A stretch of DNA of 64,000 nt, taken from Phycisphaerae bacterium (GTDB lineage Bacteria > Planctomycetota > Phycisphaerae > UBA1845 > Fen-1342). Below are positions 1-64,000 of the stretch, in pieces. The stretch lies in assembly GCA_050115495.1 (NCBI GenBank), contig JASFQK010000003.1, forward strand, positions 128,001-192,000, written 5' to 3'. A program made the position numbers and the translations under genes. The number at the start of each line of letters is the position of its first letter. Positions within the stretch are counted from its first letter, which is position 1. Under the pieces are notes generated by a model, which worked only from the letters and a program-made list of their open reading frames with translations, was not told the origin of the DNA and ran no database searches.

Positions 1-1147
1 CCGCGCCGGCTACACGTGCCACCGTGCGGCCGGTCGGCTTCCAGCGCTCCAACCCGCCGGCCGCCAGCGCCACGATCGCAGCGACGATTGCCATGCTCGG
101 CACATACAGGAAACGGTCAGCAACCAGCGAATAGGCCATGTAGTAGAAATTGATGAACCCCAGAACCGGGCCCAGCGTGACAGCGAAGCACAGCACGGCG
201 AGCAGCGGGCCGATCCCCACGCGTCGCCGCAGTAGCCACAGCGCCGGCAGCAGCACGACCGCCGCTGCGGGATAGAGGTACTGCACCCAGTTCGCCGCGT
301 CGATCGCCCAGCGCGGATAGATGAACGACAACCCCGCGGGCCAGACGACCCTGCCGACGTAGAACCAGAAGGCCTGACCGGCGATGAGGATACGCTGCGG
401 CAGCGACAGCTCGGCGCCCCACTGCTCGCGCCCGATCTCGACGAGTGTCGATTCGAACCAGATCGTGACGCACGCCATGGCCGCCCCGAGCACCAGGAAC
501 GGTACGACCCGCAGTACATCCCGCGCGGTCAGCCGCCGGTGTTGCCACCAGATCAGCAGAACCAGTACCACGGGCAGCGTTACCGTCACCGTCTTGCTCA
601 GTAGGGCGGCCAGGAAAGCAGCGCAACTCAGCCCGTAATAGAGCCAGCGGCGCGGCGGACGCTCGTTCGCAGCGTCGTCCCCCGCGAAACGCAGGTACGC
701 GAGGATGGCGAGCAGGTAGAAGAGCGTGGATAGCACATTCCGCCGCTCTGTGACGAAGGCGACGCTCTCCACGTTGGCCGGATGGATGGCGAAGATGGCG
801 GCGGCGAGCCAGGCGCCGGGCACGGCCAGTCGTCGCAGCACCAGCCACAGCAGCAGAGCGTTGGCGGCGTGCAGCAGCACATTGACCACGTGGTAGCCCA
901 GCGGCTTCACGCCCCAGAGCTGATGCTCGATCCAGAACGTCGTGAAGGTCAGTGGGTAATAGACACCCTGCTCTTCGGGATGGCCGAACCAGATGCGCCA
1001 CAGACCTTCGGCCTTCTTCAGCCGCTGGTTCTCGAGCAGGTGCGTGTTGTCGTCGGAGACGAAGTTGCCCCGCCGCACGGGCGCGTAGGCCGCTACGACC
1101 AGGGCGACCAGCGCGAGGGCGGCAAGCAAACGACAGGGTCCGGACAT
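1..1147 (-). CDS. TMTC-like GT-C membrane glycosyltransferase (protein O-mannosyltransferase-like); 3' end runs off the window
   Basis: Manual translation from ATG 1147: MSGPCRLLAALALVALVVAAYAPVRRGNFVSDD...YYPLTFTTFWIEHQLWG...GYHVVNVLLHAANALLL...FAIHPANVESVAFVTERRNVLS, typical TMTC motifs. Absent from the ORF track because no stop lies in the window. Confidence 0.8.
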   Translation of the reverse strand, partial: MSGPCRLLAALALVALVVAAYAPVRRGNFVSDDNTHLLENQRLKKAEGLWRIWFGHPEEQGVYYPLTFTTFWIEHQLWGVKPLGYHVVNVLLHAANALLLWLVLRRLAVPGAWLAAAIFAIHPANVESVAFVTERRNVLSTLFYLLAILAYLRFAGDDAANERPPRRWLYYGLSCAAFLAALLSKTVTVTLPVVLVLLIWWQHRRLTARDVLRVVPFLVLGAAMACVTIWFESTLVEIGREQWGAELSLPQRILIAGQAFWFYVGRVVWPAGLSFIYPRWAIDAANWVQYLYPAAAVVLLPALWLLRRRVGIGPLLAVLCFAVTLGPVLGFINFYYMAYSLVADRFLYVPSMAIVAAIVALAAGGLERWKPTGRTVARVAGA

Positions 1148-1364
1148 GGCGGGCGTACGTGCCTCCAGAGAGAGTGAGGTCCGCTCGGGCTCCGTCAGCC
1201 GCGGGGCGGAGCGTCCGCGAACCGGACGTTTGCGGGGCAGTATACCACGTCGCGAGGATGTCAGGACGTGGCCAATGCGGTTTGCGACGGTGGCCTCGCG
1301 CGCTATGATACGAGTGTTGTCGCTGGCGATGGGCGCTGGGCGGCGAGAAGCCGATAACGCGGAC

Positions 1365-2780
1365 ATGAACGGGAGAGGCACGTTGCGACTCAGCATCGGG
1401 CTTTGGTTGGTGTTGGCCGCGCTGGTGATCGCCGGCTGTGACCGCAAAGAGCCGCCGGCACCATCTGCCGCGTCACGACCGTCGGGACCGAACGTCCTCT
1501 GGATCGCCGTCGACACCCTGCGGGCGGACAAGCTGGGCTGCTACGGCGGCACCGGCGGGCTGACGCCGAACATCGACGCTCTCGCCGCCGAGAGCCTCCG
1601 TTTCGAGCACGCGTACGGGGCGGCGCCCTGGACGCTGCCGTCGTTCGCCACCATGTACACGTCGCAGGCACCCGTGCAGCACGGGGCCGACGGGCGGATG
1701 GACAAGGACTGGACGCTCAAGATCAACGGCCTGCGCAGTGGGGCGCGGACCGTCGCCGAGTGCTTCCACGATGCCGGCTATGCCACCGCATCCGTGATCA
1801 ACGTCGACTGGCTGACGAAGTCGTTCGGCATGACGCAGGGGTTCGCCAACGTTGATTTCGAGGTGTACACGGACAACGTGCACGTGCGGCCGGCGGTGCG
1901 CACGACCGATGCGGCCCTCAAGTGGTTGAACGAGCGGCCGGCCGGGCCGTTCTTCCTGCTCGTGCACTACTTCGATCCGCACCTCGTGTACGACCCGCCG
2001 TCGCCGTTTCGCGAGCGTTTCGCCGCTCCGCCCGACCGCCAGCCGAGCGAGAAGCCGTTCGGCACGGCCAAGCAGATTTTGCGCTATCGGCAGGGAAAGA
2101 TCGGTCTAGAGCCGGACATGATCCGCCGCAGCGAGAAGCTCTACGACGGCGAGGTGGCCTACACGGACAGCGAGGTCGGCCGGCTGCTGGCGGCCGTCGC
2201 GGAGATGGGCCTGGCGGACGACACGATCGTCATCTTCGTCGCCGATCACGGCGAGGAGTTCTACGACCACAACGGGTTCGAGCACGGTCATACGTTGTAT
2301 AACGAGCTCGTGCACGTGCCGCTGATGATCCGCTGGCCGGGGCACGTCGCTCCCGGCGAGGTCGGCGCGACCGCTTCGTTGATGGACGTGGCCCCGACGT
2401 TGTGCGCCCTCAGCGGCGTCACGCCGGAGCCGACCTTCACCGGACGCGATCTGCTCGCGCTGCGGGACGAGCCCGTCGAGCGCCCGCTCCTCATGCACGG
2501 CAACCTGTGGGGCCCGGCGCACTGGGGTTGGCTGCAGGATGGCTACAAGCTGATCCGCACCGGCGACGGGCAGGTGCTGCTGTTCAACATTCGCGAAGAC
2601 CCCCACGAACAGAACAACCTCGCCACCGCCGAGCCCGAGCGTGTGCAGCAGATGAGCGAGGACATGCGGCTGGCCTACGAGGCGGCGGTCGCCGGGGCGC
2701 AGAACGCCCCGGCGGATTCCGGCGTGAACCTCACGCCCGAGCAACTGGAGCGGCTGCGCTCACTGGGGTACGTGGAATGA
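1365..2780 (+). CDS. Sulfatase-family (alkaline phosphatase superfamily) lipoprotein
   Basis: PNVLWIAVDTLRAD, WTLPSFATMYT, HYFDPH, ADHGEEF, C-terminal LRSLGYV; lipobox LVIAGC. Start placed at ATG 1365. Confidence 0.85.
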   Translation: MNGRGTLRLSIGLWLVLAALVIAGCDRKEPPAPSAASRPSGPNVLWIAVDTLRADKLGCYGGTGGLTPNIDALAAESLRFEHAYGAAPWTLPSFATMYTSQAPVQHGADGRMDKDWTLKINGLRSGARTVAECFHDAGYATASVINVDWLTKSFGMTQGFANVDFEVYTDNVHVRPAVRTTDAALKWLNERPAGPFFLLVHYFDPHLVYDPPSPFRERFAAPPDRQPSEKPFGTAKQILRYRQGKIGLEPDMIRRSEKLYDGEVAYTDSEVGRLLAAVAEMGLADDTIVIFVADHGEEFYDHNGFEHGHTLYNELVHVPLMIRWPGHVAPGEVGATASLMDVAPTLCALSGVTPEPTFTGRDLLALRDEPVERPLLMHGNLWGPAHWGWLQDGYKLIRTGDGQVLLFNIREDPHEQNNLATAEPERVQQMSEDMRLAYEAAVAGAQNAPADSGVNLTPEQLERLRSLGYVE

Positions 2781-4282
2781 GCCGTCGCCGACGGAAGACG
2801 CCGCCGGAGACGCGCGAGCCGCCCCGTCGCCGCTTGCCGTTGCTGATCGGGCTCGTCGTAGTCGTCGTCATCGCGGTCGGGGCGACGGTGCTGTGGCTGA
2901 ACCGGCAGCCGGCGTATACCGGACCGGCTCGCCACGTGATCGTCATCTCCCTCGACACCACCCGGGCGGACTACCTCGGCTGCTACGGCCATCCGTGGAT
3001 CAAGACGCCGAACCTGGACAAGCTCGCCGGCGAGTCCATTCTGCTGACCGACTACCTGACCGCGGCGACCACCACGCTCGCCTCGCACGTCTCGCTGCTC
3101 ACCGGCAAATACCCCCACTCACACGGCGTACCGCGCAACGGCTTCATGGTCAGCCGCGACAACGTCATGCTGCCGGAGCTGCTGCACGAAGTCGGCTTCA
3201 CGACGGCGGGGTTTATTGCCTCGTTCTCCCTGGACCAGCGGTTCGACTTCGCCCAGGGGTACGACCACTGGGATCAGCAGTACGAGATCCGCGTCGGCGA
3301 CAGCGGGGCGGACCAGAACCAGCGCCGGGCGGACGCGGTCACTGATGCCGTGCTGAGCTACCTCGATCAGCAGGGCGTGCCCGAGCACCTGTTCCTGTTC
3401 GTGCACTACTTCGACCCGCACCTGCCCTACACGCCGCCGGCACCGTATGACCGCGAGTACCTGTCGCGGGTGCCGGAGGTCAAGCTGCGCCCGGACGTCT
3501 ACCCGGAGCTCTCCAACCCGCGGACGCGGCGGGCGGCGCAGCTCTCGGTGACGCAGCACGCCGGCGAGATCTCGTACATGGACGAGCACCTCGGCCGGCT
3601 GCTCGACGAGCTTCGCCGGCGGGGCGTGCTCGATGATGCGCTGCTCGTATTGACCAGCGATCACGGCGAGAACCTCGGCGACGCGCCGGGGACGCTGTTC
3701 GACCACGGCTGGACGGTATACCAGACCGAAGCCCACTGCGTCGGCATGATCCGCCTGCCCAAAGCGGCGCAGGCCGGCACGCGTTGCGAAGCGCTCGTCG
3801 GCAGCCCGGACCTATTACCAACGATCACCACATACCTCGGCCTCACCACACCGGCCGGCGTCGACGGCGAGCCGCTCGATCTGGCGCACCTGCCGGCGGC
3901 GGACGTCGTGCGTCCTCGTTTCTCCGAAGCGACGAAGCCGTGGGAAGAGGTCGAGACGGATCCGCGCTGGCTGAACGCCCGCAAGGCCTGTTGTGTCCGC
4001 AGCGGGCCCTACAAGTACATTCGCACCGACTATCGCAATCTGGTGGAGTTGTACAACCTCGCGGCGGACCCGCAGGAGCGGAAGAACCTGCTCGCCGGCC
4101 CGCAGAGCGAAGCGACGGCAACGATCGCCGCGGACCTCGCCCGCCTGCTCGACGCCTGGTGCGCGGCGGCTGCGCCGCTGCCGTCGAGTTTCGAGCCAGG
4201 CCAGATGTCCGAAACCATGGCCCGTCTCCGCTCGCTCGGCTACCTGGGGCCGGAGCCGGAAGAAGACGACGGCAACAAGTAG
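2777..4282 (+). CDS. Sulfatase-family membrane-anchored protein
   Basis: ATGA overlap with upstream stop; N-terminal TM helix; ISLDTTRAD, TTLASHVSLLTG, HYFDPH, SDHGE, LRSLGYL. Confidence 0.85.
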   Translation: MSRRRRKTPPETREPPRRRLPLLIGLVVVVVIAVGATVLWLNRQPAYTGPARHVIVISLDTTRADYLGCYGHPWIKTPNLDKLAGESILLTDYLTAATTTLASHVSLLTGKYPHSHGVPRNGFMVSRDNVMLPELLHEVGFTTAGFIASFSLDQRFDFAQGYDHWDQQYEIRVGDSGADQNQRRADAVTDAVLSYLDQQGVPEHLFLFVHYFDPHLPYTPPAPYDREYLSRVPEVKLRPDVYPELSNPRTRRAAQLSVTQHAGEISYMDEHLGRLLDELRRRGVLDDALLVLTSDHGENLGDAPGTLFDHGWTVYQTEAHCVGMIRLPKAAQAGTRCEALVGSPDLLPTITTYLGLTTPAGVDGEPLDLAHLPAADVVRPRFSEATKPWEEVETDPRWLNARKACCVRSGPYKYIRTDYRNLVELYNLAADPQERKNLLAGPQSEATATIAADLARLLDAWCAAAAPLPSSFEPGQMSETMARLRSLGYLGPEPEEDDGNK

Positions 4283-4299
4283 GGTGGGTTCCACCCGCC
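4279..4299 (+). repeat. GTAG-type REP-like palindrome
   Basis: GTAGGGTGGGTTCCACCCGCC; related copies at 16640-16659 and 16670-16690. Confidence 0.55.
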
Positions 4300-4380
4300 G
4301 ATTCGTCGCGGCTGCCGGGTGCTGCTGGCGGACGTGGGCGAGCCTTGCGCTTTGGGCCGGAGGGGGCGTCTCTCGGTTTC

Positions 4381-4481
4381 CAACGCCGCCCCGCCCGCTG
4401 GTGTCTCTTCGGTGGTGGACCCGCCACGTATCTCGCGTCGCCGCTTTCGAAGGCTGGTGTGGCATAGGCCAATGGCCTGTG
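4381..4481. repeat. Left copy of ~100 bp inverted repeat (29 bp perfect core 4453-4481)
   Basis: GCTGGTGTGGCATAGGCCAATGGCCTGTG is the exact reverse complement of 7451-7479; flanking 4381-4444 aligns imperfectly with 7486-7550. Confidence 0.8.
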
Positions 4482-4626
4482 ATCTTCATGCGGGGGCGGG
4501 GGTCAAGAGTCTCAAGGGGCTCATGCTGGCGCGCGCCGTAAATGAGACTCTTGGCGGTTCGGTGGCGGCGGTGGGGCGTTGCGGGAGGCGCTGGGTTGAG
4601 CGGGTGTGTGTTGGTCATTGTGGGCG

Positions 4627-4693
4627 AGCCATCAGCCTTCAGCCGTCAGCCTTCAGCAACAAGCCTTGAGCCTTGAGCCTTGAGCCGTGAGCC
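4627..4693 (+). repeat. Heptamer short tandem repeats (AGCCNTC / AGCCTTG)
   Basis: Directly visible; the 31 nt at 4627-4657 are identical to 20271-20301. Confidence 0.8.
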
Positions 4694-4861
4694 GGAAACG
4701 GTTGCCTGCAAGCCTGACACACAGGCGGTCATCCATGGTCAGTATAGGACACGAAGACGCGCGGCGACGGAGGGGTGGGGGGGATTGGCGGAGTCTGGCG
4801 CGTTCTGGCGGATTCTGGCGGGGATTGGGCGGGATGTGGTGGGCGCGAAGGGTGGCGGCGT

Positions 4862-7238
4862 TCACGCCTTGAGCCGCGCGCGAATAGCGTCTACGTAGGC
4901 AGCGTCCTTCTCGGCGTCGGGGTGCCCGACCTCACGCTCGTAGTCCACGCAGACTTGCATCAGCTCGATCGCCCGGGGCGAATCGCCGAGCTTCTCGCAC
5001 GCCAAACCCGCGTTCCAGGAGGCAACGGCCTCGCCACGCCGATCGCCGATCTCGCGGGCGATGGCCAGTTGCTGCTCGTAGAACGTGATGGCCCGGCGGG
5101 GCTCGCCCAAGGCGGCGTAGGCGATGCCCAGGTTGCCCAAGGCGGTGGCCTCGCCCCGCCGGTCGCCGATCTCACGCATGATTCTCAGTTGATGCTCGCA
5201 GAACTCGATGGCTCGGCGAGGCTCTCCCAAGGCGGCGTAGGCGATGCCCAGGCTGCCCAAGGCGTTGCCCTCGCCGCGCCGGTCGCCGATTTCGCGTGTG
5301 ATCGTCAGTTGTTGTTCGTAGAACTCGATGGCGCGACGGGGCTCGCCCAAGCTGTAATAGGCGTTGCCCAGGTTGCCTGAGTCGGCGCCCTCGCCGCGTC
5401 GGTCGTCGATCTCGCGATCAATCGCCAGGGCCTGCTCGTAGACCTCGATGGCCCGGCGGGGCTCGCCCAAGTCGGCGTAGGCGAGACCAAGGCTGCCGAG
5501 ATGCACGCTCTCCGCGCGCCTGTCAGCGAGTCGCCGGGCAGCGGAGAGGGCTGCTTCACGCCACACGATCTGCTTGCGGCCATGTTGGCGTAGATCGAGG
5601 CAATAGGCACCGGCGTTTGGGTAGTCGCTGCACAGGCGCGCGGCCGCATCATCCGCGGCGGCATGCGCCTGGGCCCAGGCGAACCCGGCTGCGATGTTCG
5701 GCCACTCCACGTCGAACAGCGCCAGTCCCTTGGTCACGCCTTCAGCGCTGCCGAGGTAGAGACGCTTGGCCGCCGCGGCGACTCCGTAGTAGTGCGCCGC
5801 GTGACGCTGCTGGGCCGCCGACCGCTCGTCATCCGCGAGTTGCTCGCCGGCGTAGAGGCGGACGAGGTCGTGCAGCCGGTAGCGTCCAGTGGCTTCGTTC
5901 AGATTGAGCACGCTGTAGTGCAGCAGATCGCCGAGCATGTTCTGCGCGCGGTCCGTCTCCACGCCCCAGACGGCCGCCGCCGCTGGCAGGTCGAACGTGC
6001 CGGGGAAGATGGACAACGCATACCATGCACGACGCAGTTCATCCGGCAACGGCGCGTCGCTCAAACGAAGCGAGGCGGCCACCTTGTCCAGGTGCTTGAG
6101 CCGCTGCTGTTCGTCGGTCAGCCGGCGCACGTAGTCGTCGGGCGACAGGTTTCGCCGTCCGGCCAGCGCGCTGCCGGCCAGCCGCAGGGCCAGCGGCAGA
6201 CAGCCGCATAGCTCCGCGATCTGCTCCGCAGCATCGCCGATACGCGGGCAGATGCGCAGCAGCAGGTCGCGTGCGTCCTCCGGTGACAACGTATCCAGGT
6301 TCTTCACATACAGACCGGGTAACGTGAACTGCTGCCGCGATGTGACCAGCAGCACGCACCCCGCCGGCGGTGGCGCCAGCGGCTCAAGCTGCTCCGCTTC
6401 GGCGGCGTTGTCCATCAGCAGAAGGACACGCTTCTCGTGTAGCGTGGAGCGGTAGAGCCCCTGTAAGGCCGACACGTCGTCCGGCAGCTTCGCCTCAGGT
6501 GTGAAGCTGAGAATCACGTGCCGCAGTGCGTCGGCCGGCGACACCGGCGTTTCCTGCGTGCCGCGGAGATCGAGGTAGATCTGTGCGTCGGGGTGCTGGC
6601 CGTCCAGCCGCTCGGCGAGCGCGAAAGCCAATTCGGTCTTGCCGATTCCGCCGAGCCCTTGCACGCCGGTGATGGCCACGCCGCCGGATTGCAGCTTTTC
6701 GAGCAGCTCGTCGATTTCGGCGGTGCGGCCGGTGAAGTCCGTCACGGGGGGGGCGGAGTTGGTGCAGGGTCTGAGTGGGGAGGTCGAACGAGTAGTGGTG
6801 CCTGAAGATATCCGGGTGTTGGCCGTACAGGGTGAGGATGTCATCCCAGAAGGCGACTTCCACGGTGAAGGGCTTGCGTTCATCCTCGTTGAACTGCCGG
6901 ACGAATGCCTGGATCGTTGCGTCACGGGGGGCCGTAGTAGCCAGAATGAAGCGAGCGATGCGAGGCTCGAACTGGGTGGCCTTCTTGATTTCGCCCCGTA
7001 GTTCCTTCTCTGCGGCGGCAGCGCTGAGATTGCCCTCGTGTAGCTTGCATTGGACGCCGTGATAGTCGTCGCCATGCGGCTGGCCGTAGATGTCCACGCC
7101 GTGCTGCGGCTGGCCGGTGCGGCCGTGCATGGAGGCTCTGGTTCCCCAGTAAGCCTCGTATAGATCGCGCATGTTGCGTTCGAAGCGCTGCCAGTTTTTC
7201 GGCGGTGGGACCTGCATGGAAGACGAACGAACACCCAT
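4862..7238 (-). pseudogene. Mrr/PD-(D/E)xK-like nuclease + NB-ARC (STAND) NTPase + TPR protein, split by a 1-nt frameshift in a C8 tract (6746-6753)
   Basis: N-part: PPPKNWQRFE...GRTGQPQHGVDI...QCK. C-part in another frame: DFTGR, Walker A GLGGIGKT, LLLMDNA, VTSR, GCLPLAL, LHDLVR and 40-aa TPRs. A C7 tract gives the continuous reading LHQLRPPVTDFTGR. Confidence 0.8.
5000..5520 (-). repeat. About four 120-bp (40 aa) TPR coding repeats
   Basis: Units of the form GDRRGEGxxLGNLGxAYxxLGEPRRAIEFYEQQLxIxREI repeated in the translation. Confidence 0.8.
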
Positions 7239-7359
7239 GAGAGACCTGCCCTCAGATCGCCCCGCGTGGTCGAAGCAGAATGACAATCGTCCCGGAAGAT
7301 AGGCCCTGCCGACCCGCGGCTCGGCGAAGGGTAGTGTAGCGTGTTTGTGCGGGGAGGGA

Positions 7360-7396
<37 letters not shown>

Positions 7397-7450
7397 GTTG
7401 CGGGGCGGGAGTGGGGAGGGGGGCGTGGGGTTGCGCCGCGGCGGGTGGAA

Positions 7451-7550
7451 CACAGGCCATTGGCCTATGCCACACCAGCGGCCACGCGGCGATGCGAGAG
7501 ATCAGGCCGGCCCCGCGGCGAAGAGACACAGGCGGATGGGGCCGGGTTGC
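7451..7550. repeat. Right copy of ~100 bp inverted repeat
   Basis: See 4381-4481. Followed by further REP-like palindromes, e.g. CACTGGTGGGCAAGCCACCAGTG at ~7556-7578. Confidence 0.8.
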
Positions 7551-7746
7551 GCCGGCACTGGTGGGCAAGCCACCAGTGGCACCCGGCGCTGCGCGAGAGA
7601 GGAGAGCAGGAGAGAGTGGAGAGTGGAACGGGAGATTGCGCGGTGTGGGTTGGGCGGGGAGCGCGGGAGTGGTGACCCACCGGATGCAATCCGGTGCCAC
7701 AACAGGAGACCGGACGGTGTGGGACGGCCGGCACGGAGACCGGCCG

Positions 7747-9207
7747 CTACGGCGTGTCGCCAAGGCGGGGGCGTTCGAGACGGTTGACGACTACGGCGCC
7801 GATCGCGTCGCCCAGGACGTTCGTCGACGTGCGGAACATGTCCAGAATGGCGTCGACCGCGAAGATCAGCGGGATGTAGTAGATAGGCAGGTTCACCGCG
7901 CTCGCCACAATCACCATCGTTACCAGACCGGCGTTGGGAACCGCCGCCGCACCGATCGAGGCCAGGACCGCCGTGATGAAGATGAGAAACGTCGTCATCG
8001 CCGTCAGGGCAATGGGTACGTCGTCCAGGGCGCCGAAGATCTGGATCAGGAAGATGACGGCGACGCCTTCGTAGAGCGCCGTGCCGTCCATGTTCATTGT
8101 CGCCCCGAGCGGCAGCGAGAAGTTCGCCACCTTCGGCGAGACGTTCAGGTTCTGCGTGACGTTGGTGATCGTCACCGGCAGCGTCGCCGCACTGGACCGC
8201 GTGGAGAAGGCGATCATCCACGCTTCGCGGATACCGCGCCAGAGGTTCCAGGGCGATACGCCGCCAACGACGGCACAGATCGCCAGCAGGGCGCAGATGT
8301 GCACGAGAATGCCGCCGATGACGGTTGCGCAATACCAGCCGAGCGACGTGAAGACCCCCGGTCCCGTGTCGGCGACGAGCTGGGCGACGATACATCCAAT
8401 AGCCACCGGCGAGATCTGCATCAACCAGTGCGTGATGCGCATCATCACCGCGTTGAGCCCCTGGAAGAACGAGATGACCGGACCGGCGGAACTGCCCACG
8501 ATCGTGCAGGCCACGCCCAACAGCAGGGCGAAGAAGATAATGCCCAGCGCATTCGGCGGATCGGCGGCCAGCGATGTGAACGGGTTCATCAGCAGCGGGC
8601 GGATGATGTCGTTGGTGAAGATCTCGCCGGGCTTGCGGCCCTCGGCGCCGGTGATGGTCTCAATTTTGGACTCGTACCGTGAGCTCTCCTGGCCGGCGGC
8701 GAGACGCTTCTCGCCACGGAGCCAGGCGACGTACTCGGGCCGCGGCGTCTGGCGGGCGTCGAGGGCCGGGCGGCCGGCGATCGTCTCGTACTTCGTGCGG
8801 TACTCGTCCTGCTTGGCCTGGGCCTTGGCGCGAATCTCCCGTGACGCCGGCTTGTCGCCCGGTTGAATGATCAGCACGGCAGCGAGCCCGATGGCCACCG
8901 CCACCGTCGTCGTGCTGAAGTAGTACAGGAGCGTTTTCCAGCCGATCGCGCCGAGCTCTCTCATGTTCGGCAGACTGGTCACGCCGGCGACGATGCTGGC
9001 CAGGATCAGCGGGGCGATGATCATCTTCAGCGCCCCCATGAACAGCGTCGGCCCGAGTAGGTCGAGCAGCCACATCACATAGCCGTACCAGCCCGGCGGC
9101 GCCGCGGCGTGCGGGTCGTTCGGATCGTGGACCAGGTACAGCGCGTAGCCGACCACGAGGCCCATCACCATAGCCAGGAAGATCAGGTTGTGGAGCTTGA
9201 AGCGCAT
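7747..9207 (-). CDS. Dicarboxylate/amino acid:cation symporter (DAACS/GltP family)
   Basis: AFSTRSSAATLP, LPLGATMNMDGTALY, DMFRTSTNVLGD motifs. Confidence 0.92.
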   Translation of the reverse strand: MRFKLHNLIFLAMVMGLVVGYALYLVHDPNDPHAAAPPGWYGYVMWLLDLLGPTLFMGALKMIIAPLILASIVAGVTSLPNMRELGAIGWKTLLYYFSTTTVAVAIGLAAVLIIQPGDKPASREIRAKAQAKQDEYRTKYETIAGRPALDARQTPRPEYVAWLRGEKRLAAGQESSRYESKIETITGAEGRKPGEIFTNDIIRPLLMNPFTSLAADPPNALGIIFFALLLGVACTIVGSSAGPVISFFQGLNAVMMRITHWLMQISPVAIGCIVAQLVADTGPGVFTSLGWYCATVIGGILVHICALLAICAVVGGVSPWNLWRGIREAWMIAFSTRSSAATLPVTITNVTQNLNVSPKVANFSLPLGATMNMDGTALYEGVAVIFLIQIFGALDDVPIALTAMTTFLIFITAVLASIGAAAVPNAGLVTMVIVASAVNLPIYYIPLIFAVDAILDMFRTSTNVLGDAIGAVVVNRLERPRLGDTP

Positions 9208-9282
9208 GAGACCCTCGCCGGGAGAAGCAGGTGATTTGCGAAGTCTAGCCGCCTGGGCCGACGCTGTCAGCGCCGCGCCGCG

Positions 9283-9681
9283 TCACGGGCGCTCATCCGC
9301 CGGCACTTCGATCAGGTCGAAAGCGTTGCCGTCCGGGTCGGCGAGCGTGACCATGCGCAGGCCTTCGTAGGCCTCGATCTCGCTCTCCTGTCGGCCGCCG
9401 CGCTCGAGCAGACGTACCAGCACGGCGTCGAACTGATCGGTGGTCACGTCGAAGGCGACGCCGGGCAGCGTGCCCGGCTCCGGCCGCGTACCGGGTGCCC
9501 ACGGGGCGACGGGAGCCAGCAGCCGCAACGACGGCCCGCCGTCGGGGAAGTCCAGCCGAGCTGAGGCGGCGTAGCGGCTGCTCTGCCGCTCGGCGACGGA
9601 CAAACCGAGGCCCTCGGCCCAGAAACGGAGTCCCGCGTCGAAGTCGCTGACGTAGACGTGGATGTCGCCGATGCCGAGCAT
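9283..9681 (-). CDS. VOC/glyoxalase family protein
   Basis: IGDIHVYVSDFDAGLRFW...LGL and LADPDGNAFDLIE. Confidence 0.8.
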   Translation of the reverse strand: MLGIGDIHVYVSDFDAGLRFWAEGLGLSVAERQSSRYAASARLDFPDGGPSLRLLAPVAPWAPGTRPEPGTLPGVAFDVTTDQFDAVLVRLLERGGRQESEIEAYEGLRMVTLADPDGNAFDLIEVPADERP

Positions 9682-9686
9682 GGCGC

Positions 9687-10955
9687 CTACCCGCCGGTTG
9701 CAGCCCCCAAGTCGCGCCGATATTGCGCACCGTCAAAGTGAATCTGCTCGACGACCTCGTACGCCCGCCGACGGGCGTCCGCGAGGTCGTCGCCCAATGC
9801 CGTCACGCCCAGTACACGCCCGCCCGCGGTCACGAGCTGGTCGCCTTCACGCTTCGTGCCGGCGTGGTAGACGGCCAGATCGTCTCGGCCGGCGTCGTTC
9901 GGCAGACCCGTGATGGGCAGGCCGGTGGGGTACTTGTCCGGATACCCGCCCGAGGCCATCACGACGCACAACGCCGGCCGCGGGTCCCAGGTCACCTCAG
10001 CGCTGTCCAGCCGGCCGCTGACCGCCGCATCGAGCAGGTCGAGCAGGTCGGAGCGGAGGCGGAGGAGGATGGCCTGCGTTTCGGGATCGCCGAAGCGGCA
10101 GTTGAATTCGAGGACTTTCGGTCCGCCGGTGGTGAGCATCAGGCCGGCGTAGAGGACGCCGCGATAGTGGATGCCTTCGCGGACGAGGGCGTCGAGGACG
10201 GGGACGAGGACGCGCCGCTGAACGTCGAGGAGCGTGGCGTCGTCGATGGCGGGCGTGGGGCAGTAGGCGCCCATGCCGCCCGTGTTCGGGCCTTCGTCGT
10301 TGTCGCGCAGGCGTTTGTGGTCCTGGGCGGGTTCGAGCAGGAAGAGCGTGTGGCCGTCGACGATGGCCAGCACGGAGGCTTCGCGGCCCTCCAGCCGTTC
10401 CTCGACGACGATCTGCCGGCCGGCGTCGCCGAAGACGCGGTCAACGAGGATCCTCTCGGCGACGAGGATGGCGTCGGCGGGATCGTCACAGACGATGGCA
10501 CCCTTGCCCTTAGCCAGGCCGGCGGCCTTGACCACCAGCGGCTGATCGCGTGTGGCGATGTACTCACGGGCCTGCTGGTAGTCGCTGAAGGTGCGGGCCT
10601 CCGCCGTCGGGACGGCGTGCTGCCGCATGAGCTGCTTGGCGAAGACCTTGTCGGATTCGAGGCGGGCGGCGGCGGCCGTGGGGCCGAAGATGCGCAGATC
10701 CGCTTCCTCGAAGGCGTCGACCATACCAGCGGCGAGGGGATCCTCCGGACCGACGATGGTGAGGTCGATGGCCTCGCGGCGGACGAAGTTCAGGGCGAGG
10801 TCGATATCGTCCGGATCGCCCGGGATGTTGGTGGCAATGGAGGCCGTGCCGGGGTTGCCGGGCAGGGCGTAGAGCTTCTGAAGTCGTGGCGAGCGCGCCA
10901 GGCAGCGACAGAGGGCGTGCTCGCGTCCGCCGGAGCCGATCACCAGAACGTTCAT
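9687..10955 (-). CDS. purD: Phosphoribosylamine--glycine ligase
   Basis: GSGGREHAL, KAAGLAKGKG, QDHKRL, GPNTGGMGAY, EFNCRFGDPETQ, GGRVL. Confidence 0.97.
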   Translation of the reverse strand: MNVLVIGSGGREHALCRCLARSPRLQKLYALPGNPGTASIATNIPGDPDDIDLALNFVRREAIDLTIVGPEDPLAAGMVDAFEEADLRIFGPTAAAARLESDKVFAKQLMRQHAVPTAEARTFSDYQQAREYIATRDQPLVVKAAGLAKGKGAIVCDDPADAILVAERILVDRVFGDAGRQIVVEERLEGREASVLAIVDGHTLFLLEPAQDHKRLRDNDEGPNTGGMGAYCPTPAIDDATLLDVQRRVLVPVLDALVREGIHYRGVLYAGLMLTTGGPKVLEFNCRFGDPETQAILLRLRSDLLDLLDAAVSGRLDSAEVTWDPRPALCVVMASGGYPDKYPTGLPITGLPNDAGRDDLAVYHAGTKREGDQLVTAGGRVLGVTALGDDLADARRRAYEVVEQIHFDGAQYRRDLGAATGG

Positions 10956-10970
10956 GCGCGGCAGGGTAGC

Positions 10971-13900
10971 CTACTGGAGGCCGCGTGACAATTGCCGGAG
11001 GCGATAGCGGGCCCAGTTCGCGGGCCAGATGTCCTGCTGATCGTGGGTGAGGTCGATGCAGCGCTGGTAGGCGGCGGCGGCGGCGCTGACGCGTTCCTGC
11101 TGGCGGGCGAGCTCGCCGGCGAAGAAGGGCGTGTCGTTCTGCAGGCGGAGGGCGGCGTGGGAGTCGACGAAGGTGCTGGTCAGCTCATGGACGATGCCGG
11201 CTGCGGGGTTGTCGCTCTCCAGGCCGGTCAGGGCCCGCAGGATGAACTCGGCGGTGGGCAGCTCGGACTCGAGGCCGGTGAGATAGCGGGCGATGCCTCG
11301 GGCCGACGTGGTGGCGAGGAGGTCCAGGCGGAACTGCTCGTCGTCGCCGGCGCCGATGTGGGCGGTCGTATCGCGGGCTTCGGGCAGGCGGCCGGCCATC
11401 ACGAGGGCGGCCACCTGCTGCAACTGGACGTTCGGGGCGTCGTGCAGGTTGAAATCGGAACGGGCCTGCACGGCGGCGAAGAGGTCGGCGGCCTCGGCGT
11501 ACTCGCCGGAGAGGTACGCACACTGGGCGAGCAGCAGGGCGGTGCGGGCGTCGATGTTGTCGGCCAGGGCCTTCTGGCCGGTCGTCAGCAGCCGGTGGGC
11601 CAGTTCGAACCGCTCGCCTGCATACGCCGCTGTGCCCAGACGCAGCCACACGGGCGGGGCCGCGGATTCGAGGGCCGTTTCGACCCAGTCATCGGGCAGG
11701 TCTTGCCCCGGACGGGACAGGGCGGCTTCGACGATCATCCGTCGCATATCCCGCAGCGATTGTGGATCGAGGGGTTCGAGCAGATTGGCCGCGGTCCAGG
11801 CCGAGGCGGGGTCGCCGTCGGCCAGGTGACGGGCGACGGCTCGCTGCCGGGCGTAGACGCGGTTCTGTTGCAGGCGCTGGTCGGTGATGTCGAAGGCATG
11901 CTCCTGCACGCCGCTTTCGGAGCCGAGCAGCACGCGGTCGCCGCCGCCGATCCAGGTGCCGAATCCAGGTTGTTCGGCAGCGGGTGGAGCCATCTGGGCG
12001 AGGTGTTCACCGGCGGCGAGCTCGTAGAGGCTGGCGCTGCCGTCCGTGAGGCAGGCGAGGAGCGTGTCGCCGGCGGGATCGAAGGCCAGCATGCGGGCGG
12101 GGCCATCGAGGCGCAGGCGGAGGAGTTCGTGGCCATCGCTGGTCCGCAGGAGGCGGACGAAGCCATCGGCGCAGGCCGCCGCCAACCGCTGCCCGCGACG
12201 GTCAAAGGCCATGCACAGCGGCGGGGAGTCGAAGCGCAGCCAGGCTGGCGGGGACGCGTCGGCGTCGTGGTTGCCACCGGCGCCGTCCAGCCACAGCAAT
12301 TCACCGTTGGAGCGAGCCACCAGCAGCCGGTTCGTGCCGGGCCGGAAGGCAATCTGCCGGATGAGACTGCCCACGAACTCGACGGGGGGCCGGCTCGGCG
12401 GCAGGGCAGTGTCGAGGGTGACGTTCATGGCGCCGGGCGCCGTCGGCTGCCATCGCCGGAAGCTCACCCGCTGCTGATCGCCGGCGGGGGTCTGCGCGGC
12501 GAAGGCGACCAATTGGCCGTCGCCGGTGATGGCGACCTGCTGCAACTGGTGGCTGTCGGGCGCGGGCCAGTCGGTCGTGACGGTCGTGCCGGTGACGGTG
12601 TCGCGCAGGCGGATCACATCGCCCGTGCAGATGACGGAGTGGCGATCGAGGTTGCTGACCGCCATGAGCAGGGTGTCGGGCGTCGTGCTGAGCCGCAGGG
12701 AGAAGGGCCGCCGGGCGCTGAACATTTCCGTGGTGGTCGAGCGAGACGGCGTGTAGGCGGCGACGCGCTGCCGGGCGTTGGCCACCAGCACGCTCGAACC
12801 GTCCTCGGCGCAGGCCCAGGCCGCGGGGAGTCCGTCGGTGATGCGGCGGTAGGTCTGGCGCTGGCGCAGAGGCAGCCAGCGGCTGACGATGCCGCGCTGA
12901 TCCAGTGTGGTGACCACGTCGCCGCCGCCGGCCAGGCGCAGGGTGCGCAGTTCGCCGAGTCGTCCGTCCCAGATCTCTTCGAGCTCGCCGGGACGCTGCA
13001 CGGCTACCTGGCCGTCGTGTGTGCCGAACAGCAGCGTCTGGCCGGCGGCGTCGGCATCGAAGAAGTCCCATTCGCGACTGGTGTTGCAGACCCGCGTCCA
13101 GGCACGCGGGCCGGTACCGGCGGTCGCAGCCCGGTAGACCGCACCTTCGGTCATCGCCAGCAGATCGGTGCCGGCGAAGCACAGGAGCCGCGGGCGCAGC
13201 TTTTCGAGGCCGATGAGATCTGTGTGCGGCGTACCGTCGTCCGCGATCTGGATGCGCTGCACGCCGCCCACGGTGGGAATGGCCACTTGGTCGAGCACCG
13301 GCGAGTAGACTGGCGGGCCGTTCGCGTCGCGGAGCAGGCTGGTCGTCGATCGCACCGTGCCGGTTCGCCCCTCGAAGCACATGACTCGGCCCGAGCCGAC
13401 CGCGAGCAGTCGTCGGCCTCCCGATACCGCCTGCACCAGGGTCACGTCGACGTCCAGGCCGAATTCGCCGGAGACGGCGGCGATGGTCTGGCTGGGTGCC
13501 CAGAGCCGCGCCCAGCCGCGGCCGGCGGCGGAGACGGTGCCGGTCTCGTCCACGCTCAACGCCGTTACGGGGCCGGGAGCCTGCACCCAGTGGCGCACGC
13601 CCCCGGTGGCCAAATCGTGAATCGTGATCCCCGCCGGCGTGTGGCAGACCGCGGCGATTTGCTCGTCCGGCGAGAAGGCGACCGGACCGCCATTGCGCGG
13701 TTGCAGAACCGTGGCGGTGAGGTCGCCGCTGCGGTCGTAGTACTGCCGCAGGGCCCAGCGTGTGGCGGGCGTGTCGGACTGCTCGCGGGCTTGCCAGTAG
13801 AGATCGCGAGCGGCGGTCAGGTCGCCCTGGGCAAAGGCCAGATCGCCGCGCTGGATCGTCTGACCGACCAGGGCACGGCGGAGCTCCTCGCGGGCTCGTT

Positions 13901-15176
13901 CCGAGGCGTTCTGAGCCTGGCGGGCATCCCGGGCGCTGTCCTGCGCGCTCTTCCGCTCTTCATCGGCTCGGTAGGCGGACTCGCGCTCCGCCTGCCACAG
14001 AAAGGCGAACGCCACCAGGAACAGCACCATCGTCAACAGCAGGACGGCTGCGGCCGTTGCCTGGAGGCGATAACGCCCCAGCGTCTTGCGCAGCATGTAC
14101 AAACCGCTGGCCCGCTTGGCCTCGATGGGCTCACCACGCACCAGGTGGGTCAGATCGCGGGCGAGGTCGCCGGCGGTCTGGTAGCGGCGGACGGGGTGCT
14201 TCTCGAGTGCCTTGAGCAGGATCGTTTCGAGCTCGTCGTCGAGCAGGCGGCCGAAACGGCTCTGCCCGCGCAGGCTCCGCGGGCGGATCGGGTCGGCCTG
14301 GGCGATTCGTTGCAGGACCTCACCGAGCGGCCCGTCCACCGAGTAGGGCAATTGCCCGAGCAGGGCCTCGTAGAAGACCACGCCCAGCGAATACACGTCA
14401 CTACGGACGTCCACGTCCATCGAGCCCTGCGTCTGCTCTGGCGACATGTAGGCCACCGTGCCCAGCAGTTCGCCGGCGGTGGAGAGCGCCTGGATCGTGC
14501 TCTTGTCGCCGGGCACGTGCTGCACCGGCTTGGCCAGGCCGAAGTCGAGGATGTGCGGCTCGCCGGCCTGGTCGACCAGGATGTTCGGGGGTTTGAGGTC
14601 GCGGTGGATGACGCCACGCTGGTGGGCGAAGTTGACCGCGTTGGCGATGGTGGTGAACAGCCGGAGGGTGTCCTTCAACGGCGGACGCACCTTGGCCAGG
14701 TAGCGGTCGAGCCGCAGGCCGTCCACGAACTCCATGGCGAAGTAATAGCGGCCGCGGCTGATGCCGGAATCGAGGATGGTGACAATCGCCGGATGCAGGA
14801 GCGAGGCGGCCAGCTCGATCTCGCGTTCGAAGCGGCGGCGGGCGGCATCGCTGGCGAAGGGGCCTTCGAGGAGGACTTTGAGCGCTACCTGGCGCTTGGT
14901 GCCGAGCTGGACGGCGCGGTAGACAACGCCCTGGCCGCCGCGGTGGATCTCCTCGATCAGTTGGTAGCCCTCGATGGCGTTCTCATCGGGGCGCGGGGCG
15001 TCGGGGGCGATGGGCGGGCGGCGGGAAACGCGCGTCGGCTCGTCGGGGGAGTAGTCCTCTGAATCGGACGCACTGGAATCGGCGTCCTGCCAGGCGCGCA
15101 GGGGTGCTGGGCGCTCGCCATCGGGTGGGCGCGGAACGGGGTCCGGTCCGGGATAGGGGGGCAGAGAGGCAGCCAT
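10971..15176 (-). CDS. Ser/Thr protein kinase with TM helix, WD40-like propeller and TPR-like C-terminus
   Basis: GGQGVVY, VALK, HRDLKPPN, DFGLAK, GTVAYMSPEQ, DVYSLG; later AFSPD / AFDPAG blades. Confidence 0.9.
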   Translation of the reverse strand: MAASLPPYPGPDPVPRPPDGERPAPLRAWQDADSSASDSEDYSPDEPTRVSRRPPIAPDAPRPDENAIEGYQLIEEIHRGGQGVVYRAVQLGTKRQVALKVLLEGPFASDAARRRFEREIELAASLLHPAIVTILDSGISRGRYYFAMEFVDGLRLDRYLAKVRPPLKDTLRLFTTIANAVNFAHQRGVIHRDLKPPNILVDQAGEPHILDFGLAKPVQHVPGDKSTIQALSTAGELLGTVAYMSPEQTQGSMDVDVRSDVYSLGVVFYEALLGQLPYSVDGPLGEVLQRIAQADPIRPRSLRGQSRFGRLLDDELETILLKALEKHPVRRYQTAGDLARDLTHLVRGEPIEAKRASGLYMLRKTLGRYRLQATAAAVLLLTMVLFLVAFAFLWQAERESAYRADEERKSAQDSARDARQAQNASERAREELRRALVGQTIQRGDLAFAQGDLTAARDLYWQAREQSDTPATRWALRQYYDRSGDLTATVLQPRNGGPVAFSPDEQIAAVCHTPAGITIHDLATGGVRHWVQAPGPVTALSVDETGTVSAAGRGWARLWAPSQTIAAVSGEFGLDVDVTLVQAVSGGRRLLAVGSGRVMCFEGRTGTVRSTTSLLRDANGPPVYSPVLDQVAIPTVGGVQRIQIADDGTPHTDLIGLEKLRPRLLCFAGTDLLAMTEGAVYRAATAGTGPRAWTRVCNTSREWDFFDADAAGQTLLFGTHDGQVAVQRPGELEEIWDGRLGELRTLRLAGGGDVVTTLDQRGIVSRWLPLRQRQTYRRITDGLPAAWACAEDGSSVLVANARQRVAAYTPSRSTTTEMFSARRPFSLRLSTTPDTLLMAVSNLDRHSVICTGDVIRLRDTVTGTTVTTDWPAPDSHQLQQVAITGDGQLVAFAAQTPAGDQQRVSFRRWQPTAPGAMNVTLDTALPPSRPPVEFVGSLIRQIAFRPGTNRLLVARSNGELLWLDGAGGNHDADASPPAWLRFDSPPLCMAFDRRGQRLAAACADGFVRLLRTSDGHELLRLRLDGPARMLAFDPAGDTLLACLTDGSASLYELAAGEHLAQMAPPAAEQPGFGTWIGGGDRVLLGSESGVQEHAFDITDQRLQQNRVYARQRAVARHLADGDPASAWTAANLLEPLDPQSLRDMRRMIVEAALSRPGQDLPDDWVETALESAAPPVWLRLGTAAYAGERFELAHRLLTTGQKALADNIDARTALLLAQCAYLSGEYAEAADLFAAVQARSDFNLHDAPNVQLQQVAALVMAGRLPEARDTTAHIGAGDDEQFRLDLLATTSARGIARYLTGLESELPTAEFILRALTGLESDNPAAGIVHELTSTFVDSHAALRLQNDTPFFAGELARQQERVSAAAAAYQRCIDLTHDQQDIWPANWARYRLRQLSRGLQ

Positions 15177-15407
15177 CGCTCCTGCTGCTCACCTGGCCGC
15201 CGACGGCAGGTTGCCACGCCGGCAGCGGGATTCTACACTACGTAGTCGAGCCTGAACAAACAGACGTCGAGGGTACTCGGGCACTGCCGGAAACGCAGTT
15301 ACAAACCGCGGGATTCTTTCGAACATCGCCGTGTCCCGGGCGCGTGGGACGGTCCCCGAGGGGTTTCGTGTTTACTCGACGAGTATTCCAACAGGAAGGC
15401 GAATCAG

Positions 15408-16643
15408 ATGGTGACACGCGTTTGCTCGTTGTTCGGTTTGTTGTCGGCCGCGGTTCTGCTGTTCGCGGTCGGTGCGGCACCGGCCCAGGATTCCCAGCCC
15501 GCCCATGACGAGGGCCAGTGGTTCCGCAACGTCCGCCAACTCACCTCGGTCGACATGGGTCTGGCCCGTTCCGGGGAGGCTTATTTCTCGCCCGATTGCC
15601 GGCGGATCAGCTTCCAGGCCTTTCCCACCGGCAAGAAGGACTACCAGATCTACGTCATGAACTTCGACGGCACGGGCCTGAAGATGGTCAGCACCGGCGA
15701 AGGGGCGACGACCTGCTCGTATTTCCATCCGAGCAACAGGAAGATGATCTTCGCGGCGAACCACCACGACCAGCGGCCACCGGCGGCTGACGAGATCGAG
15801 CGCATGCGCCCGCGTGGCGAAGGCCGTCCCCCAACCGGCGGACACCCGGGTGGCCGTCCTGGTGGGCACCCCGGTGGACATCCGGGCGGCCATCCGGGTG
15901 GGCAAGCAGGCGAGACCGGCGGTCAGCCGCCGCGACATCCCGCCGGCGCCGGCGGACACCACGGCGGCGGCGTCGCCTGGAACTACTACCCCGGCATGGA
16001 GATTTACGAGTACACCTTCGCCACGGGTGACCTCAAACGCTTGACGGACAGCGACGGCTACGACGCCGAATGTGCGTATGCTCCCGACGGCAAGCACATC
16101 GTTTTCAGCTCGCTGCGTGACGGCGACCAGGAAATCTACATTTGCGACGCCGACGGGCAAAATCCCTATCGCGTCACGAATGCCCCGGGCAAGGACGGCG
16201 GGCCGTTCTTCAGCCCTGACGGCAAGCGCGTCGTCTACCGCTCGGAGCGGCACGGCGACGGGAACCTGCAAATCTTCGTGAACAATATCGAGGGCACGGA
16301 CGAGCGGGCCGTCACCGGCCACGACGTGTTCAACTGGTGCCCGTTCTGGCATCCGTCGGGCCGCTGGCTGATCTTCACTCGCGCCGACTTCCGGGGCCGG
16401 CCGAACTTCGACCTGTACCTCATCCGCGACGACGGGTCGGAAACGTACCGCGTGACCAGCGACCAGGCGTTCGACGGGCTGCCGGTCTTCTCGCCGGACG
16501 GAAAGTACCTGATGTGGACGTCGCGTCGTAACGGCATTGAGTCGCCACAGATCTTCGTGGCCGAGTTCGTCGGCCTGACGCCGTCGGGCGAATTGCGGGC
16601 GAAGGCGACGCCCGTGTCGACGGAGCCGCCGGTCAAGCAGTAG
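15408..16643 (+). CDS. Secreted TolB-like PD40 beta-propeller protein with GGHP-repeat insert
   Basis: Signal peptide; EAYFSPD, YAPDGK, FFSPDGK, FSPDGK repeats. Confidence 0.85.
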   Translation: MVTRVCSLFGLLSAAVLLFAVGAAPAQDSQPAHDEGQWFRNVRQLTSVDMGLARSGEAYFSPDCRRISFQAFPTGKKDYQIYVMNFDGTGLKMVSTGEGATTCSYFHPSNRKMIFAANHHDQRPPAADEIERMRPRGEGRPPTGGHPGGRPGGHPGGHPGGHPGGQAGETGGQPPRHPAGAGGHHGGGVAWNYYPGMEIYEYTFATGDLKRLTDSDGYDAECAYAPDGKHIVFSSLRDGDQEIYICDADGQNPYRVTNAPGKDGGPFFSPDGKRVVYRSERHGDGNLQIFVNNIEGTDERAVTGHDVFNWCPFWHPSGRWLIFTRADFRGRPNFDLYLIRDDGSETYRVTSDQAFDGLPVFSPDGKYLMWTSRRNGIESPQIFVAEFVGLTPSGELRAKATPVSTEPPVKQ

Positions 16644-16760
16644 GGCGGATTACGCCCGCTGGCGGCGTGGTAGGACGGATTCCACCCGCCGCCGGCGTTC
16701 ACGGCGAACCGGCGTCCGTTGCGCAGACGGACAGACGGCGGGCCGAGCCCGCCCCACGGT
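16640..16760. repeat. Cluster of GTAG-type REP-like palindromes
   Basis: GTAGGGCGGATTACGCCCGC, GTAGGACGGATTCCACCCGCC and an inverted GGCGGGCCGAGCCCGCCCCAC. Confidence 0.55.
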
Positions 16761-16860
16761 GCGCACGTCCCGCGCGGAAAAAGAGGCTGGACACGGGCGG
16801 CCGCGCGCGGCAGAATAGAGCCGTCTAGAAATCATCACCTTTCTTGAAAGGATGCGGACC

Positions 16861-17175
16861 ATGCCCGAACGCCGGCCGCAGATCAACTTCCAGGTCGATC
16901 AGGCGATGAAGTATCTGTACGAGGAGGCGCGTGCCCAGGGTCACTGGGTTACCCGCTTCTGTGCCGCCGGTCTGCTGCTGATGGTCGAGGACCCGCGGGC
17001 GCGGGCCAAGGCGATCAACCGGTTGCGCGAGTGGGAGGCCGAGTACGAGAGCGCCTCGCCCGAGCAGGTGCGGTCTTTCGTGGAAGGCGCGCAAGACGCG
17101 ATGCGGCGGCCTGCTCCAGGTAGTCGGCCAGCCCCGCGAGCTCGCGCCAAGAAAAAAACGGCAAAACGCCGTTGA
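16861..17175 (+). CDS. Small hypothetical protein, possible ribbon-helix-helix N-terminus
   Basis: Alternating strand QINFQVD followed by helices; GC3-rich codons; AAGGA upstream. Confidence 0.6.
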   Translation: MPERRPQINFQVDQAMKYLYEEARAQGHWVTRFCAAGLLLMVEDPRARAKAINRLREWEAEYESASPEQVRSFVEGAQDAMRRPAPGSRPAPRARAKKKTAKRR

Positions 17176-17230
17176 TCCGGATCATCTCCGCGGTCAGCTT
17201 TTCCCCTTGCGTCGCGATGTTCCTGGACAT
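17015..17230 (-). CDS. Possible 71-aa small protein overlapping the 3' end of the convergent gene
   Basis: Strong GGAGGT SD just upstream of ATG 17230; MSRNIATQGEKLTAEMIRINGVLPFFSWRELAGLADYLEQAAA. Confidence 0.35.
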   Translation of the reverse strand: MSRNIATQGEKLTAEMIRINGVLPFFSWRELAGLADYLEQAAASRLARLPRKTAPARARRSRTRPPTRATG

Positions 17231-17676
17231 GAGTCTACCTCCAGTAAGCGGCCGCGCTCGCGCCGAGCGTGCCCCGGTACCGCCCGTGGGCGTGACGTGG
17301 CGAAAGCGGTGTGGCCGTGTGGGTGCCATCGCTGGTGCTCCATTCCCTCACCGGCCGGCCGCGGCCTTGCGGATGGCATCTGCCTGGGGGAAGCCCCCGC
17401 GTGAACCGGGCTGGCGGCAGGCCGCCGCACGTCTCCGATCGCCGCGCTATCCCCTGCCGTCTGGTGCGTCGCGGGCGGCGTTTGCGTGAGACGCGCCATC
17501 ACGTTGCGTCCATGAGTTTCATCGGGGGAAGCGGGCTCAGGCAAACACCTGAAAGTCGGTGAATCCCTGTCGGTTTCTCCCCGGGGGGATCTACCTGTCA
17601 GGCCTTAACGCCGTGCTCCGGCCGCCAAGCGTCATCGCCGCTTGGTTCGCCGCCACGCCTGCGGTACGCTGGCGGC

Positions 17677-18543
17677 ATGAACTCATGGGTTCGGCTGCAC
17701 CGCTGGCGATGGTGGATCCGGTGGCCGTTCAAGGTCATCGCGTTCGTTGTCGTGGTCGCGTTCGTCCTGTACCCGAAGATCTGGCTGCTGCCGCGGACGC
17801 TCGACCGGCTGCAGAACCTGGACTCGACGCTGGAGCCCGGCAATCCCGGGCTGGCGGATCTGGAGGCGGAAGTCCGCACCGCGGCCGGCGAGGGGCTCGA
17901 CGCCCGCAAGATGCTGCCGTTCGTCGAGCGGGTGGTCTACCGGCATATCCCCTATGCGTGGGACTGGGACGTTTGGGGCGTCATGGACTACCTGCCCACG
18001 ACCGCCGAGGTCCTGGAGAAGGGGCGGGAGGATTGCGATGGACGGGCGGTGGTGGCCGCGTCGCTACTGCGGCGAATGGGGTACAAGGCGTGGCTGGCGT
18101 CTGACCTGAAGCACACCTGGGTCGTGACACCCGCCGGTGAGACGATGTCGCCGGGCAAGGGGCGGAAGTCGATCGCCGGCGGGCCGAAGGGCACACGGTT
18201 TCAGATCGACTGGGGGATGGTCGCGAACGTCGGGCGGAGCATGACGTACGGCGTGGCGGTCTTTCCGCTGACCCGCGAGCTGCTGATTCTGGGGGCGTTG
18301 TGCGGCCTGACAATGCACCCGCGGTCGGGCACGCGGCGGAGAGTCGCCGGCTGCCTCGTGCTGCTGCTGGCGCTGGGCCTGATGCGGGACAGCGGGGCGG
18401 TGGGGAGCGGTCTGGCGGCGCATCCGGCGTGGTTATGGGTTGGCCTGGTGCTGGGCGTCGCCGGCTGGTTGCTGCTGGCGATCAGAGGGGAAGGTCGCCG
18501 TTCTTCTTCAGGGCCGTCTGAATCGTGCGAAGCGGGTGCGTAG
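17677..18543 (+). CDS. Membrane protein with transglutaminase-like Cys-His core
   Basis: EVLEKGREDCDGRAVVAASLLRRMG...HTWV; N- and C-terminal TM segments. Confidence 0.7.
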   Translation: MNSWVRLHRWRWWIRWPFKVIAFVVVVAFVLYPKIWLLPRTLDRLQNLDSTLEPGNPGLADLEAEVRTAAGEGLDARKMLPFVERVVYRHIPYAWDWDVWGVMDYLPTTAEVLEKGREDCDGRAVVAASLLRRMGYKAWLASDLKHTWVVTPAGETMSPGKGRKSIAGGPKGTRFQIDWGMVANVGRSMTYGVAVFPLTRELLILGALCGLTMHPRSGTRRRVAGCLVLLLALGLMRDSGAVGSGLAAHPAWLWVGLVLGVAGWLLLAIRGEGRRSSSGPSESCEAGA

Positions 18544-18928
18544 TGCCCTGGTTTATGCCGGGGCAGTCCTCGCCGACAGCGTCCCAAGTCTCGGGGGATT
18601 CAAGGTTTGAGGCCCAGAAGGGCCACGTCCGGCACTGAACCGGGCGAACGGGGTGTATTGCGCAGCCCGTCAAGCCGATCTTTTCACGAAGCAGGAAGTC
18701 GCAATCGCCGTTCTTGCGTTCCAGCAGGCTCAGGCGGGTGCCGACGCGGCGGACGTGCCGCTTGGTGAAGTCGGCGACGGCCATATGGAGGTGCTCAGCG
18801 ATCTTGCGGCATTCTTCGAGGGAGACCCAGACGTGTCCGGGCGCACCGCTACAGCAGTTGCCGCAGCGAGTGCAGGCGAAGCGGAGGCCGTCGGCGTACC
18901 AGGGTGCGAGGTGCCCGGAACCGCTCAC
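18482..18928 (-). CDS. YkgJ family Cys-cluster (CxxCxxCC) protein
   Basis: [30 protein letters not shown] start overlapping the upstream TGA, with GGAAGGAG SD. Confidence 0.85.
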
Positions 18929-19131
18929 GACTCCTTCCCACAGCACTTCTTGTATTTCTTTCCGGACCCACAGGGGCAGGGGTCGTTGCGGCCGACCGTG
19001 TGCTCTTTCTTGGCCTGCTCGACGGGAACGTCCGGTATCGGAGCATCGTCGTCGGAGACGATGTCCTGGGTCCGGCGTTTCTCTTCCTGCTTGCGTTCGA
19101 ACCGCTTGGAGAACCGATCAAATATGCCCAT
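18925..19131 (-). CDS. SEC-C metal-binding motif small protein
   Basis: [20 protein letters not shown]. Confidence 0.85.
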
Positions 19132-19305
19132 GAGAATTCCCTTTACCAATGCCCAGGAGAGCAGTATACGCTGCGCACGGAGTCCCGCGAAGGCGGCAAA
19201 TGGACCGTCTGGCCGCGGGTGTAAAAAAGGGCCTTGACGAGCGAACGAACTCCCAGTATTTAGCCGCGCGTTTGGCGGAACGAGTCCATCAACAGGAGCA
19301 TCGAC

Positions 19306-19650
19306 ATGTTCCAGCCCGAAGAATTGCCCGAGCTTATGACCCCCGACGTTGAATCGGGCGTGCTCGTCGCTGACGACGATCGCCCGTCCGCCGCGACGGC
19401 CACCTTGGACGCGGTCGAGGACGGCGAAGAGAGCCAGGAATCCTGGTTGTTGCCGGACGGTGCGCTGGGGCTGTGTGCGGACGGCCGGCGTCGCGGCGAC
19501 GACGAGGATGAAGACCTCGATGCCGGGGACGACGAAGAAGACGAGGAAGTCGACGACGAAGACGACTTCTACGACGACGACTTCGACGAGGAGGAAGAGG
19601 ACGACGACGACGACGAGTTCGACGCCTTCGTCGACGACGACGACGAGTAG
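19306..19650 (+). CDS. Highly acidic hypothetical protein
   Basis: AGGAG SD; D/E-rich C-terminal half. Confidence 0.6.
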
Positions 19651-19695
19651 TCGTCCGACGGTGGGGTAGCACCCGCGGACCAAAATCCTGCGTTC

Positions 19696-19722
19696 GTCCG
19701 GCTGCGGGGAACGCAGCCGGAC
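19696..19722 (+). terminator. GC-rich hairpin after the acidic-protein gene
   Basis: GTCCGGCTGCG-gggaa-CGCAGCCGGAC, perfect 11-bp stem; no U-tract. Confidence 0.4.
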
Positions 19723-19814
19723 CCGGGGGTACTGTCTGCCCCGGGGGCCGGTCCGGCCGGCCGAAGCCCCGCCGGTAACTACAGGGGTACGGGTCGGTCG
19801 CCGATATCGGGGGT

Positions 19815-20192
19815 ATGAAGCGAAACCCAGCCCCACCGAAGAATGAGCAGGACGAGGCCGGCTCGGGAGAGCCTGCTGCGCTGGCCGAAGAACGCCGTGG
19901 CGGCGAGGATCGTCGCTCGCAGTTTGACCGTCGCCGGGGTCCAGGCCGGAGGCGGACCGACTATCGTCGGGCCGCCGAAGAAGGCCACATGAACGAGGAG
20001 CAGCTGGATTTCCTGCGGGCGATGGACGAGTACAAGCGTGTGAATAACCGTCCGTTCCCGACGTGGACCGAGGTGCTGGACCTGGTTCTGTACCTGGGTT
20101 ACCGGCGGGTGGCGGACGTGGGGGAGTTCAAGCTGAGCAAGGGTCGACAGACGCCGTTGCCGGGACAGGACGGGGAGGAAGAGGGGGAGTAG
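19815..20192 (+). CDS. Hypothetical protein with tandem (D/E)RR motifs
   Basis: [27 protein letters not shown] then [23 protein letters not shown]; coding-like codon use. Confidence 0.7.
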
Positions 20193-20270
20193 GGGGAGGT
20201 TGGGGGATTCGTCCGATAATGTTCGAGAGGGGGTTCGAAGGTCGGGAGGGGACTGCGCGGGCGGGGCGGT

Positions 20271-20310
20271 AGCCATCAGCCTTCAGCCGTCAGCCTTCAG
20301 CTTCCAGCCG
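20271..20310 (+). repeat. Heptamer tandem repeat identical to 4627-4657
   Basis: agccatcagccttcagccgtcagccttcagc. Confidence 0.8.
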
Positions 20311-20653
20311 CCGTCCGTCGGCCTTCGTGTTCGGGAGCGGGGTGAGCGTACGGCTGCACTGCTCAAGAGCAGTGGCACACGGGGGCGGGGTTGGGCTGGT
20401 CGGTAGCCCTGCGCGCATGCGGACGTTGTTTGGGCGGGTGACGACCGATGCGGAGGTTGGTTGTTGCGGGGGGTGGATAGACGGCGCGCGGGGTGGCCGG
20501 TGGGGGCGGGTGGTTTTGCGGCTTGACACCGGCGGGGCGGGGGCGTAGCTTGAGAAGCTCGTCGGTGAGCTAAGTTGCGTACTGGCTTGGGTCTACCCGC
20601 GCGAGCGGGGGCGGTCGCGCTTGGGTCCGGGATCCGTGCAATCGGGAGCAGGC

Positions 20654-20839
20654 ATGTTACCGGTTACAAAGAAATCGAAATCACGCAAACGCACCCGCCG
20701 GTCTCATCTGGCGCTGCGTGGCGTGCAGTTGTCTGCGTGCCCGCAATGCGGGCAGGCCAAGCGGACGCATGCCGCATGCGCTAACTGCGGCTATGTGAAC
20801 GCGCATACCAAGATCAAGGTCGGGACCGAGGAGTCTTAA
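20654..20839 (+). CDS. rpmF: 50S ribosomal protein L32 (Zn-ribbon type)
   Basis: KKSKSRKRTRRSH...CPQCG...HAACANCGY; directly upstream of plsX. Confidence 0.95.
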   Translation: MLPVTKKSKSRKRTRRSHLALRGVQLSACPQCGQAKRTHAACANCGYVNAHTKIKVGTEES

Positions 20840-20844
20840 CCACC

Positions 20845-21831
20845 ATGCGGATCGCCGTGGACGCGATGGGGGGAGATCACGCGCCGCGGGAGACTGTCCG
20901 GGGCGCAGGCCGAGGGCTCACGTTCCTGGCCGACAACGACGAGCTGATCCTGTACGGGCCGCAGGAGCGCGTCGAGCAGGAATGCCGCGAACTCGGTCTG
21001 TCCGACCGTCGCCTGCGCGTTGAACCGTGCTCTGAAGTCATCGGGATGGATGAGCCGCCGATCGAGGCCCTGCGCCACAAGCGGGACTCGACCATCTACC
21101 GTATGGCCCAGGCTGCGGCCCAGGGCGAGGTGGACGCGATCATCTCGGCGGGCAACACGGGGGCGTTCGCCGCAGCGTGCCAGCTCAAGATCGGCACCCT
21201 GCCGGGCGTGTCCCGGCCGGGGATCGCCGTGGCCATTCCCACGTTTCACGGCGCCGTGCTGGTCTGTGACGTCGGGGCCAACGTCGCCCCGAAGCCGCGG
21301 CACCTGTACGAATACGCCTGGATGAGCACGTGCTACGCGCGCGAGCTGCTGAAGGTCAAAGAGCCGCGGGTCGCGATGATGTCCATCGGCGAAGAGGACG
21401 CCAAGGGCAACACGCTGGTCAAGGAAGCCCGGCAGCTCATCAAGCAGGATGAGTCGCTGCGTTTCGTCGGGAACGTCGAGGGACGCGACCTGCTCTCCGG
21501 AGCGTGCGACGTCTGCATCTGCGACGGCTTCGTCGGGAACGTCATTCTGAAACTGACCGAGGGGCTGGCCGAGGGGCTGTTCAAGACGATCGTGCATGAA
21601 ATCAAGGAGGCCTGCGCGGACCTCGTGCCGCGCTTCGAGCCGATCGTGCAGCGCATCTGGGCCCGGCACGACTTCGCCGAGTACGGCGGCGCTCCGCTGC
21701 TGGGCATCAACAGCGTGGCGATCATCTGCCACGGGCGCAGCGACGAACGAGCGATCGGCAACGCCATCCGCGTGGCTCAGGAGGAGATCCGCGTGCGGCT
21801 GAATGAGATTATCGCCAAGGGTGGGCTATGA
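20845..21831 (+). CDS. plsX: Phosphate acyltransferase
   Basis: IAVDAMGGDHAP, SAGNTGA, CDGFVGNV, YGGAPLLG, ICHGRS. Confidence 0.96.
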   Translation: MRIAVDAMGGDHAPRETVRGAGRGLTFLADNDELILYGPQERVEQECRELGLSDRRLRVEPCSEVIGMDEPPIEALRHKRDSTIYRMAQAAAQGEVDAIISAGNTGAFAAACQLKIGTLPGVSRPGIAVAIPTFHGAVLVCDVGANVAPKPRHLYEYAWMSTCYARELLKVKEPRVAMMSIGEEDAKGNTLVKEARQLIKQDESLRFVGNVEGRDLLSGACDVCICDGFVGNVILKLTEGLAEGLFKTIVHEIKEACADLVPRFEPIVQRIWARHDFAEYGGAPLLGINSVAIICHGRSDERAIGNAIRVAQEEIRVRLNEIIAKGGL

Positions 21832-22820
21832 AGCTGGGCTGGCCCGTTGAGCTGGCCGGCACCGGCCTGTACGTTCCGGAGCGCGTAGTTACCAACGAAG
21901 ACTTCATGCGGCGGCTCGATACGTCGGACGAGTGGATCGTGCAGCGCACGGGGATCCACGAGCGGCGGATCATCGGGCCGGACGACAGCACGCTGACGAT
22001 GGCCACGGAGGCGTGCAAGGCCGCGCTGGCCGACGCCGGGATAACGCCGGAAGACGTGGACCTGATCATCTGCGGAACGATCACGCCGGAGTACATCCTG
22101 CCGTCGACGGCGTGTCTCCTGCAGGACACGCTGGGTTGCCGCTGGGTGCCGGCGTTCGACCTGTCGGCGGCGTGCAGCGGGTACGTGTGGAGCTTCCTGA
22201 CCGGTGCTCAGTACATCGCCAGTGGCATGGCGCGCAACGTGCTCGTGGTCGGCGCCGAGACGCTGACGGCCATCACCGACATGGAAGACCGGGCTACGGC
22301 GATCCTGTTCGGCGACGGGGCCGGGGCGGCCGTGCTGCGGGCGGCCACCGATCCACAGCGTGGCATTCTGGCGGCGCGGCAGGGGGCCGACGGCAAACGC
22401 GGCATGCTGATCAATATCCCCGCCGGCGGTGCACGCCATCCGGCGTCGGAGAAGACGGTCGCCGAGCGCATGCACTACATGCGCATGCGCGGGCGCGAGG
22501 TCTATAAGTTCGCCGTCACGCAGATGCACGAGATCATCCACGAGACGGCGGCCGATGCCGGTGTCTCGGTGGCTGATCTCGCCCTGGTCGTGCCGCACCA
22601 GTCGAACCTGCGGATCATCGAGTCGGCGTGCGAGCGGGCCGGTGTGCCCGCGGAGCGCGTCCTCGTGAACATCGATCGCTACGGCAACACTTCGGCCGCC
22701 TCGGTGGGCATCGCCCTGCACGAGGCCCGGCGCGACGGACGGATCAAGTCCGGCGACCTGGTGATGCTGGTGGCGTTCGGCGCCGGCCTGACGTGGGGTT
22801 CCGTGCTGATGAGGGTCTAG
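21828..22820 (+). CDS. fabH: Beta-ketoacyl-ACP synthase III
   Basis: DTSDEWI, AACSGY, FGDGAGA, PHQSN, YGNTSAAS, FGAGLTWG. Confidence 0.96.
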   Translation: MKLGWPVELAGTGLYVPERVVTNEDFMRRLDTSDEWIVQRTGIHERRIIGPDDSTLTMATEACKAALADAGITPEDVDLIICGTITPEYILPSTACLLQDTLGCRWVPAFDLSAACSGYVWSFLTGAQYIASGMARNVLVVGAETLTAITDMEDRATAILFGDGAGAAVLRAATDPQRGILAARQGADGKRGMLINIPAGGARHPASEKTVAERMHYMRMRGREVYKFAVTQMHEIIHETAADAGVSVADLALVVPHQSNLRIIESACERAGVPAERVLVNIDRYGNTSAASVGIALHEARRDGRIKSGDLVMLVAFGAGLTWGSVLMRV

Positions 22821-22822
22821 TG

Positions 22823-23743
22823 ATGAGCGGCAATGCAGCGATATTCCCGGGGCAGGGGGCCCAGGAAGTCGGCATGGGCCAGGATGTGTTCGCAGCCTGC
22901 AACGTGGCGGCGGAGACGTTCGCGGCCGCCGACCAGGTGCTCGGCTTCGAGCTGTCGAAACTCTGCTTCGAGGGCCCGGCCGATCGCCTGAACGCGACAG
23001 ACATCCAGCAGCCGGCGATCTTCACGACGAGCGTGGCGCTGTTTCGGGCGGCGCTGGATCGCGGCTTGCTGAAGGCGGATCAGTTCGCCGCCATGGGTGG
23101 CCTGAGCCTCGGCGAGTACACGGCCCTGCACCTGGCTGGCGCCCTGTCGTTCGAGGCGGCCCTGCGGCTCGTCTATCGCCGGGGGCAGCTCATGCAGCAG
23201 GCCTGCGAGGCCAGCCCCGGCGGCATGGTCTCGCTGATGGGCATGAACGAGGAGCAGGTGCTGGCCCTCTGTGAGCGCGTGCAAGAGCACGGCCGCGTCG
23301 GGCCGGCGAACTTCAACTGCCCGGGGCAGATCGTGATTTCGGGCGACCGGGCGGCGTGCACGGCGGCCACGGGACAGGCGGAGGCGTTCGGCGGGCGGGC
23401 CATTCCGCTCGACGTCGCCGGCGCCTTCCACAGCGAATTGATGCGGCCGGCGGCGGAGGCCCTGCGCGAGACGCTGGCGGCCAGCGAGTTCCAGACGCCG
23501 CGCGTGCGGGTTATCACCAACGTCAACGCCGAGTATCATGGCGATCCGGCGAGCATCCGCGACGCGCTGTACCAACAGGTGTTCAATCCAGTCCGCTGGC
23601 ACGCCTGCGTGGAGCGGCTGGTGGCGGACGGTTGCGACGCGTTCTGGGAGGTGGGGCCGAAACGCGTCCTGGCCGGCCTGATGCGGAAGATCAACCGCCA
23701 GGTGAAGACCAGCAACGTGGGCAAGCTCTCGGATCTGGGCTGA
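22823..23743 (+). CDS. fabD: Malonyl-CoA:ACP transacylase
   Basis: FPGQGAQ, GLSLGEY, AGAFHS, PVRW. Confidence 0.95.
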
Positions 23744-23763
23744 AGCGCACGGGAGGTGCAACG

Positions 23764-24504
23764 GTGAGCTTGAAGGAGCAAGTGGCACTGGTGACCGGCG
23801 GGTCGCGCGGCATCGGCCAGGCGATTTGTGTGGAGCTGGCCCGGCAGGGGGCCACCGTCGTGGCCGCCGCCCGTAACGTGGCCCGTATCCAGGAGTGGAT
23901 CGAGCAGGAGTCAGAGCTGGCCGGCCGTGTCACGGCGGCGAGCGTCGACGTCACCGATCGGGCGGCGGTGGACAGCCTGATCGAGCAGACCGTCGAACAC
24001 GCGGGCCGCATCGATATCCTGGTCAACAACGCCGGCATCACCCGCGATGGGCTGGTCATGAGCATGGAAGATGACCAGTTCGACGACGTGCTGAACACGA
24101 ATCTGCGGGCGGCCTTCTGGACGACGCGGGCGGTGTGCCGGCACATGATCCGGGCCCGCCGCGGGCGCATCATCAACATCTCCAGTGTTTCCGGCATCAT
24201 GGGAAATCCCGGCCAGGCGAACTACGCAGCGGCCAAGGCCGGGCTCATCGGCATGACCAAATCGGTGGCCAAGGAAGTGGCCAAGCGCGGCGTAACCTGT
24301 AACGCCGTGGCACCCGGCTTCATTCAGACCGAGATGGTCGAGACCCTGCCGGAGAAGTACCTGGCCGAGATCACGCCGCTGATTCCGATGCGGCGTATCG
24401 GTCGCCCGGAGGAAGTGGCGGCGCTGGTGGCCTTCCTGGCCAGCCCGGGCGCCAGCTACGTCACCGGGCAGGTCTTCGTCGTCGACGGCGGATTGCATAC
24501 CTAG
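23764..24504 (+). CDS. fabG: 3-oxoacyl-ACP reductase
   Basis: GTG start; [27 protein letters not shown]. Confidence 0.95.
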
Positions 24505-24561
24505 TACTCCCGCCGCCGATTCGCGACCACTTCCATCTCATTCGACGAAAGGACGCGTAAC

Positions 24562-25671
24562 GTGCCCGCCCATCCCAAAGCGATCCGACGCATCGGCGTG
24601 TTGACCGGCGGCGGCGACTGCCCCGGGCTCAACGCGGTCATCCGGGTGGTAACCAAGGCGGCCATCTCCAAGCTCGGCTTGCAGGTCGTCGGCATCGAGG
24701 ACGGCTTCCTCGGGCTGATCCGCAACCGCATGCGCATGCTCGATACGACGGCCGTGTCGAACATCCTGGCCACCGGGGGCACGATTCTGGGGACGAGCAA
24801 CAAGGCGAATCCGTCCCGCTTCGCCGTCGGCACCGACGCCGAGGGCAAGCCTATCTTCGAGGACGTCACGCAGCGCGTGCTCGAGCATTTGCAGGAACGC
24901 GAGATCGACGGGCTCATCTGCATCGGCGGCGATGGAACGATGTCCGGGGCGATCAACCTGATCAAGCGCGGCATACCCTGCATCGGCGTGCCGAAGACGA
25001 TCGACAACGACCTGATGCACAGCGACATCACGTTCGGCTTCACGACGGCGGTGGAGACGGCGACGGGGTGCCTGGACCGCATCCACTCGACCGCGTCGAG
25101 CCACCACCGGGTGATGGTGGTCGAGCTGATGGGGCGGAACGCCGGCTGGCTGGCGCTGCACGCTGGCCTGGCCAGCGGATCGGACGTCGTGCTGATTCCG
25201 GAGATTCCCTTCGATATCGAGAAGGTGTGCGAGACGTGCCTGCACCGCTCGAAACACGGTAAGCGTTTCACGCTCGTCGCCGTCTCGGAGGGCGCCCGTC
25301 CGAAGGGTGGCCAGCAGGTTGTCGACAAGATCGTGCACGACAGTCCGGACCCGATTCGTCTCGGCGGTGTGAGCACGGTTCTGGCCGAGCAGATCTCCGC
25401 GCGAACCCACCTGGAAACGCGGGCGACGATCCTGGGACATATTCAGCGCGGCGGCCCGCCCGTTGCCGCGGACCGCGTGCTGGCTACGACGCTGGGGCAC
25501 CGGGCCATTCAGCTCGTCGCCACGGGTGAATGGAACAATGTGGTCGTCGTGCAGGAAGGGGAGACGCGTTTCGTGCCCATCGAATCCGTGGCCGATCAGC
25601 AGCGGTGCGTGCCCGAGGACGATCCACTCATCGGCGTGGCCCGATCCATCGACACCTGCATGGGTGACTGA
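24562..25671 (+). CDS. pfkA: 6-phosphofructokinase (PfkA family)
   Basis: TGGGDCPGLN, GGDGT, PKTIDND, MGRNAG, LGHIQRGG. Confidence 0.93.
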   Translation: MPAHPKAIRRIGVLTGGGDCPGLNAVIRVVTKAAISKLGLQVVGIEDGFLGLIRNRMRMLDTTAVSNILATGGTILGTSNKANPSRFAVGTDAEGKPIFEDVTQRVLEHLQEREIDGLICIGGDGTMSGAINLIKRGIPCIGVPKTIDNDLMHSDITFGFTTAVETATGCLDRIHSTASSHHRVMVVELMGRNAGWLALHAGLASGSDVVLIPEIPFDIEKVCETCLHRSKHGKRFTLVAVSEGARPKGGQQVVDKIVHDSPDPIRLGGVSTVLAEQISARTHLETRATILGHIQRGGPPVAADRVLATTLGHRAIQLVATGEWNNVVVVQEGETRFVPIESVADQQRCVPEDDPLIGVARSIDTCMGD

Positions 25672-25722
25672 CGCGGCGCCGGCGGCGGGCCTGACCCGGC
25701 ACGCGGAACGGGAAGGAATCGC

Positions 25723-26163
25723 ATGATCCGGCGACTGGTCAGCGCGGCGCTGCTGGTGGGCGGGTTGCTCGCCCTCGGTCGGGCGCTGTTGACCGAGCCG
25801 CTCGATCAGCGGCGGGCGGTGGCGGTGACGCTGCTGCTGGCGGTGGGGGCCGGGTTGAACGTGATTGGTTTGCTGGGCAGCACGCTGCCCGTGCGGAACT
25901 GGCTGCGTGGACTGGCGGTGGTCGTCGGATTGGCGGCGCTGGCGGCAGTGCTGGGTCTGCGGTGGTCGGCCGAGCGCGTGCTCGATGACGTTTCGCCGGC
26001 CAACCGCGAGGGGCGGGCGTACGTTTCGCAGGTGCTGGGTGGGTCGCAGTGGCACGCCCTGGGTGTGGGTTACGCGACGGTTTCGGTTCTGTTTCTGCCA
26101 CCGTATCGCCGGTCGAAAGCCGCGCCGGCTGCGGATGTTCCGCCGGAGGGTGAGGCGGAGTAG
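25723..26163 (+). CDS. Small multi-pass membrane hypothetical protein
   Basis: Four hydrophobic segments; AAGGA SD. Confidence 0.6.
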   Translation: MIRRLVSAALLVGGLLALGRALLTEPLDQRRAVAVTLLLAVGAGLNVIGLLGSTLPVRNWLRGLAVVVGLAALAAVLGLRWSAERVLDDVSPANREGRAYVSQVLGGSQWHALGVGYATVSVLFLPPYRRSKAAPAADVPPEGEAE

Positions 26164-26270
26164 GGGGGGGGCGGGGTTTGCCGCTGATGAGCGAGCGGCT
26201 ATCGTAGCCGGGGCGAGCCGCGGAGTGGTGCGGCTGGCGCCGGTTGGCTATGACGGAAGGATGGATGCCG

Positions 26271-26816
26271 ATGTCGGGCAACCTGTGTGAACATTGCACG
26301 GGCGTGTGCTGCAAGTACATCGCCCTGCCGATCGATACGCCGGAGACGAAGGCCGATTTCGACGATGTGCGGTGGTATCTGCTGCACGAGAACGTGTCGG
26401 TGTTCGTGGAGGACGGGTCGTGGTACATCAACATGGCGACGCCATGCCGGCATTTGCAGGCGGACAATCGTTGTGGGATTTACGCGACGCGGCCGCGGAT
26501 TTGCCGGAAGTACACGACCGATAACTGCGACTACCATTCGGGTGATTACGGGTGGGAGCAGCATTTCACCTGCCCCGAGCATCTGGATGTCTATGTAACC
26601 GAGAAAGTCTCGAAGTCCGGGAATCGCAAGGTTAGAAATGGATCCTCGAATACACGGGGATCCGAGAAATCCTCGAAGAGCAAGATACACTTGAATAGGA
26701 AGATGCCCGGTCCCGGCAGCGGCGTGATCGGGCGTGATCCAGCGGGGGCGCGGCTGGCCGAGGCGCGGACGGATATCGCCGGCGTGAACCTGCCCGTGCT
26801 GGGAGACGGCGCATGA
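26271..26816 (+). CDS. YkgJ family Cys-cluster protein
   Basis: CEHCTGVCCKY, CRHL...CGIYATRPRICRKY. Confidence 0.85.
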   Translation: MSGNLCEHCTGVCCKYIALPIDTPETKADFDDVRWYLLHENVSVFVEDGSWYINMATPCRHLQADNRCGIYATRPRICRKYTTDNCDYHSGDYGWEQHFTCPEHLDVYVTEKVSKSGNRKVRNGSSNTRGSEKSSKSKIHLNRKMPGPGSGVIGRDPAGARLAEARTDIAGVNLPVLGDGA

Positions 26817-28114
26817 AGATCCAGTCCCCGCCGGGAATGCGTGATTTCTACCCCGACGACATGCGCCGGCAGCGCTGGCTGTTCGACCTGTGGCGCGACG
26901 TGTCACTGGCCTGCGGCTGTGAGGAGTACGAAGGGCCCATCTTCGAATATCTCGACCTGTACACGGTCAAGAGCGGAGAGGGCATCGTCTCGGAGCTGTT
27001 CAATTTCACCGATCGCGGCGAGCGGCGGTTCGCCATCCGGCCGGAGATGACGCCGACGCTGGCTCGCATGGTGGCGGCGCGGGCGAACGCGCTGTCGCGG
27101 CCGATCAAGTGGTTCAGCGTGCCGCGGATGTGCCGGGCGGAGAAGCCGCAGCGGGGTCGGCTGCGCGAGTTCTTCCAGTGGAACGTGGACATCCTGGGTG
27201 TCGACGACGTGCTGGCCGACGCCGAGGTGATTGCGGTCGCCGTCGAGTTTCTGCGGCGGGTCGGGCTCACGCCGGCGGACGTGGTGATGCGGATCAGCAG
27301 CCGGCCGCTGGCGACGGCGGTGCTGGGGGCGCTGGGTGTCGAGCGCGAGCAGGTCGGCAGGGCGTTCGAGCTGATCGACCGGTTCGACAAGCTGGGCGTG
27401 GAGGAGTTTCGGCGGCAGTGGCAGGAGTTCGCGCCGCGCGTTTCGCCGGATGGACTGCTGGAGCAGCTCGAACGGACGGACCTGGCGGGTTGTTTGCGCC
27501 TCCTGGAGAAGGAGGGCGATGCGGGGACGGCGGCGCGGCAGCAGTTCGAGGAGTTATGGGAGCGGCTGCGGGCGCTCGACGTGGTCGAGTATTGCGCGTT
27601 CGACCTGAAGGTCGTGCGCGGCCTCGCGTACTACACCGGGCCCGTCTTCGAGGTCACCGCCCAGCGCGGCGGCCTGCGGGCGCTGCTCGGCGGCGGACGC
27701 TACGACAACCTGACCGAATTGCTCGATGGGCCACGCGTCTCGGGCGTCGGTTTCGGCATGGGCGACGCTCCGGTCCTGGAGTGCTTGCGAGAACTCAGCA
27801 AGTTGCCGGATCTCAGCCAGACGCTCGATCTGTTCGTGATGGACGCGGGCGGCGAGTACTTCGACCGCGTGCTCGAAATCGCCACGCAGCTTCGGCGGGC
27901 GGGGCTGACGGTGGATTTCTCGTACAAGCGGCAGGCGATCGGGAAGCAGTTCAAGCAGGCGTCGGGCCGTGGAGCCCGGTATGCGATCGTCGTCGGCGGC
28001 GAATACGACGAAAAACGACAGTTGACGGTGAAGAACCTATCCACGGGCGAGCAGGAGGCGGTGTCGGCCGAGAAGCTCCTGGCGGACCCGCGTGCGCTGC
28101 TGGCGAGCATTTGA
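26813..28114 (+). CDS. hisS: Histidine--tRNA ligase
   Basis: PGMRDF, RPEMTP, EKPQRGRLREFFQ, RGLAYYTG, GGGRYD. Confidence 0.96.
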   Translation: MKIQSPPGMRDFYPDDMRRQRWLFDLWRDVSLACGCEEYEGPIFEYLDLYTVKSGEGIVSELFNFTDRGERRFAIRPEMTPTLARMVAARANALSRPIKWFSVPRMCRAEKPQRGRLREFFQWNVDILGVDDVLADAEVIAVAVEFLRRVGLTPADVVMRISSRPLATAVLGALGVEREQVGRAFELIDRFDKLGVEEFRRQWQEFAPRVSPDGLLEQLERTDLAGCLRLLEKEGDAGTAARQQFEELWERLRALDVVEYCAFDLKVVRGLAYYTGPVFEVTAQRGGLRALLGGGRYDNLTELLDGPRVSGVGFGMGDAPVLECLRELSKLPDLSQTLDLFVMDAGGEYFDRVLEIATQLRRAGLTVDFSYKRQAIGKQFKQASGRGARYAIVVGGEYDEKRQLTVKNLSTGEQEAVSAEKLLADPRALLASI

Positions 28115-28219
28115 ACGAGCGCGGACACGGGGTGGGAGAGAACAGGGGGGCGGGCGGTGCAGCTCGAAGGAGAGCGGGCACACAGGGCTCGCACGGGCTT
28201 TCACCCTCCGCCGCGACGC

Positions 28220-28244
28220 GTGACGCCGCACTGGGCGGCGTCAC
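28220..28244. terminator. Hairpin between convergent genes
   Basis: GTGACGCCGC-actgg-GCGGCGTCAC, perfect 10-bp stem. Confidence 0.5.
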
Positions 28245-28293
28245 ACGCCACGGCCGGAATTACCCGGCGCGGGAGGGGAGAGGAGGCCACCAA

Positions 28294-30897
28294 TCAACCG
28301 CCGGTCAGCAGGTCGATGAAGGGGGAGATGTCGAAGTTGTTCAGAGTACCGTCGCTGTTGATGTCTCCGTTAAGCAAGTCGCAATCGGGGTACTGCTCGG
28401 CGTAGGCGGTCGGGTTGGTGAGAGCCTGGACAAACGGGCTGATGTCGAAGTTGTTGACCACACCGTCGCAGTTGAGGTCGCCGAGCGCGTGGCCGACTGA
28501 GAAGAGCATCAGCCCGTCGATGAAGGGGCTGGGGGCGAGGGCGCGGGCGGTGGCCTCGTTGAACACGAGCATGCCGGCCGGCAGTTGCGTATCGACCTGG
28601 TCGGTCACCGTGTTAGTCGCCGTGTCGATCACCAGGAACTCGCCAGCTACGTCGATGTTGAAAGCGGGGCCGGGCCCGACCGTCACGGAGAACGAGCCGG
28701 TTGCGGCGTAGAGGTGCTCGCCGGCGGCGTCGAGCGCCAAGCCCTGGGCGGCGTTGTCACCGGTGGAGATGGTCGACGTCATGACCCGTGCGGAGACATC
28801 AACGACAGCGATGTTATTGGAATTGCCGTTGATGACGTACAGTGTCTGCCCGTCTGGCGAGACCGCCATCTCGTAGGGCATGTCACCGACGTCGACGGTA
28901 CCGGTGATTGCTGAGTCGGAGCCGGCGTTGTCCACGATGGCCACGAGGTCGTTGTTCTTGTTGCTGACGAAGATGGTGGAGTCGTCAGCGGAGAAGATCG
29001 CCCGCACCGGGAAATCGACCATGCTCAGGTCCTTGACGACGGACCAGGACACGGTATTGATGATCGTTAGAACATCATCGTAGCTACCGCACACCACGAG
29101 CGTGTTGCCGTCATGGCTGAGCGTCATGCCGCTTGCTTGGTTGTACATGTAGTAGATGTTTCCCATATTGCCGCTCGGCAGTTTGGCGCCCTCGACGCTA
29201 AGCGTGTCCAGGTTGATGCGATACACGCCATCGCCGTCCGCCACGACAGCCACGTAGGCGTACTGCCCGTCGGGTGACACCTCGACCTCGCTCCCACGGC
29301 GGCCGAGAGGGACGTTCGTCACGGTGTGGCTGGCGATGTCGATGACCGAAACGAAGTAGGAATCGAGGTTGGCGACAACCGCAGTGGTGCTGTCCGGCGT
29401 GATCTCCACACCGGCGGGTCGATCCCCGACGTCCAGGGTTGCTGTTACGGTCTTCGTGGTCAGGTCGACGATTGAGACGGTGTCGCTGAGGATATTCACC
29501 GCGACGGCGGTGGTGCCGTCAGGGGAGATGGCGACGGTGCGACAACTGTCGGCTTCGGGTGCCGGCCCGGAGGGCATCACCGCCTCGACGTGCCCTGCGG
29601 TGCCGTTCGTGTTCACCACGATCAGGTCCTCGCCGGTGAGGCAGGCGGCCATCGCTGCCCGGGGGCCGATCGGTGACACACCGCCGACATCCGTCGAAAC
29701 GACACCGTTCAGGCTGGCGACGATGCTCTCGGTGGAGTAGTCGATCAGGCTACCGTTGTAGCCCACGCCGAGGCAGCAATTGCCGTCGGCCGTCGTCAGG
29801 AGCTGGGTAACGCTGGCGGTATTCAGATTGCCGGATACGGCGTCGGTGATGAGGTTGACGACCCGGCAGGCGTTCGAGATGGAGACCACCGCTTTCGTTC
29901 CGGCCGGGTTGATGGCGACCGGCCCCCGGCCGTTCGCGCCGACGTCAATCGTCTTGGTGATGGTCTGGGCGGTCGTGTCGATTACCGTGATGAGGCTGCT
30001 GCTGGCGTGCGAACAGACTGCCTTCGTACGGTCCGAAGTAATGGCGATACCGCGTGGTCTACTGGTGCAGGCTACGTCGGTCGCGGAGCCGGTCGTAATG
30101 TCGATGAAGCGAATGCGGGCGTTGTAGTAATCCACGTTCAGCAGCGTGGCATTGTCGACGCACTCGAAGCCGGTAAAGGCAGCGATCACGGCGGCCGACT
30201 CGAAGTTCATCGATATGGTCGCGGAGTACGCGACACCGTCGATCTGACGCAGCTCGGTTGCCGCGGCAATATCAATCACGGATACCGTGCCGTCAGCGGT
30301 GTTGCCGACGATGGCAGTGCTGTTGTCGGGCGTGATACGCACCATGCCTGGCTGGTTCCCGACGGTGACGACGGCGGTCTCAGTATTGGTCTGCAGGTCC
30401 ACGATCGACGCCGTATCCTCGAAGATGTTGGCCGTCACGGCGTAGTGGCCGTCGGTCGTGAGCGCCAACTCGTTCGGCGAGCCTGAGAGCTGGATCTCGC
30501 CGAGAAAGGCGCGGGTGTTCGCGTCGTAGATGATCAGGTTCTGCGTATCGCGATGAGCGACGATGATCTTCGCACCGTCGGGCGTGAACGCAATCCCCGA
30601 AGGCACATCACCCTCGGGCAGTTCACCGAGGAACATGGTCTCAAATGAGGCGCTGCGCAGCGACAGATTGCGTACGAGCCCGGCCAGGTCGAGCTCCCCG
30701 CCGGGCAGATCGAAACGCTGGATCCAGGCATCGCCGTCCGGTTGGTCCAGCGTGCCGGGATACGGCGTCATCTGTCCATGGGCGTCGATCACGACATGGT
30801 CGAGTTGGGCTGAGGCACTGGCGACACCAAACAGCGCGAGGCACGCCACGACGACGCCCATGGTGAGCCGCTGTCCATCTCGTTTCCTGCGATTCAT
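28294..30897 (-). CDS. Secreted YVTN/YncE-type multi-beta-propeller protein with C-terminal dockerin-like (EF-hand) domain
   Basis: Signal peptide ending ASA-Q; many (I/V)(T/S)PDG...VSVID blades; GDLNCDGVVNNFDISPF and GDINSDGTLNNFDISPF. Confidence 0.85.
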   Translation of the reverse strand: MNRRKRDGQRLTMGVVVACLALFGVASASAQLDHVVIDAHGQMTPYPGTLDQPDGDAWIQRFDLPGGELDLAGLVRNLSLRSASFETMFLGELPEGDVPSGIAFTPDGAKIIVAHRDTQNLIIYDANTRAFLGEIQLSGSPNELALTTDGHYAVTANIFEDTASIVDLQTNTETAVVTVGNQPGMVRITPDNSTAIVGNTADGTVSVIDIAAATELRQIDGVAYSATISMNFESAAVIAAFTGFECVDNATLLNVDYYNARIRFIDITTGSATDVACTSRPRGIAITSDRTKAVCSHASSSLITVIDTTAQTITKTIDVGANGRGPVAINPAGTKAVVSISNACRVVNLITDAVSGNLNTASVTQLLTTADGNCCLGVGYNGSLIDYSTESIVASLNGVVSTDVGGVSPIGPRAAMAACLTGEDLIVVNTNGTAGHVEAVMPSGPAPEADSCRTVAISPDGTTAVAVNILSDTVSIVDLTTKTVTATLDVGDRPAGVEITPDSTTAVVANLDSYFVSVIDIASHTVTNVPLGRRGSEVEVSPDGQYAYVAVVADGDGVYRINLDTLSVEGAKLPSGNMGNIYYMYNQASGMTLSHDGNTLVVCGSYDDVLTIINTVSWSVVKDLSMVDFPVRAIFSADDSTIFVSNKNNDLVAIVDNAGSDSAITGTVDVGDMPYEMAVSPDGQTLYVINGNSNNIAVVDVSARVMTSTISTGDNAAQGLALDAAGEHLYAATGSFSVTVGPGPAFNIDVAGEFLVIDTATNTVTDQVDTQLPAGMLVFNEATARALAPSPFIDGLMLFSVGHALGDLNCDGVVNNFDISPFVQALTNPTAYAEQYPDCDLLNGDINSDGTLNNFDISPFIDLLTGG

Positions 30898-31303
30898 GCT
30901 TGCGCTCCTGTCCGACACTCTCCGGATAACAGGGGCCCAACAGACCTTGTCGGGCCACCACAACACGCCGATCTGCAGTATCCGCCGGCGAGCCTGAGCG
31001 GTCGGTACTCTCTGTCCGCCGACGGATGTCGTCGCCACGTCCGAACTGGCCGCGGCAGCGCCGCCGTGGCCCGGTGCACCTTCCTTTCCGGCCTTCGAGG
31101 GAGCCTCACTCACCGGGGAGGGTTTCATCCCTGCTTTGCGGCCCAGGAGCAGCAGGGAGAGCCGAATCCCGCGGCACCGGGTCCAATATAGCCCTCAGCT
31201 GTCCGTGTTTCAAGATTACTTCAGAGAAATCATCGGAGATATTGGCGGCGTCGTTGCGAAAAAGGCGGTGGGCTAGTAGAATTCCCATTATCAAGGTACT
31301 CAG

Positions 31304-32578
31304 ATGGCCGACACCGACGTAGAAAAGCTGGAGCCGACAGCCGAGTCATTCCAAGACCATGCTACGTCTGTACTTAGAAGGATTCAGGGGGCGATAAGCC
31401 GGATCGTGGCGCTCCTGCACCCCGGCCCGGTTCGCCCGCGAGACGTCGCCCAACGCCTGAAGCTGGATAAGTCGCTGGCGTGGAAGGTGGCCCGCATCGC
31501 CCAGGCGCGTGACCCGCGCGACGTGATGGAGTACGTGCCTGGTTCCGGCGGGATCGAGATCGTCCTCTCCGCCGCCGAGAGCGCTGGCGTTGGGCGCGAG
31601 GTCATTGACAGCGCCCGGCAAGCGTTCCAGGACTTCGAGCGGATGATCGGCCAGCAGGCAAGCGATCGGGCGACGCTGGAACTCATGATCCGGGGGATGG
31701 GGGGGCCGGGCGAGCCGGTCGTGGATGAGACGCAGCGAAAGCTGTTGTACCACGGCAGCCGCGCTGTGTGGGGAACGCACACGCGCGTTCATATCAAGGC
31801 GGACTTTCTCGCGCCGAGTCAGCGTGCCGGGTTCTTCGACCTGGCGGTGCTGAGCGGTTTTGTCGACTTCGAACGCCTCCGACCGGGTGTGTTGTGGGCG
31901 TTCGCCCGAAAGCGGGTCACCGATGACGAGGGTTGCGCTCACGGGTACATGAAGGTCGAATCACTCGACCCGGCGTTCCCGGTGGCAGGCGGCGTGCCAC
32001 TGCTGGGCGATTTCTGCTCCGCGCCGGCGCGCGAGCTGCGGCCGTTTTTCGGGCCGGACGGTTCGACGAATTACGCGATTCCGGAAGGGCCCATCGGGCT
32101 GTCGGGGACGGTGACGTGCATGACTGGCGTCATCAGCCGCGAACTGGCCTCCTATTATCGCACTGCTGACAACACGTTTGGTGAGCACCTGCTGGAGCTA
32201 CGCACGCCGGCCGAACTCATGCTGTTTGACCTTTTCGTGCACAAGGACCTGCCCCTGTGCCTGCCGCCGGCGTTTGCGGTCTACGGCGAGTTGTGGAGCT
32301 GGCCGTCGACGCCGGCCAGCAGGGCGGCGATGGGGGCCTTGCCGATCACCGCGGCTGTTGAGTACCTCGGTAGTGGGCCGCCAACGGTGGACATCGTAGA
32401 GGTGCCGCGTTACCGGGAGATGGTCGACCAAGTCTTCGCCCGAGCCGGATGGGAGGCGAGGGACTTCCGGGCCTATCGTGTGCGGATGACCTACCCGCCG
32501 ATCCCTGCCATGGCCGTGTTGCACTTCGAATTGCCGGAGCCGCCGGCCCCGGCGAAGACGAGCGGTCGGCGGACCTGA
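31304..32578 (+). CDS. Hypothetical protein with N-terminal HTH-like segment (putative regulator)
   Basis: PRDVAQRLKLDKSLAWKVARI; divergent from the propeller gene across an AT-richer spacer. Confidence 0.6.
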   Translation: MADTDVEKLEPTAESFQDHATSVLRRIQGAISRIVALLHPGPVRPRDVAQRLKLDKSLAWKVARIAQARDPRDVMEYVPGSGGIEIVLSAAESAGVGREVIDSARQAFQDFERMIGQQASDRATLELMIRGMGGPGEPVVDETQRKLLYHGSRAVWGTHTRVHIKADFLAPSQRAGFFDLAVLSGFVDFERLRPGVLWAFARKRVTDDEGCAHGYMKVESLDPAFPVAGGVPLLGDFCSAPARELRPFFGPDGSTNYAIPEGPIGLSGTVTCMTGVISRELASYYRTADNTFGEHLLELRTPAELMLFDLFVHKDLPLCLPPAFAVYGELWSWPSTPASRAAMGALPITAAVEYLGSGPPTVDIVEVPRYREMVDQVFARAGWEARDFRAYRVRMTYPPIPAMAVLHFELPEPPAPAKTSGRRT

Positions 32579-32801
32579 TCCCCAGTCGCCAGCACCGAGG
32601 TGGCCTGAGCGGGAGCAAGGCGCGGGGGCAAACGCTCACCGAATGCGGAGAGCGCTTGTCGTCGAGTTGTGCTCGCCCAAGTGGGGACAGCACGTTGGCG
32701 CCGAATCGCCGCTTCAGCCACTTAACTCATTCCAGACTTCGCGGGGAATTGTAAATGCGGCCAGCCACGCGTAGCTTACAGTATCCTTGGAGGGCCAAAC
32801 G

Positions 32802-33005
32802 ATGATGCGTGGTCCTGCGACGTTTGTCCTCTTGTTGATCGTCGGCGCGATGTTGCTCATCGGCGGGATTCTGCTGCGCACCGGTTGCCGGTCGTCCGGC
32901 GGTCGTGACGGGGTACCCAAGTGCCGGCGGTGCGGTCACCGCAACGAGCCCGACGCCAGGTTCTGCGCCCGTTGTGGCGCCGAGCAGCAAGACAACAGCC
33001 GCTGA
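32802..33005 (+). CDS. Small membrane-anchored zinc-ribbon protein
   Basis: TM helix then CRRCGHRNEPDARFCARCG; GGAGG SD. Confidence 0.7.
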   Translation: MMRGPATFVLLLIVGAMLLIGGILLRTGCRSSGGRDGVPKCRRCGHRNEPDARFCARCGAEQQDNSR

Positions 33006-33084
33006 ACCCGACTGCGGGGGGCCACGTGTGCCCCGGTCGAGCCGCAGCGACATAACCAAGTCCGTTTGCGAAGGGAGAGTCACG

Positions 33085-34704
33085 ATGGCCGTTACTGCAC
33101 CGCCTGTCGACGACGCGGGCCGGCCGCGTCGCCACCCATCCCCGTCACGGTTCCCGCTTAGCGGGCCACTGGTTGTGCTGCTGCTGATTCCGCTGGTGGC
33201 CGCCCTGTTCGGCGGCTACGTCTGGTTCGTGCAGCGCGTCGAGGTTCCCGCCGGCCAGGTGCTGGTGCTGGTGCACAAGACCGGCCGCGAGCTGCCGGCG
33301 ACGAGCGTCGAAGGCGAGCCGCTGCCCGAGTCGGTCCGCCACCAGATGGTGCTTTATCCCGAGTTGCTGAAGGCACTCGGCGAGCCAGCGGACTCGACGG
33401 TCTATAAGGGCGTGATGTACGAGGTGCTGCCCGAAGGCCGGTATTTCCGCGACCCGTTCTTCTGGGCGCGGGAGCAGGTGCCGGCCGTGGTCATCGCTCA
33501 GGACGAGGTCGGCGTGCTGGTGCGACGGTACGGCAAGCCGCTGCCGCCGGGCAAGATCGTGGCGACCGAGCCGGACGAACGCGGCCCACTGGCCGACGTG
33601 CTGATGCCCGGCCGCTACAACATCAACCCGTACGCCTACGAAGTTCGGCGCGTGGCGCCGGTGACGGTGCCGCTCGGCTACGTCGGCGTGCAACGGCTCT
33701 ATCACGGCAAGGATCCGGCCAACCCGAACGACTGGACGGTGCAGCCGGGTGAGCGCGGCGTGCAGCCGGACGTGCTGCCGCCCGGGCTGTATTACAACAA
33801 CCCGTACGTGCGGCAGATCGACCCGATCGACGTGCGCAGCCACACGCTCGACCTGCACGACAAGGACGCGATCCGCTTCCCGTCGTTCGACAGCTTCGAC
33901 ATCGTGGTCGATGCGACGGTCGAGTACGCGATTCGCCAGGACATGGCACCGTATGTGATGGTGGCCATCGGCGGGCATTCGGACATCGAGGAAAAGCTGA
34001 TCCTGCCGTACGCGCGATCGCTCTCCCGCATTGAGGGCTCGAAGCTGCTGGCCCGCGAGTTCATCTCCGGCGATTCGCGCGAGGCGTTCCAGGCCGCGTT
34101 CTACGAGGGTCTGCACCGCCAGTGTGCAGCGCAGGGCATCGAGATCCGGGCCACGCCGATCCGGCGGATCGAACCGCCGGCGGCGATCGCCAACCCGATC
34201 AGCGACCGGCAATTGGCCGAGCAGCAGATTCACCAGTACGACAACGAGATCAAGGTCGCCGGCTCGCAGGCGCTGCTGGTCGAGCAGGAGGAAATGCAGA
34301 AGCAGAACCAGGCGATCGGCGAGGTCAACCGCGAGGTCGTGGCGTTGACGGTCGACGCCGAGCAGCGCAAGGCCGTCTCCCTGACTGAGGTCAACAAGCG
34401 GCTGGAGGTCGCCCGGCTGCACCTGGAGGCCGCTCGGGAGAACGCCGCCGCCCAACTGGCCCGCGGCGAGGCCGACGCCGAGGTCATCCTGCTCAAGTAC
34501 ACCGCCGAGGCCGAGCCGCTGCGCGACGCCATCGCGGCCTTCGGCAACGGCGACACGTACGCACAGTACTTCTTCTACCAGAAGCTCGGACCGGCGGTGA
34601 AATCTGTGCTGGCCAGCACCGACGGGCCGTTCGCCGACATCTTCCGGGCGCTGTCGCAGGCCCCGGTTGAGCCGGCCGCGCCGGCGGAAGGAGGTCAGCC
34701 ATGA
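33085..34704 (+). CDS. SPFH/band-7 domain protein A with triple N-terminal repeats
   Basis: TM helix; three repeats of the type xxGxxxxxLxPGxYxxNP; SPFH core (IRFPSFDSFDIVVDATVEY); coiled coil. Confidence 0.8.
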   Translation: MAVTAPPVDDAGRPRRHPSPSRFPLSGPLVVLLLIPLVAALFGGYVWFVQRVEVPAGQVLVLVHKTGRELPATSVEGEPLPESVRHQMVLYPELLKALGEPADSTVYKGVMYEVLPEGRYFRDPFFWAREQVPAVVIAQDEVGVLVRRYGKPLPPGKIVATEPDERGPLADVLMPGRYNINPYAYEVRRVAPVTVPLGYVGVQRLYHGKDPANPNDWTVQPGERGVQPDVLPPGLYYNNPYVRQIDPIDVRSHTLDLHDKDAIRFPSFDSFDIVVDATVEYAIRQDMAPYVMVAIGGHSDIEEKLILPYARSLSRIEGSKLLAREFISGDSREAFQAAFYEGLHRQCAAQGIEIRATPIRRIEPPAAIANPISDRQLAEQQIHQYDNEIKVAGSQALLVEQEEMQKQNQAIGEVNREVVALTVDAEQRKAVSLTEVNKRLEVARLHLEAARENAAAQLARGEADAEVILLKYTAEAEPLRDAIAAFGNGDTYAQYFFYQKLGPAVKSVLASTDGPFADIFRALSQAPVEPAAPAEGGQP

Positions 34705-36365
34705 AGCTCACCCGCGTCATAACGATCGTGGTCGGCGCCGGCCTCATTCTGGTCGCCGTCGGCATGGGGTTCGTGTGGGGCGTCTGCCGGGTGTACGTGG
34801 GCCCGGACGAGTGCCTGGTGCTGATCCGCAAGAACGGGGCGCCGCTGCCCGCCGGGCAGTTGATCGCCGAGCCGGGGCAACGCGGCATTCAGCGCGAGGC
34901 CCTCGGTCCCGGCCGCTATTTCCTCAACCCGTGGAAATGGGACACCGAGGTCGTTCCGGCGATCGAGATTTCCGCGGGCGATCCGGCGACGTGGCGCGAG
35001 GTATGGGCCGCCGGGGAGGCCGACTACGGCGTACCGCGGATGGACGGCAAGTGGCCCGAGGTGGGACTGGTCACCAGCCTAGCGGGCCAGCCGTGGACGA
35101 AGGAGAGCGAGGTCGTCGACGAGGGTTTCCAGGGCATTCAGCGCAAGGTGCTCACGCCCGGCACGTATCGGCTGAACCCGCGGGCGTACAAGGTGGACCG
35201 TGTCCCGGCGACGCTCGTGCCGCTCGGTTGCATCGGCGTGGTTACCTCGCGGCTCGGCGACATGCCGGGGACGGAGACAATCAGCGAGGTCAGCATCGGT
35301 CCCGACGGCGAGCCGCAGGAGCGTCCGCGCGTCGTGCAGAAGCTGGCCGAAGAGGGACAGCGCGGCGTGCTGCGTAACGTCCTCCAGCCCGGCATCTACT
35401 ACCTCAATCCGAAGGTGTACAAGGTCGATATCGTGCAGATCGGCTTCAACCAGCTCTCGCAGTTCCGCAGCGAAGACCTCGGTACAAACATCTCCTTCCC
35501 GTCGGAGGACGGCTTCACCATCGGCGTCGAGGTTACGGTCGTCTGGGGGCGGCATCCGGCGCATACGCCGGAGATGATCAGCCGCATGGGCGACGTCGCC
35601 AAGATCCGCCAGATCATCCTCGGCCAGATCCGCAGCATCTGCCGCAACATCGGCTCGAAGTACAAGAGCACCGATTTCATTCAGGGTGAGAAGCGCGAGC
35701 AGTATCAGCAAAGCGTCACGCAGACGCTGCAACGCGTCTGCCGCGAGCGCGACATCGAAGTGCTTATCGCCCTGATCCAGAACATCGAGGTCTCCGGCGG
35801 AACGGCGCCGGGTGGTGCCGGGCTGGACCTGAAGCAGACCATCCAGCGTGGCTACATCGCCGCCGAGGAGGACCTGACCAAGCAGGCCCAGCGGGAGACG
35901 GCGAAGGTGCGAGCCGACCTGGAGACGGCGCAGGTGGACATCGAGGTGGCCCGCGAGCGGATCACCGCCGATACGCGCAAGAAGGTCGCCGAACTGAAGG
36001 CCGAGGGTCAGAAGAAGGCCGAGGAGATCGACGCGCAGCGTGACCTCGAAGTGGCCCAGATCGAGCGGCAGATCGCCGAGCTGGAGGCGGAGACGACGCG
36101 TGTGCTCGGCAAGGCCGAGGCCGACGTGGAGCGTCTGGCGCACCAGGCGGACGCCGATGGTCAGCGCATGATGATCGGGGCCTTCGGCAGTGGCCGGGCG
36201 TTCAACCTGTACACGTTCGCCCAGAACTTTGCGCCGGAGAGTATCCGCCTGATCTTCGCCGGCGAGGGCACGTTCTGGACGGACCTGAACCGGCTCCAGG
36301 ACGCGGCCGGGTTGGAGCTGCTGCGCAACAGCGCCGCGCCGCCGGCACCTGCGCCGGCGCCATAG
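34701..36365 (+). CDS. SPFH/band-7 domain protein B, paralogue of A
   Basis: ATGA overlap; same three repeats; ISFPSEDGFTIGVEVTVVW; long A/E/K coiled coil. Confidence 0.8.
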   Translation: MKLTRVITIVVGAGLILVAVGMGFVWGVCRVYVGPDECLVLIRKNGAPLPAGQLIAEPGQRGIQREALGPGRYFLNPWKWDTEVVPAIEISAGDPATWREVWAAGEADYGVPRMDGKWPEVGLVTSLAGQPWTKESEVVDEGFQGIQRKVLTPGTYRLNPRAYKVDRVPATLVPLGCIGVVTSRLGDMPGTETISEVSIGPDGEPQERPRVVQKLAEEGQRGVLRNVLQPGIYYLNPKVYKVDIVQIGFNQLSQFRSEDLGTNISFPSEDGFTIGVEVTVVWGRHPAHTPEMISRMGDVAKIRQIILGQIRSICRNIGSKYKSTDFIQGEKREQYQQSVTQTLQRVCRERDIEVLIALIQNIEVSGGTAPGGAGLDLKQTIQRGYIAAEEDLTKQAQRETAKVRADLETAQVDIEVARERITADTRKKVAELKAEGQKKAEEIDAQRDLEVAQIERQIAELEAETTRVLGKAEADVERLAHQADADGQRMMIGAFGSGRAFNLYTFAQNFAPESIRLIFAGEGTFWTDLNRLQDAAGLELLRNSAAPPAPAPAP

Positions 36366-36432
36366 GCAACCGGCAACGTGGCCGTTGCCGCCCGGGGCCA
36401 GAGGGGGGGGCGGTGCGGGCCAGAGAGAAGAT

Positions 36433-36476
36433 GGAGACGTTCTGCGTAGCGGCGGCCGAGAGGGCAGAACGTCTCC
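36433..36476 (+). terminator. Hairpin after the SPFH operon
   Basis: GGAGACGTTCTGC / GCAGAACGTCTCC, 13-bp stem, then a pyrimidine tract. Confidence 0.5.
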
Positions 36477-36539
36477 CTCTTCCGCCTTCCTGAAAGTGTT
36501 GCTCGGTTGCTGAGGGCGTTGTGCGAAGGAGGCCTCGGC

Positions 36540-36935
36540 GTGCGGAAGACGAAAGCAAGACGCGTGCTCGCTATCGTGTTCGCGGTTGTTGCTGTCGGAG
36601 TGGTTGCGGTTATTGCCAAGTGGGACGCCATGATGGTGGAGTACCATGCGTGGCGGTTGCGCCAATCCAACGACTGCTGCATGGTGCACTATGGAGAACT
36701 GCGGCGCCTAGCTCAACCGAGTGCGAATGTAGAGGTCAACTGCGCGGGTGCGGTGCCAGAAAGCGTAGTTGCGGATCGTGATCGACAGTCGGAAGAAACG
36801 AGGACTGTGGGCGCGTATGCATGCATCGAATTCCTGTATGACGACCCTCACGAGGGTTGGGTGCGCTACATCGCGGTGGCACGCAGGAATGCCGCGGGCG
36901 TGTATACTGTGTTCTGGTATGCGACGAAGTACTGA
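36540..36935 (+). CDS. Hypothetical exported protein (atypical codon use)
   Basis: GTG with GGAGG SD; N-terminal TM; visibly lower GC than neighbours. Confidence 0.5.
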   Translation: MRKTKARRVLAIVFAVVAVGVVAVIAKWDAMMVEYHAWRLRQSNDCCMVHYGELRRLAQPSANVEVNCAGAVPESVVADRDRQSEETRTVGAYACIEFLYDDPHEGWVRYIAVARRNAAGVYTVFWYATKY

Positions 36936-37080
36936 CGATAGGGCACATGAACTTCGACATCAGCTCCTTCCTCGCGCTGCTGGAGGCCGAGTATGACATC
37001 CTCGGCCGGCGGATCGAGGCACACGATTGGACCGCCGACGGCGCCGGCACTTGCGCCGGCGCCGTGGGCGGTTGGCGGGG

Positions 37081-37635
37081 TTACTGCACGATGTAGAAGC
37101 CGCGGGCGGTGAGGATGAGCGTGCCGTCCTGGTCGACGCTCGCGACCGTGGCGGCGACGACGACTTCCGCGCCCGGCACCAGTCCGTGCTCGCCGTTCAG
37201 GTCGAGTCGCAGCGGGCGGCCGTCCTTGTCATTGACCTGGACCGTCGCCGTGCTGGCCAGGACGTCCTCACGCGGTTCGCAGCAGTAGTCCCACGGCGTG
37301 GGGCAGCCGTTGCCGTGCTTCTCCTGACAGGTCGGCAGGGCGCGGTCCACGAGCAGGAACATGGCGCTGCCCTGGACGAACGGGTCCTTCCGGCCGCCGA
37401 TGCGACCGCGCACCGTCAACTCCTGACCGGCCTTCGCCTGGGCCTTGGCCGCACGGACGCCGACGGCATCGGCGGGCTCGGCGGCGAGGAAGAGATCGGC
37501 TGGCAGGGCGGCGGCCGCGGTAGTGTCTTTCGACGCCGACTCGCCGGCAGCGGGGGGCTTTGCGTCACAGCCGCCGAGGGCGACGACGGCCAACAGGGGG
37601 AGGGAGAAACCGAACAGCTTTCGCAACGTTTGCAT
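37081..37635 (-). CDS. Cys-containing lipoprotein, probable OB-fold
   Basis: Lipobox ALGGC; LTVRGRIGG; CQEKHGNGCPTPWDYCC; last gene of the ABC operon. Confidence 0.75.
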   Translation of the reverse strand: MQTLRKLFGFSLPLLAVVALGGCDAKPPAAGESASKDTTAAAALPADLFLAAEPADAVGVRAAKAQAKAGQELTVRGRIGGRKDPFVQGSAMFLLVDRALPTCQEKHGNGCPTPWDYCCEPREDVLASTATVQVNDKDGRPLRLDLNGEHGLVPGAEVVVAATVASVDQDGTLILTARGFYIVQ

Positions 37636-37655
37636 AATCACGAGTACTCCTTTCG

Positions 37656-38825
37656 TTAAGCGGTTCGCAGAGCTTCGACGATGGGCAGGCGCAGGCAGCG
37701 CCACAGCGGCGGGAGGATGCCCAGCATGGCCATGGCCACGCCGGCGATCAGCCCACCCAACAACACAACGGCATCGATGTTGAGGGCGAAGGCCCCCATC
37801 GAGAAACGGACGGCGATCCCGTCCAGCAACACCAGGCAGACCGCACAGGCCACGAGTCCGCCGGCGGCGGTGGCCAGCAGCGATTCCTGGAGAAAGCTGA
37901 CGACGATCGACGCCCGCGAGAAACCGAGCGTTTGCAGCGTTCCCAACTCGCGGACACGCGAGGCGAACGCCGCGTACATGGTGTTCAGTCCGCCGAACAG
38001 CCCGCCCAGGGCGACGAGCAGCACCGTGCCCCAGACCATCGCCCGTACCGGCTGGTAGAAGCGGGCGAGGCTGGCGTAGTAGTCCGACTCGCGGACGGCG
38101 GCGAGCTCGAGGTCCAGTCGCCGGGCGGTGAAGATCGCCACGTCCTCGTACGTCGCGCCGCCCAGCGTGAGGACGACGCAGGAGATGCTGTTCTCCCGGC
38201 GGGTGGCGATTTGCAGGTCGACCAGCGGGCACCAGATCTCCGCGTCCATGACGGTCTGCGGCGCCTCGAAGCGGCCGACAATCGTCCAGTCGCGGTTGTC
38301 GAACCAGAGCGTGTGCCCGACGGCCAGCGTCTCCGGCGACACGCCCAATCGCGTCGCCGCCAGCCGCCCGACGAGCAGCTCGTTGTAGCCTGGACGCGGG
38401 GCCCGGCCCTCGACGATGCGCACCTGCGGGTGGACGAGGAATGCGGTCGGCGTCACGCCGCGCAGCACCGCCGGCAGCTCTTGCGCTGCGTCGCGGTCGG
38501 CCTTGAGCACGAGGGCCATGTGGACTTCGGGGGATACGTATTGCACGCCGAGCCGCTCGCGGATACCGGGTACGCTGGCGGCGACGAGGCCGGCGACCTG
38601 CGGGCCGATCTGGCTGCGCTCGACGCTCTCTTCGCTGCCGGCACCGAGCAGCATGACGTTGTCGGGGTTGCCGCTGACGGCCAGGCTGCGCTGCATGCCG
38701 CGGACGAACCCGCCGGCGGCGAGCACGAGGGCGACGACGAGGGCACTGCCGACGACGGCGGCGATGAGCCGCGACCGCGAACGGCCGAGATTGCGGACAG
38801 CGTAGTCAAACGGTAGTAGTCGCAT
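37656..38825 (-). CDS. ABC transporter permease (FtsX/MacB type)
   Basis: YAVRNLGR..., NTMYAAFASRVRELGTLQTLGFS. Confidence 0.9.
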   Translation of the reverse strand: MRLLPFDYAVRNLGRSRSRLIAAVVGSALVVALVLAAGGFVRGMQRSLAVSGNPDNVMLLGAGSEESVERSQIGPQVAGLVAASVPGIRERLGVQYVSPEVHMALVLKADRDAAQELPAVLRGVTPTAFLVHPQVRIVEGRAPRPGYNELLVGRLAATRLGVSPETLAVGHTLWFDNRDWTIVGRFEAPQTVMDAEIWCPLVDLQIATRRENSISCVVLTLGGATYEDVAIFTARRLDLELAAVRESDYYASLARFYQPVRAMVWGTVLLVALGGLFGGLNTMYAAFASRVRELGTLQTLGFSRASIVVSFLQESLLATAAGGLVACAVCLVLLDGIAVRFSMGAFALNIDAVVLLGGLIAGVAMAMLGILPPLWRCLRLPIVEALRTA

Positions 38826-38846
38826 GCGCTTCTCCTCAATCTCGCC

Positions 38847-40001
38847 TTAGACGGCGCGGAAACAGGTCACGATCTCACGCCGGGAGGCCTGCCACGCCGG
38901 CACGAGACCGGCCACGACGCCCAGCAGTCCCGCCAGGGCGAGGCCGTGGACGAACAGCCCCGGCGTCGAGGCAAACGGGATGCTCAGGCCGTCGACCGAG
39001 AGGGCCATCCCGCCGCGGGAGAGCACCCACAGGGCCAGTCCGCTGCCGATGGCACCGCCCACGAGGCTGATGGCCAGGCCCTCGGTGATGATGAGCCGGG
39101 CGATCAGGCCGCCGCGATAGCCGAGCGTTTGCAGGATGGCGTGATCGCGGATGCGTTCCTGCACGGCGAGCACGATGGCGTTGCCGATGAGGGCCAGCAC
39201 CGCCGCCAGACAGCCCCAGCCGAGCCAGCGCATGAAGCCGACGATCTCGACGACGTCCGACGCCGCCCGGGCGACGAACGCCTTCTCGGGGCTGGTATGC
39301 GTCGGTTCCTGGTCGGCGGCGAAGAGCTCGTCGATGGCCCGGGACACCGGTTCGAGTTGGGCGGGCTCGGTCACCTTGACGTTGAACTGCGTGACGATGC
39401 CGCCGGAACGGCTGCCCGAGGCGAACTGGAGGAAATCCAGGTGGACGTAGGCGACGTTCTGGTCCTGCGTTTCGTCGGAGTGGATGACGCCGGCGACGTA
39501 GACGGTGATGCCCGCCGCCTCGAAGCGGTCGCCGGCCTTGAGCCCGCGTCGCTGGGCGAGCGTTTCGCCGAGCAGGGCGGCGTCGCTGCGCCGTTCCCAT
39601 TCGTGCAGTGTGTCGGCGGGGACGTTGAGCCGGGGGGCGATGCCCTGAAGGAAATCGTCCTTCGGCACGCCGCGGAAGGTGACGACGTCGAGGCTCGTCC
39701 GGCAGTTGCTGACGACGATCTTGATGGGGACGACGCTTTCGACGCCGGGCAGCCGGGCGATCTGGCTGAGATACGATTCGGGCAGCCGGCTGGCGAAGGG
39801 GCAGAAGCGGTCCTTGCGGTAGACGACGAGCGTGGTGTCCGTCGCGTTCGTGACGGTGGCCGCCGTGACGCCGTCCTGCATGGCCTGCACGACGGCGAAG
39901 AGGAACATGGCAGTGGCCACGCCGCTGAGCGTGAGGAGACTGCGCACGCGGTGCCGGAAGACCTGCTTGAGCACCAGCGGTAGGAACTTGGGGCCAACCA
40001 T
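38847..40001 (-). CDS. ABC transporter permease (FtsX/MacB type)
   Basis: RHRVRSLLT..., VQERIRDHAILQTLGY, PAWQASR. Confidence 0.9.
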   Translation of the reverse strand: MVGPKFLPLVLKQVFRHRVRSLLTLSGVATAMFLFAVVQAMQDGVTAATVTNATDTTLVVYRKDRFCPFASRLPESYLSQIARLPGVESVVPIKIVVSNCRTSLDVVTFRGVPKDDFLQGIAPRLNVPADTLHEWERRSDAALLGETLAQRRGLKAGDRFEAAGITVYVAGVIHSDETQDQNVAYVHLDFLQFASGSRSGGIVTQFNVKVTEPAQLEPVSRAIDELFAADQEPTHTSPEKAFVARAASDVVEIVGFMRWLGWGCLAAVLALIGNAIVLAVQERIRDHAILQTLGYRGGLIARLIITEGLAISLVGGAIGSGLALWVLSRGGMALSVDGLSIPFASTPGLFVHGLALAGLLGVVAGLVPAWQASRREIVTCFRAV

Positions 40002-40004
40002 GAT

Positions 40005-40703
40005 TCACGCTCCTGCGACGGCCATTGCCGCCGCGTCGACCAGGGCACCTTTCTCCAGGTGCAGGATGCGTGCGGCCCGTTCCGCGCAGTGGGCATCGTG
40101 CGTCACCATGATCAGCGTCTTGCCCAGCTCTTCATTGAGCCGGGCGAGGAGAGCGAGGATCGACTCGGCGGCGGTGGCGTCGAGATCGCCTGTGGGCTCA
40201 TCAGCGACGATGATCCGCGGGTCGGTGACGATGGCCCGGGCGATGGCGACGCGCTGCTCCTGTCCGCCGCTGAGCTGCCGCGGGAAGTGATCGTGGCGGT
40301 CCGCGAGGCCGACGAGGTCGAGGGCCAGGGCGACCTTGCGGTGGCGCTGCTTCCGCGAGAGGCGGTGCAGCAGCAGCGGCAGCTCGATGTTCTCGTAGGC
40401 CGTTAGCGTCGGCACGAGGTTGTAGAGCTGGAAGATGTAGCCGATGTACTCGGCCCGCCAGGCGGCGAGCGCCCGCCGGGAGAGCGTGCTGACTTCACCG
40501 CCGTCGATGCGCAGGCTGCCTGAGGTGGGGCGGTCGATGCCGGCGATCAGGTTGAGCAGCGTGGATTTGCCGCTGCCCGAGGGTCCCATGAGGGCCAGGA
40601 ACTCGCCTTCGACCACGTCGAGGTCGAGGTTGGCCAGGGGCGTGACCTCGACGTCACCCTTGTGGTACGTGCGGGTCAGTTTGCGGCATTCAATCAGTGC
40701 CAT
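40005..40703 (-). CDS. ABC transporter ATP-binding protein (LolD/MacB type)
   Basis: GPSGSGKS, LSGGQEQRV, ADEPTG, VTHD. Confidence 0.95.
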   Translation of the reverse strand: MALIECRKLTRTYHKGDVEVTPLANLDLDVVEGEFLALMGPSGSGKSTLLNLIAGIDRPTSGSLRIDGGEVSTLSRRALAAWRAEYIGYIFQLYNLVPTLTAYENIELPLLLHRLSRKQRHRKVALALDLVGLADRHDHFPRQLSGGQEQRVAIARAIVTDPRIIVADEPTGDLDATAAESILALLARLNEELGKTLIMVTHDAHCAERAARILHLEKGALVDAAAMAVAGA

Positions 40704-42294
40704 GATGCGTACCTCCCTGTGCGGAAACGAGGGCATTCGGGGCTTCGCCCACGATTCGCACGCGCCCGCCGTCTCTTAACGATGCCGACGGGTCAATAAT
40801 GAGCCGGTCGCCCGGCTGCAAACCTTCCAATACCTCAATCCAACCGTCCGCTCCGGCCCGACCGACCGTCACCATGCGCGAGCGGGCGACGTCGGCGGCC
40901 TGGTCGGCGAGCCAGACGTGCGTCATGCCGCCGGCCATGCGATGCACGGCCGACTCGGGAATGAGCACGCGCTCGGCGGGCTGCGAGGACGGCTCGTCGC
41001 CGCCGGCGAGGAACTTCGCGCGGGCCAGCATTTCGGGCTTGAGGTCGGCGGTGGGGGCTTCGATGGCGACCTTGACCTGGAGCGTGTTCTTCTGCACGTC
41101 GGCTTCGTGCACGATGCGCACGACGCTGCCGCGGAAGACACGCTCGGGCAGAACCTCGACGATGACCTCGGCGGCCTGTCCGACGCCGACCTTGGCGGCA
41201 TCGACCAGCGGGACGTCCACGCGGACTTGCAGGCGCTGCGGATCGTAGAGGCGGGCGACCTGCGCTGAGTGCGGGTTGTCGCCGCCGAGCATCAGCTTCG
41301 AGCCGGGCTCGGCCAGGCGGTTCATGACGACGCCGTCGGCCGGGGAGCGCACTTCCATACGCGATTGCCGCAACGCCGCTTCGTCGCGGGCGGCTTCGGC
41401 GGCCTGCACGCGAGCCTGGGCCTGCTCGACCGCGGCCTGCGCTTCGTCGAGCGCCCGGCGGTCGGCGATACGCAGACGCAGGTTCTCGCGGGCGGCGGCG
41501 ACTTCGGCGTCGAGTGCGGCGAGTTGTGCCTCGAGTATCGGCTGGCGGGCGCGCGTGGCAGCCACGACGGCCTGTTGTCGGGCGTGCTGCTGCTGAACCT
41601 GGATGAGCTCGATGTCGCTCGCCTGGCCGTTGGTGTGCAGTGGCGCGACGCGGCGGAGCTCGGCCTCGTAGTACACGGCGAGCGCTTCTTCTGCCGCCAG
41701 CTCCGACGGCCAACGGTCGAGCTCCGCTTGCTTTTCGGCATGCGTAGCCTCGGCGGTGGCCAGCTTCCGCGTTAGCTCGACGGGGTTGTCCCAGTCGCCC
41801 TGCGCCGCTTTCAGGATGGCCGTGGCGGCAGTCAGTTCCGCGCGTCGTTGCGAGAGATCGGCTTCCGCGTTGGCCAACGCGAGGTTGGCGTCATCCGGCA
41901 CGAGTCGGGCGACGACCTGGCCGGCATGCACCGGCTGGCCTTCGAGCACGAGCATTTCCTGCACGACGCCGTCGGCGAGCGCGGAGATGGCCGTGGGGAA
42001 GGGGTCGGCCTCGACCCAGCCGGGGGCCTGGGCGACGACTTGTCCGGCCGGCGCGGTAACGCCGGCTTTCACGATGACCGGCACGACACGTACGGGTGTC
42101 GCCGGCCAAAGGGCATCGCCGGCGGCGTAGGCCATGAGCGCCGCCGTTGCTCCGAGAATACCCACGGGCAGCAGCACCCGCGTCTTCCACCGGCGGCGCG
42201 GCGGCGGCACGCCGGTGGCTTTCGATTTTGGTACGCCGTCGTTGCCATCGCGCTCGCGCGACAGCAGCGACAGGTCGGCTGATTCCTGACGCAT
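40690..42294 (-). CDS. Efflux periplasmic adaptor (membrane fusion protein, HlyD/MacA type)
   Basis: TM; DGVVQEMLVLEGQPV; long alpha hairpin; VRSPADGVV; LKPEM; EGLQPGD. Confidence 0.9.
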   Translation of the reverse strand: MRQESADLSLLSRERDGNDGVPKSKATGVPPPRRRWKTRVLLPVGILGATAALMAYAAGDALWPATPVRVVPVIVKAGVTAPAGQVVAQAPGWVEADPFPTAISALADGVVQEMLVLEGQPVHAGQVVARLVPDDANLALANAEADLSQRRAELTAATAILKAAQGDWDNPVELTRKLATAEATHAEKQAELDRWPSELAAEEALAVYYEAELRRVAPLHTNGQASDIELIQVQQQHARQQAVVAATRARQPILEAQLAALDAEVAAARENLRLRIADRRALDEAQAAVEQAQARVQAAEAARDEAALRQSRMEVRSPADGVVMNRLAEPGSKLMLGGDNPHSAQVARLYDPQRLQVRVDVPLVDAAKVGVGQAAEVIVEVLPERVFRGSVVRIVHEADVQKNTLQVKVAIEAPTADLKPEMLARAKFLAGGDEPSSQPAERVLIPESAVHRMAGGMTHVWLADQAADVARSRMVTVGRAGADGWIEVLEGLQPGDRLIIDPSASLRDGGRVRIVGEAPNALVSAQGGTHHGTD

Positions 42295-42426
42295 GATTAA
42301 ACCGCTCCATTTGCGTGGTTTCTGTTGGCGGCTCACCGGGCGGCGCAAGGCACGCAGTGGCGAACCGGGTGGACGACGTGGCGCTGTGCGCGCACGTTCG
42401 CCCCCATACGCATGGATGAGGAGCGG

Positions 42427-42860
42427 TTAGCTTCGCGGGGGGTGGAAGATCTCGTCCGCCACGCCGGCGGGCGGATCGTTCTGGCGGGCGTGAATCACGC
42501 GGCCGGCGTCGGCCGGATTGAAACAACTGGCGTCAGACTGCGGCGCCAGCGGATAGACCAGGGGGGCCAGCGAGCACGTCGCCGGGCAATTTCCCGGGCA
42601 ACCACACGGACAGCACGTGTCCGATTTGCCGTGCGAATGGCCGGTGCTCTCATGGTCGGCGACTGCGTGGCCGGCACAGCAGGGGGGCGGTGCGGCCTTC
42701 GTGGTTGGAACGTGGCTGGCTGGCTGTAGACGCGTGTGGTAGCACGTGCACTGCGGCCGGACCCAGCCCGCGCTGAGGAGCGCCGCTGCCACCAGGCACG
42801 CCGCCCATCGTTTCAGGTTGTCCGGTCCGCAGAACACCCAGCGTCTCCGGAGATAGCTGC
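42427..42860 (-). CDS. Cys/His-rich leader-type protein ending IFHPPRS (DUF2946/CzcI-like); start uncertain
   Basis: Hydrophobic [34 protein letters not shown] and a terminal HPPR, upstream of the efflux operon. Confidence 0.5.
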
Positions 42861-43272
42861 ACGAATACCGCCGGCGACGGAAGCCGTCTCCAGCGCTCTT
42901 ACCAACAATCGTAGTCGCGTGCTCGCCATTCGTCCACGATCGGCGTGCGCGGTACCGGCTGCAACCGCATTCCCTATTTCCTCTGTCTGGAATCCAGACG
43001 GCGGCGTCGGAACGCTCGCACACGCCGGTGGCCGCACACAGATCAAAACAAGCCGGGCCGCAAACAGATTCCCGTTCACGAATCCCCACAAGACGTTCGA
43101 TCAATTGAGTACCAGCTTTCGCGACAACAGGGCCATCTTAATTCAACGACTCCGGTGGTGGGCAATTCGCTCGTCGCCTTCTAACGGGCCACGTTGTCGG
43201 ATAGAGCTGTTCTCATGGGCCGACAGACTGCGAGCCAGTAGAGCAATTCGCCGACAGCAGGAGAGTGCGCAC

Positions 43273-45078
43273 GTGAAGCTCCAATATCGTTTTCTACTGC
43301 CGATGGCTGGCGTGACTGCGGTGGCGGCGGTGGGCGCGTTCGTCGTCATGAACAGCGTCGCCCGCAGCCGCATGCAGCAGGACCTGGCCGAGCGCGCCGC
43401 GGAGAAGCTGGCGACGATCGACTCGTATCGGACGATGATCGAGGAGCGATGCCTGTCACACGCGGCGCTGTTCAGCGCCACGCCGGAAGTGCAGCGCGCC
43501 TATGCGCTGGCCCACGAGGGCAACATCGACGATGAGAACGATCCGAAAGTGGCCGAAGCACGAACGATGCTCCGCGAAGTGTGCGGACCGATCGCGGCTC
43601 GTTTCTGTGCGGTTACCGGTCAATCGGGGTATCGGCTGCATTTTCACCTGCCCAATGGGCGCAGTCTGCTGCGGGTGTGGCGGAGCAATCAGTCGACCAG
43701 CGACGACATTTCGGATTTTCGACAGAGCGTGCTGGATATCAACGGCCCCACGGGGGGCAAGCCGCTCAAGGGTATCGAGATCGGCCGCGGGGGCTTCGCC
43801 ATTCGTGGCCTGGCGCCGGTCACCGGCGCGGATGGCACGCAGTTGGGCTCCGTCGAGATGCTGTCGGATTTCAACCCGGTCGTACTGAACGCGCGGCACG
43901 GCAACGATGAGGAGCTGGCCGTCTTCATGGACGCCGCGCAGCTCGGCATCGCCCGCAAGTTGACGGACGAGAGCACGTATCCGCGCGTGGACAACGAGTA
44001 CGTGCTGGTCGCCTCGACGGACCAGCAGCACTTCATGCAGGTGGTGAGCCGGGCGCTGCTGGACGCGGCGGGCGAGGGCAGCGCTGCGGACGACCGCGGC
44101 GAGTTGCACGTGGTGGCCAGTCCGATTCGCGACTATCGCGGGCATACCGTGGGTCGCGTGGCATACGCGGTCAACTGCTCGGCGGCGCTGAGCGCCCTGT
44201 CGGCCATGCGCATGCACATCGCCGGCGGGGCCACGACGCTGCTGATGCTGCTGGTCGGTACGGCCATGTTCGTGGGACGCTCGGTGTCGAAGCCCATCGA
44301 ACGGATGATCGTGCAGCTTGACGACGGCGCCGACCAGGTGAACAACGCGGCCGGTCAGGTGGCGACGTCGTCCCAGGTGCTGGCCACCGGCACGAGCCAG
44401 CAGGCGGCGGCGCTGGAGGAGACGGGCGGCGCCCTGGAGGAGATGTCGGAGCAGACGCGCAGCAACGCCCAGAACGCCCGTCAGGCCAACGAGATCGCGT
44501 CGCGGGCGAAGGATAACGCTGGCGAAGGCGAACGGACGATGGCTGACCTGAACCGGGCTGTGCAGGCGATCAACGATTCCTCCGGCGAGATCAGCAAGAT
44601 CATCCGGGTGATCGAGGAGATCGCGTTTCAGACGAACCTGCTGGCCCTGAACGCCGCGGTCGAGGCGGCCCGGGCGGGCGAGCACGGCAAGGGGTTCGCC
44701 GTCGTCGCCGAGGAGGTGCGCAGCCTCGCGCAGCGCAGCGCCCAGGCCGCCCGCGATACCACGTCGCTCATCGAAGAGTCCGTCACGCGGGCCCGGGAAG
44801 GCTCGGACACGGCCAGTGCGGCGGCGGCCGCCCTCCAGGCGATCGTCGGCGACGTGTCGAGCGTGGCCACGTTGCTCGACAGCATCAGCCAAGCCTCGGA
44901 GGACCAGGCCCACGGTGTGGCCCAGGTGAATACGGCGGTCACCGAGATGAACCGGGTGACCCAGGCGAACGCCGCCGGCTCCGAACAGTCGGCCGCGGCG
45001 GCGGAGGAGCTGAGCGCGCAGTCTCACACGATGAAGAGCGTCGTGGACCAGTTGGGCCAGCTCGTCGGCTGCAAGTAG
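43273..45078 (+). CDS. Methyl-accepting chemotaxis protein with Cache-type sensor
   Basis: GTG start; two TMs; [13 protein letters not shown]...[41 protein letters not shown]. Confidence 0.93.
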
Positions 45079-45153
45079 GGCAGCCGACGGAAGGGACGTT
45101 TCGCTCACTGCTGCTTGAACATGCGGACTCTGCGGAATGCCACGAGAAATGCG

Positions 45154-47379
45154 ATGAACCTGTCCTATCGCGGGATCCGACGCCTGGGCATCGGTGTGTT
45201 CCTGGCCGCCATCGCGTTGACCGTAACTGCCACTGCCGCCGTGATGCGGCTGTCGCAGATCGTCGCGGATGACTCGGCGGCGCGCCAGGGTCAGACCGGC
45301 AGCGCGCTGCTGACGGCCGTGATTCTGGCCGTGATCGGTATCGGAACGCTCGCCGCGGGGATCGGTGCCGTGGCCCTTCGCCTCGCGAGACGCCTCGAAG
45401 CCACCGACCGGGAGTTGCGAGCGGCCCGCGGCGAACTGCAGGCCGGCGTTGAGGCCGGGACGGCAGAGATTGCTGCCGCCAACGAAGAACTGCAGGCGGA
45501 GATCGCCGAACGCATCGACGCGCAGAACGCGCTGCAGGAAGAGCGGAACCTCCTGCGGTCGCTCGTCGACGTCATGGAGTCCATGGATGTCGGACTCACC
45601 ATCCAGGACACCGAATACAACATCACCTACCAGAACAGCTTCATGCAGAAGCACTTCAGCGGATTGGGCCAGAAGTGCTACAAGGTCTATGAGAATAATC
45701 CTCGCGTGTGCGACGGTTGCCCGGTCCGGAAGGCGCTGGCCGACGGCCAGCCGCACCGGGTAGAGAGGATTACACCCGCTCCTGGTGGCGGCGTGGCGTA
45801 CTGGGACAACACCGCCCATCCGATCCGCAATTCCGCGGGCGAAATCAAATCGTGCTTCGAGGTGGTCCGCAACGTCACCGAGCGGAGGAAGCTGGAGCAG
45901 GCGCGCGAGCGCGTCATCGTGCGTCAGGGACAGCTCAACCGTCTGCAGCAGTTGTTGCTCGGTCCGGGCGAACTCGCCACGAAGCTCCAGATGATCACCG
46001 ATCGCGTCGTGGACATCTTCGACGTCGAACTCGCGTACATCTGGCTCGTCAAGCCCGGCGATCAGTGTTACGGCGGGTGCGTCCACGCCGATGCACCGCC
46101 GACGTCGCACGGCTGTCGCGACCGGAGCCGGTGCCTGCATCTGCTGGCCAACTCCGAACGGCTGAGCGGGGTCGAGGGCCGGGAGCGTTATCGCGTGCCA
46201 ATGGGATGCTGCGCGATCGGGCGCATGGCCGAAGGAGACGAGCCCAAGTTCGTCACGAACGAGGCCGGCACCGACCCGCGCATCGACGACCACAGATGGA
46301 TCAACGAACTGAAGCTGACCTCGGTGGCCGCCTATCGGCTGCGTCCGCCGGGCGGGGAGACCATCGGCGTCCTGGCGCTTTTCTCGACGCGGGCCATCTC
46401 GGAAGAGGAGGACGGCCTGCTCGAAAGTGTCGGCAGCACGGTTGCCCAGGTGGTCCAGCGGGCCAGGGCGGAAGAGGAACTCGAAGTTGCCCATCGCCGG
46501 CACCGCGAAGCGTCGCGGCTGGCGGGGATGGCCGAAGTGGCCACCGGCGTGCTGCACAACATCGGCAACGTGCTCACGAGCGCGAACGTCACGGTCAATC
46601 TTCTGCGGGACAAGGTCCGGATGTCCAAGGTGTCGGGTTTCGCCAGAGCCGTTCAGCTCATCCAGGAGCACGCAGTCGATCTCGGTGAGTTCGTGACCGC
46701 CGACGAGAAGGGACGCCGGCTTCCGGCGTATCTCGACGAGCTTTGCGGCGTCCTGCATAGCGAGCAGGCCGGCATCCTCGAAGAGCTCAGCGCGCTGACG
46801 AGCAACATGGACCACATCAAGACCATCGTTGCCGCGCAGCAGGAGTACGCCACGCTGGCTGGGGTCACGGAGAGCTACTCCGTCAGCGAGGTTGTGGAGC
46901 AGGCGCTTCACATGAGCGAACATGCCTTCGAGGAACACGAGATCGAGCCGGTGCGTGCTTACGAGCCGGTTTCCGACGTGATCGGTGACCGGCAGAAGCT
47001 GCTCCAGATCCTCGTTAACCTGATTCAGAATGCCGATGCGGCCCTGGTGCAAGGCGCCGGCGCCGACAGGCAGATCGTGGCGCGCGTCACGCCGTCCGGC
47101 AGCGACCGCGTCCGTATCGACATCGAGGACAACGGTGTTGGTATCCCCGCGGAGAACATGACCCGCATCTTCGCCCACGGCTTCACGACGCGGCGCGACG
47201 GTCATGGCTTCGGCCTGCACCACTCCGCCCTTCTCGCCCGTGAGTTGGGCGGCATCCTCACCGCCCACAGCGAAGGCCCGGGGCAGGGGGCGCGCTTCAC
47301 GCTGGAGATCCCATTCCGCCGGGCCGGCCAGCACGGCAACCCGGCTGACCCGGCCGCGGCGAATCCGACGTCGCCGTAG
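45154..47379 (+). CDS. PAS/GAF sensor histidine kinase
   Basis: TMs; PAS with CYKVY...CDGCPV; GAF; H-box GVLHNIGN; NLIQNA, DNGVGI, GHGFGLH. Confidence 0.92.
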   Translation: MNLSYRGIRRLGIGVFLAAIALTVTATAAVMRLSQIVADDSAARQGQTGSALLTAVILAVIGIGTLAAGIGAVALRLARRLEATDRELRAARGELQAGVEAGTAEIAAANEELQAEIAERIDAQNALQEERNLLRSLVDVMESMDVGLTIQDTEYNITYQNSFMQKHFSGLGQKCYKVYENNPRVCDGCPVRKALADGQPHRVERITPAPGGGVAYWDNTAHPIRNSAGEIKSCFEVVRNVTERRKLEQARERVIVRQGQLNRLQQLLLGPGELATKLQMITDRVVDIFDVELAYIWLVKPGDQCYGGCVHADAPPTSHGCRDRSRCLHLLANSERLSGVEGRERYRVPMGCCAIGRMAEGDEPKFVTNEAGTDPRIDDHRWINELKLTSVAAYRLRPPGGETIGVLALFSTRAISEEEDGLLESVGSTVAQVVQRARAEEELEVAHRRHREASRLAGMAEVATGVLHNIGNVLTSANVTVNLLRDKVRMSKVSGFARAVQLIQEHAVDLGEFVTADEKGRRLPAYLDELCGVLHSEQAGILEELSALTSNMDHIKTIVAAQQEYATLAGVTESYSVSEVVEQALHMSEHAFEEHEIEPVRAYEPVSDVIGDRQKLLQILVNLIQNADAALVQGAGADRQIVARVTPSGSDRVRIDIEDNGVGIPAENMTRIFAHGFTTRRDGHGFGLHHSALLARELGGILTAHSEGPGQGARFTLEIPFRRAGQHGNPADPAAANPTSP

Positions 47380-47520
47380 GTGTGACCGACCTGCGACCAT
47401 CGCGGCCACGCCCGGGAACGAAGAGTCCAGAAACCGAAGCAACTCCCACCTGCTGCCCACCAATGATGGGTAGAATGTCCCTCGTCGTCTTGCATGGCTG
47501 GAGCAAGCGGAGGGATGTCA

Positions 47521-48030
47521 ATGCGTATTACGTGGTGTGCGATCGTATGCAGCGTTGTGATCATGGGATGCGCTACGGGACAGCGGCATGGCGCCATGGC
47601 GTATGAGCGTGTCACGCACGGCATGCAGCTCGGCATGCCGTGGTCGGACGTGCAGAAGAACGCGGTATCTTGGGAGGAGATACTGGTTCTGGAGAATCCC
47701 GGTCAACTGAGTCCTGGCTATAGCGTGGGGTTCAATGACGGACTCTCGTATCTTGTGATGCTGGATGAAGCGACGCAACGAGTCATCGCGATTTCGACGA
47801 ATGACGCATCACCGCGGCTACGAGGCGGGCTCGGCGTGGGCTCGAGTTTCGCGGACGTGAAGCATGCGCTGGACAGCATTGCCGGTATCCGCTGGCCAGG
47901 CTATGGCACGCTGGTCGGCGCGGGAAACGATACATGGCTGGCCTTTGAGACGACCGAACCGCTCCGCGCTGACGACAGAGTGCGGTGGATTGAAGTTCGT
48001 AGCGACCTGTCTCCGTACGCCCTGCAATAG
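47521..48030 (+). CDS. Hypothetical lipoprotein
   Basis: Lipobox VIMGC; GMQLGMPW and GLGVGSSF internal repeat. Confidence 0.6.
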   Translation: MRITWCAIVCSVVIMGCATGQRHGAMAYERVTHGMQLGMPWSDVQKNAVSWEEILVLENPGQLSPGYSVGFNDGLSYLVMLDEATQRVIAISTNDASPRLRGGLGVGSSFADVKHALDSIAGIRWPGYGTLVGAGNDTWLAFETTEPLRADDRVRWIEVRSDLSPYALQ

Positions 48031-48101
48031 CGCAGCATCCTTCGGCGGCGTGCGTTACATGCACCGATGCCATCGCGGCAGGGGGGCAATGGTAGGGCGG
48101 G

Positions 48102-49589
48102 TCAGTCGGCGGGGACGCAGCGGCCGTCCGCCCATTCACGCAGAGCCGCCACACGCTCGGCCATCGTTACCGATAGCGGCGGCGAGGTGCGGACGGCTTC
48201 CAAGATGTGCTCCGTGGACAGGTTCTTCTTCACCGCGAAGGCCGCGTGCATGCCGGCGATCACGGCCTGCTCGATCTCCGCGCCGCTGAAACCGTCGGCC
48301 GCCTTCGCCAGCGCGGTCAGGTCGAACGCCGCCGGCGCACGTTGCCGCTTGCGCAGGTGAATCGCGAAGATGTCCCGCCGGACCTTCGCGTCCGGCAGGT
48401 CGACGAAGAAGATCTCGTCGAAGCGGCCCTTGCGCAGCAGCTCCGGCGGCAGGGCCTCGATGTCGTTCGCGGTGGCCACGAGGAACGCCGGGCTGGTCCG
48501 TTCCTGCATCCAGGTGAGCAGGGTGCCGAACATGCGCTGTGACAGGCCGCCGTCGGTGCTTCGGCTGGCGGCCGAGGCGAAGGCTTTCTCGACCTCATCC
48601 ACCCAGAGCACAAGCGGGGCCATGGCTTCCGCCTGTTCCAGCGTGGCCCGCAGCCGCCGCTCCGACTCGCCGACGTAGCGGTCGTACAGCGCCCCGACGT
48701 CCATCCGCAGCAGGGGCAATTGCCAGGCCGTCGCCACGGCCTTAGCGCAGAGGCTCTTGCCGGCACCCTGGATGCCCAACAGGAGCACGCCACGGGGAGC
48801 CGCCAGACCGTACTCGCGGCCGGCGTCGGTCAGGGCCGTCTCACGTTCGGCCAGCCAACGCTTCAGTCGGCGAAGACCGCCGATCTCGCTGAGGTCGACG
48901 GGCGTGTCGATGTACTCGAGCAGGCTGCCGCGGTGCAGCGTCTGCCGTTTGCGCGTCATGACGTGGTGCACATCGGCGTCGTCGAAGCGGCGATCTTCGG
49001 TCGCGACTTCGGCGATGATCTGCTCGATTTGTCGCCGGGTCAGGCCGCGCAGGTTGCGGATGATCGTCTTCAGGCTGTTGCGGGTAATCTTGATCTGAAT
49101 GGGCCGTTCGCGGCTGACGCGGCGGAGCTTGTCGCGGACGAGCTCGCTGATCTCGGCCTCGTCCGGCAGCGAGACGGTGAACGTCGAGGCGTACTCGCGA
49201 AGAACGTCCGGTAACTCTTCGCCGTAATCCAGCATTACGAGTTGACTACCTGATTCTCTGAAATGCCGGAGCAGGTTGCGGGCGACGCGCAAGGTGCGTT
49301 CGTCGCGCAGGTGCGGTCCGAGGTCGAGCGTGACGCACAGCGGGCGGTCCGGCACGGTGGCTAGGTGGATGAGGCCCTCGACGGGCTTGTCGGTGTTGGG
49401 GACGGGCGGCGTGTCGCGCAGGACGCCGTCCTGGACGCCGCCGCTGACAGACCAGATCCAGAGGGCGCGGCCGAGCTTGGCGGCGACCTCGCGCAGGAGC
49501 TCGAGAACGTAGTCTTCCTCGAATGTCTTGATGCTGACGCACGGCGGTCCGGACCGCAGTACCTGTTCAAGCCGAATTCGATCGTCCAT
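48102..49589 (-). CDS. Ycf46-like AAA+ ATPase
   Basis: IGGLRRLKRWL, GIQGAGKS, LWVDEVEK, VATAN, ELLRKGRFDEIFFVDLP, FSGAEIE. Confidence 0.9.
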   Translation of the reverse strand: MDDRIRLEQVLRSGPPCVSIKTFEEDYVLELLREVAAKLGRALWIWSVSGGVQDGVLRDTPPVPNTDKPVEGLIHLATVPDRPLCVTLDLGPHLRDERTLRVARNLLRHFRESGSQLVMLDYGEELPDVLREYASTFTVSLPDEAEISELVRDKLRRVSRERPIQIKITRNSLKTIIRNLRGLTRRQIEQIIAEVATEDRRFDDADVHHVMTRKRQTLHRGSLLEYIDTPVDLSEIGGLRRLKRWLAERETALTDAGREYGLAAPRGVLLLGIQGAGKSLCAKAVATAWQLPLLRMDVGALYDRYVGESERRLRATLEQAEAMAPLVLWVDEVEKAFASAASRSTDGGLSQRMFGTLLTWMQERTSPAFLVATANDIEALPPELLRKGRFDEIFFVDLPDAKVRRDIFAIHLRKRQRAPAAFDLTALAKAADGFSGAEIEQAVIAGMHAAFAVKKNLSTEHILEAVRTSPPLSVTMAERVAALREWADGRCVPAD

Positions 49590-49723
49590 GTCGGAACCCT
49601 CGTGGGTGGTGCGTGTTGGTTGGTTGAGGTGACGATGATACACGCTTGCTGGTGAGAGAGGAGCAGAGGGACGTCTGGCGCGGCTTGGCGGGCGGGGGGC
49701 CAGCAGACGAAACGGGCGGTGTG

Positions 49724-49979
49724 TGATGCGTGCGGGAAAAGAACGGTCGAAATGGGGAAGGGCGGTAAGGCTAGTGGGGCAAAGGACTTAGCGGCGGTTG
49801 GCGGTGGAAGGAATGCCGGCGCTTAGGCGCAAATGGCCGGCGGGGGCTGATGTAAGTCCTTTGTGGGGCGTGAGTTAAAAAAGACCGGTCGCGCGGAATC
49901 AAATCTGCCATTCGGCCGGGGGGCGTGACGGCCCTGGCGGGCTGGAAACGCGGTTTCTGTCGGGAAAAGACCGGTCGAA
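49724..49979 (+). repeat. Left end: three spaced putative transposase-binding sites
   Basis: GAAAAGAACGGTCGAA 49736, AAAAGACCGGTCGCGC 49879, GAAAAGACCGGTCGAA 49964. Confidence 0.8.
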
Positions 49980-50499
49980 CGTGACAGCGCCGAAGAGGGG
50001 GCGGATCGTGCGTAAGCACTGCGCCACAACGGCTTTGCAGGCGTTTCGACGGCCGATGTGTCACGGTGCGCTGTCACGGTGGGTAGCGTGACATTTCCGG
50101 CCCGGGAGCGGTTTCGGCGCGGCGCAATCGACGGACCGATAACGTCCTTATTGAGACGGGGTCGCGCGGCGGTGGTGCGGGGCCGCCGGCGGGTCGCGAC
50201 GGGGCGGGACCGCCCGGTGGGGACCGGGTTCGGCGGGCCGCCGAAGGACGGACGGCGCCCGGCCGAAGGGGCGTCGGAGACCGGAGCGGATCGGGGCGGG
50301 CGGTGGGCGGTTGTCGTTTGTGCAACAGCGGGCGACAGACGGTTACGCGGGGCTGCCGGGCGGTGGCGGCGGGCCGGGCATGGCCGGGTTCGATCCAGGT
50401 TCGACGGCTCGCCGGGCTGGCGTCGAACGGTGTTCGACGGGCGGTTGCGGCGGGGCGACCGCCGACGGGGCGAAGCGGGGGCTTCTGCGTCGGGGCGCC

Positions 50500-50910
50500 G
50501 GCGGCGACACGGCGGTAGGCCCATCACTTCACGATAGGCGGGCGTCTCGCTGGCAAGCTGCATCGCGTCGCGAAACGACAACGTCTTCAACGCGACGGTT
50601 GCCACCGGTGATTGAACCATGCTCTTGAAGCAGCCGGCCGTGCCAGGCGTTTGCATCGCGCGGCGGTATCGAATCGGCTGACCGCAAACCACACTATTCA
50701 TATTACTGTCGTTCGGGCGGAAGCCGGGCAGACCGGCGGTGCCGCAACACGTTCGATCATCGGACAGCCGGCGGAGACGGTTCTCCGCACATAGGAACTT
50801 CAGGCCGAGCTCGTGGCAATGCTCCCGGATCAACCGCAGGTCGCGCTCAAGCGCACCGACCGCGTAACACCAGTCCGCGCCGACGTGGACCAGCCCGGGG
50901 GCGGCGCGGT
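50500..50910 (-). pseudogene. 5'-truncated fragment resembling the C-terminus of a phage radical-SAM (SPL-like) protein
   Basis: Frame reads PGLVHVGADWCY...IREHCHELGLKFLCAENRLRRLSDDRTCCG; in-frame TAA just upstream (~50930); no CxxxCxxC. Family resemblance is from recall. Confidence 0.45.
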
Positions 50911-50931
50911 ATCGTACAATCGAGGTGGATT

Positions 50932-51264
50932 ATGCACGCAATAATGATGCTGGCGTTTTCGGGGGCGGTCACGCTGACCGCGGGACAGAGGACGTACTTC
51001 ATCGTGGCCGGGGTCATTGTGGCGGCGCTGGCGTGGGCGGCGGCCGGCGCGGCGGTCGGTAGCTGGATCGGGAAGCAGAACGGGCACAGCACGGCGTCCC
51101 AGCTTCTGGCCATTCTCTTGGGACCGCCGGGCATGATTGCGGCTGTGCTGTTGCCGCGGACACCCCGGGCGGAAGCGCGCTGGCGGATTCAGGTCAAGCG
51201 GGCGATGGAAGACGAGCTGAAGGCGGCGGCGCAGAACCCGCCGCAAGCTGTTCCACGCGACTGA
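50932..51264 (+). CDS. Small membrane protein (element cargo)
   Basis: Hydrophobic helices; LLGPPGMIAAVLLP. Confidence 0.55.
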   Translation: MHAIMMLAFSGAVTLTAGQRTYFIVAGVIVAALAWAAAGAAVGSWIGKQNGHSTASQLLAILLGPPGMIAAVLLPRTPRAEARWRIQVKRAMEDELKAAAQNPPQAVPRD

Positions 51265-51296
51265 ACGCGGCGGCGGCGTGCGGACGTCGCGAGCGG

Positions 51297-52478
51297 CTAC
51301 GGTGAGCATGGAGCGTCGCGGGCCGGGTCGAACCAGTAGCGGAAGGCGGCGTCAAGATCAGCAAGGTGCTTCCGCATTGCTTGCCGTGTGGACTCGTCGG
51401 CGGCGCCGAAGACCTGCTCGGCGAGGGGTGGTAGGGCAAACAGGCGCATGGCGAACTCAGCGTAGCGGACGGCTTCGAGTGCTCCCGGCCAGGGGGGCTC
51501 TTCGCCGGCCGGCGCGCTCAACTCGCGAAAGTAACCGTCGGGGGAAGTCTCGCGGGCCTTCGTGACGTATTCGTTCAGGTACAGATAGTGGGGGAGCAGT
51601 CCGCGGGCCAGGTCCGAATCGTTGCTTATCAGGCGCAAGAGCTGGCTGAGCCGGAAGGCCGTCATGACGTCGTGCAACTGGGCGACGGTTTCGGCGGCGA
51701 TTCCGTGAAAGCCGTACTCGGCTTCGATTGCACTGTCGCGGAAGGTGAGGGATAGACTCGCTTCGCGGCCGGCGAGGCCGGCGGCCACACAGTCCCACTC
51801 GTCAATCATCCTGCCCCAGTGCTGAGCGCTGCGCTCGGAGGCGAAGAGGGTCACACGCCACACATGCGGGAGGCCCGTGATTACGTCATTCATGGCGTCG
51901 CGCGCGATCTCGTCGAGCGGATCGGGACCTTTCGCGAAACTGGCGCTCTCCGCGTCGTGCTTCAGACCGGCCGCGAAACGGGTACTCTCCGCGTCGTGCT
52001 TCAGCTCGGCCGCGGCGCGGCGAAGCAACTCAACTTGTGCATCGGACGGCGGCGACGTGCGCAGGGCCACCCATGCCAGCGTCGAACCGATCGAACGGAC
52101 ACCATGAAACAGGACTTCGTCCGGGACCATGCGGCCCGCAAGACTCACATCCGACAGCCGGTCGTGAAGGATGTGGGGCAGGTGTCGCCAGAGAACGAGG
52201 CCGGGGAGGGCGACGCCGCGCATGGCGTCGGTGACGGCGGGCGGTTTGCTGACCGCGTCGGCGAGGGCAAAGAACTCATCACGGTCACGCTGATCGAGCG
52301 CAAGTGCCGTCGCCAGCCGGGTTACGGTGTCCCATGTCGGACGGGCCTCGCCGCGCTCAATGGTCGCGACGTGGTTCGTGGCTATGCCCGCGGCCCGGGC
52401 CAGCGACGCGGCGGACCGGAAGCCGTGCGCCTTTCGTTTGTCCCGGAGCCAGACGCCGAGTGCCTTGCTCGCCTTCAT
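51297..52478 (-). CDS. XRE/CI-like repressor with large unknown C-terminal region
   Basis: LGVWLRDKRKAHG...LARAAGIATNHVATIERGEARPTWDTVTRLATAL. Confidence 0.8.
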   Translation of the reverse strand: MKASKALGVWLRDKRKAHGFRSAASLARAAGIATNHVATIERGEARPTWDTVTRLATALALDQRDRDEFFALADAVSKPPAVTDAMRGVALPGLVLWRHLPHILHDRLSDVSLAGRMVPDEVLFHGVRSIGSTLAWVALRTSPPSDAQVELLRRAAAELKHDAESTRFAAGLKHDAESASFAKGPDPLDEIARDAMNDVITGLPHVWRVTLFASERSAQHWGRMIDEWDCVAAGLAGREASLSLTFRDSAIEAEYGFHGIAAETVAQLHDVMTAFRLSQLLRLISNDSDLARGLLPHYLYLNEYVTKARETSPDGYFRELSAPAGEEPPWPGALEAVRYAEFAMRLFALPPLAEQVFGAADESTRQAMRKHLADLDAAFRYWFDPARDAPCSP

Positions 52479-52510
52479 CACCAGCAAGCATAGCGAACGG
52501 CCGCAACAAT

Positions 52511-52583
52511 TGCACCGATAACGACTTCCGAAAATTGTCTGAATCACCGTTGACAGCGGTGCAAATGAACGTTAGAAACGGTG
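52511..52583 (+). promoter_or_regulatory. Rightward sigma70-type promoter overlapped by a 17-bp operator-like palindrome
   Basis: TTGACA 52550-52555, 17-bp spacer, TAGAAA 52573-52578; CACCG-N7-CGGTG at 52545-52561; extra half-sites at 52513 and 52579. Confidence 0.7.
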
Positions 52584-52598
52584 AACATGAAGGGAAAC

Positions 52599-52856
52599 AT
52601 GGTAAAACTTGACGCCGGAAGGCTGAACCGGGCTCGGTTACGCCGCGGGTGGACGTGGGCAGACGTGGCCGCCGCAACGGGGCTAGCGAGTCGGACAAGG
52701 ACAAAGCTGGCGAATGGTGAGCCCGTGACGATCACGGTGGCGCGGCGGGCGTGTGCGGCGTTGCGCATATCGCTTGCGGCAGCGCTGATTCTTGATGACC
52801 CCGTGTCAGTGGAGGCGCCGGCCGAGCTGCCAGTTGGACAGAGCGCGGTGGCATAG
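52599..52856 (+). CDS. Cro/Ner-like small HTH protein
   Basis: RLNRARLRRGWTWADVAAATGLASRTRTKLANGEPVTITVARRACAAL; divergent from the repressor. Confidence 0.8.
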   Translation: MVKLDAGRLNRARLRRGWTWADVAAATGLASRTRTKLANGEPVTITVARRACAALRISLAAALILDDPVSVEAPAELPVGQSAVA

Positions 52857-52985
52857 CCCGCTTATGGCGTGACGAGATGACGCACAACCTCAGACATAAC
52901 GAACGGCTCTCGTCACGCGGCCGGCCGGCCGGCGCTACGGCGCCGCCGGCCGTGCCCTTTGTGTGTTGTGATTGTGGGTGAGCAG

Positions 52986-53426
52986 ATGACGGAGTCCGTC
53001 TCAAAACTCGGTGGCGGCGGGCTGTCGGCGGAGGCGACCCAGGCCTTAATCGAGGAGGGTATAGCAGCCGCCGCCGAATGCATGGCGGGGCTCGTCGCCG
53101 GGCCGCGGTGGTTCGTTGGGCTTCTGGGCGCGGCAGCACGCTTCGCCGCCGTGACGCCGCTCGGCGAGATTCTGTCCACAGACCTTGACCGGGTGTGTGA
53201 GGAAGCCCCCGACGCCTGGAACGTCGTGGGTGAGTTGCGCGCGCTCAGAGCGCGGCTCGACAGCCTACTCGGGCTCCTGCCGGCCTTCGGCGAGATGGCG
53301 TTGCGCGTGGGTGGTTTGGGCGGGGTGCCAGACAAGGCGGCGCTCGATCTCTGCTCGGCCTTCGCCCATATGGCACAAGGCGTTCTCCGGCGGTGGCTGG
53401 CGGAGCTGGAGGCGGCCGAGCAATGA
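52986..53426 (+). CDS. Hypothetical helical protein
   Basis: Stop overlaps the transposase ATG (ATGA). Confidence 0.55.
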   Translation: MTESVSKLGGGGLSAEATQALIEEGIAAAAECMAGLVAGPRWFVGLLGAAARFAAVTPLGEILSTDLDRVCEEAPDAWNVVGELRALRARLDSLLGLLPAFGEMALRVGGLGGVPDKAALDLCSAFAHMAQGVLRRWLAELEAAEQ

Positions 53427-55969
53427 GCGCGGGCCTGCGACTGGCGCCGGGCGAGTACGTCACCGAAGACGGTGAGGTTATTCAGCGCCAGCCGCGCGCG
53501 GGGTTGGGGGCGGGGCGGGTGCCGTTCGAGCTGTGCCGCGGGGCGTGGCCGTGCACCGATGTGGGCCGGCAGCAGCGGCGGCGCTTCTGGATGGGCTTGT
53601 CCGAAACGCTGCGGGAAGAGGGGCCCGACGGCGAGAAGTACATCGACGCCAGCGTTACGCTGCCCGGCGGTGACAAGGCGGGGAAGTTCGTCCAATTGGA
53701 GTGGGGCTACAAGCCGCCGGCAGGGTGGCGGACCTGGACGGCGCAGCAACGGCGCGACTGGGAACGGAAGGTCGCGGTGTTGGTGCGTGTGGAGCAATTC
53801 TTCCTCGCTCGCCCGCACCTGCTGCGGTCCAAACCGTCCAGCTACCGGGAGTTCAATCGTGCCAATGTCGAATGGCTGGCCGAGATGGGACGGGAGTATC
53901 AGCCGTGCGGCCGGCCGCTGCGCGTCAGCAAGACGACGTTGAACGCGTATGCACGAACAATCAACGATCCGGATAAGGCCGCACCCAAGCGCGGCCGGCC
54001 GAAGGGGAGCGGCGCGAAGGAATGGCACCCGCGGGCGCTTGAGCTGTTCGACACGCTCTACCGCGGGCACCGCGACGCGAGCGACGTACTGCGGAAGATC
54101 CAGGCCTACGCATGGAAAGAGGGCTTCGAGGCGCCGACGCCGGCTATGGTCTACAAGCGCATTCGGGAGATGACGCAGGCGGAGCGGGTCTTTCGACGGT
54201 CCGGGATGCGCGGCGTGAAAGAGCAGTGCGTTCCGAAGATGCGACGGACGCGAGCGGAACTGAAGGGATGGTCGTTCGGTGATGGACATACGATAGCCGG
54301 GTTCATCAGGGTGCCTGACGGACACGGCGGTTTGAAGGCAGTGCGTCCGACGGTTGCCGGCGTCTATGTGGCATTTGCCCAGAAGTTCTCGGAGGCGCGC
54401 GCTGGGTTGTCCGAGAGCGCGGAACTGATGGCGGCGGCGTGGCGAGGGGCGGTCCTCGAAGATGGGCCGCCGGCGGTCGCGCAGTTTGACAACACACACG
54501 CCATGGACGGGCTTACGGGCTCGCCGTATCGCAAGCAGCCGGGGCGGCGGGCCAAGTACGCCAGCGGGGGCCTGGGCGGTTTCTTCTCACTCTTCGGTAC
54601 GCAGGTGCACAAGAGCAAGCCCGGAGAGAAGCACACGAACGCAGTTGAGAGCGGCTGGCGGTATTTGATCCGCGCGGTTGAGAAGTGGATGAACTCATAC
54701 TGCGGGTCGCATCCGAAGGACAAGCCGGAAGGGCTGGACCGCTGGCTACGAGACAACATCGACAAGCTCCCGACGCTGGAAGACCTGAACGTGTTCTTGC
54801 GAGAATTCAAGGCTGCGCACAACGCAACGCCGCGGCGGGCGCTGGGGGGCTTGACACCCAACCTGTTCATGGAGCGGTACGGTCCTACGCGGCGGATCAT
54901 CGACCCCGACACGATCGACATTTACCTGTGCCCGATTGTGGCGGAACGGACGCTGGGGCGGGACGGCGTTTCGCTCAACGACATCCTGTACACGCCGGGG
55001 CCCAGCGTACTGCTGCGGTGGCAGGGCAAGCGTGTCGGTGTGCGACGAGACCCGGACCGGCTGGACCGTGTCACGCTCTGCGACGCAGACGGCGTCGCGA
55101 TCGGGCGAGCGTACAACGACAAGCTGCGCGGGGCGCGTGCCCAGTCTATGAAGGTGGCAGAGCGTCGGGCACGACAGTACAAGGCCGCGCTGCGCACGAT
55201 GATCGACACGCGGGATACGCGCTTCATGCCGAAGACCTTCGAGATTCTGCGCGTTGAGCGAGAGTACCGCGAGGCCGAAGAGGGGCGGCTGCGGAAGCAA
55301 CTCGCCGACGATCCCAAGCGGGAGACGACGATCATCCGGCCGGACCTGGCCGCGTCCGCGGCTGAATGCAAGGAAGCGGACGCGCGGAGAGATGCGCAGC
55401 ACGAACGACAGAAGGCGCGCAAGGCCGTCGGCGATGCTGCGGAAAGGGCGGGGTACTCGCAGGACGAACTCCTGTCGGGACTGGGCAGGTCGGCGATGCT
55501 GACGGGCGGCATGTCCGACGAGCTGCGAGCGAGGATTCGTCGCAGCATCAACATGATGGATGACTGCGACAACGAGTGTGAGGCCCGGGCGGAAGCTCAG
55601 GAGCCGGGGGACCGGCGCCGCATGGTGATGGAGCAGCTCGCGGCACGGGCTCGATACGATGAAGAGGCCGAACGCAACACGCCGCGCCGGGAGAGCATCG
55701 GAGAGCGGTTCGCGAAGATGTACAGGGAAGCAGAGGGCGGAGGGCAGGGGGGACCAGGTGGGGACATGAGCGGCTTCGACATGCTGGCCCGCGGGCCGGC
55801 GGCGGACGCGGACGACGACGACGAGCTGGACCCCGTCGCGTTGCGCATGGAGTACTTCGGGAGTGAGATCCCGCGGCCGCCATCGGAAGAGCCCAACCCG
55901 TGGGACGAGTTTGTAGTGGGCGAAGACGAAGACGGCGACGCTGAGCAGGGGGACGACGATGCGGCGTAG
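53423..55969 (+). CDS. MuA-like DDE transposase (848 aa)
   Basis: GDGH, FDNT and AVES match the MuA catalytic D-D-E contexts (GDG, DNT, VER); YCGSHPKDKP; VRRDPDRLDRV C-terminal barrel. Confidence 0.9.
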   Translation: MSAGLRLAPGEYVTEDGEVIQRQPRAGLGAGRVPFELCRGAWPCTDVGRQQRRRFWMGLSETLREEGPDGEKYIDASVTLPGGDKAGKFVQLEWGYKPPAGWRTWTAQQRRDWERKVAVLVRVEQFFLARPHLLRSKPSSYREFNRANVEWLAEMGREYQPCGRPLRVSKTTLNAYARTINDPDKAAPKRGRPKGSGAKEWHPRALELFDTLYRGHRDASDVLRKIQAYAWKEGFEAPTPAMVYKRIREMTQAERVFRRSGMRGVKEQCVPKMRRTRAELKGWSFGDGHTIAGFIRVPDGHGGLKAVRPTVAGVYVAFAQKFSEARAGLSESAELMAAAWRGAVLEDGPPAVAQFDNTHAMDGLTGSPYRKQPGRRAKYASGGLGGFFSLFGTQVHKSKPGEKHTNAVESGWRYLIRAVEKWMNSYCGSHPKDKPEGLDRWLRDNIDKLPTLEDLNVFLREFKAAHNATPRRALGGLTPNLFMERYGPTRRIIDPDTIDIYLCPIVAERTLGRDGVSLNDILYTPGPSVLLRWQGKRVGVRRDPDRLDRVTLCDADGVAIGRAYNDKLRGARAQSMKVAERRARQYKAALRTMIDTRDTRFMPKTFEILRVEREYREAEEGRLRKQLADDPKRETTIIRPDLAASAAECKEADARRDAQHERQKARKAVGDAAERAGYSQDELLSGLGRSAMLTGGMSDELRARIRRSINMMDDCDNECEARAEAQEPGDRRRMVMEQLAARARYDEEAERNTPRRESIGERFAKMYREAEGGGQGGPGGDMSGFDMLARGPAADADDDDELDPVALRMEYFGSEIPRPPSEEPNPWDEFVVGEDEDGDAEQGDDDAA

Positions 55970-56174
55970 CGTGGTCCTGGAACGTCTAGCGGCGGCGCGG
56001 GGGAGCGCTCGCGGGGTTGTCGCTCCGCTTCGAGCGAGCCGCGCCGCCGCTGTAATTCTTGTGTGTGTCGGGCTGTCGGCAGGGACGTCGGCGGCAGTGG
56101 CGTATCGCGGGCTGGCCGACAGGGACGTCGGCGGCTCGCTTCCCCCGATGTGCGATGCGCAGGGGACGCCAGCA

Positions 56175-57188
56175 ATGACGGTAGCAGCGAACACGTTTTC
56201 AGCAGCCTTCGAGGAAGCCGCGCGGCGAAACGAAACACGGCAGGCGGTGCGGCTGGTCCGCGACGGCGAGCCGCTCGCGGACGAGGCGGCGGCGATTGCC
56301 GCGGTTCGCAAGCACCTGGACGAGAACGGGGTCGAACCGAAGCGGCTGGCGAAGGCGCTCGACGTGGCGCCGAGCCTCATTCGGGGGCTGTTCGCAACGC
56401 CCGCGACGATTCCCGACGGCCCGCGCCACACGCTGATTCGGGACGCGAGCCGCTGGTGCCGCGCGGACGCCGAAGAGCGCCGCGTGCGCAAGGCGGCGTT
56501 CGTGCCGACGGCGTGCACGCGGCTGGTCGTGGGGCTGGCCCGCGTGGTCCGCGAGACGCGCACGATCGGGTTGGTGGTGGGCGGGCCGGGGCTCGGCAAG
56601 AGCCACGCGCTCGCAGTCGCCGCGGCGGAGTTGCCGGGCGAGACGGTGCTGGTCCGGTGTGACACGGACAGCCGCTCAGCCAAGGGCATACTCCGGGCCG
56701 TCGGCTTCGCCGGGGCGGCGGCGCTGTCGAGCGTGGCCCGGCCTTCGGTCAAGGCCGGCGTCGAGGCGGTGCGGGCCGGCAACGGACTGGTCGCCGTGGA
56801 CGAGGCGCAACTTCTCGGCGTGAACGGCCTTGAGGCGCTGCGGGCCGTGTTCGATCAGGCCGGAGTCGGGCTGCTGCTGGTCGGGACCACGTCGCTGGCG
56901 CGGTCGCTGAACGGCGGGGCTGATCCGCTGTGCGGGCCGCTGGTGTCGCGGATCGCTTTGCGTGTGGACCTGGACGACGAGCTGTTGGGCGGCGGGCGGA
57001 ACTGGATCGACGCGGCGGCGCTGCTGTTGACGCTGGCGAACGGGGACCCGGCGCACCTGCGGTGCGCGGTGGACACGGCGAAGGTCGCCCGCGTGCTAGC
57101 GCGGAACCGGGACGGACACGACGGCGGCGGGGCGGTTTCGCTGGCGGACGTGCAGGCGGCGCTACGCATGAGACGGAAGGACGGATGA
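56175..57188 (+). CDS. MuB/TnsC-like AAA+ transposition ATPase with N-terminal HTH
   Basis: KRLAKALDVAPSLI, GGPGLGKS, VAVDEAQLL, LLLVGT, LVSRI. The ORF can extend to 55959. Confidence 0.85.
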   Translation: MTVAANTFSAAFEEAARRNETRQAVRLVRDGEPLADEAAAIAAVRKHLDENGVEPKRLAKALDVAPSLIRGLFATPATIPDGPRHTLIRDASRWCRADAEERRVRKAAFVPTACTRLVVGLARVVRETRTIGLVVGGPGLGKSHALAVAAAELPGETVLVRCDTDSRSAKGILRAVGFAGAAALSSVARPSVKAGVEAVRAGNGLVAVDEAQLLGVNGLEALRAVFDQAGVGLLLVGTTSLARSLNGGADPLCGPLVSRIALRVDLDDELLGGGRNWIDAAALLLTLANGDPAHLRCAVDTAKVARVLARNRDGHDGGGAVSLADVQAALRMRRKDG

Positions 57189-57796
57189 CGAACGACGAGC
57201 TTAACGCGGCTCTTGCGGTGGCTCCCGGCCGGACGGTGTCGTGGGCGGCGGCGGCGCGGCTGGTGGATGCCCTCGCCCCCGGGCTGACGGCGCTGCGGCG
57301 GGACGGCACGACGCGGGCGCTGCGCACGGTGCTGTGTTACTGCGCCGCGGTGGCAGCGGACCGCCGGCGGCTGGAACAATGGCGAGCGCGGCCGCGTGCG
57401 ACACGAGGCCGGCGCCCGGGGCGACTGACGATCCCGGCTTTTTTGTACAAGTGGCACCGCCAGCAGGGCGACCGCGTCTCACGCCGCACGTTCGCGCGAT
57501 GGATACGCCGCTACCGGCAGACGGGGGCGGCCGGCCTGATTGACGGCCGCGGAGCGTGGAAGCGGGCGAGCACGCGCGCGGACGTGCAGCTCTTCGCCGA
57601 GTTGCTGCGGCGCGTGGCGGCTGGTGCGCCGGTCGCGGTTGCCTGGCGCGAGTTGGCGCCGGCGGCGAGAGAACAGGGAATCGCCTGGCCGGCGCTGCGC
57701 TCGATGCAGGAACGCGTGGCGGCGGTGCGGCCGTTCATCCAGGCGAACGCAGAGCTTCTGGGCGCGCCGCGGCGGCGACGAGGGGGGCGCAAATGA
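57185..57796 (+). CDS. Stand-alone MuA I-beta/I-gamma-like double-HTH DNA-binding protein
   Basis: VSRRTFARWIRRYRQTGAAGLIDGRG and AWRELAPAAREQGIAWPALRSMQERV; no DDE core. Confidence 0.7.
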   Translation: MTNDELNAALAVAPGRTVSWAAAARLVDALAPGLTALRRDGTTRALRTVLCYCAAVAADRRRLEQWRARPRATRGRRPGRLTIPAFLYKWHRQQGDRVSRRTFARWIRRYRQTGAAGLIDGRGAWKRASTRADVQLFAELLRRVAAGAPVAVAWRELAPAAREQGIAWPALRSMQERVAAVRPFIQANAELLGAPRRRRGGRK

Positions 57797-58193
57797 GCTG
57801 GCGCTGTGCCACGAGAACGGGCCGCAGACGTGCAGGACTCGGCTCTGCTCGGCGATCGGTCGCTTGTCAGGGGGGTAAGGCGGGGCGATGCAGCCGCGGG
57901 GCTCCTGCGGGCTTGCATCACAAACTGCGAACCGCCCGGACGGTCCGGGTGGCCGCGGTCGACGGAAATCGACCTTGTCGTTGCCGATCGGATCAGCTCG
58001 CCGTTGCGCCGGCGGTGGGACTCGTCCCCCCGCCGGCGGTTTGTCGCGGCCGGCGCCGGCAGCGGCTCTGCCGACTTGGGATCCATCCGCGGGCGGGCCG
58101 CGGGCGTGGCACGTGCACGCCCGCGGTGCCGACCGTCCGCGGCACGGGCGTGGTGGCGCATTGAGTCGTCGTTAGCGACAGGAGGTCGCACGC

Positions 58194-59513
58194 GTGGCTG
58201 AGGAAAAAGAACTGCTCAAGGTTGAGCTGGACGTCGCCGAGGCGCTGGCCCGGGCCGAGAAGCTCAAGCAGACGCTGGAAGAGCTGGACAAGGTGCGGGC
58301 CGCGGGGGGCGATACCACCGGACTGGAGGCGAGACTCAACCAGGAAGTCAACGCATTGGGGGCGGTGGTCGTACAGCAGAAACAGAACGCAGGTACGACC
58401 GAAGAGGTCATTCGCCAGAAAGAGAAGCTCGCGTCGGTGGTCACCATGCTCGGCGGCCGGTTTGGGGGCTTGGTAGGGCAACTGGCGAGCGTGGGCGAGC
58501 TGTTGCTACAGATGGGACCGGCCGTTGGAGTCGTCGCCGGGACCTTGGCAGGGACCACGGCAATCGTCGCGGGCTGGCAGGCCGTGAACCGCGAACTCAA
58601 GGAAGCCGCCGAGCGTCTGGAGCACTTCCGCAGGGCGAAGGAAGAGGTGGTCAAGGGCGAGATGTCGCCGTTGAGACAGATCGAAGGCGACCTGCTGAAG
58701 ATGGGGCTCCTGGAACAGGGCCGCGCCGAGAAAGTGTACGACTACGCGCTGGCCATGATGAGCCAGGGTGTGCCGAAGGACCTGGCGCTGTCGATTGCTC
58801 CCGAAGCGCACGCGGCGGGATTGCCGTCACAGTCGGCTTCGATACTGGCGATGGCGAAGGCGGCGGGGGTGGAGATTGCCGATACGCCGCGGGCGATGAA
58901 GACGGCGGACGAGCGGATGTCGGCCGAGTCGCGGCTTCTGTTCTCTCAGCAGCTCGTCGCGATGCGCACCACGCTTACCGGAAGAGACGCAATCGGCGAA
59001 GCGGCGAACATGCGGCGGATGAAGGAAGACGACCCCGGGAACTGGCTCGCGTACATGGGCGGCACTACGGACGTGAGGACGCTTGAATTCGCGAAGCGGA
59101 TGGGGTTGCTTGATCCGGAAGCGGGACGGCAGGACGTTAGCAAGAAGATGGGCGAACTCGCGCGTGCGCGCGGGGGGCGAAGGCGGCTACGCAATTACCT
59201 GGCCGGCCGGTCGCCAGACGAAGACGGCCCGGCGGACGAGGTGCCTAAGCCGACGCCGCAATTCGATCGGCAGATCGAAGAGTTGGAAAGAATCGAGAAC
59301 ATCTACAAGGAGATTGGCGCAAACCGGGCCGCAGAGGACGCGTCGGGTCCGGCGCCGGGATACACGCCGCGGAATGGGACGGTCAACGTGTACAACCTCT
59401 ACAACACGACGAACCAGGGCGTAGTGCTGAACGCGCCGGACCCGCGGATGCGCACGCCGGGGGTGTCGTCGCTCAACCCGGGACTGGCCGACGCATTCAG
59501 GAACCGGGATTAG
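58194..59513 (+). CDS. Short tape-measure-like coiled-coil protein
   Basis: GGAGG SD + GTG; LKVELDVAEAL N-terminus, Gly/Ala hydrophobic segment, helical body, NVYNLYNTTN near the C-terminus. Confidence 0.5.
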   Translation: MAEEKELLKVELDVAEALARAEKLKQTLEELDKVRAAGGDTTGLEARLNQEVNALGAVVVQQKQNAGTTEEVIRQKEKLASVVTMLGGRFGGLVGQLASVGELLLQMGPAVGVVAGTLAGTTAIVAGWQAVNRELKEAAERLEHFRRAKEEVVKGEMSPLRQIEGDLLKMGLLEQGRAEKVYDYALAMMSQGVPKDLALSIAPEAHAAGLPSQSASILAMAKAAGVEIADTPRAMKTADERMSAESRLLFSQQLVAMRTTLTGRDAIGEAANMRRMKEDDPGNWLAYMGGTTDVRTLEFAKRMGLLDPEAGRQDVSKKMGELARARGGRRRLRNYLAGRSPDEDGPADEVPKPTPQFDRQIEELERIENIYKEIGANRAAEDASGPAPGYTPRNGTVNVYNLYNTTNQGVVLNAPDPRMRTPGVSSLNPGLADAFRNRD

Positions 59514-59525
59514 ACGGGAGACCCC

Positions 59526-59966
59526 ATGTCTTTTGAGCTGGTCGAATCTGGCGACTTCGGCGGCGGCGGTGAGGCCCTGGCCGAGGGGGAATGCAGCCTG
59601 AGGAAGGGCGGGAAGCTGGTCGCACACGCCGCGGACCTGGCGCTCGTGAACATCGGCAACTATGCCATGGTCATGGCCGATGCCGGGACCCTGCGCATCG
59701 CGCTTCGGGCGGTGCGCGATGGCGAGGAAGCGAAGAGTTACGCGTGTTCGGTGGTCCGAAGAGCCAACAAGACCGATAGCGGCCGGCGCGAAATCAACGT
59801 GTTGCGAGCTTTGCACCGGCTGAACCTTACGCCGGAAGCGGTGGTCGGTCGGTACCCGCTGACCGTGAAGGGCGAGGGCGCCGGCGGGATGCTCATTGTG
59901 AATCTGGTCGGCGACGGGGCGAAGGACCCGGAGGGGGAGAAAGACAAGGGGGCGGCGAAGGCGTGA
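59526..59966 (+). CDS. Hypothetical protein
   Basis: GGGAG SD; co-oriented within the operon. Confidence 0.65.
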   Translation: MSFELVESGDFGGGGEALAEGECSLRKGGKLVAHAADLALVNIGNYAMVMADAGTLRIALRAVRDGEEAKSYACSVVRRANKTDSGRREINVLRALHRLNLTPEAVVGRYPLTVKGEGAGGMLIVNLVGDGAKDPEGEKDKGAAKA

Positions 59967-60097
59967 TGTTCGGAAGGGGTGCACATGTCGGATTCGGGCG
60001 GGTCGGTGGCGACGGCGCCGCCGCCGGCGGGCCTATGCGGACGAGTGGGTCGCACGGGCCACCGCTTCGCGCCGCGGGACAGATGGAGGATACGAGC

Positions 60098-60418
60098 ATG
60101 TCAGACCACACCCAACAGAGTGCGGGGGAACCGACGAGCTGGCCGCCGCTGGATTCGCGGGTGGAACTCAGAGTGCGGGGGATGGAACGGGGCGCACGTG
60201 CGCACGGCCGGCTGTTGGCGGCGTGCGAGCTGACGTCCGACGATCAGCAGCGGCTACATGCCTGGCTATCCGGGCGCGGCGGCCCGGCACAGTTCGGCGC
60301 CCTGGTCCGGTTGTTGGGCAGGCTGGACTTCGATGAACGCCGGGACTTGATCGACGGGCTGCACGAGATCATCGAGGTACCGGCACCGCAGTCGTCGGAC
60401 GCGAAAGGCGGTGCGTGA
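60098..60418 (+). CDS. Hypothetical protein
   Basis: GGAGG SD before MSDHTQQ; stop overlaps the next start. Confidence 0.6.
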   Translation: MSDHTQQSAGEPTSWPPLDSRVELRVRGMERGARAHGRLLAACELTSDDQQRLHAWLSGRGGPAQFGALVRLLGRLDFDERRDLIDGLHEIIEVPAPQSSDAKGGA

Positions 60419-61113
60419 TGTGTGGACACGCAACAACGGTACGGCAGGACATGCCGACGTGGTCGGCGCTGAAGGATTTGGTCGCCGGGTTGGGGGAGCG
60501 GGACATCAACCGCCCGCTCGGTCGGGCCAGCGGTGACGAGCCGCTGTTGCCGGCGCCGGAGGTCGTGGCTGAGGCCGTCGCCCGGGAGTTGCTTTGCATC
60601 AGGCAGCGAATGGCGGCGGCGCTGGGGTGGCTTGAGCAAGGGATCATCGCCGATTTCGAGTTCGCGGCCGACGATTGCGAGGCGGGCCGGCGGCTGGCGG
60701 TGGACGAGCTGCACGATGCGCAGACCCGGCTCCATGAATGCGGCGGAGCGCTGCTGACCTGGCTGCGCCTGGTCGGGCACAGCTCGATTGTGCCGTTGGA
60801 TGCGGAATCATGGGCGGCGCTCTGCGCTTTGGCGGAAGACACGCTGCCGCACCCGCACGCGGGCTACGTCAGCGAGCTCGTCAAGGCGGCCGTCGTGAAC
60901 CTGTCAGAGCGACAGGACGCCCCGGCGGTAGTCGCGCGCGGCGAGTGTGAGCGGCTCCGGGCGTGCGGGTTCAAGCTGAAACCGGACCGGTGGCCGTCTG
61001 TCCAGGTCGGCGGCGGGAAGCCCTGGCCGGCGACGGAAGCGAAGAATGGCAAGAGCGGCAAGGCGTCGCGGGCGAAGGCGTCCGCGGGCAAGGCCGCGGT
61101 GGCGGTTGCTTGA
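60415..61113 (+). CDS. Hypothetical protein
   Basis: GTGA overlap; helical body, K/A-rich tail. Confidence 0.6.
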   Translation: MMCGHATTVRQDMPTWSALKDLVAGLGERDINRPLGRASGDEPLLPAPEVVAEAVARELLCIRQRMAAALGWLEQGIIADFEFAADDCEAGRRLAVDELHDAQTRLHECGGALLTWLRLVGHSSIVPLDAESWAALCALAEDTLPHPHAGYVSELVKAAVVNLSERQDAPAVVARGECERLRACGFKLKPDRWPSVQVGGGKPWPATEAKNGKSGKASRAKASAGKAAVAVA

Positions 61114-61123
61114 GGATCTGAGC

Positions 61124-62206
61124 ATGTACGGGTGTCTGGTTGCGAAGGTGGGCGGCGTGCCCAAGCGTGAGTTTCGCATCGTCCCATACGGCGCGGTCGA
61201 TGCGGTCAACGCCGCGAAGGGCGGGCCGTTCACCTTCACACGCGAACACGCCCGACAGGCGGTCTCGTGGTTCCAGCGGGTGGGCCGAAAGCTGATGATC
61301 GACTACGAGCATCAAAGCGTGCAGAGTTTGAACACCCGGCCGGACGGGCTGTCGCCCGCGGCCGGGTGGATCGGGCGTATCGAAGCCCGTCCGGATGGAC
61401 TCTGGGCGGCGGATGTCGAGTGGACGGCCGCCGCTGCGGAAGCCCTTCGGCGCGGGGAGTACGCCTACTTCTCGCCGGTCATTTACTGGGGCGACCGGAA
61501 CCATGGCACACTCGACAGCTTGGGGCCGATCGCGCTCACCAACGATCCGAGTATGACCAACGTCGAGCCGCTCGTCGCGACGCGGCTACACGTGGATGTG
61601 TTCGCCGGCGACGGCGCCGGCGGAAGTGAGACCAGCCCGGGCAGGACGCCGCGGGGCGCAACACAAGGAGACGGTATGAGCCCGATGGATCGGGTGGCGG
61701 AGGCCCTTGGGCTTGCGCCCGGGGCGAGTCTGGAAGAGATCCTCGCCGAGATCAAGCGGCGGGGTGGCGCACAGACGACGGCGGCGATTCGCGCGCGACT
61801 GGGACAGCTCGAAGCGGGAGTCACGGCACTGACGGGCTGTCCGGCGCGCGGGGCGAACGACGAAGCCGGCTGGGCGGCGGAGTACGACGCAAACCTCCCC
61901 GACGCGGAAACGGGACGTCCTCTTCAGGACTGCTTCATGAGCAGAGACAACTACGTCCACTACATGAAGGCGGTACAGGATGGGCTTGTTACCACGCGCC
62001 CCAGCCGACAGCAGCGGGCGGCGACGGTTGCCAAGCGCAGAGCGGAAGAGGGGATGTCGGACGCGACCTTCGAGGCCGTTCTGAGGAGGGAGTGGAACGG
62101 CAACGTGGTCGACGAGACCGGCCGTCGCGTGCGCGAGTGTTTCTTCAGCTTCGAGAACTTCGCCGCGTACCGGCGGGGCGTGAGATCGGAACGCATCACA
62201 GCGTAG
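61124..62206 (+). CDS. Mu gpI-like prohead protease fused to scaffold-like C-terminus
   Basis: IDYEHQ, PAAGWI, GLWAADVEWT, EYAYFSPV, ALTNDP; then ALGLAPGASLEEILAEI and a duplicated C-terminal motif. Confidence 0.85.
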   Translation: MYGCLVAKVGGVPKREFRIVPYGAVDAVNAAKGGPFTFTREHARQAVSWFQRVGRKLMIDYEHQSVQSLNTRPDGLSPAAGWIGRIEARPDGLWAADVEWTAAAAEALRRGEYAYFSPVIYWGDRNHGTLDSLGPIALTNDPSMTNVEPLVATRLHVDVFAGDGAGGSETSPGRTPRGATQGDGMSPMDRVAEALGLAPGASLEEILAEIKRRGGAQTTAAIRARLGQLEAGVTALTGCPARGANDEAGWAAEYDANLPDAETGRPLQDCFMSRDNYVHYMKAVQDGLVTTRPSRQQRAATVAKRRAEEGMSDATFEAVLRREWNGNVVDETGRRVRECFFSFENFAAYRRGVRSERITA

Positions 62207-62278
62207 GCCGCTGCGGGCATCGGACGAGAAGACACCAGCAGCCACGAACGGCTGCGTAGCTTGAGAAAGGATTCGGGA

Positions 62279-63121
62279 ATGACCGATGTGGGACTGACTG
62301 AGAAGCCGATTACCAGCAAGCTGTCCGAGCAGGCGGCGGCGCTGTTGGCGGATCGGCGTGCCAAGGCGGGGCAGGCGTACTCGGAGATGCTTCGCCGCAA
62401 CGATTCGCCGCAGGCAGGCGACGCTGAGCGACTGGCGGACGTGATGCACACGCTGGGGCGGGACGGCAATGACCTCGAAGACGACACGCTCCTGGTGCAG
62501 AAGATCATGGAGGCGGAACAAGCCGCCGGTGACCTGGAGGCCTTCGAGGCGACCGAGGCGCCGCCCATCGCGCAGAAGTACCGCGATGGAATGGCCCGGT
62601 TCAAGGCCGAGCGGGAGGCGTTCGAGAAGCGGTGGCATGAGGAAATCGAGGCGCTGGAACGCGAGTGGAGCCTCTGCAAGCACAAGCGTGTGAACCTGAA
62701 CACCGTCGCCAGACAGCTCGACTTCCTGCGGCGGAAGTGGGCGGAGCGGATCGGTCAGCCCTTGCCGCCGGTGAAGCGGGAGACCATTCCGGCTCCGAAG
62801 CCGTCGCGTGAGGAAGTGATTGCCCGCATGAAGCGGGAGTGCGAGCGATTCACGTTCAGCGTGGCGGTAAGTCAACGGACCCGGTGGACAGTAGCCGACG
62901 GCGTAGGCCGTGGCTGGAGGATACGAACATGGGACAACCGATTCACGCAGAGCAGCAGAAGCAGCAGTTGTTGCTCGCCTGGCTCGCGGTTGAGCCGGGC
63001 CTGCAAAACCTGGACACGCTCCCGCCGCAGGTCCTCGACCTGGAAGAGTGCTTTCACACGGTGCCGCAGTCCATCGCGCACCTGGTTCGGCCGGGGGGCA
63101 GCGCTACGTATCGCGAGCTGA
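62279..63121 (+). CDS. Hypothetical coiled-coil protein (3' end uncertain; overlaps next gene by ~190 nt)
   Basis: Charged helical sequence up to ~62860; downstream tail looks non-native. Confidence 0.5.
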   Translation: MTDVGLTEKPITSKLSEQAAALLADRRAKAGQAYSEMLRRNDSPQAGDAERLADVMHTLGRDGNDLEDDTLLVQKIMEAEQAAGDLEAFEATEAPPIAQKYRDGMARFKAEREAFEKRWHEEIEALEREWSLCKHKRVNLNTVARQLDFLRRKWAERIGQPLPPVKRETIPAPKPSREEVIARMKRECERFTFSVAVSQRTRWTVADGVGRGWRIRTWDNRFTQSSRSSSCCSPGSRLSRACKTWTRSRRRSSTWKSAFTRCRSPSRTWFGRGAALRIAS

Positions 63122-63549
63122 TTCAGCGGCTGAAGCGCATGCGGCGTCTGGCGACCTGGATCGAAGACGAAGACGGCCTGGACACGCTGCCCGGCATGCC
63201 GGAAGGCGTCCAGTTGCTGAGCGACTGCGGGCACGCTGTGCCGGAGTCGGTGTCGGCGAAGGTCGGCTTCAACGGCCCGACCGGTTACGGGGCGGTGGTG
63301 GAGCGTCTGGGGCACATGGGGGCGCTGCTACGCTTCCTGGACGGGCATCCCGACGGCTTGCGGCCCGGCGACGAGATTCCGGCGGACGTGCTGAAGCTGA
63401 AGGACTGTTCGGTTCCCATCCCGTCGGCGAGCGAATCGACCGCGTCGGCGGCGGTGGGTCTGTCCGGACGCGTGTCCTACGGGTTGATCGTCGGGCGGCT
63501 GCTTGAGCTGAAGGCCGCGCCCGCGACCGACCAGCCCGCAGCGGAATAG
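62929..63549 (+). CDS. Hypothetical protein built of three ~59-aa repeats
   Basis: GGAGG SD; repeats of GL-x4-[LMI]P-x2-V-x2-L-x2-C-x3-[VI]P...G-x3-Y-x5-RL. Confidence 0.7.
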   Translation: MGQPIHAEQQKQQLLLAWLAVEPGLQNLDTLPPQVLDLEECFHTVPQSIAHLVRPGGSATYRELIQRLKRMRRLATWIEDEDGLDTLPGMPEGVQLLSDCGHAVPESVSAKVGFNGPTGYGAVVERLGHMGALLRFLDGHPDGLRPGDEIPADVLKLKDCSVPIPSASESTASAAVGLSGRVSYGLIVGRLLELKAAPATDQPAAE

Positions 63550-63681
63550 ACGACCGCCCGGCGGCGGTTCTGCGGGCCTTCGATGAGCGATTGATTAGCC
63601 GTCGAAGGACGACATAGAGGCCGAACCGACGGCCTTATTGAGACGCCCGGTGGGGGGCCGGGCTTGGAGTTTGCGCCCGTT

Positions 63682-63731
63682 TTCGACCGGTCTTTTCGTG
63701 CAGCGCGACCGGTCTTTTCGCGCGCCGATCA
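63682..63731 (-). repeat. Right end: two adjacent putative transposase-binding sites (22-bp period) and terminal CA
   Basis: 63682-63697 is the exact reverse complement of 49964-49979; 63703-63718 is the exact reverse complement of 49879-49894. Confidence 0.85.
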
Positions 63732-63792
63732 TGAAGGGCCCGCGAGGTGGCCGGAGGGGGTTTTGAGCCGCCCGGTCGCTGTGTGACTCATA

Positions 63793-63820
63793 ACGTCCTA
63801 TAATATATATTATGTTGCGT
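63793..63820 (+). other. dif: dif site (XerC/XerD chromosome dimer resolution site)
   Basis: ACGTCCTATAA-TATATA-TTATGTTGCGT has the 11-6-11 layout, close to B. subtilis ACTTCCTAGAA-TATATA-TTATGTAAACT and E. coli GGTGCGCATAA-TGTATA-TTATGTTAAAT; AT island in GC-rich DNA. Confidence 0.85.
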
Positions 63821-64000
63821 TCGGCATAATGGGCGGGTAGGGTGCATTAGCCCCCCGGCCCCGGGCCTTTTCGTATATCCGACTGAGGGTTGGGATTGCT
63901 GGGCTACGGCTGGCGGTTGTCGGCCGGTGCGGCGGTTTGAAGCTGGCTTAACTCAAAGCCAGCCAAGGGCTTAAGCTGACGCCGGTTATAGTCGTAGCTG

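Follow-up and report, generated by a model that had tools for sequence, protein, structure and literature searches.

Results

Extent and termini of the element

A stretch of 64,000 nucleotides from a Phycisphaerae bacterium (the window) contains a unit that combines the transposition genes of a Mu-like phage with few genes for a virion. This raises the question whether it is the remainder of a prophage or an element that lives on other phages. A preliminary description had taken it for a bounded unit of 14,008 bp with intact ends, and this was borne out by the end motifs and by a search for genome copies. The element (49724..63731, + strand) runs from TG to CA; its left terminus at 49724 opens with TGATGCGTGCGGGAAAAGAACGGTCG and the reverse complement of 63731 opens with TGATCGGCGCGCGAAAAGACCGGTCG. 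A 14-mer transposase-type site occurs five times in the window, three times at the left end (49724..49977, + strand; sites at 49736, 49878 and 49964) and twice, inverted, at the right end (63684..63731, - strand). Shuffled sequences held 0.68 such sites on average, and none of 100 held five or more. The genome that carries the element (G000) has a single copy of it. The 5-bp flanks are unlike (GTGTG and TGAAG), so that there is no target duplication here.

Switch and transposition genes

The leftmost gene is a remnant: 131 codons of a radical-SAM gene (50513..50905, - strand) match a 493-aa gene of a related element (G026) at 47% over 131 aa. A small membrane protein follows (50944..51264, + strand), homologues of which are found in full-length prophages and beside the head module of the host. 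Family searches revealed a CI-like repressor with a helix-turn-helix (HTH) domain at its N-terminus (51297..52478, - strand), divergent from a Cro-like HTH protein (52581..52856, + strand), which confirms the CI/Cro switch proposed earlier. Beyond an orphan of 152 aa from the ORF list (52968..53426, + strand) lies the MuA-type DDE transposase (53423..55969, + strand), which matched phrog_310 (E 8.5e-46) and PF09299. Its catalytic residues D287, D356 and E409, encoded at 54281, 54488 and 54647, are invariant in 10/10 aligned transposases, so that the DDE triad had been read correctly. The same holds for the MuB-like AAA+ ATPase (55959..57188, + strand; phrog_296, E 2.4e-27), which belongs to a MuB clade whose located elements adjoin dif. 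With a MuA transposase, a MuB ATPase and TG...CA ends with repeated transposase sites the element is Mu-like; a full virion, packaging and lysis set in about 35-40 kb is missing from its 14,008 bp, as judged by family matches. Two further ORFs follow MuB: a stand-alone HTH protein that resembles the end-binding region of MuA (57185..57796, + strand) and is a separate ORF in many related elements, and an orphan of 131 aa (57806..58201, + strand) that may not be a gene, the coding model having made no call.

Genes of morphogenesis type

Two morphogenesis-type genes had been named in the preliminary description, and both were recovered. The 439-aa tape-measure-like protein (58194..59513, + strand) gave a weak HMM match (phrog_1293, E 0.003). 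Two further lines back the assignment: look-alikes from a language model (best 0.92, TMP_3), which are no more than a lead, and homologues that sit in the tail region of full-length prophages; in the tree it falls in the clade used by prophages with a gpI/gpT head. The second gene encodes a Mu gpI-type protease/scaffold (61124..62206, + strand; PF10123, E 1.5e-33, profile positions 2-209 of 330), in which two residues, His (61310) and Ser (61472), are invariant. From about 61890 its C-terminal scaffold motif is duplicated (repeat within the protein, 38% over 29 aa). The motif is present two to three times in relatives (G006, G107:C226, G072), and once in 12/12 prophage or host proteins with a profile match (13 tested).

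Between these genes lie a conserved protein with a predicted MraZ/AbrB fold (59526..59966, + strand), an orphan of 111-151 aa from the ORF list (59963..60418, + strand) and a gene whose family, by homologue search, occurs in five small elements only (60415..61113, + strand). The fold of the first is of middling quality (VIA Z 6.5, rmsd 3.3, 88 aligned), and on this model the protein is a probable DNA-binding regulator; Foldseek gave no significant match to it, though an unlisted family may still match. Downstream of gpI, homologue search and structure modelling point to an all-helical protein with about 200 conserved residues and one helix of ~95 residues (62279..63121, + strand), a candidate external scaffold. 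Its family has 12 matches, all in small elements and none in full-length prophages or the host module. Foldseek with the model found no significant match, though a Sid-like external scaffold fold or an unlisted family may still match. The ORF extends 193 bp into the following gene, where its codons are non-coding-like. That gene is an orphan of 206 aa (62929..63549, + strand; ORF list and homologue search), and a further homologue search for it and for the 62279 family returned already-known rows only.

As had been stated before, no capsid, portal, terminase, tail tube, sheath or lysis gene was recognized: 0/16 ORFs matched such families in Pfam, PHROGs and NCBIfam. Seven orphans compared by profile-profile alignment with capsid, portal and small-terminase alignments gave no match, in a comparison whose positive control failed too. 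That an orphan might prove to be a capsid, portal or terminase gene did not hold for the two folded orphans; for the others it is unlikely by their length (the remaining orphans have 111-220 aa), small terminase excepted. The genes had also been described as tightly coupled and mostly uninterrupted. Coupling was evident, with overlaps of 4-11 bp at 6/14 junctions; uninterrupted they are mostly but not wholly, because of the radical-SAM remnant at 50513-50905 and the run-on of ORF 62279.

A family of small elements

Bounded small MuA/MuB elements, here called minis, were found in other genomes from one group of planctomycetes, most of the relatives lying on fragmented MAG contigs. The eight that could be sized come from different host genera and all measure 12.6-14.1 kb despite unlike cargo: 14,008 bp (G000), 14,147 (G026), 13,232 (G027), 12,581 (G016), 13,439 (G077) and 13,479 bp (G013), with about 13.0 kb for G062 and at least 13.1 kb for G019. 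Mu-type prophages of the same host family measure about 34-41 kb, so the present element has one third to two fifths of their size. Perfect 5-bp duplications flank 4/8 sized elements (G026, G027, G016 and G019); the duplication is also absent in G077. Common to the family are MuA/MuB, the MraZ-fold gene and a tape measure of ~440 aa. The head cargo differs and may be gpI, a portal, or an HK97 capsid with a protease. The last combination occurs in six relatives, and some minis hold capsid, protease, a decoration-like gene and tape measure together. The capsid-bearing minis gave no portal or terminase match, and in three minis (G025, G016, G074) no head protease, capsid or portal was recognized.

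The layout is distinct as well. In 5/5 full-length prophages with both halves in view the late genes lie beyond the repressor and point away from A/B; in the minis the virion genes lie 3' of B, in shuffled order. Between two minis of G063, dN/dS was 0.021/0.116 for the tape measure and 0.025/0.142 for the scaffold-motif gene, which indicates purifying selection. Decayed pieces also occur within the family (G069, G070). A bounded family of 12.6-14.1 kb with genes of its own, a distinct layout and purifying selection speaks against a unique internal deletion of a Mu prophage, the outcome that had been named as fatal to a satellite. The satellite proposed at first thus gained a family, whereas the absence of a capsid proved to be no family trait; as a whole that interpretation is partly supported.

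Relationship to prophages and to the host head module

In the tape-measure tree the HK97-capsid minis group with HK97-head prophages (100/99), the G062 mini with the G062 prophage (100/99) and the G063 minis with the G063 prophage (100/100). Tape measures therefore fall together according to the kind of head that the helper has and, if a genome holds mini and prophage alike, with that prophage; only two genomes do so. The members grouped in this way are 50-70% identical and no recent copies, with little other DNA in common. Sister MuA pairs (G019/G077 and G005/G013) carry tape measures of opposite helper class. A single clade of mini MuA was rejected (AU p 1e-12, 17 versus 6 rows), as was one of mini tape measures (p 2e-73), and the minis are polyphyletic in MuB as well. 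A 16-row, mostly mini MuA clade in a quick tree was gone once two long outgroup rows had been left out and the tree was built with more care; the careful tree is followed here. Among the minis is nested G003, a probable full phage. Reduction from phages, several times over, is therefore compatible with these trees too.

A complete Mu-like helper, for which a search of the host had been advised, was not found: G000 has one MuA match, that of the element, and therefore no resident Mu-type helper. It does have a Mu-derived head module, with portal, gpI, gpZ-like, gpT and gp36 genes on contig C14 and a large terminase on C22. This module is nearly single-copy across the order (PF10123 in 51/61, PF10124 in 53/61), and in G021, G056, G038 and G055 a terminase gene adjoins the portal. 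No tail gene was seen in it within the host family.

Insertion beside dif

Absent from the earlier account was the insertion site. The right end stops 61 bp short of a chromosomal dif-like site (11-6-11; 63793..63820, + strand) that is single-copy in the genome; for three relatives, which belong to one MuB clade, the distance is 53-58 bp. All four dif-adjacent elements have the same orientation, right end inward, on what we take, from the dif consensus, to be the XerC side. Spacings of 53-61 bp may be nearer to those of Tn7/CAST or the Tn5053 res-site hunters than to that of the dif-targeting insertion sequences discussed below. The stand-alone HTH protein at 57185 was considered as a dif-specific selector; this is weakened because the protein is also present in minis away from dif. 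Among the assembled contigs of three DNA runs, one of 411 nt (run X2, a second sample, depth 3.6) has this right end fused to host sequence 8 bp nearer the dif-like site; in run X1 contig depth, which is not copy number, was level over element and flank. On the contig that carries the element, GC skew showed no reversal at the dif-like site. Synteny with genomes of the same genus is poor, and comparing the flanks with them was uninformative for that reason.

Discussion

Comparison with known systems

No described family accommodates the element, even if its way of working is of a known kind. With the transposable phages Mu and D3112 (proposed Saltoviridae) it shares the CI/Cro-like switch, MuA and MuB, the gpI protease/scaffold, the TG...CA ends with repeated sites and, in its relatives, the 5-bp duplications. 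Like satellites in general it has a small genome that lacks parts of the virion and holds assembly-modifying genes. PLEs of Vibrio cholerae are known to remodel heads by means of a scaffold. Their small size and, according to the text of PMC12987554, the use of their own tape measure with helper parts recall the element by analogy, homology aside; they differ by a tail chaperone and a baseplate hub, neither of which was identified here. The PLE core given in the text of PMC10085698 (integrase, repA, capR, nixI, lidI) had no family match here in general family libraries, as distinct from PLE-specific profiles. EPIPs of Mycolicibacterium, satellites of 11 kb, carry genes for tape measure, scaffolding and capsid, but they have a serine integrase, a small terminase and head-tail adaptors (PMC12822802) where the element has a DDE transposase and MuB; none of the element ORFs gave a family match to a serine integrase, to a small terminase or to a head-tail adaptor or stopper.

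PICIs, cf-PICIs and P4-like satellites resemble the element in size (medians 9.5-14 kb), and in the main text of PMC10085698 all are defined from integrase and primase/replicase, tails being forbidden in the PICI and cf-PICI models. A PICI may carry a capsid-morphogenesis gene, and the capsid-bearing minis recall cf-PICIs; the latter have their own capsid, portal and terminase without tail genes, whereas these minis gave neither a portal nor a terminase match. In the 16 ORFs there was no family match to the PICI integrase and primase-replicase module or to the P4-like integrase, psu-delta-sid, alpA and alpha primase, and no HMM match to a PICI small terminase; the integrase, primase and own head and packaging genes of a cf-PICI are thus not found in the element. 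Closest in insertion is the ISAba32 subgroup of the IS1202 family, likewise DDE, in one orientation and on the XerC side of dif as far as the texts of bioRxiv 2022.12.17.520857 and PMC10132070 describe it; these are single-gene insertion sequences of 1.5 kb, 5-6 bp from the site (bioRxiv 2022.12.17.520857), as against 13-14 kb, many genes, MuB and 53-61 bp here.

That no such class had been described was also the outcome of a literature search, which found neither a transposase-based satellite nor a dif-targeted Mu-type element; subscription papers lay mostly outside it, as did the supplements of PMC12987554 and PMC10085698 with their satellite lists. Scans of IMG/VR (queries MuA and a prophage tape measure) and of JGI metagenomes (tape measure), which reach close relatives only, returned no relatives. 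A gpI scan found 10 distant Mu-like phages, and tblastn of MuA against 50,697 phage records gave no match.

A probable satellite of Mu-type phages

We consider it reasonably likely, with a probability of roughly 0.6, that the element is a satellite of Mu-type transposable phages. The minis have kept a virus's copy-and-paste enzymes and a few particle-shaping genes, and therefore probably hitch-hike in particles of full-size Mu-like viruses. By analogy the element would hijack both head and tail of a helper. Polyphyly, a small terminase and a pac site that were not identified, signs of decay here and elsewhere in the family, and the lack of a target duplication here and in G077 were counted against the satellite reading. 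So were the lack of a resident Mu-type helper in G000, the three minis with no recognized head gene, the fragmented contigs of most relatives and the reliance of the X2 junction on a single short contig.

At somewhat less than even odds, the minis may form a satellite class whose replication proceeds by Mu-type transposition and does without excision. Its lasting backbone of ~13 kb would swap tape-measure and head modules to match Mu-type helpers with gpT or HK97 heads and shrink heads by multiplied scaffold motifs, and one MuB clade would home about 55 bp from the chromosomal dif, MuB acting as a site-directed target finder. Under the likelier satellite reading given above, and judged from Mu and satellite biology, CI would keep the element repressed at rest, and infection by, or induction of, a Mu-type helper of the gpI/gpT head type would flip the switch. 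Replicative transposition by MuA and MuB would then multiply the element. The element's gpI, whose capsid-binding tail is doubled, would compete with the helper scaffold, perhaps assisted by the 62279 helical protein, and the resulting small heads would fit 14 kb and some host DNA but not the helper genome. The element's tape measure would be built into tails of helper parts, as in PLE, and the helper terminase would package the element out of the chromosome. Once the element is inside a new cell, capture guided by MuB, probably via XerCD or FtsK at dif, would lead to a gene-free spot present once per chromosome. The head/tail module would be swapped to suit the helper in use.

Alternatively, the minis could be Mu-derived defence transposons whose tape measure and scaffold are dominant-negative decoys that disturb the assembly of related phages; they would not be packaged preferentially and would reach other vehicles by transposition. 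Selection on single virion genes, the match to local phages and the absence of a small terminase match would then be accounted for, and a satellite protein, Rta, that blocks tail assembly independently of satellite spread has been described in the text of PMC12987554. We think this improbable, since it leaves unaccounted for both the narrow size band of 12.6-14.1 kb across unlike cargo and the minis in which capsid, protease, decoration-like gene and tape measure occur together. No more probable, and already weakened, is the idea that the minis are Mu-type prophages that shrank independently of one another, with deletions between intact ends and the common genes as the usual survivors. The polyphyly in MuA, MuB and tape measure agrees with such convergent decay, as do the decayed prophages (G070, G069) and some decay in this element. 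However, no single internal deletion in the prophages seen would yield the layout and gene order of the minis, and mini-only gene families and multiplied scaffold motifs are gains, not losses. Purifying selection between minis, discordance of MuA and tape measure, uniform size and the fresh alternative junction likewise speak for gain.

The helper could also be the host's own domesticated, GTA-like head module. This would suit a genome that has the module, nearly single-copy across its order and with terminase beside portal in four genomes, and no other Mu-type helper. It seems very unlikely, though: within the host family no tail gene was seen in the module with which a tape measure could work, the protease domain of the element resembles the host copy (59%) no more than it does a prophage's (60%), and the HK97-capsid minis point to phage helpers.

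Read as a satellite, the element has several implications. Integrases underlie the EPIPs as well as each of the four satellite families that PMC10085698 models (the string 'transpos' occurs 0 times in its main text), and current satellite finders would therefore miss transposing minis. With a transposing satellite, phage parasitism would reach into the life cycle of Mu, and host DNA could travel along, since such a satellite would be packaged out of the chromosome. Scaffolds with one, two and three motifs form a natural series in which the control of capsid size can be tested. Were a Mu-type A/B pair to place 13-14 kb at a constant interval from dif, the transposon that textbooks call near-random would become site-directed; such insertion offers a direct test of target choice by MuB-like ATPases and, possibly, an integration tool for planctomycetes.

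Bounds and gene content of the element

The element spans 14,008 bp (window 49724-63731, corresponding to G000:C3:177724-191731, G000 being the genome that holds the window) and occurs once within the 5.97-Mb assembly. It starts with TG and finishes with CA, its two ends have 21 of 28 positions in common, and a 14-mer site is present in three copies at the left and two inverted copies at the right (five or more matches in 0/100 shuffles). The element is therefore a genuine unit with both ends intact, as the preliminary description had it. No target duplication was found at its flanks. Scans of its 16 ORFs against Pfam, PHROGs and NCBIfam revealed a CI/Cro-like pair, MuA, MuB, an additional HTH protein and the Mu gpI protease (61124..62206), in agreement with the switch, transposition genes and protease/scaffold read from the sequence earlier. 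The D-D-E residues of MuA were invariant in 10/10 transposases and the His and Ser of gpI in 16/16; we take these residues to be catalytic. The reported lack of capsid, portal, terminase, tail tube, sheath and lysis genes was borne out by the scans, in which these families, as well as integrase and primase, had no match among the 16 ORFs. The tape-measure-like ORF (58194..59513, 439 aa) did give a match, but a weak one, and the genes described as mostly uninterrupted include two marks of decay, a radical-SAM remnant and a run-on ORF.

A family of short relatives

Relatives were found in planctomycete genomes, so the element is one of a family and not a one-off deletion. Eight of these short elements (minis) were sized, at 14,008, 14,147, 13,232, 12,581, 13,439, 13,479, about 13,000 and at least 13,080 bp, the last (G019) being split across two contigs; the remaining minis sit on short contigs. 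A perfect 5-bp duplication was present in 4/8 (G026, G027, G016 and G019), two random host 5-mers agreeing by chance in 0.2%, with an end search that favoured duplications by a bonus and with less sure ends for G016 and G062. In G013 an imperfect 15-bp direct repeat, read by eye, surrounds the element without a 5-bp duplication (L040:4353-4367 and 17847-17862). Genes in relatives were called by our own hexamer model. The profile of the 146-aa gene (59526..59966) matched 20/72 genomes of the host family and, with eight candidates scored per genome, at least 11/401 of the class, nine of these 11 in the host family. The tape-measure profile likewise matched 20/72 (153 protein clusters at E < 1e-10); members of both alignments match by construction, because the alignments were built from these genomes. 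MuA was matched in 27/72. The 146-aa fold resembles MraZ with a middling score (Z 6.5, next match 3.0), and a DNA-binding role would fit.

The minis share A, B and a tape measure of 407-518 aa, and usually have the 146-aa gene as well. Their head cargo consists of gpI (G000, G026, G006, G005:C55 and two in G107), a portal (G065, G063:C208), an HK97 capsid with protease (G027, G013, G062:C41, G076, G077, G069) or a stand-alone gene with the scaffold motif of gpI (G019, G072, G063, G074). Full-length Mu-type prophages in the host family have a gpI/gpT head (G063:C10) or HK97-type heads (G062:C20, G014:C89, G111:C7); another was found in a different family (G360:C2), and pieces in G108, G003 and G070. 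These prophages measure roughly 34-41 kb (unmapped ends), so that the minis have 0.30-0.42 of their length. In the prophages the tape-measure homologue lies within the tail region and the late genes lie beyond the repressor, pointing away from A/B, whereas in the minis they lie downstream of B, the tape measure often preceding the head gene. Also present in the G074 mini are a fibre-like gene and a 447-aa piece akin to the prophages' tail-region protein of about 800 aa (L057:6795-9844), so certain minis may modify the tail tip.

The C-terminal motif of gpI, which from scaffold biology we infer to bind capsid, is present once in 12/13 prophage or host proteins (undetected in G063:C10), once in G026 and likewise in the stand-alone genes of G063, twice in G006 and three times in G107:C226 and G072. 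Neither profile found it in G000, where a stretch of the gpI tail is directly repeated (pairwise E 7e-8, 38% over 29 aa). The family of the gene at 62279..63121 gave 12 six-frame matches, all in minis or mini-like fragments, including G033:C193, a 2.6-kb contig of uncertain class; the same search gave none in full prophages, the host head module or elsewhere in G000. Its protein model is all-helical (pLDDT 92.6) and, in our view, recalls the P4 Sid scaffold in shape only. On G033:C193 (L059) a gpT major capsid gene lies between two copies of this gene, possibly a mini variant carrying a Mu-type capsid.

Origin of the minis

The MuA proteins of 17 minis and six prophages, two long outgroups being left out, rejected a single mini clade (p-AU 1e-12), and so did the tape measures. 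The family is therefore mosaic, produced either by a backbone exchanging modules with helpers or by more than one reduction. G000 MuA falls in an all-mini clade of seven rows (support 97/99). Tape measures separate in their tree according to helper head type (support 100/99), with G000 on the gpI/gpT side, and the G062 and G063 minis pair with their own resident prophages (50% and 70% identity, dS 1.3 and 0.8). Between the two G063 minis dN/dS was 0.18 for both the tape measure and the scaffold-motif gene, 0.17-0.30 for three other genes and 0.58 for one; comparison of G027 with G076 gave about 0.43 for capsid and protease. We regard convergent decay as an unlikely account of the family.

Insertion beside dif

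A 28-bp site (11-6-11) that we take to be dif-like lies at 63793-63820 and is single in G000, which has two Xer-like recombinases. The pattern derived from it matched 60/72 family genomes, singly in 59 and doubly in one (control, one match); in G101, whose genome is one contig of 3.89 Mb, it sits at 2.01 Mb. Minis adjoin dif at 4/27 loci, 20 of which had been picked for nearness to contig ends or carrier status and only G019 being new. The right end always faces inward on the same side, at gaps of 61 (G000), 53 (G019), 58 (G074) and 57 bp (G077). The four are members of a single MuB clade in a quick tree (SH-aLRT 100); the fifth member of that clade, G001, lacks an assembled end. Of the other minis, nine have their right end in view, and these are located away from dif. 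Since the four are spread over three genera, with unlike MuA clades, cargoes and tape-measure classes, and since the site is empty in four same-genus genomes, repeated targeting is more probable than a single ancient insertion.

Run X2, which comes from a different sample and study, has a 411-nt contig that is identical save for eight bases missing after 63731 (gap 53 bp). This confirms the right end; the junction, one contig at depth 3.6, hints at either another insertion or a deletion next to it. Because the counterpart of the G077 left flank in a sister genome is DNA lying 4.4 kb from dif, adjacent deletion may account for the missing target duplications. Insertion sequences entering 5-6 bp from Xer sites are a precedent (bioRxiv 2022.12.17.520857).

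Several observations accompany these loci. In G074 (L057:12786-12795) and G077 (L110:7364-7371) the right end has its last 8-10 bp repeated in tandem on the dif side, the extra length equalling the 8 bp that separate G000 from X2. The MAG G006 contains two dif-like sites preceded by the same DNA (L134, L135; C103, C104), a duplication or a binning artefact. On G000:C3 the GC skew, negative at first, becomes positive near 125 kb but shows no flip at the dif-like site (191.8 kb), which may reflect rearrangement. Five minis of other MuB clades (L044:18106-18478 in G026, L040:4122-4368 in G013, L033:8400-8961 in G034, L056:5300-5912 in G005:C55 and L081:17366-18089 in G016) lie just 5' of groEL, of Hsp20 genes in two cases, of an operon resembling mraZ/dcw and of a gene similar to that for glycyl-tRNA synthetase, all named from their sequence; these clades possibly have further target preferences, e.g. 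heat-shock promoters.

Candidate helpers and nature of the element

The complete Mu-like helper looked for in the host was not encountered, a second MuA being absent from G000. A lambda-type prophage (G000:C34:24500-66500), recognized through its G027 homologue, has core genes 79-88% identical to the prophage adjoining the G027 mini. G000 also holds a host-fixed Mu-derived head module (L014; G000:C14:40395-47671) with portal, GNAT, gpI, gpZ-like, gpT, gp36 and five small genes, conserved across the order, and a separate large terminase (G000:C22:19146-20615) with a weak Pfam match yet E 1e-40 to Mu-like phage terminases. The terminase adjoins the portal in 4/9 relatives' loci fetched and is separate in G000 and G013. 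Throughout the order, module and terminase are candidates for a GTA-like system without a tail. That the element parasitizes this module is improbable: the module is tailless and the element carries a tape measure, which points to an incoming phage of the G063:C10 type.

We consider a Mu-type transposing satellite the best reading (probability roughly 0.6). A defence transposon is as unlikely as convergent decay. PLE (PMC12987554) and EPIP (PMC12822802) are satellites that carry a tape measure as well; engineered mini-Mu is described in PMC8705779. As first supposed, the element belongs to no described family, and it probably behaves as PLE and EPIP do, with Mu transposition genes as its core.

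Follow-up and report, generated by a model that had tools for sequence, protein, structure and literature searches.

The window, that is, the whole 64-kb stretch of DNA analysed here, belongs to a genome designated G000 (relatives are numbered in the same manner, contigs carry the prefix C and fetched loci the prefix L). It contains a Mu-type element which spans positions 49724-63731 (14,008 bp) and is present in G000 in one copy. The element has Mu-type TG...CA ends, with TG at 49724 and CA at 63730-63731. Its left end (49724-49977, + strand) holds the terminal TG and three 14-bp putative transposase sites (at 49736, 49878 and 49964), which are inverted relative to the two 14-bp sites (63684-63697 and 63706-63719) that form the right end together with the terminal CA (63684-63731, - strand). 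The outermost bases of both termini agree at 21 of 26 positions, and the left end is of the same type as in the element of a relative, G032. The automatic end finder was noisy, with output usable for G000, G032 and G013 only. No 5-bp target duplication was found at the flanks of the G000 element.

The transposition genes follow the MuA/MuB-type layout. A MuA-like DDE transposase (53423-55969, +; Mu-transpos_C 3e-8, phrog_310 1e-45), whose candidate triad D287, D356 and E409 was picked by eye from the sequence, precedes a MuB-like AAA+ ATPase (56175-57188, +; AAA_22, phrog_296 2e-27). An XRE-type repressor (51297-52547, -; Pfam HTH_31 2e-10, phrog_3949) is divergent from these genes, and between them lie a Cro-like HTH protein (52581-52856, +; Pfam HTH_26 1e-4) and an ORF of unassigned function (52959-53426, +) with no Pfam or PHROG match. 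The stretch next to the left end encodes only the C-terminal part of a truncated cargo protein (50501-50833, -), with homologues in the elements of G049 (57%) and G013 (45%), and a small hydrophobic protein (50932-51264, +) with a homologue in the G054 element. By our own reading of a CxxxCxxC motif, and with no family match, the G049 form of the cargo protein appears to be radical-SAM-like. Downstream of the ATPase we found an HTH protein resembling a transposase N-terminal domain (57188-57796, +), which is present in elements away from dif too, four ORFs of unassigned function (58194-61113, +), the first two of which recur in related elements both at dif and elsewhere, a Mu-like prophage I protein (head maturation protease/scaffold; 61124-62206, +; PF10123 1e-33, phrog_328 9e-34) and two overlapping ORFs (62261-63121 and 62929-63549, both +) to which the ORF list and the Pfam and PHROG scans assigned no function.

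Within these 14 kb the I protease was the only member of a complete-phage gene set (head, packaging, tail, lysis) recognised by Pfam and PHROG, and terminase, portal and tail families gave no match among the scanned ORFs. TniQ/TnsD likewise had no Pfam or PHROG match there, in agreement with an earlier reading made from the sequence alone; several of the ORFs are family-less, and a very remote adaptor is conceivable. In the G021 element (L060, 7155-9952) an HK97-type major capsid gene and a ClpP-type protease were seen, again with no terminase, portal or tail match among scanned ORFs. The 13-14 kb elements may be transposable phage satellites or remnants.

Identity of the 28-mer beside the right end

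The sequence-only reading had placed a dif-like 28-mer 61 bp from the terminal CA, and this geometry was reproduced: a host spacer of exactly 61 bp (63732-63792, strand not applicable) separates the CA from the 28-mer at 63793-63820 (+ strand). The 28-mer has the 11-6-11 layout of dif, with a XerC arm (63793-63803), a spacer (63804-63809) and a XerD arm (63810-63820), the arms being assigned by likeness to the C-spacer-D sites of PMC10132070. No second copy was found in G000 within 7 mismatches. A 17-base core, with up to 2 mismatches allowed, was matched in 58 of the 72 family genomes, G000 among them; 57 have a single match and G030 has two, and reversed-pattern controls were nearly empty. 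The 45 distinct sites yield an 11-6-11 consensus whose right arm resembles XerD arms printed in the same paper. Since the G000 assembly is fragmented, the distance from dif to dnaN was read in relatives; in three near-complete ones it amounts to 49.7% (G015), 48.2% (G023) and 51.9% (G024) of the main contig, which is close to the opposite side, while in G458 (another family, 67% complete) the best dif match lies about 65% from dnaN. G000 encodes XerC (above the TIGR02224 cut-off) and a second recombinase which scores best with XerD, under that cut-off (307 vs 330), and is a probable XerD. We thus conclude that the 28-mer is very likely the chromosomal dif, and that it stands single and whole beside the element, undisrupted as the earlier reading had proposed. 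Another dif-like candidate, C1:138488, was rejected, as it differs from the conserved motif and lies near dnaA-dnaN.

The confirmation by a cumulative GC-skew switch that had been suggested along with this identification was not obtained. G000 has no such switch at the 28-mer, and skewed octamers placed no terminus there; in this respect G000 is not peculiar, since 24 of 36 scored dif loci show no skew sign change over 4.5-kb flanks. Origin-type skew minima of G000 occur on C3 at about 127 kb and on C1 at about 142 kb, the latter beside dnaA-dnaN-gyrB, and a second dnaA lies on C3 at 92 kb. PMC3025954 reports unsuccessful attempts to predict dif in Planctomycetes; as a by-product, the present work supplies a consensus of the site for one Planctomycetota family.

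The gene block adjoining dif in G028 is colinear on the same G000 contig as dif, but here the element and a further 21.6 kb lie between it and dif. The direct neighbour of dif in G028 corresponds to a host gene at 26813-28114 (+) in the window, hisS by our reading of the sequence. Between this ancestral neighbour and the element, positions 28115-49723 hold 21.6 kb of genes which are not beside dif in G028, namely a repeat protein, an ABC transporter, a chemoreceptor, a histidine kinase and an AAA ATPase (the AAA ATPase by Pfam match, the others by reading). The orientation of dif relative to the gene cluster differs between G000 and G028, which belong to the same genus, and dif is inverted relative to the conserved neighbour cluster in G006, G028, G030, G046, G061 and G063.

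The G000 element contains a 13-bp direct repeat, one copy of which (50146-50158) is about 420 bp in from the left end and the other (63633-63645) 90 bp in from the right end; the 10 bases preceding its left copy are identical to 63790-63799, at the start of dif, and the repeat scores as neither Xer arm. No internal Xer arm was found in this element. The G021 element has a perfect isolated XerC arm over the repressor stop codon, 381 bp inside its left end (L060, near 17440), a feature not seen in the other elements. G013 has a second dif-like site (G013:C9:41509, L363), with no element gene in the fetched stretch. Finally, 94 viral contigs (L208-L301), many of them low in GC (~30%) and with conserved flanks, contain a dif-like site of this consensus; possibly, these are phages which use host XerCD for dimer resolution or integration. 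No element genes were matched in these 94 loci.

Placement of related elements relative to dif

It had been proposed, from the sequence alone, to ask whether homologues of the transposase are biased towards dif. Transposase homologues occur in 24 of the 72 family genomes, G000 included, and only three of the 23 others have an element end at dif; those three have a similar offset and the same orientation. We examined 59 dif loci from 58 genomes (at least 100 bp on the XerC side in 58 loci, at least 9 kb in 40), and element genes adjoin dif in G000, G021 and G048. The G049 element was flagged first by its ATPase; its left end (C103) and right end (C81) were then found to share a 5-bp duplication. 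Seven further genomes added no element match.

The distance from the right end to dif is 61 bp in G000, 57/49 bp in G021, 58/48 bp in G048 and 53 bp in G049, a spread of 13 bp in which the double values reflect tandem 8-10 bp terminus copies. All four placed clade elements, from three genera of one family, have their right end turned towards dif and lie on its XerC side, and the DNA between element end and dif is unrelated among hosts. A 5-bp target duplication was seen in G049, G032 and G013; G021 has no matching one, and the left end of G048 is not in the assembly. Empty dif sites are present in the sister genomes G022, G025-G028 and G030. A scan with end motifs drawn from the known ends gave a single new match, an orphan right-end-like motif in G061 at 54/46/38 bp from the XerC arm; conserved host genes occupy that side there, thus the insertion site follows the polarity of dif and not the neighbouring genes. 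The one match on the XerD side was in G044, at 86 bp. A tandem right-terminus copy was also observed in a related element which is not at dif and has no ATPase match (L353, G011:C22).

With one element copy in a fragmented assembly, chance insertion or an assembly artefact might be suspected, and the sequence-only reading had left chance open because it had a single example. Three relatives with the same geometry (G021, G048 and G049) strongly contradict this, which makes it hardly credible. G048 and G049 belong to the same genus and have a similar right end, so that they possibly represent one event and the total is perhaps three independent events; even so, that two more elements would independently land within 100 bp of dif has a chance of about 2e-9 genome-wide and 4e-6 within a 100-kb zone. 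Moreover, one contig of run X1 spans element and dif at even depth, although X1 may be the source sample. One contig of run X2, from another study, is without 8 letters at 63732, which would shorten the gap to 53 bp, but its depth is 3.6 and this may be an error. We hold it highly probable that targeting to dif is real.

The side of dif on which the elements lie bears on the nature of the landmark. FtsK works via XerD and can reach the site from either arm. Every one of the five ends that could be placed is on the XerC side, whatever the orientation of dif relative to the host neighbours. A landmark formed by FtsK, or by another terminus or division factor stalling at XerCD-dif, instead of by XerC, is for this reason quite improbable, even though the run of FtsK ends at dif (PMC11014353) and one non-clade element is found in the terminus region of G066. 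Because this element lies about 17 kb from dif, on the XerD side, the terminus region may attract these elements loosely as well.

The ATPase clade and the transposase lineages

An ATPase profile built from G000, G021, G048 and G049 was searched against 279 genomes of the order. It gave five strong matches, these four and G029 from outside that set; the lowest of them scores 294 bits and the next match 176 bits. Within the clade the ATPases share 41-57% identity, against at most about 33% with those of other loci. In a 73-row quick tree the five ATPases and 13 metagenomic proteins, known without DNA context, form one clade (stem 1.23, SH-aLRT 100). The contig of the fifth genomic member, G029, is 3 kb long, and no convincing dif was found on it. 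Further members were sought more widely: a profile-alignment scan of genome contigs returned only three known relatives and a single-protein scan nothing, a metagenome scan (9 of 64 parts) gave six distant loci, none with a convincing dif, and no clade member was found among viral contigs, no match in a phage collection and no added member in a class-level sample of 401 genomes.

The transposases of the four dif elements, by contrast, fall in three lineages, and a single clade for them was rejected (p-AU 2.5e-7, with 27 of 56 rows kept). Among the genes that all four elements share, the ATPase shows the highest identity. For the transposase, the repressor and two cargo genes of G000, the best matches were found in elements which are not at dif. 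The element of G032 has a right end nearly the same as that of G000, a non-clade ATPase and an unrelated insertion site with a clean 5-bp duplication. No dif motif was found in 58 fetched loci (57 non-clade loci and G029), and dif lay downstream of a non-clade ATPase in none of the 25 loci with at least 9 kb downstream, out of 55 ATPase loci in total, these controls being judged on fetched flanks. The contrast between clade and controls (Fisher p 4e-5) is overstated, as kin are not independent. As the dif geometry tracks the ATPase clade across three transposase lineages, we consider it likely that the ATPase decides targeting. The earlier proposal that the MuA/MuB pair targets dif is therefore upheld in part: relatives show a similar offset and the same orientation, but the bias follows the MuB clade and not the pair or its transposase.

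Such mosaic elements could also arise if one old insertion at the side of dif had persisted and incoming elements had swapped modules by recombination, in which case the ATPase would mark the lineage of the locus and not active targeting. The elements are indeed strongly mosaic, the near-identical right ends of G048 and G049 go with transposases of different lineages, and the absent target duplications of G000 and G021 point to rearrangement. However, the ends of G000 differ in type from those of G021, G048 and G049 and match those of G032, whose transposase belongs to the same larger group, so the G000 junction needs an insertion of its own. In addition, the site is empty in most genomes of the family and in close sisters, which would take many clean losses, and the lack of relationship among the end-to-dif sequences also speaks against a single inherited insertion. 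We judge this course of events improbable, and targeting steered by the ATPase remains our preferred reading.

The predicted structure of the ATPase (pLDDT 82.6) matches MuB best (8xvb in the PDB), followed by TnsC. The G000 protein is without 19 alignment columns near the C-terminus which its relatives fill, and because of this deletion this copy may be inactive; the G000 element, which has no target duplication, may be decayed. Members of the clade share a conserved N-terminal domain, which is predicted to be helical and HTH-like (Atlas scores under 0.9, thus a lead only). Through this domain, or by a preference for A/T tracts, the same clade might read the dif DNA itself with no contact to XerC, and in A/T content the dif core ranks with the highest spots, nine G000 loci reaching 16/17 A/T. 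On the other hand, A/T richness alone leaves 9-207 comparable loci, depending on window size, and would give neither side nor orientation, and among relatives it is the XerC arm that varies more. Moreover, dif in vivo should be largely occupied by XerCD. Direct reading of DNA by the ATPase is therefore rather unlikely. A predicted complex of G000 XerC with G000 MuB scored 0.00, which speaks neither for nor against a contact with XerC.

Proposed targeting and its relation to known systems

The explanation we prefer, with a probability of roughly 60%, is that the MuB-type ATPase selects the spot by loading beside XerC bound at dif and recruits the transposase. A specialised MuB would load on the DNA next to XerC-bound dif, the loaded ATPase would bring in the transposase, and a short ATPase oligomer might act as a ruler that sets the side and the 48-61 bp offset, by analogy with TnsC in Tn7. 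The host complex would then stand in for the absent TniQ/TnsD. Insertion at dif could provide the benefit of a safe harbour. The tandem terminus copies may have formed when later copies inserted 8-10 bp inward of a right end already present, and replicative transposition followed by rearrangement may account for the absent target duplications. More tentatively, and with somewhat less than an even chance, this MuB lineage would be a stand-alone site-specific selector which docks on XerC at dif without TniQ and has been swapped as a module among unrelated Mu-type transposases and small phage-remnant or satellite elements, homing each of them to the terminus. The main limit is the small sample, since only four elements could be placed, all from one family, and they perhaps go back to three independent events.

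In textbooks MuB is the example of non-specific target capture, and where an AAA+ ATPase guides homing to a specific site, this has been tied to TniQ-bearing Tn7 relatives. If the proposal is true, transposons would have a second way, independent of the first, to exploit the XerC side of dif. Clade and non-clade ATPases on similar ends would offer a natural comparison for how an ATPase filament becomes target-specific, and the two genes might serve as a tool for insertion at a single neutral locus.

Homing next to dif is in itself known. Elements of the IS1202 family insert 5-6 bp from the XerC arm of dif/pdif in one orientation, and a contact between transposase and XerC has been proposed, though it is unproven (PMC10132070; bioRxiv 10.1101/2022.12.17.520857). 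The present elements resemble the ISAba32/ISAjo2 subgroup in the DDE transposase, TG...CA ends, XerC side, fixed orientation and intact dif; the 5-bp duplications of that subgroup have a counterpart here in G049, G032 and G013, but not in G000 and G021. Members of that subgroup, however, are 1.5-kb, single-gene elements with a transposase only, lying 5-6 bp away with the left end toward the XerC arm, whereas those described here are 13-14 kb long, carry a MuB ATPase and phage head genes, and lie 48-61 bp away with the right end toward dif. Their multi-gene content and their distance place them outside the subgroup, and here the dif trait follows the ATPase. This association with a MuB clade is the new aspect; we found no Mu-type element reported to target dif in the literature searched, which covered few subscription papers.

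MuB has been described as a non-specific DNA binder, with Mu sampling the whole genome (PMC7350765), and phage Ab30 has hotspots beside BIME repeats that account for 5% of sites (PMC5977238). With Mu and other transposable phages the elements share the MuA-like transposase, the MuB-like ATPase, the repressor/Cro pair, the Mu I protease, repeated end sites and a 5-bp duplication, the last seen in relatives of the G000 element. Unlike those phages, the G000 element is not a complete phage.

CRISPR-associated transposons insert at offsets of about 49 bp and 60-66 bp. In Tn7 the TnsC ring sets the side and the distance of insertion (PMC11406308), and Tn7 and its CRISPR-associated relatives thus resemble our case in that an AAA+ oligomer sets side and distance from a protein-marked site and that selector modules are swapped (PMC10293859, PMC11406308), the ruler role being what we infer here. 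They use TniQ/TnsD, TnsE, TnsF or Cas effectors (same sources), none of which was detected among the element ORFs scanned here. The words 'dif' and 'XerC' do not appear as whole words in the main text of the survey of Tn7 selectors (PMC10293859). To judge from its predicted fold, the present ATPase is closer to MuB than to TnsC.

IMEXs such as CTX and TLC recombine into dif through a dif-like site of their own. The present elements are likewise mobile DNA parked at dif. TLC is mentioned in PMC11014353; the XerC-like cargo of Tn6022 treated in that paper is a separate matter. In contrast to an IMEX, the G000 element has no internal Xer arm, no dif-like attP and no duplication of dif at its borders; one dif stands beside it, single and whole, and the junction is the end of a transposon.
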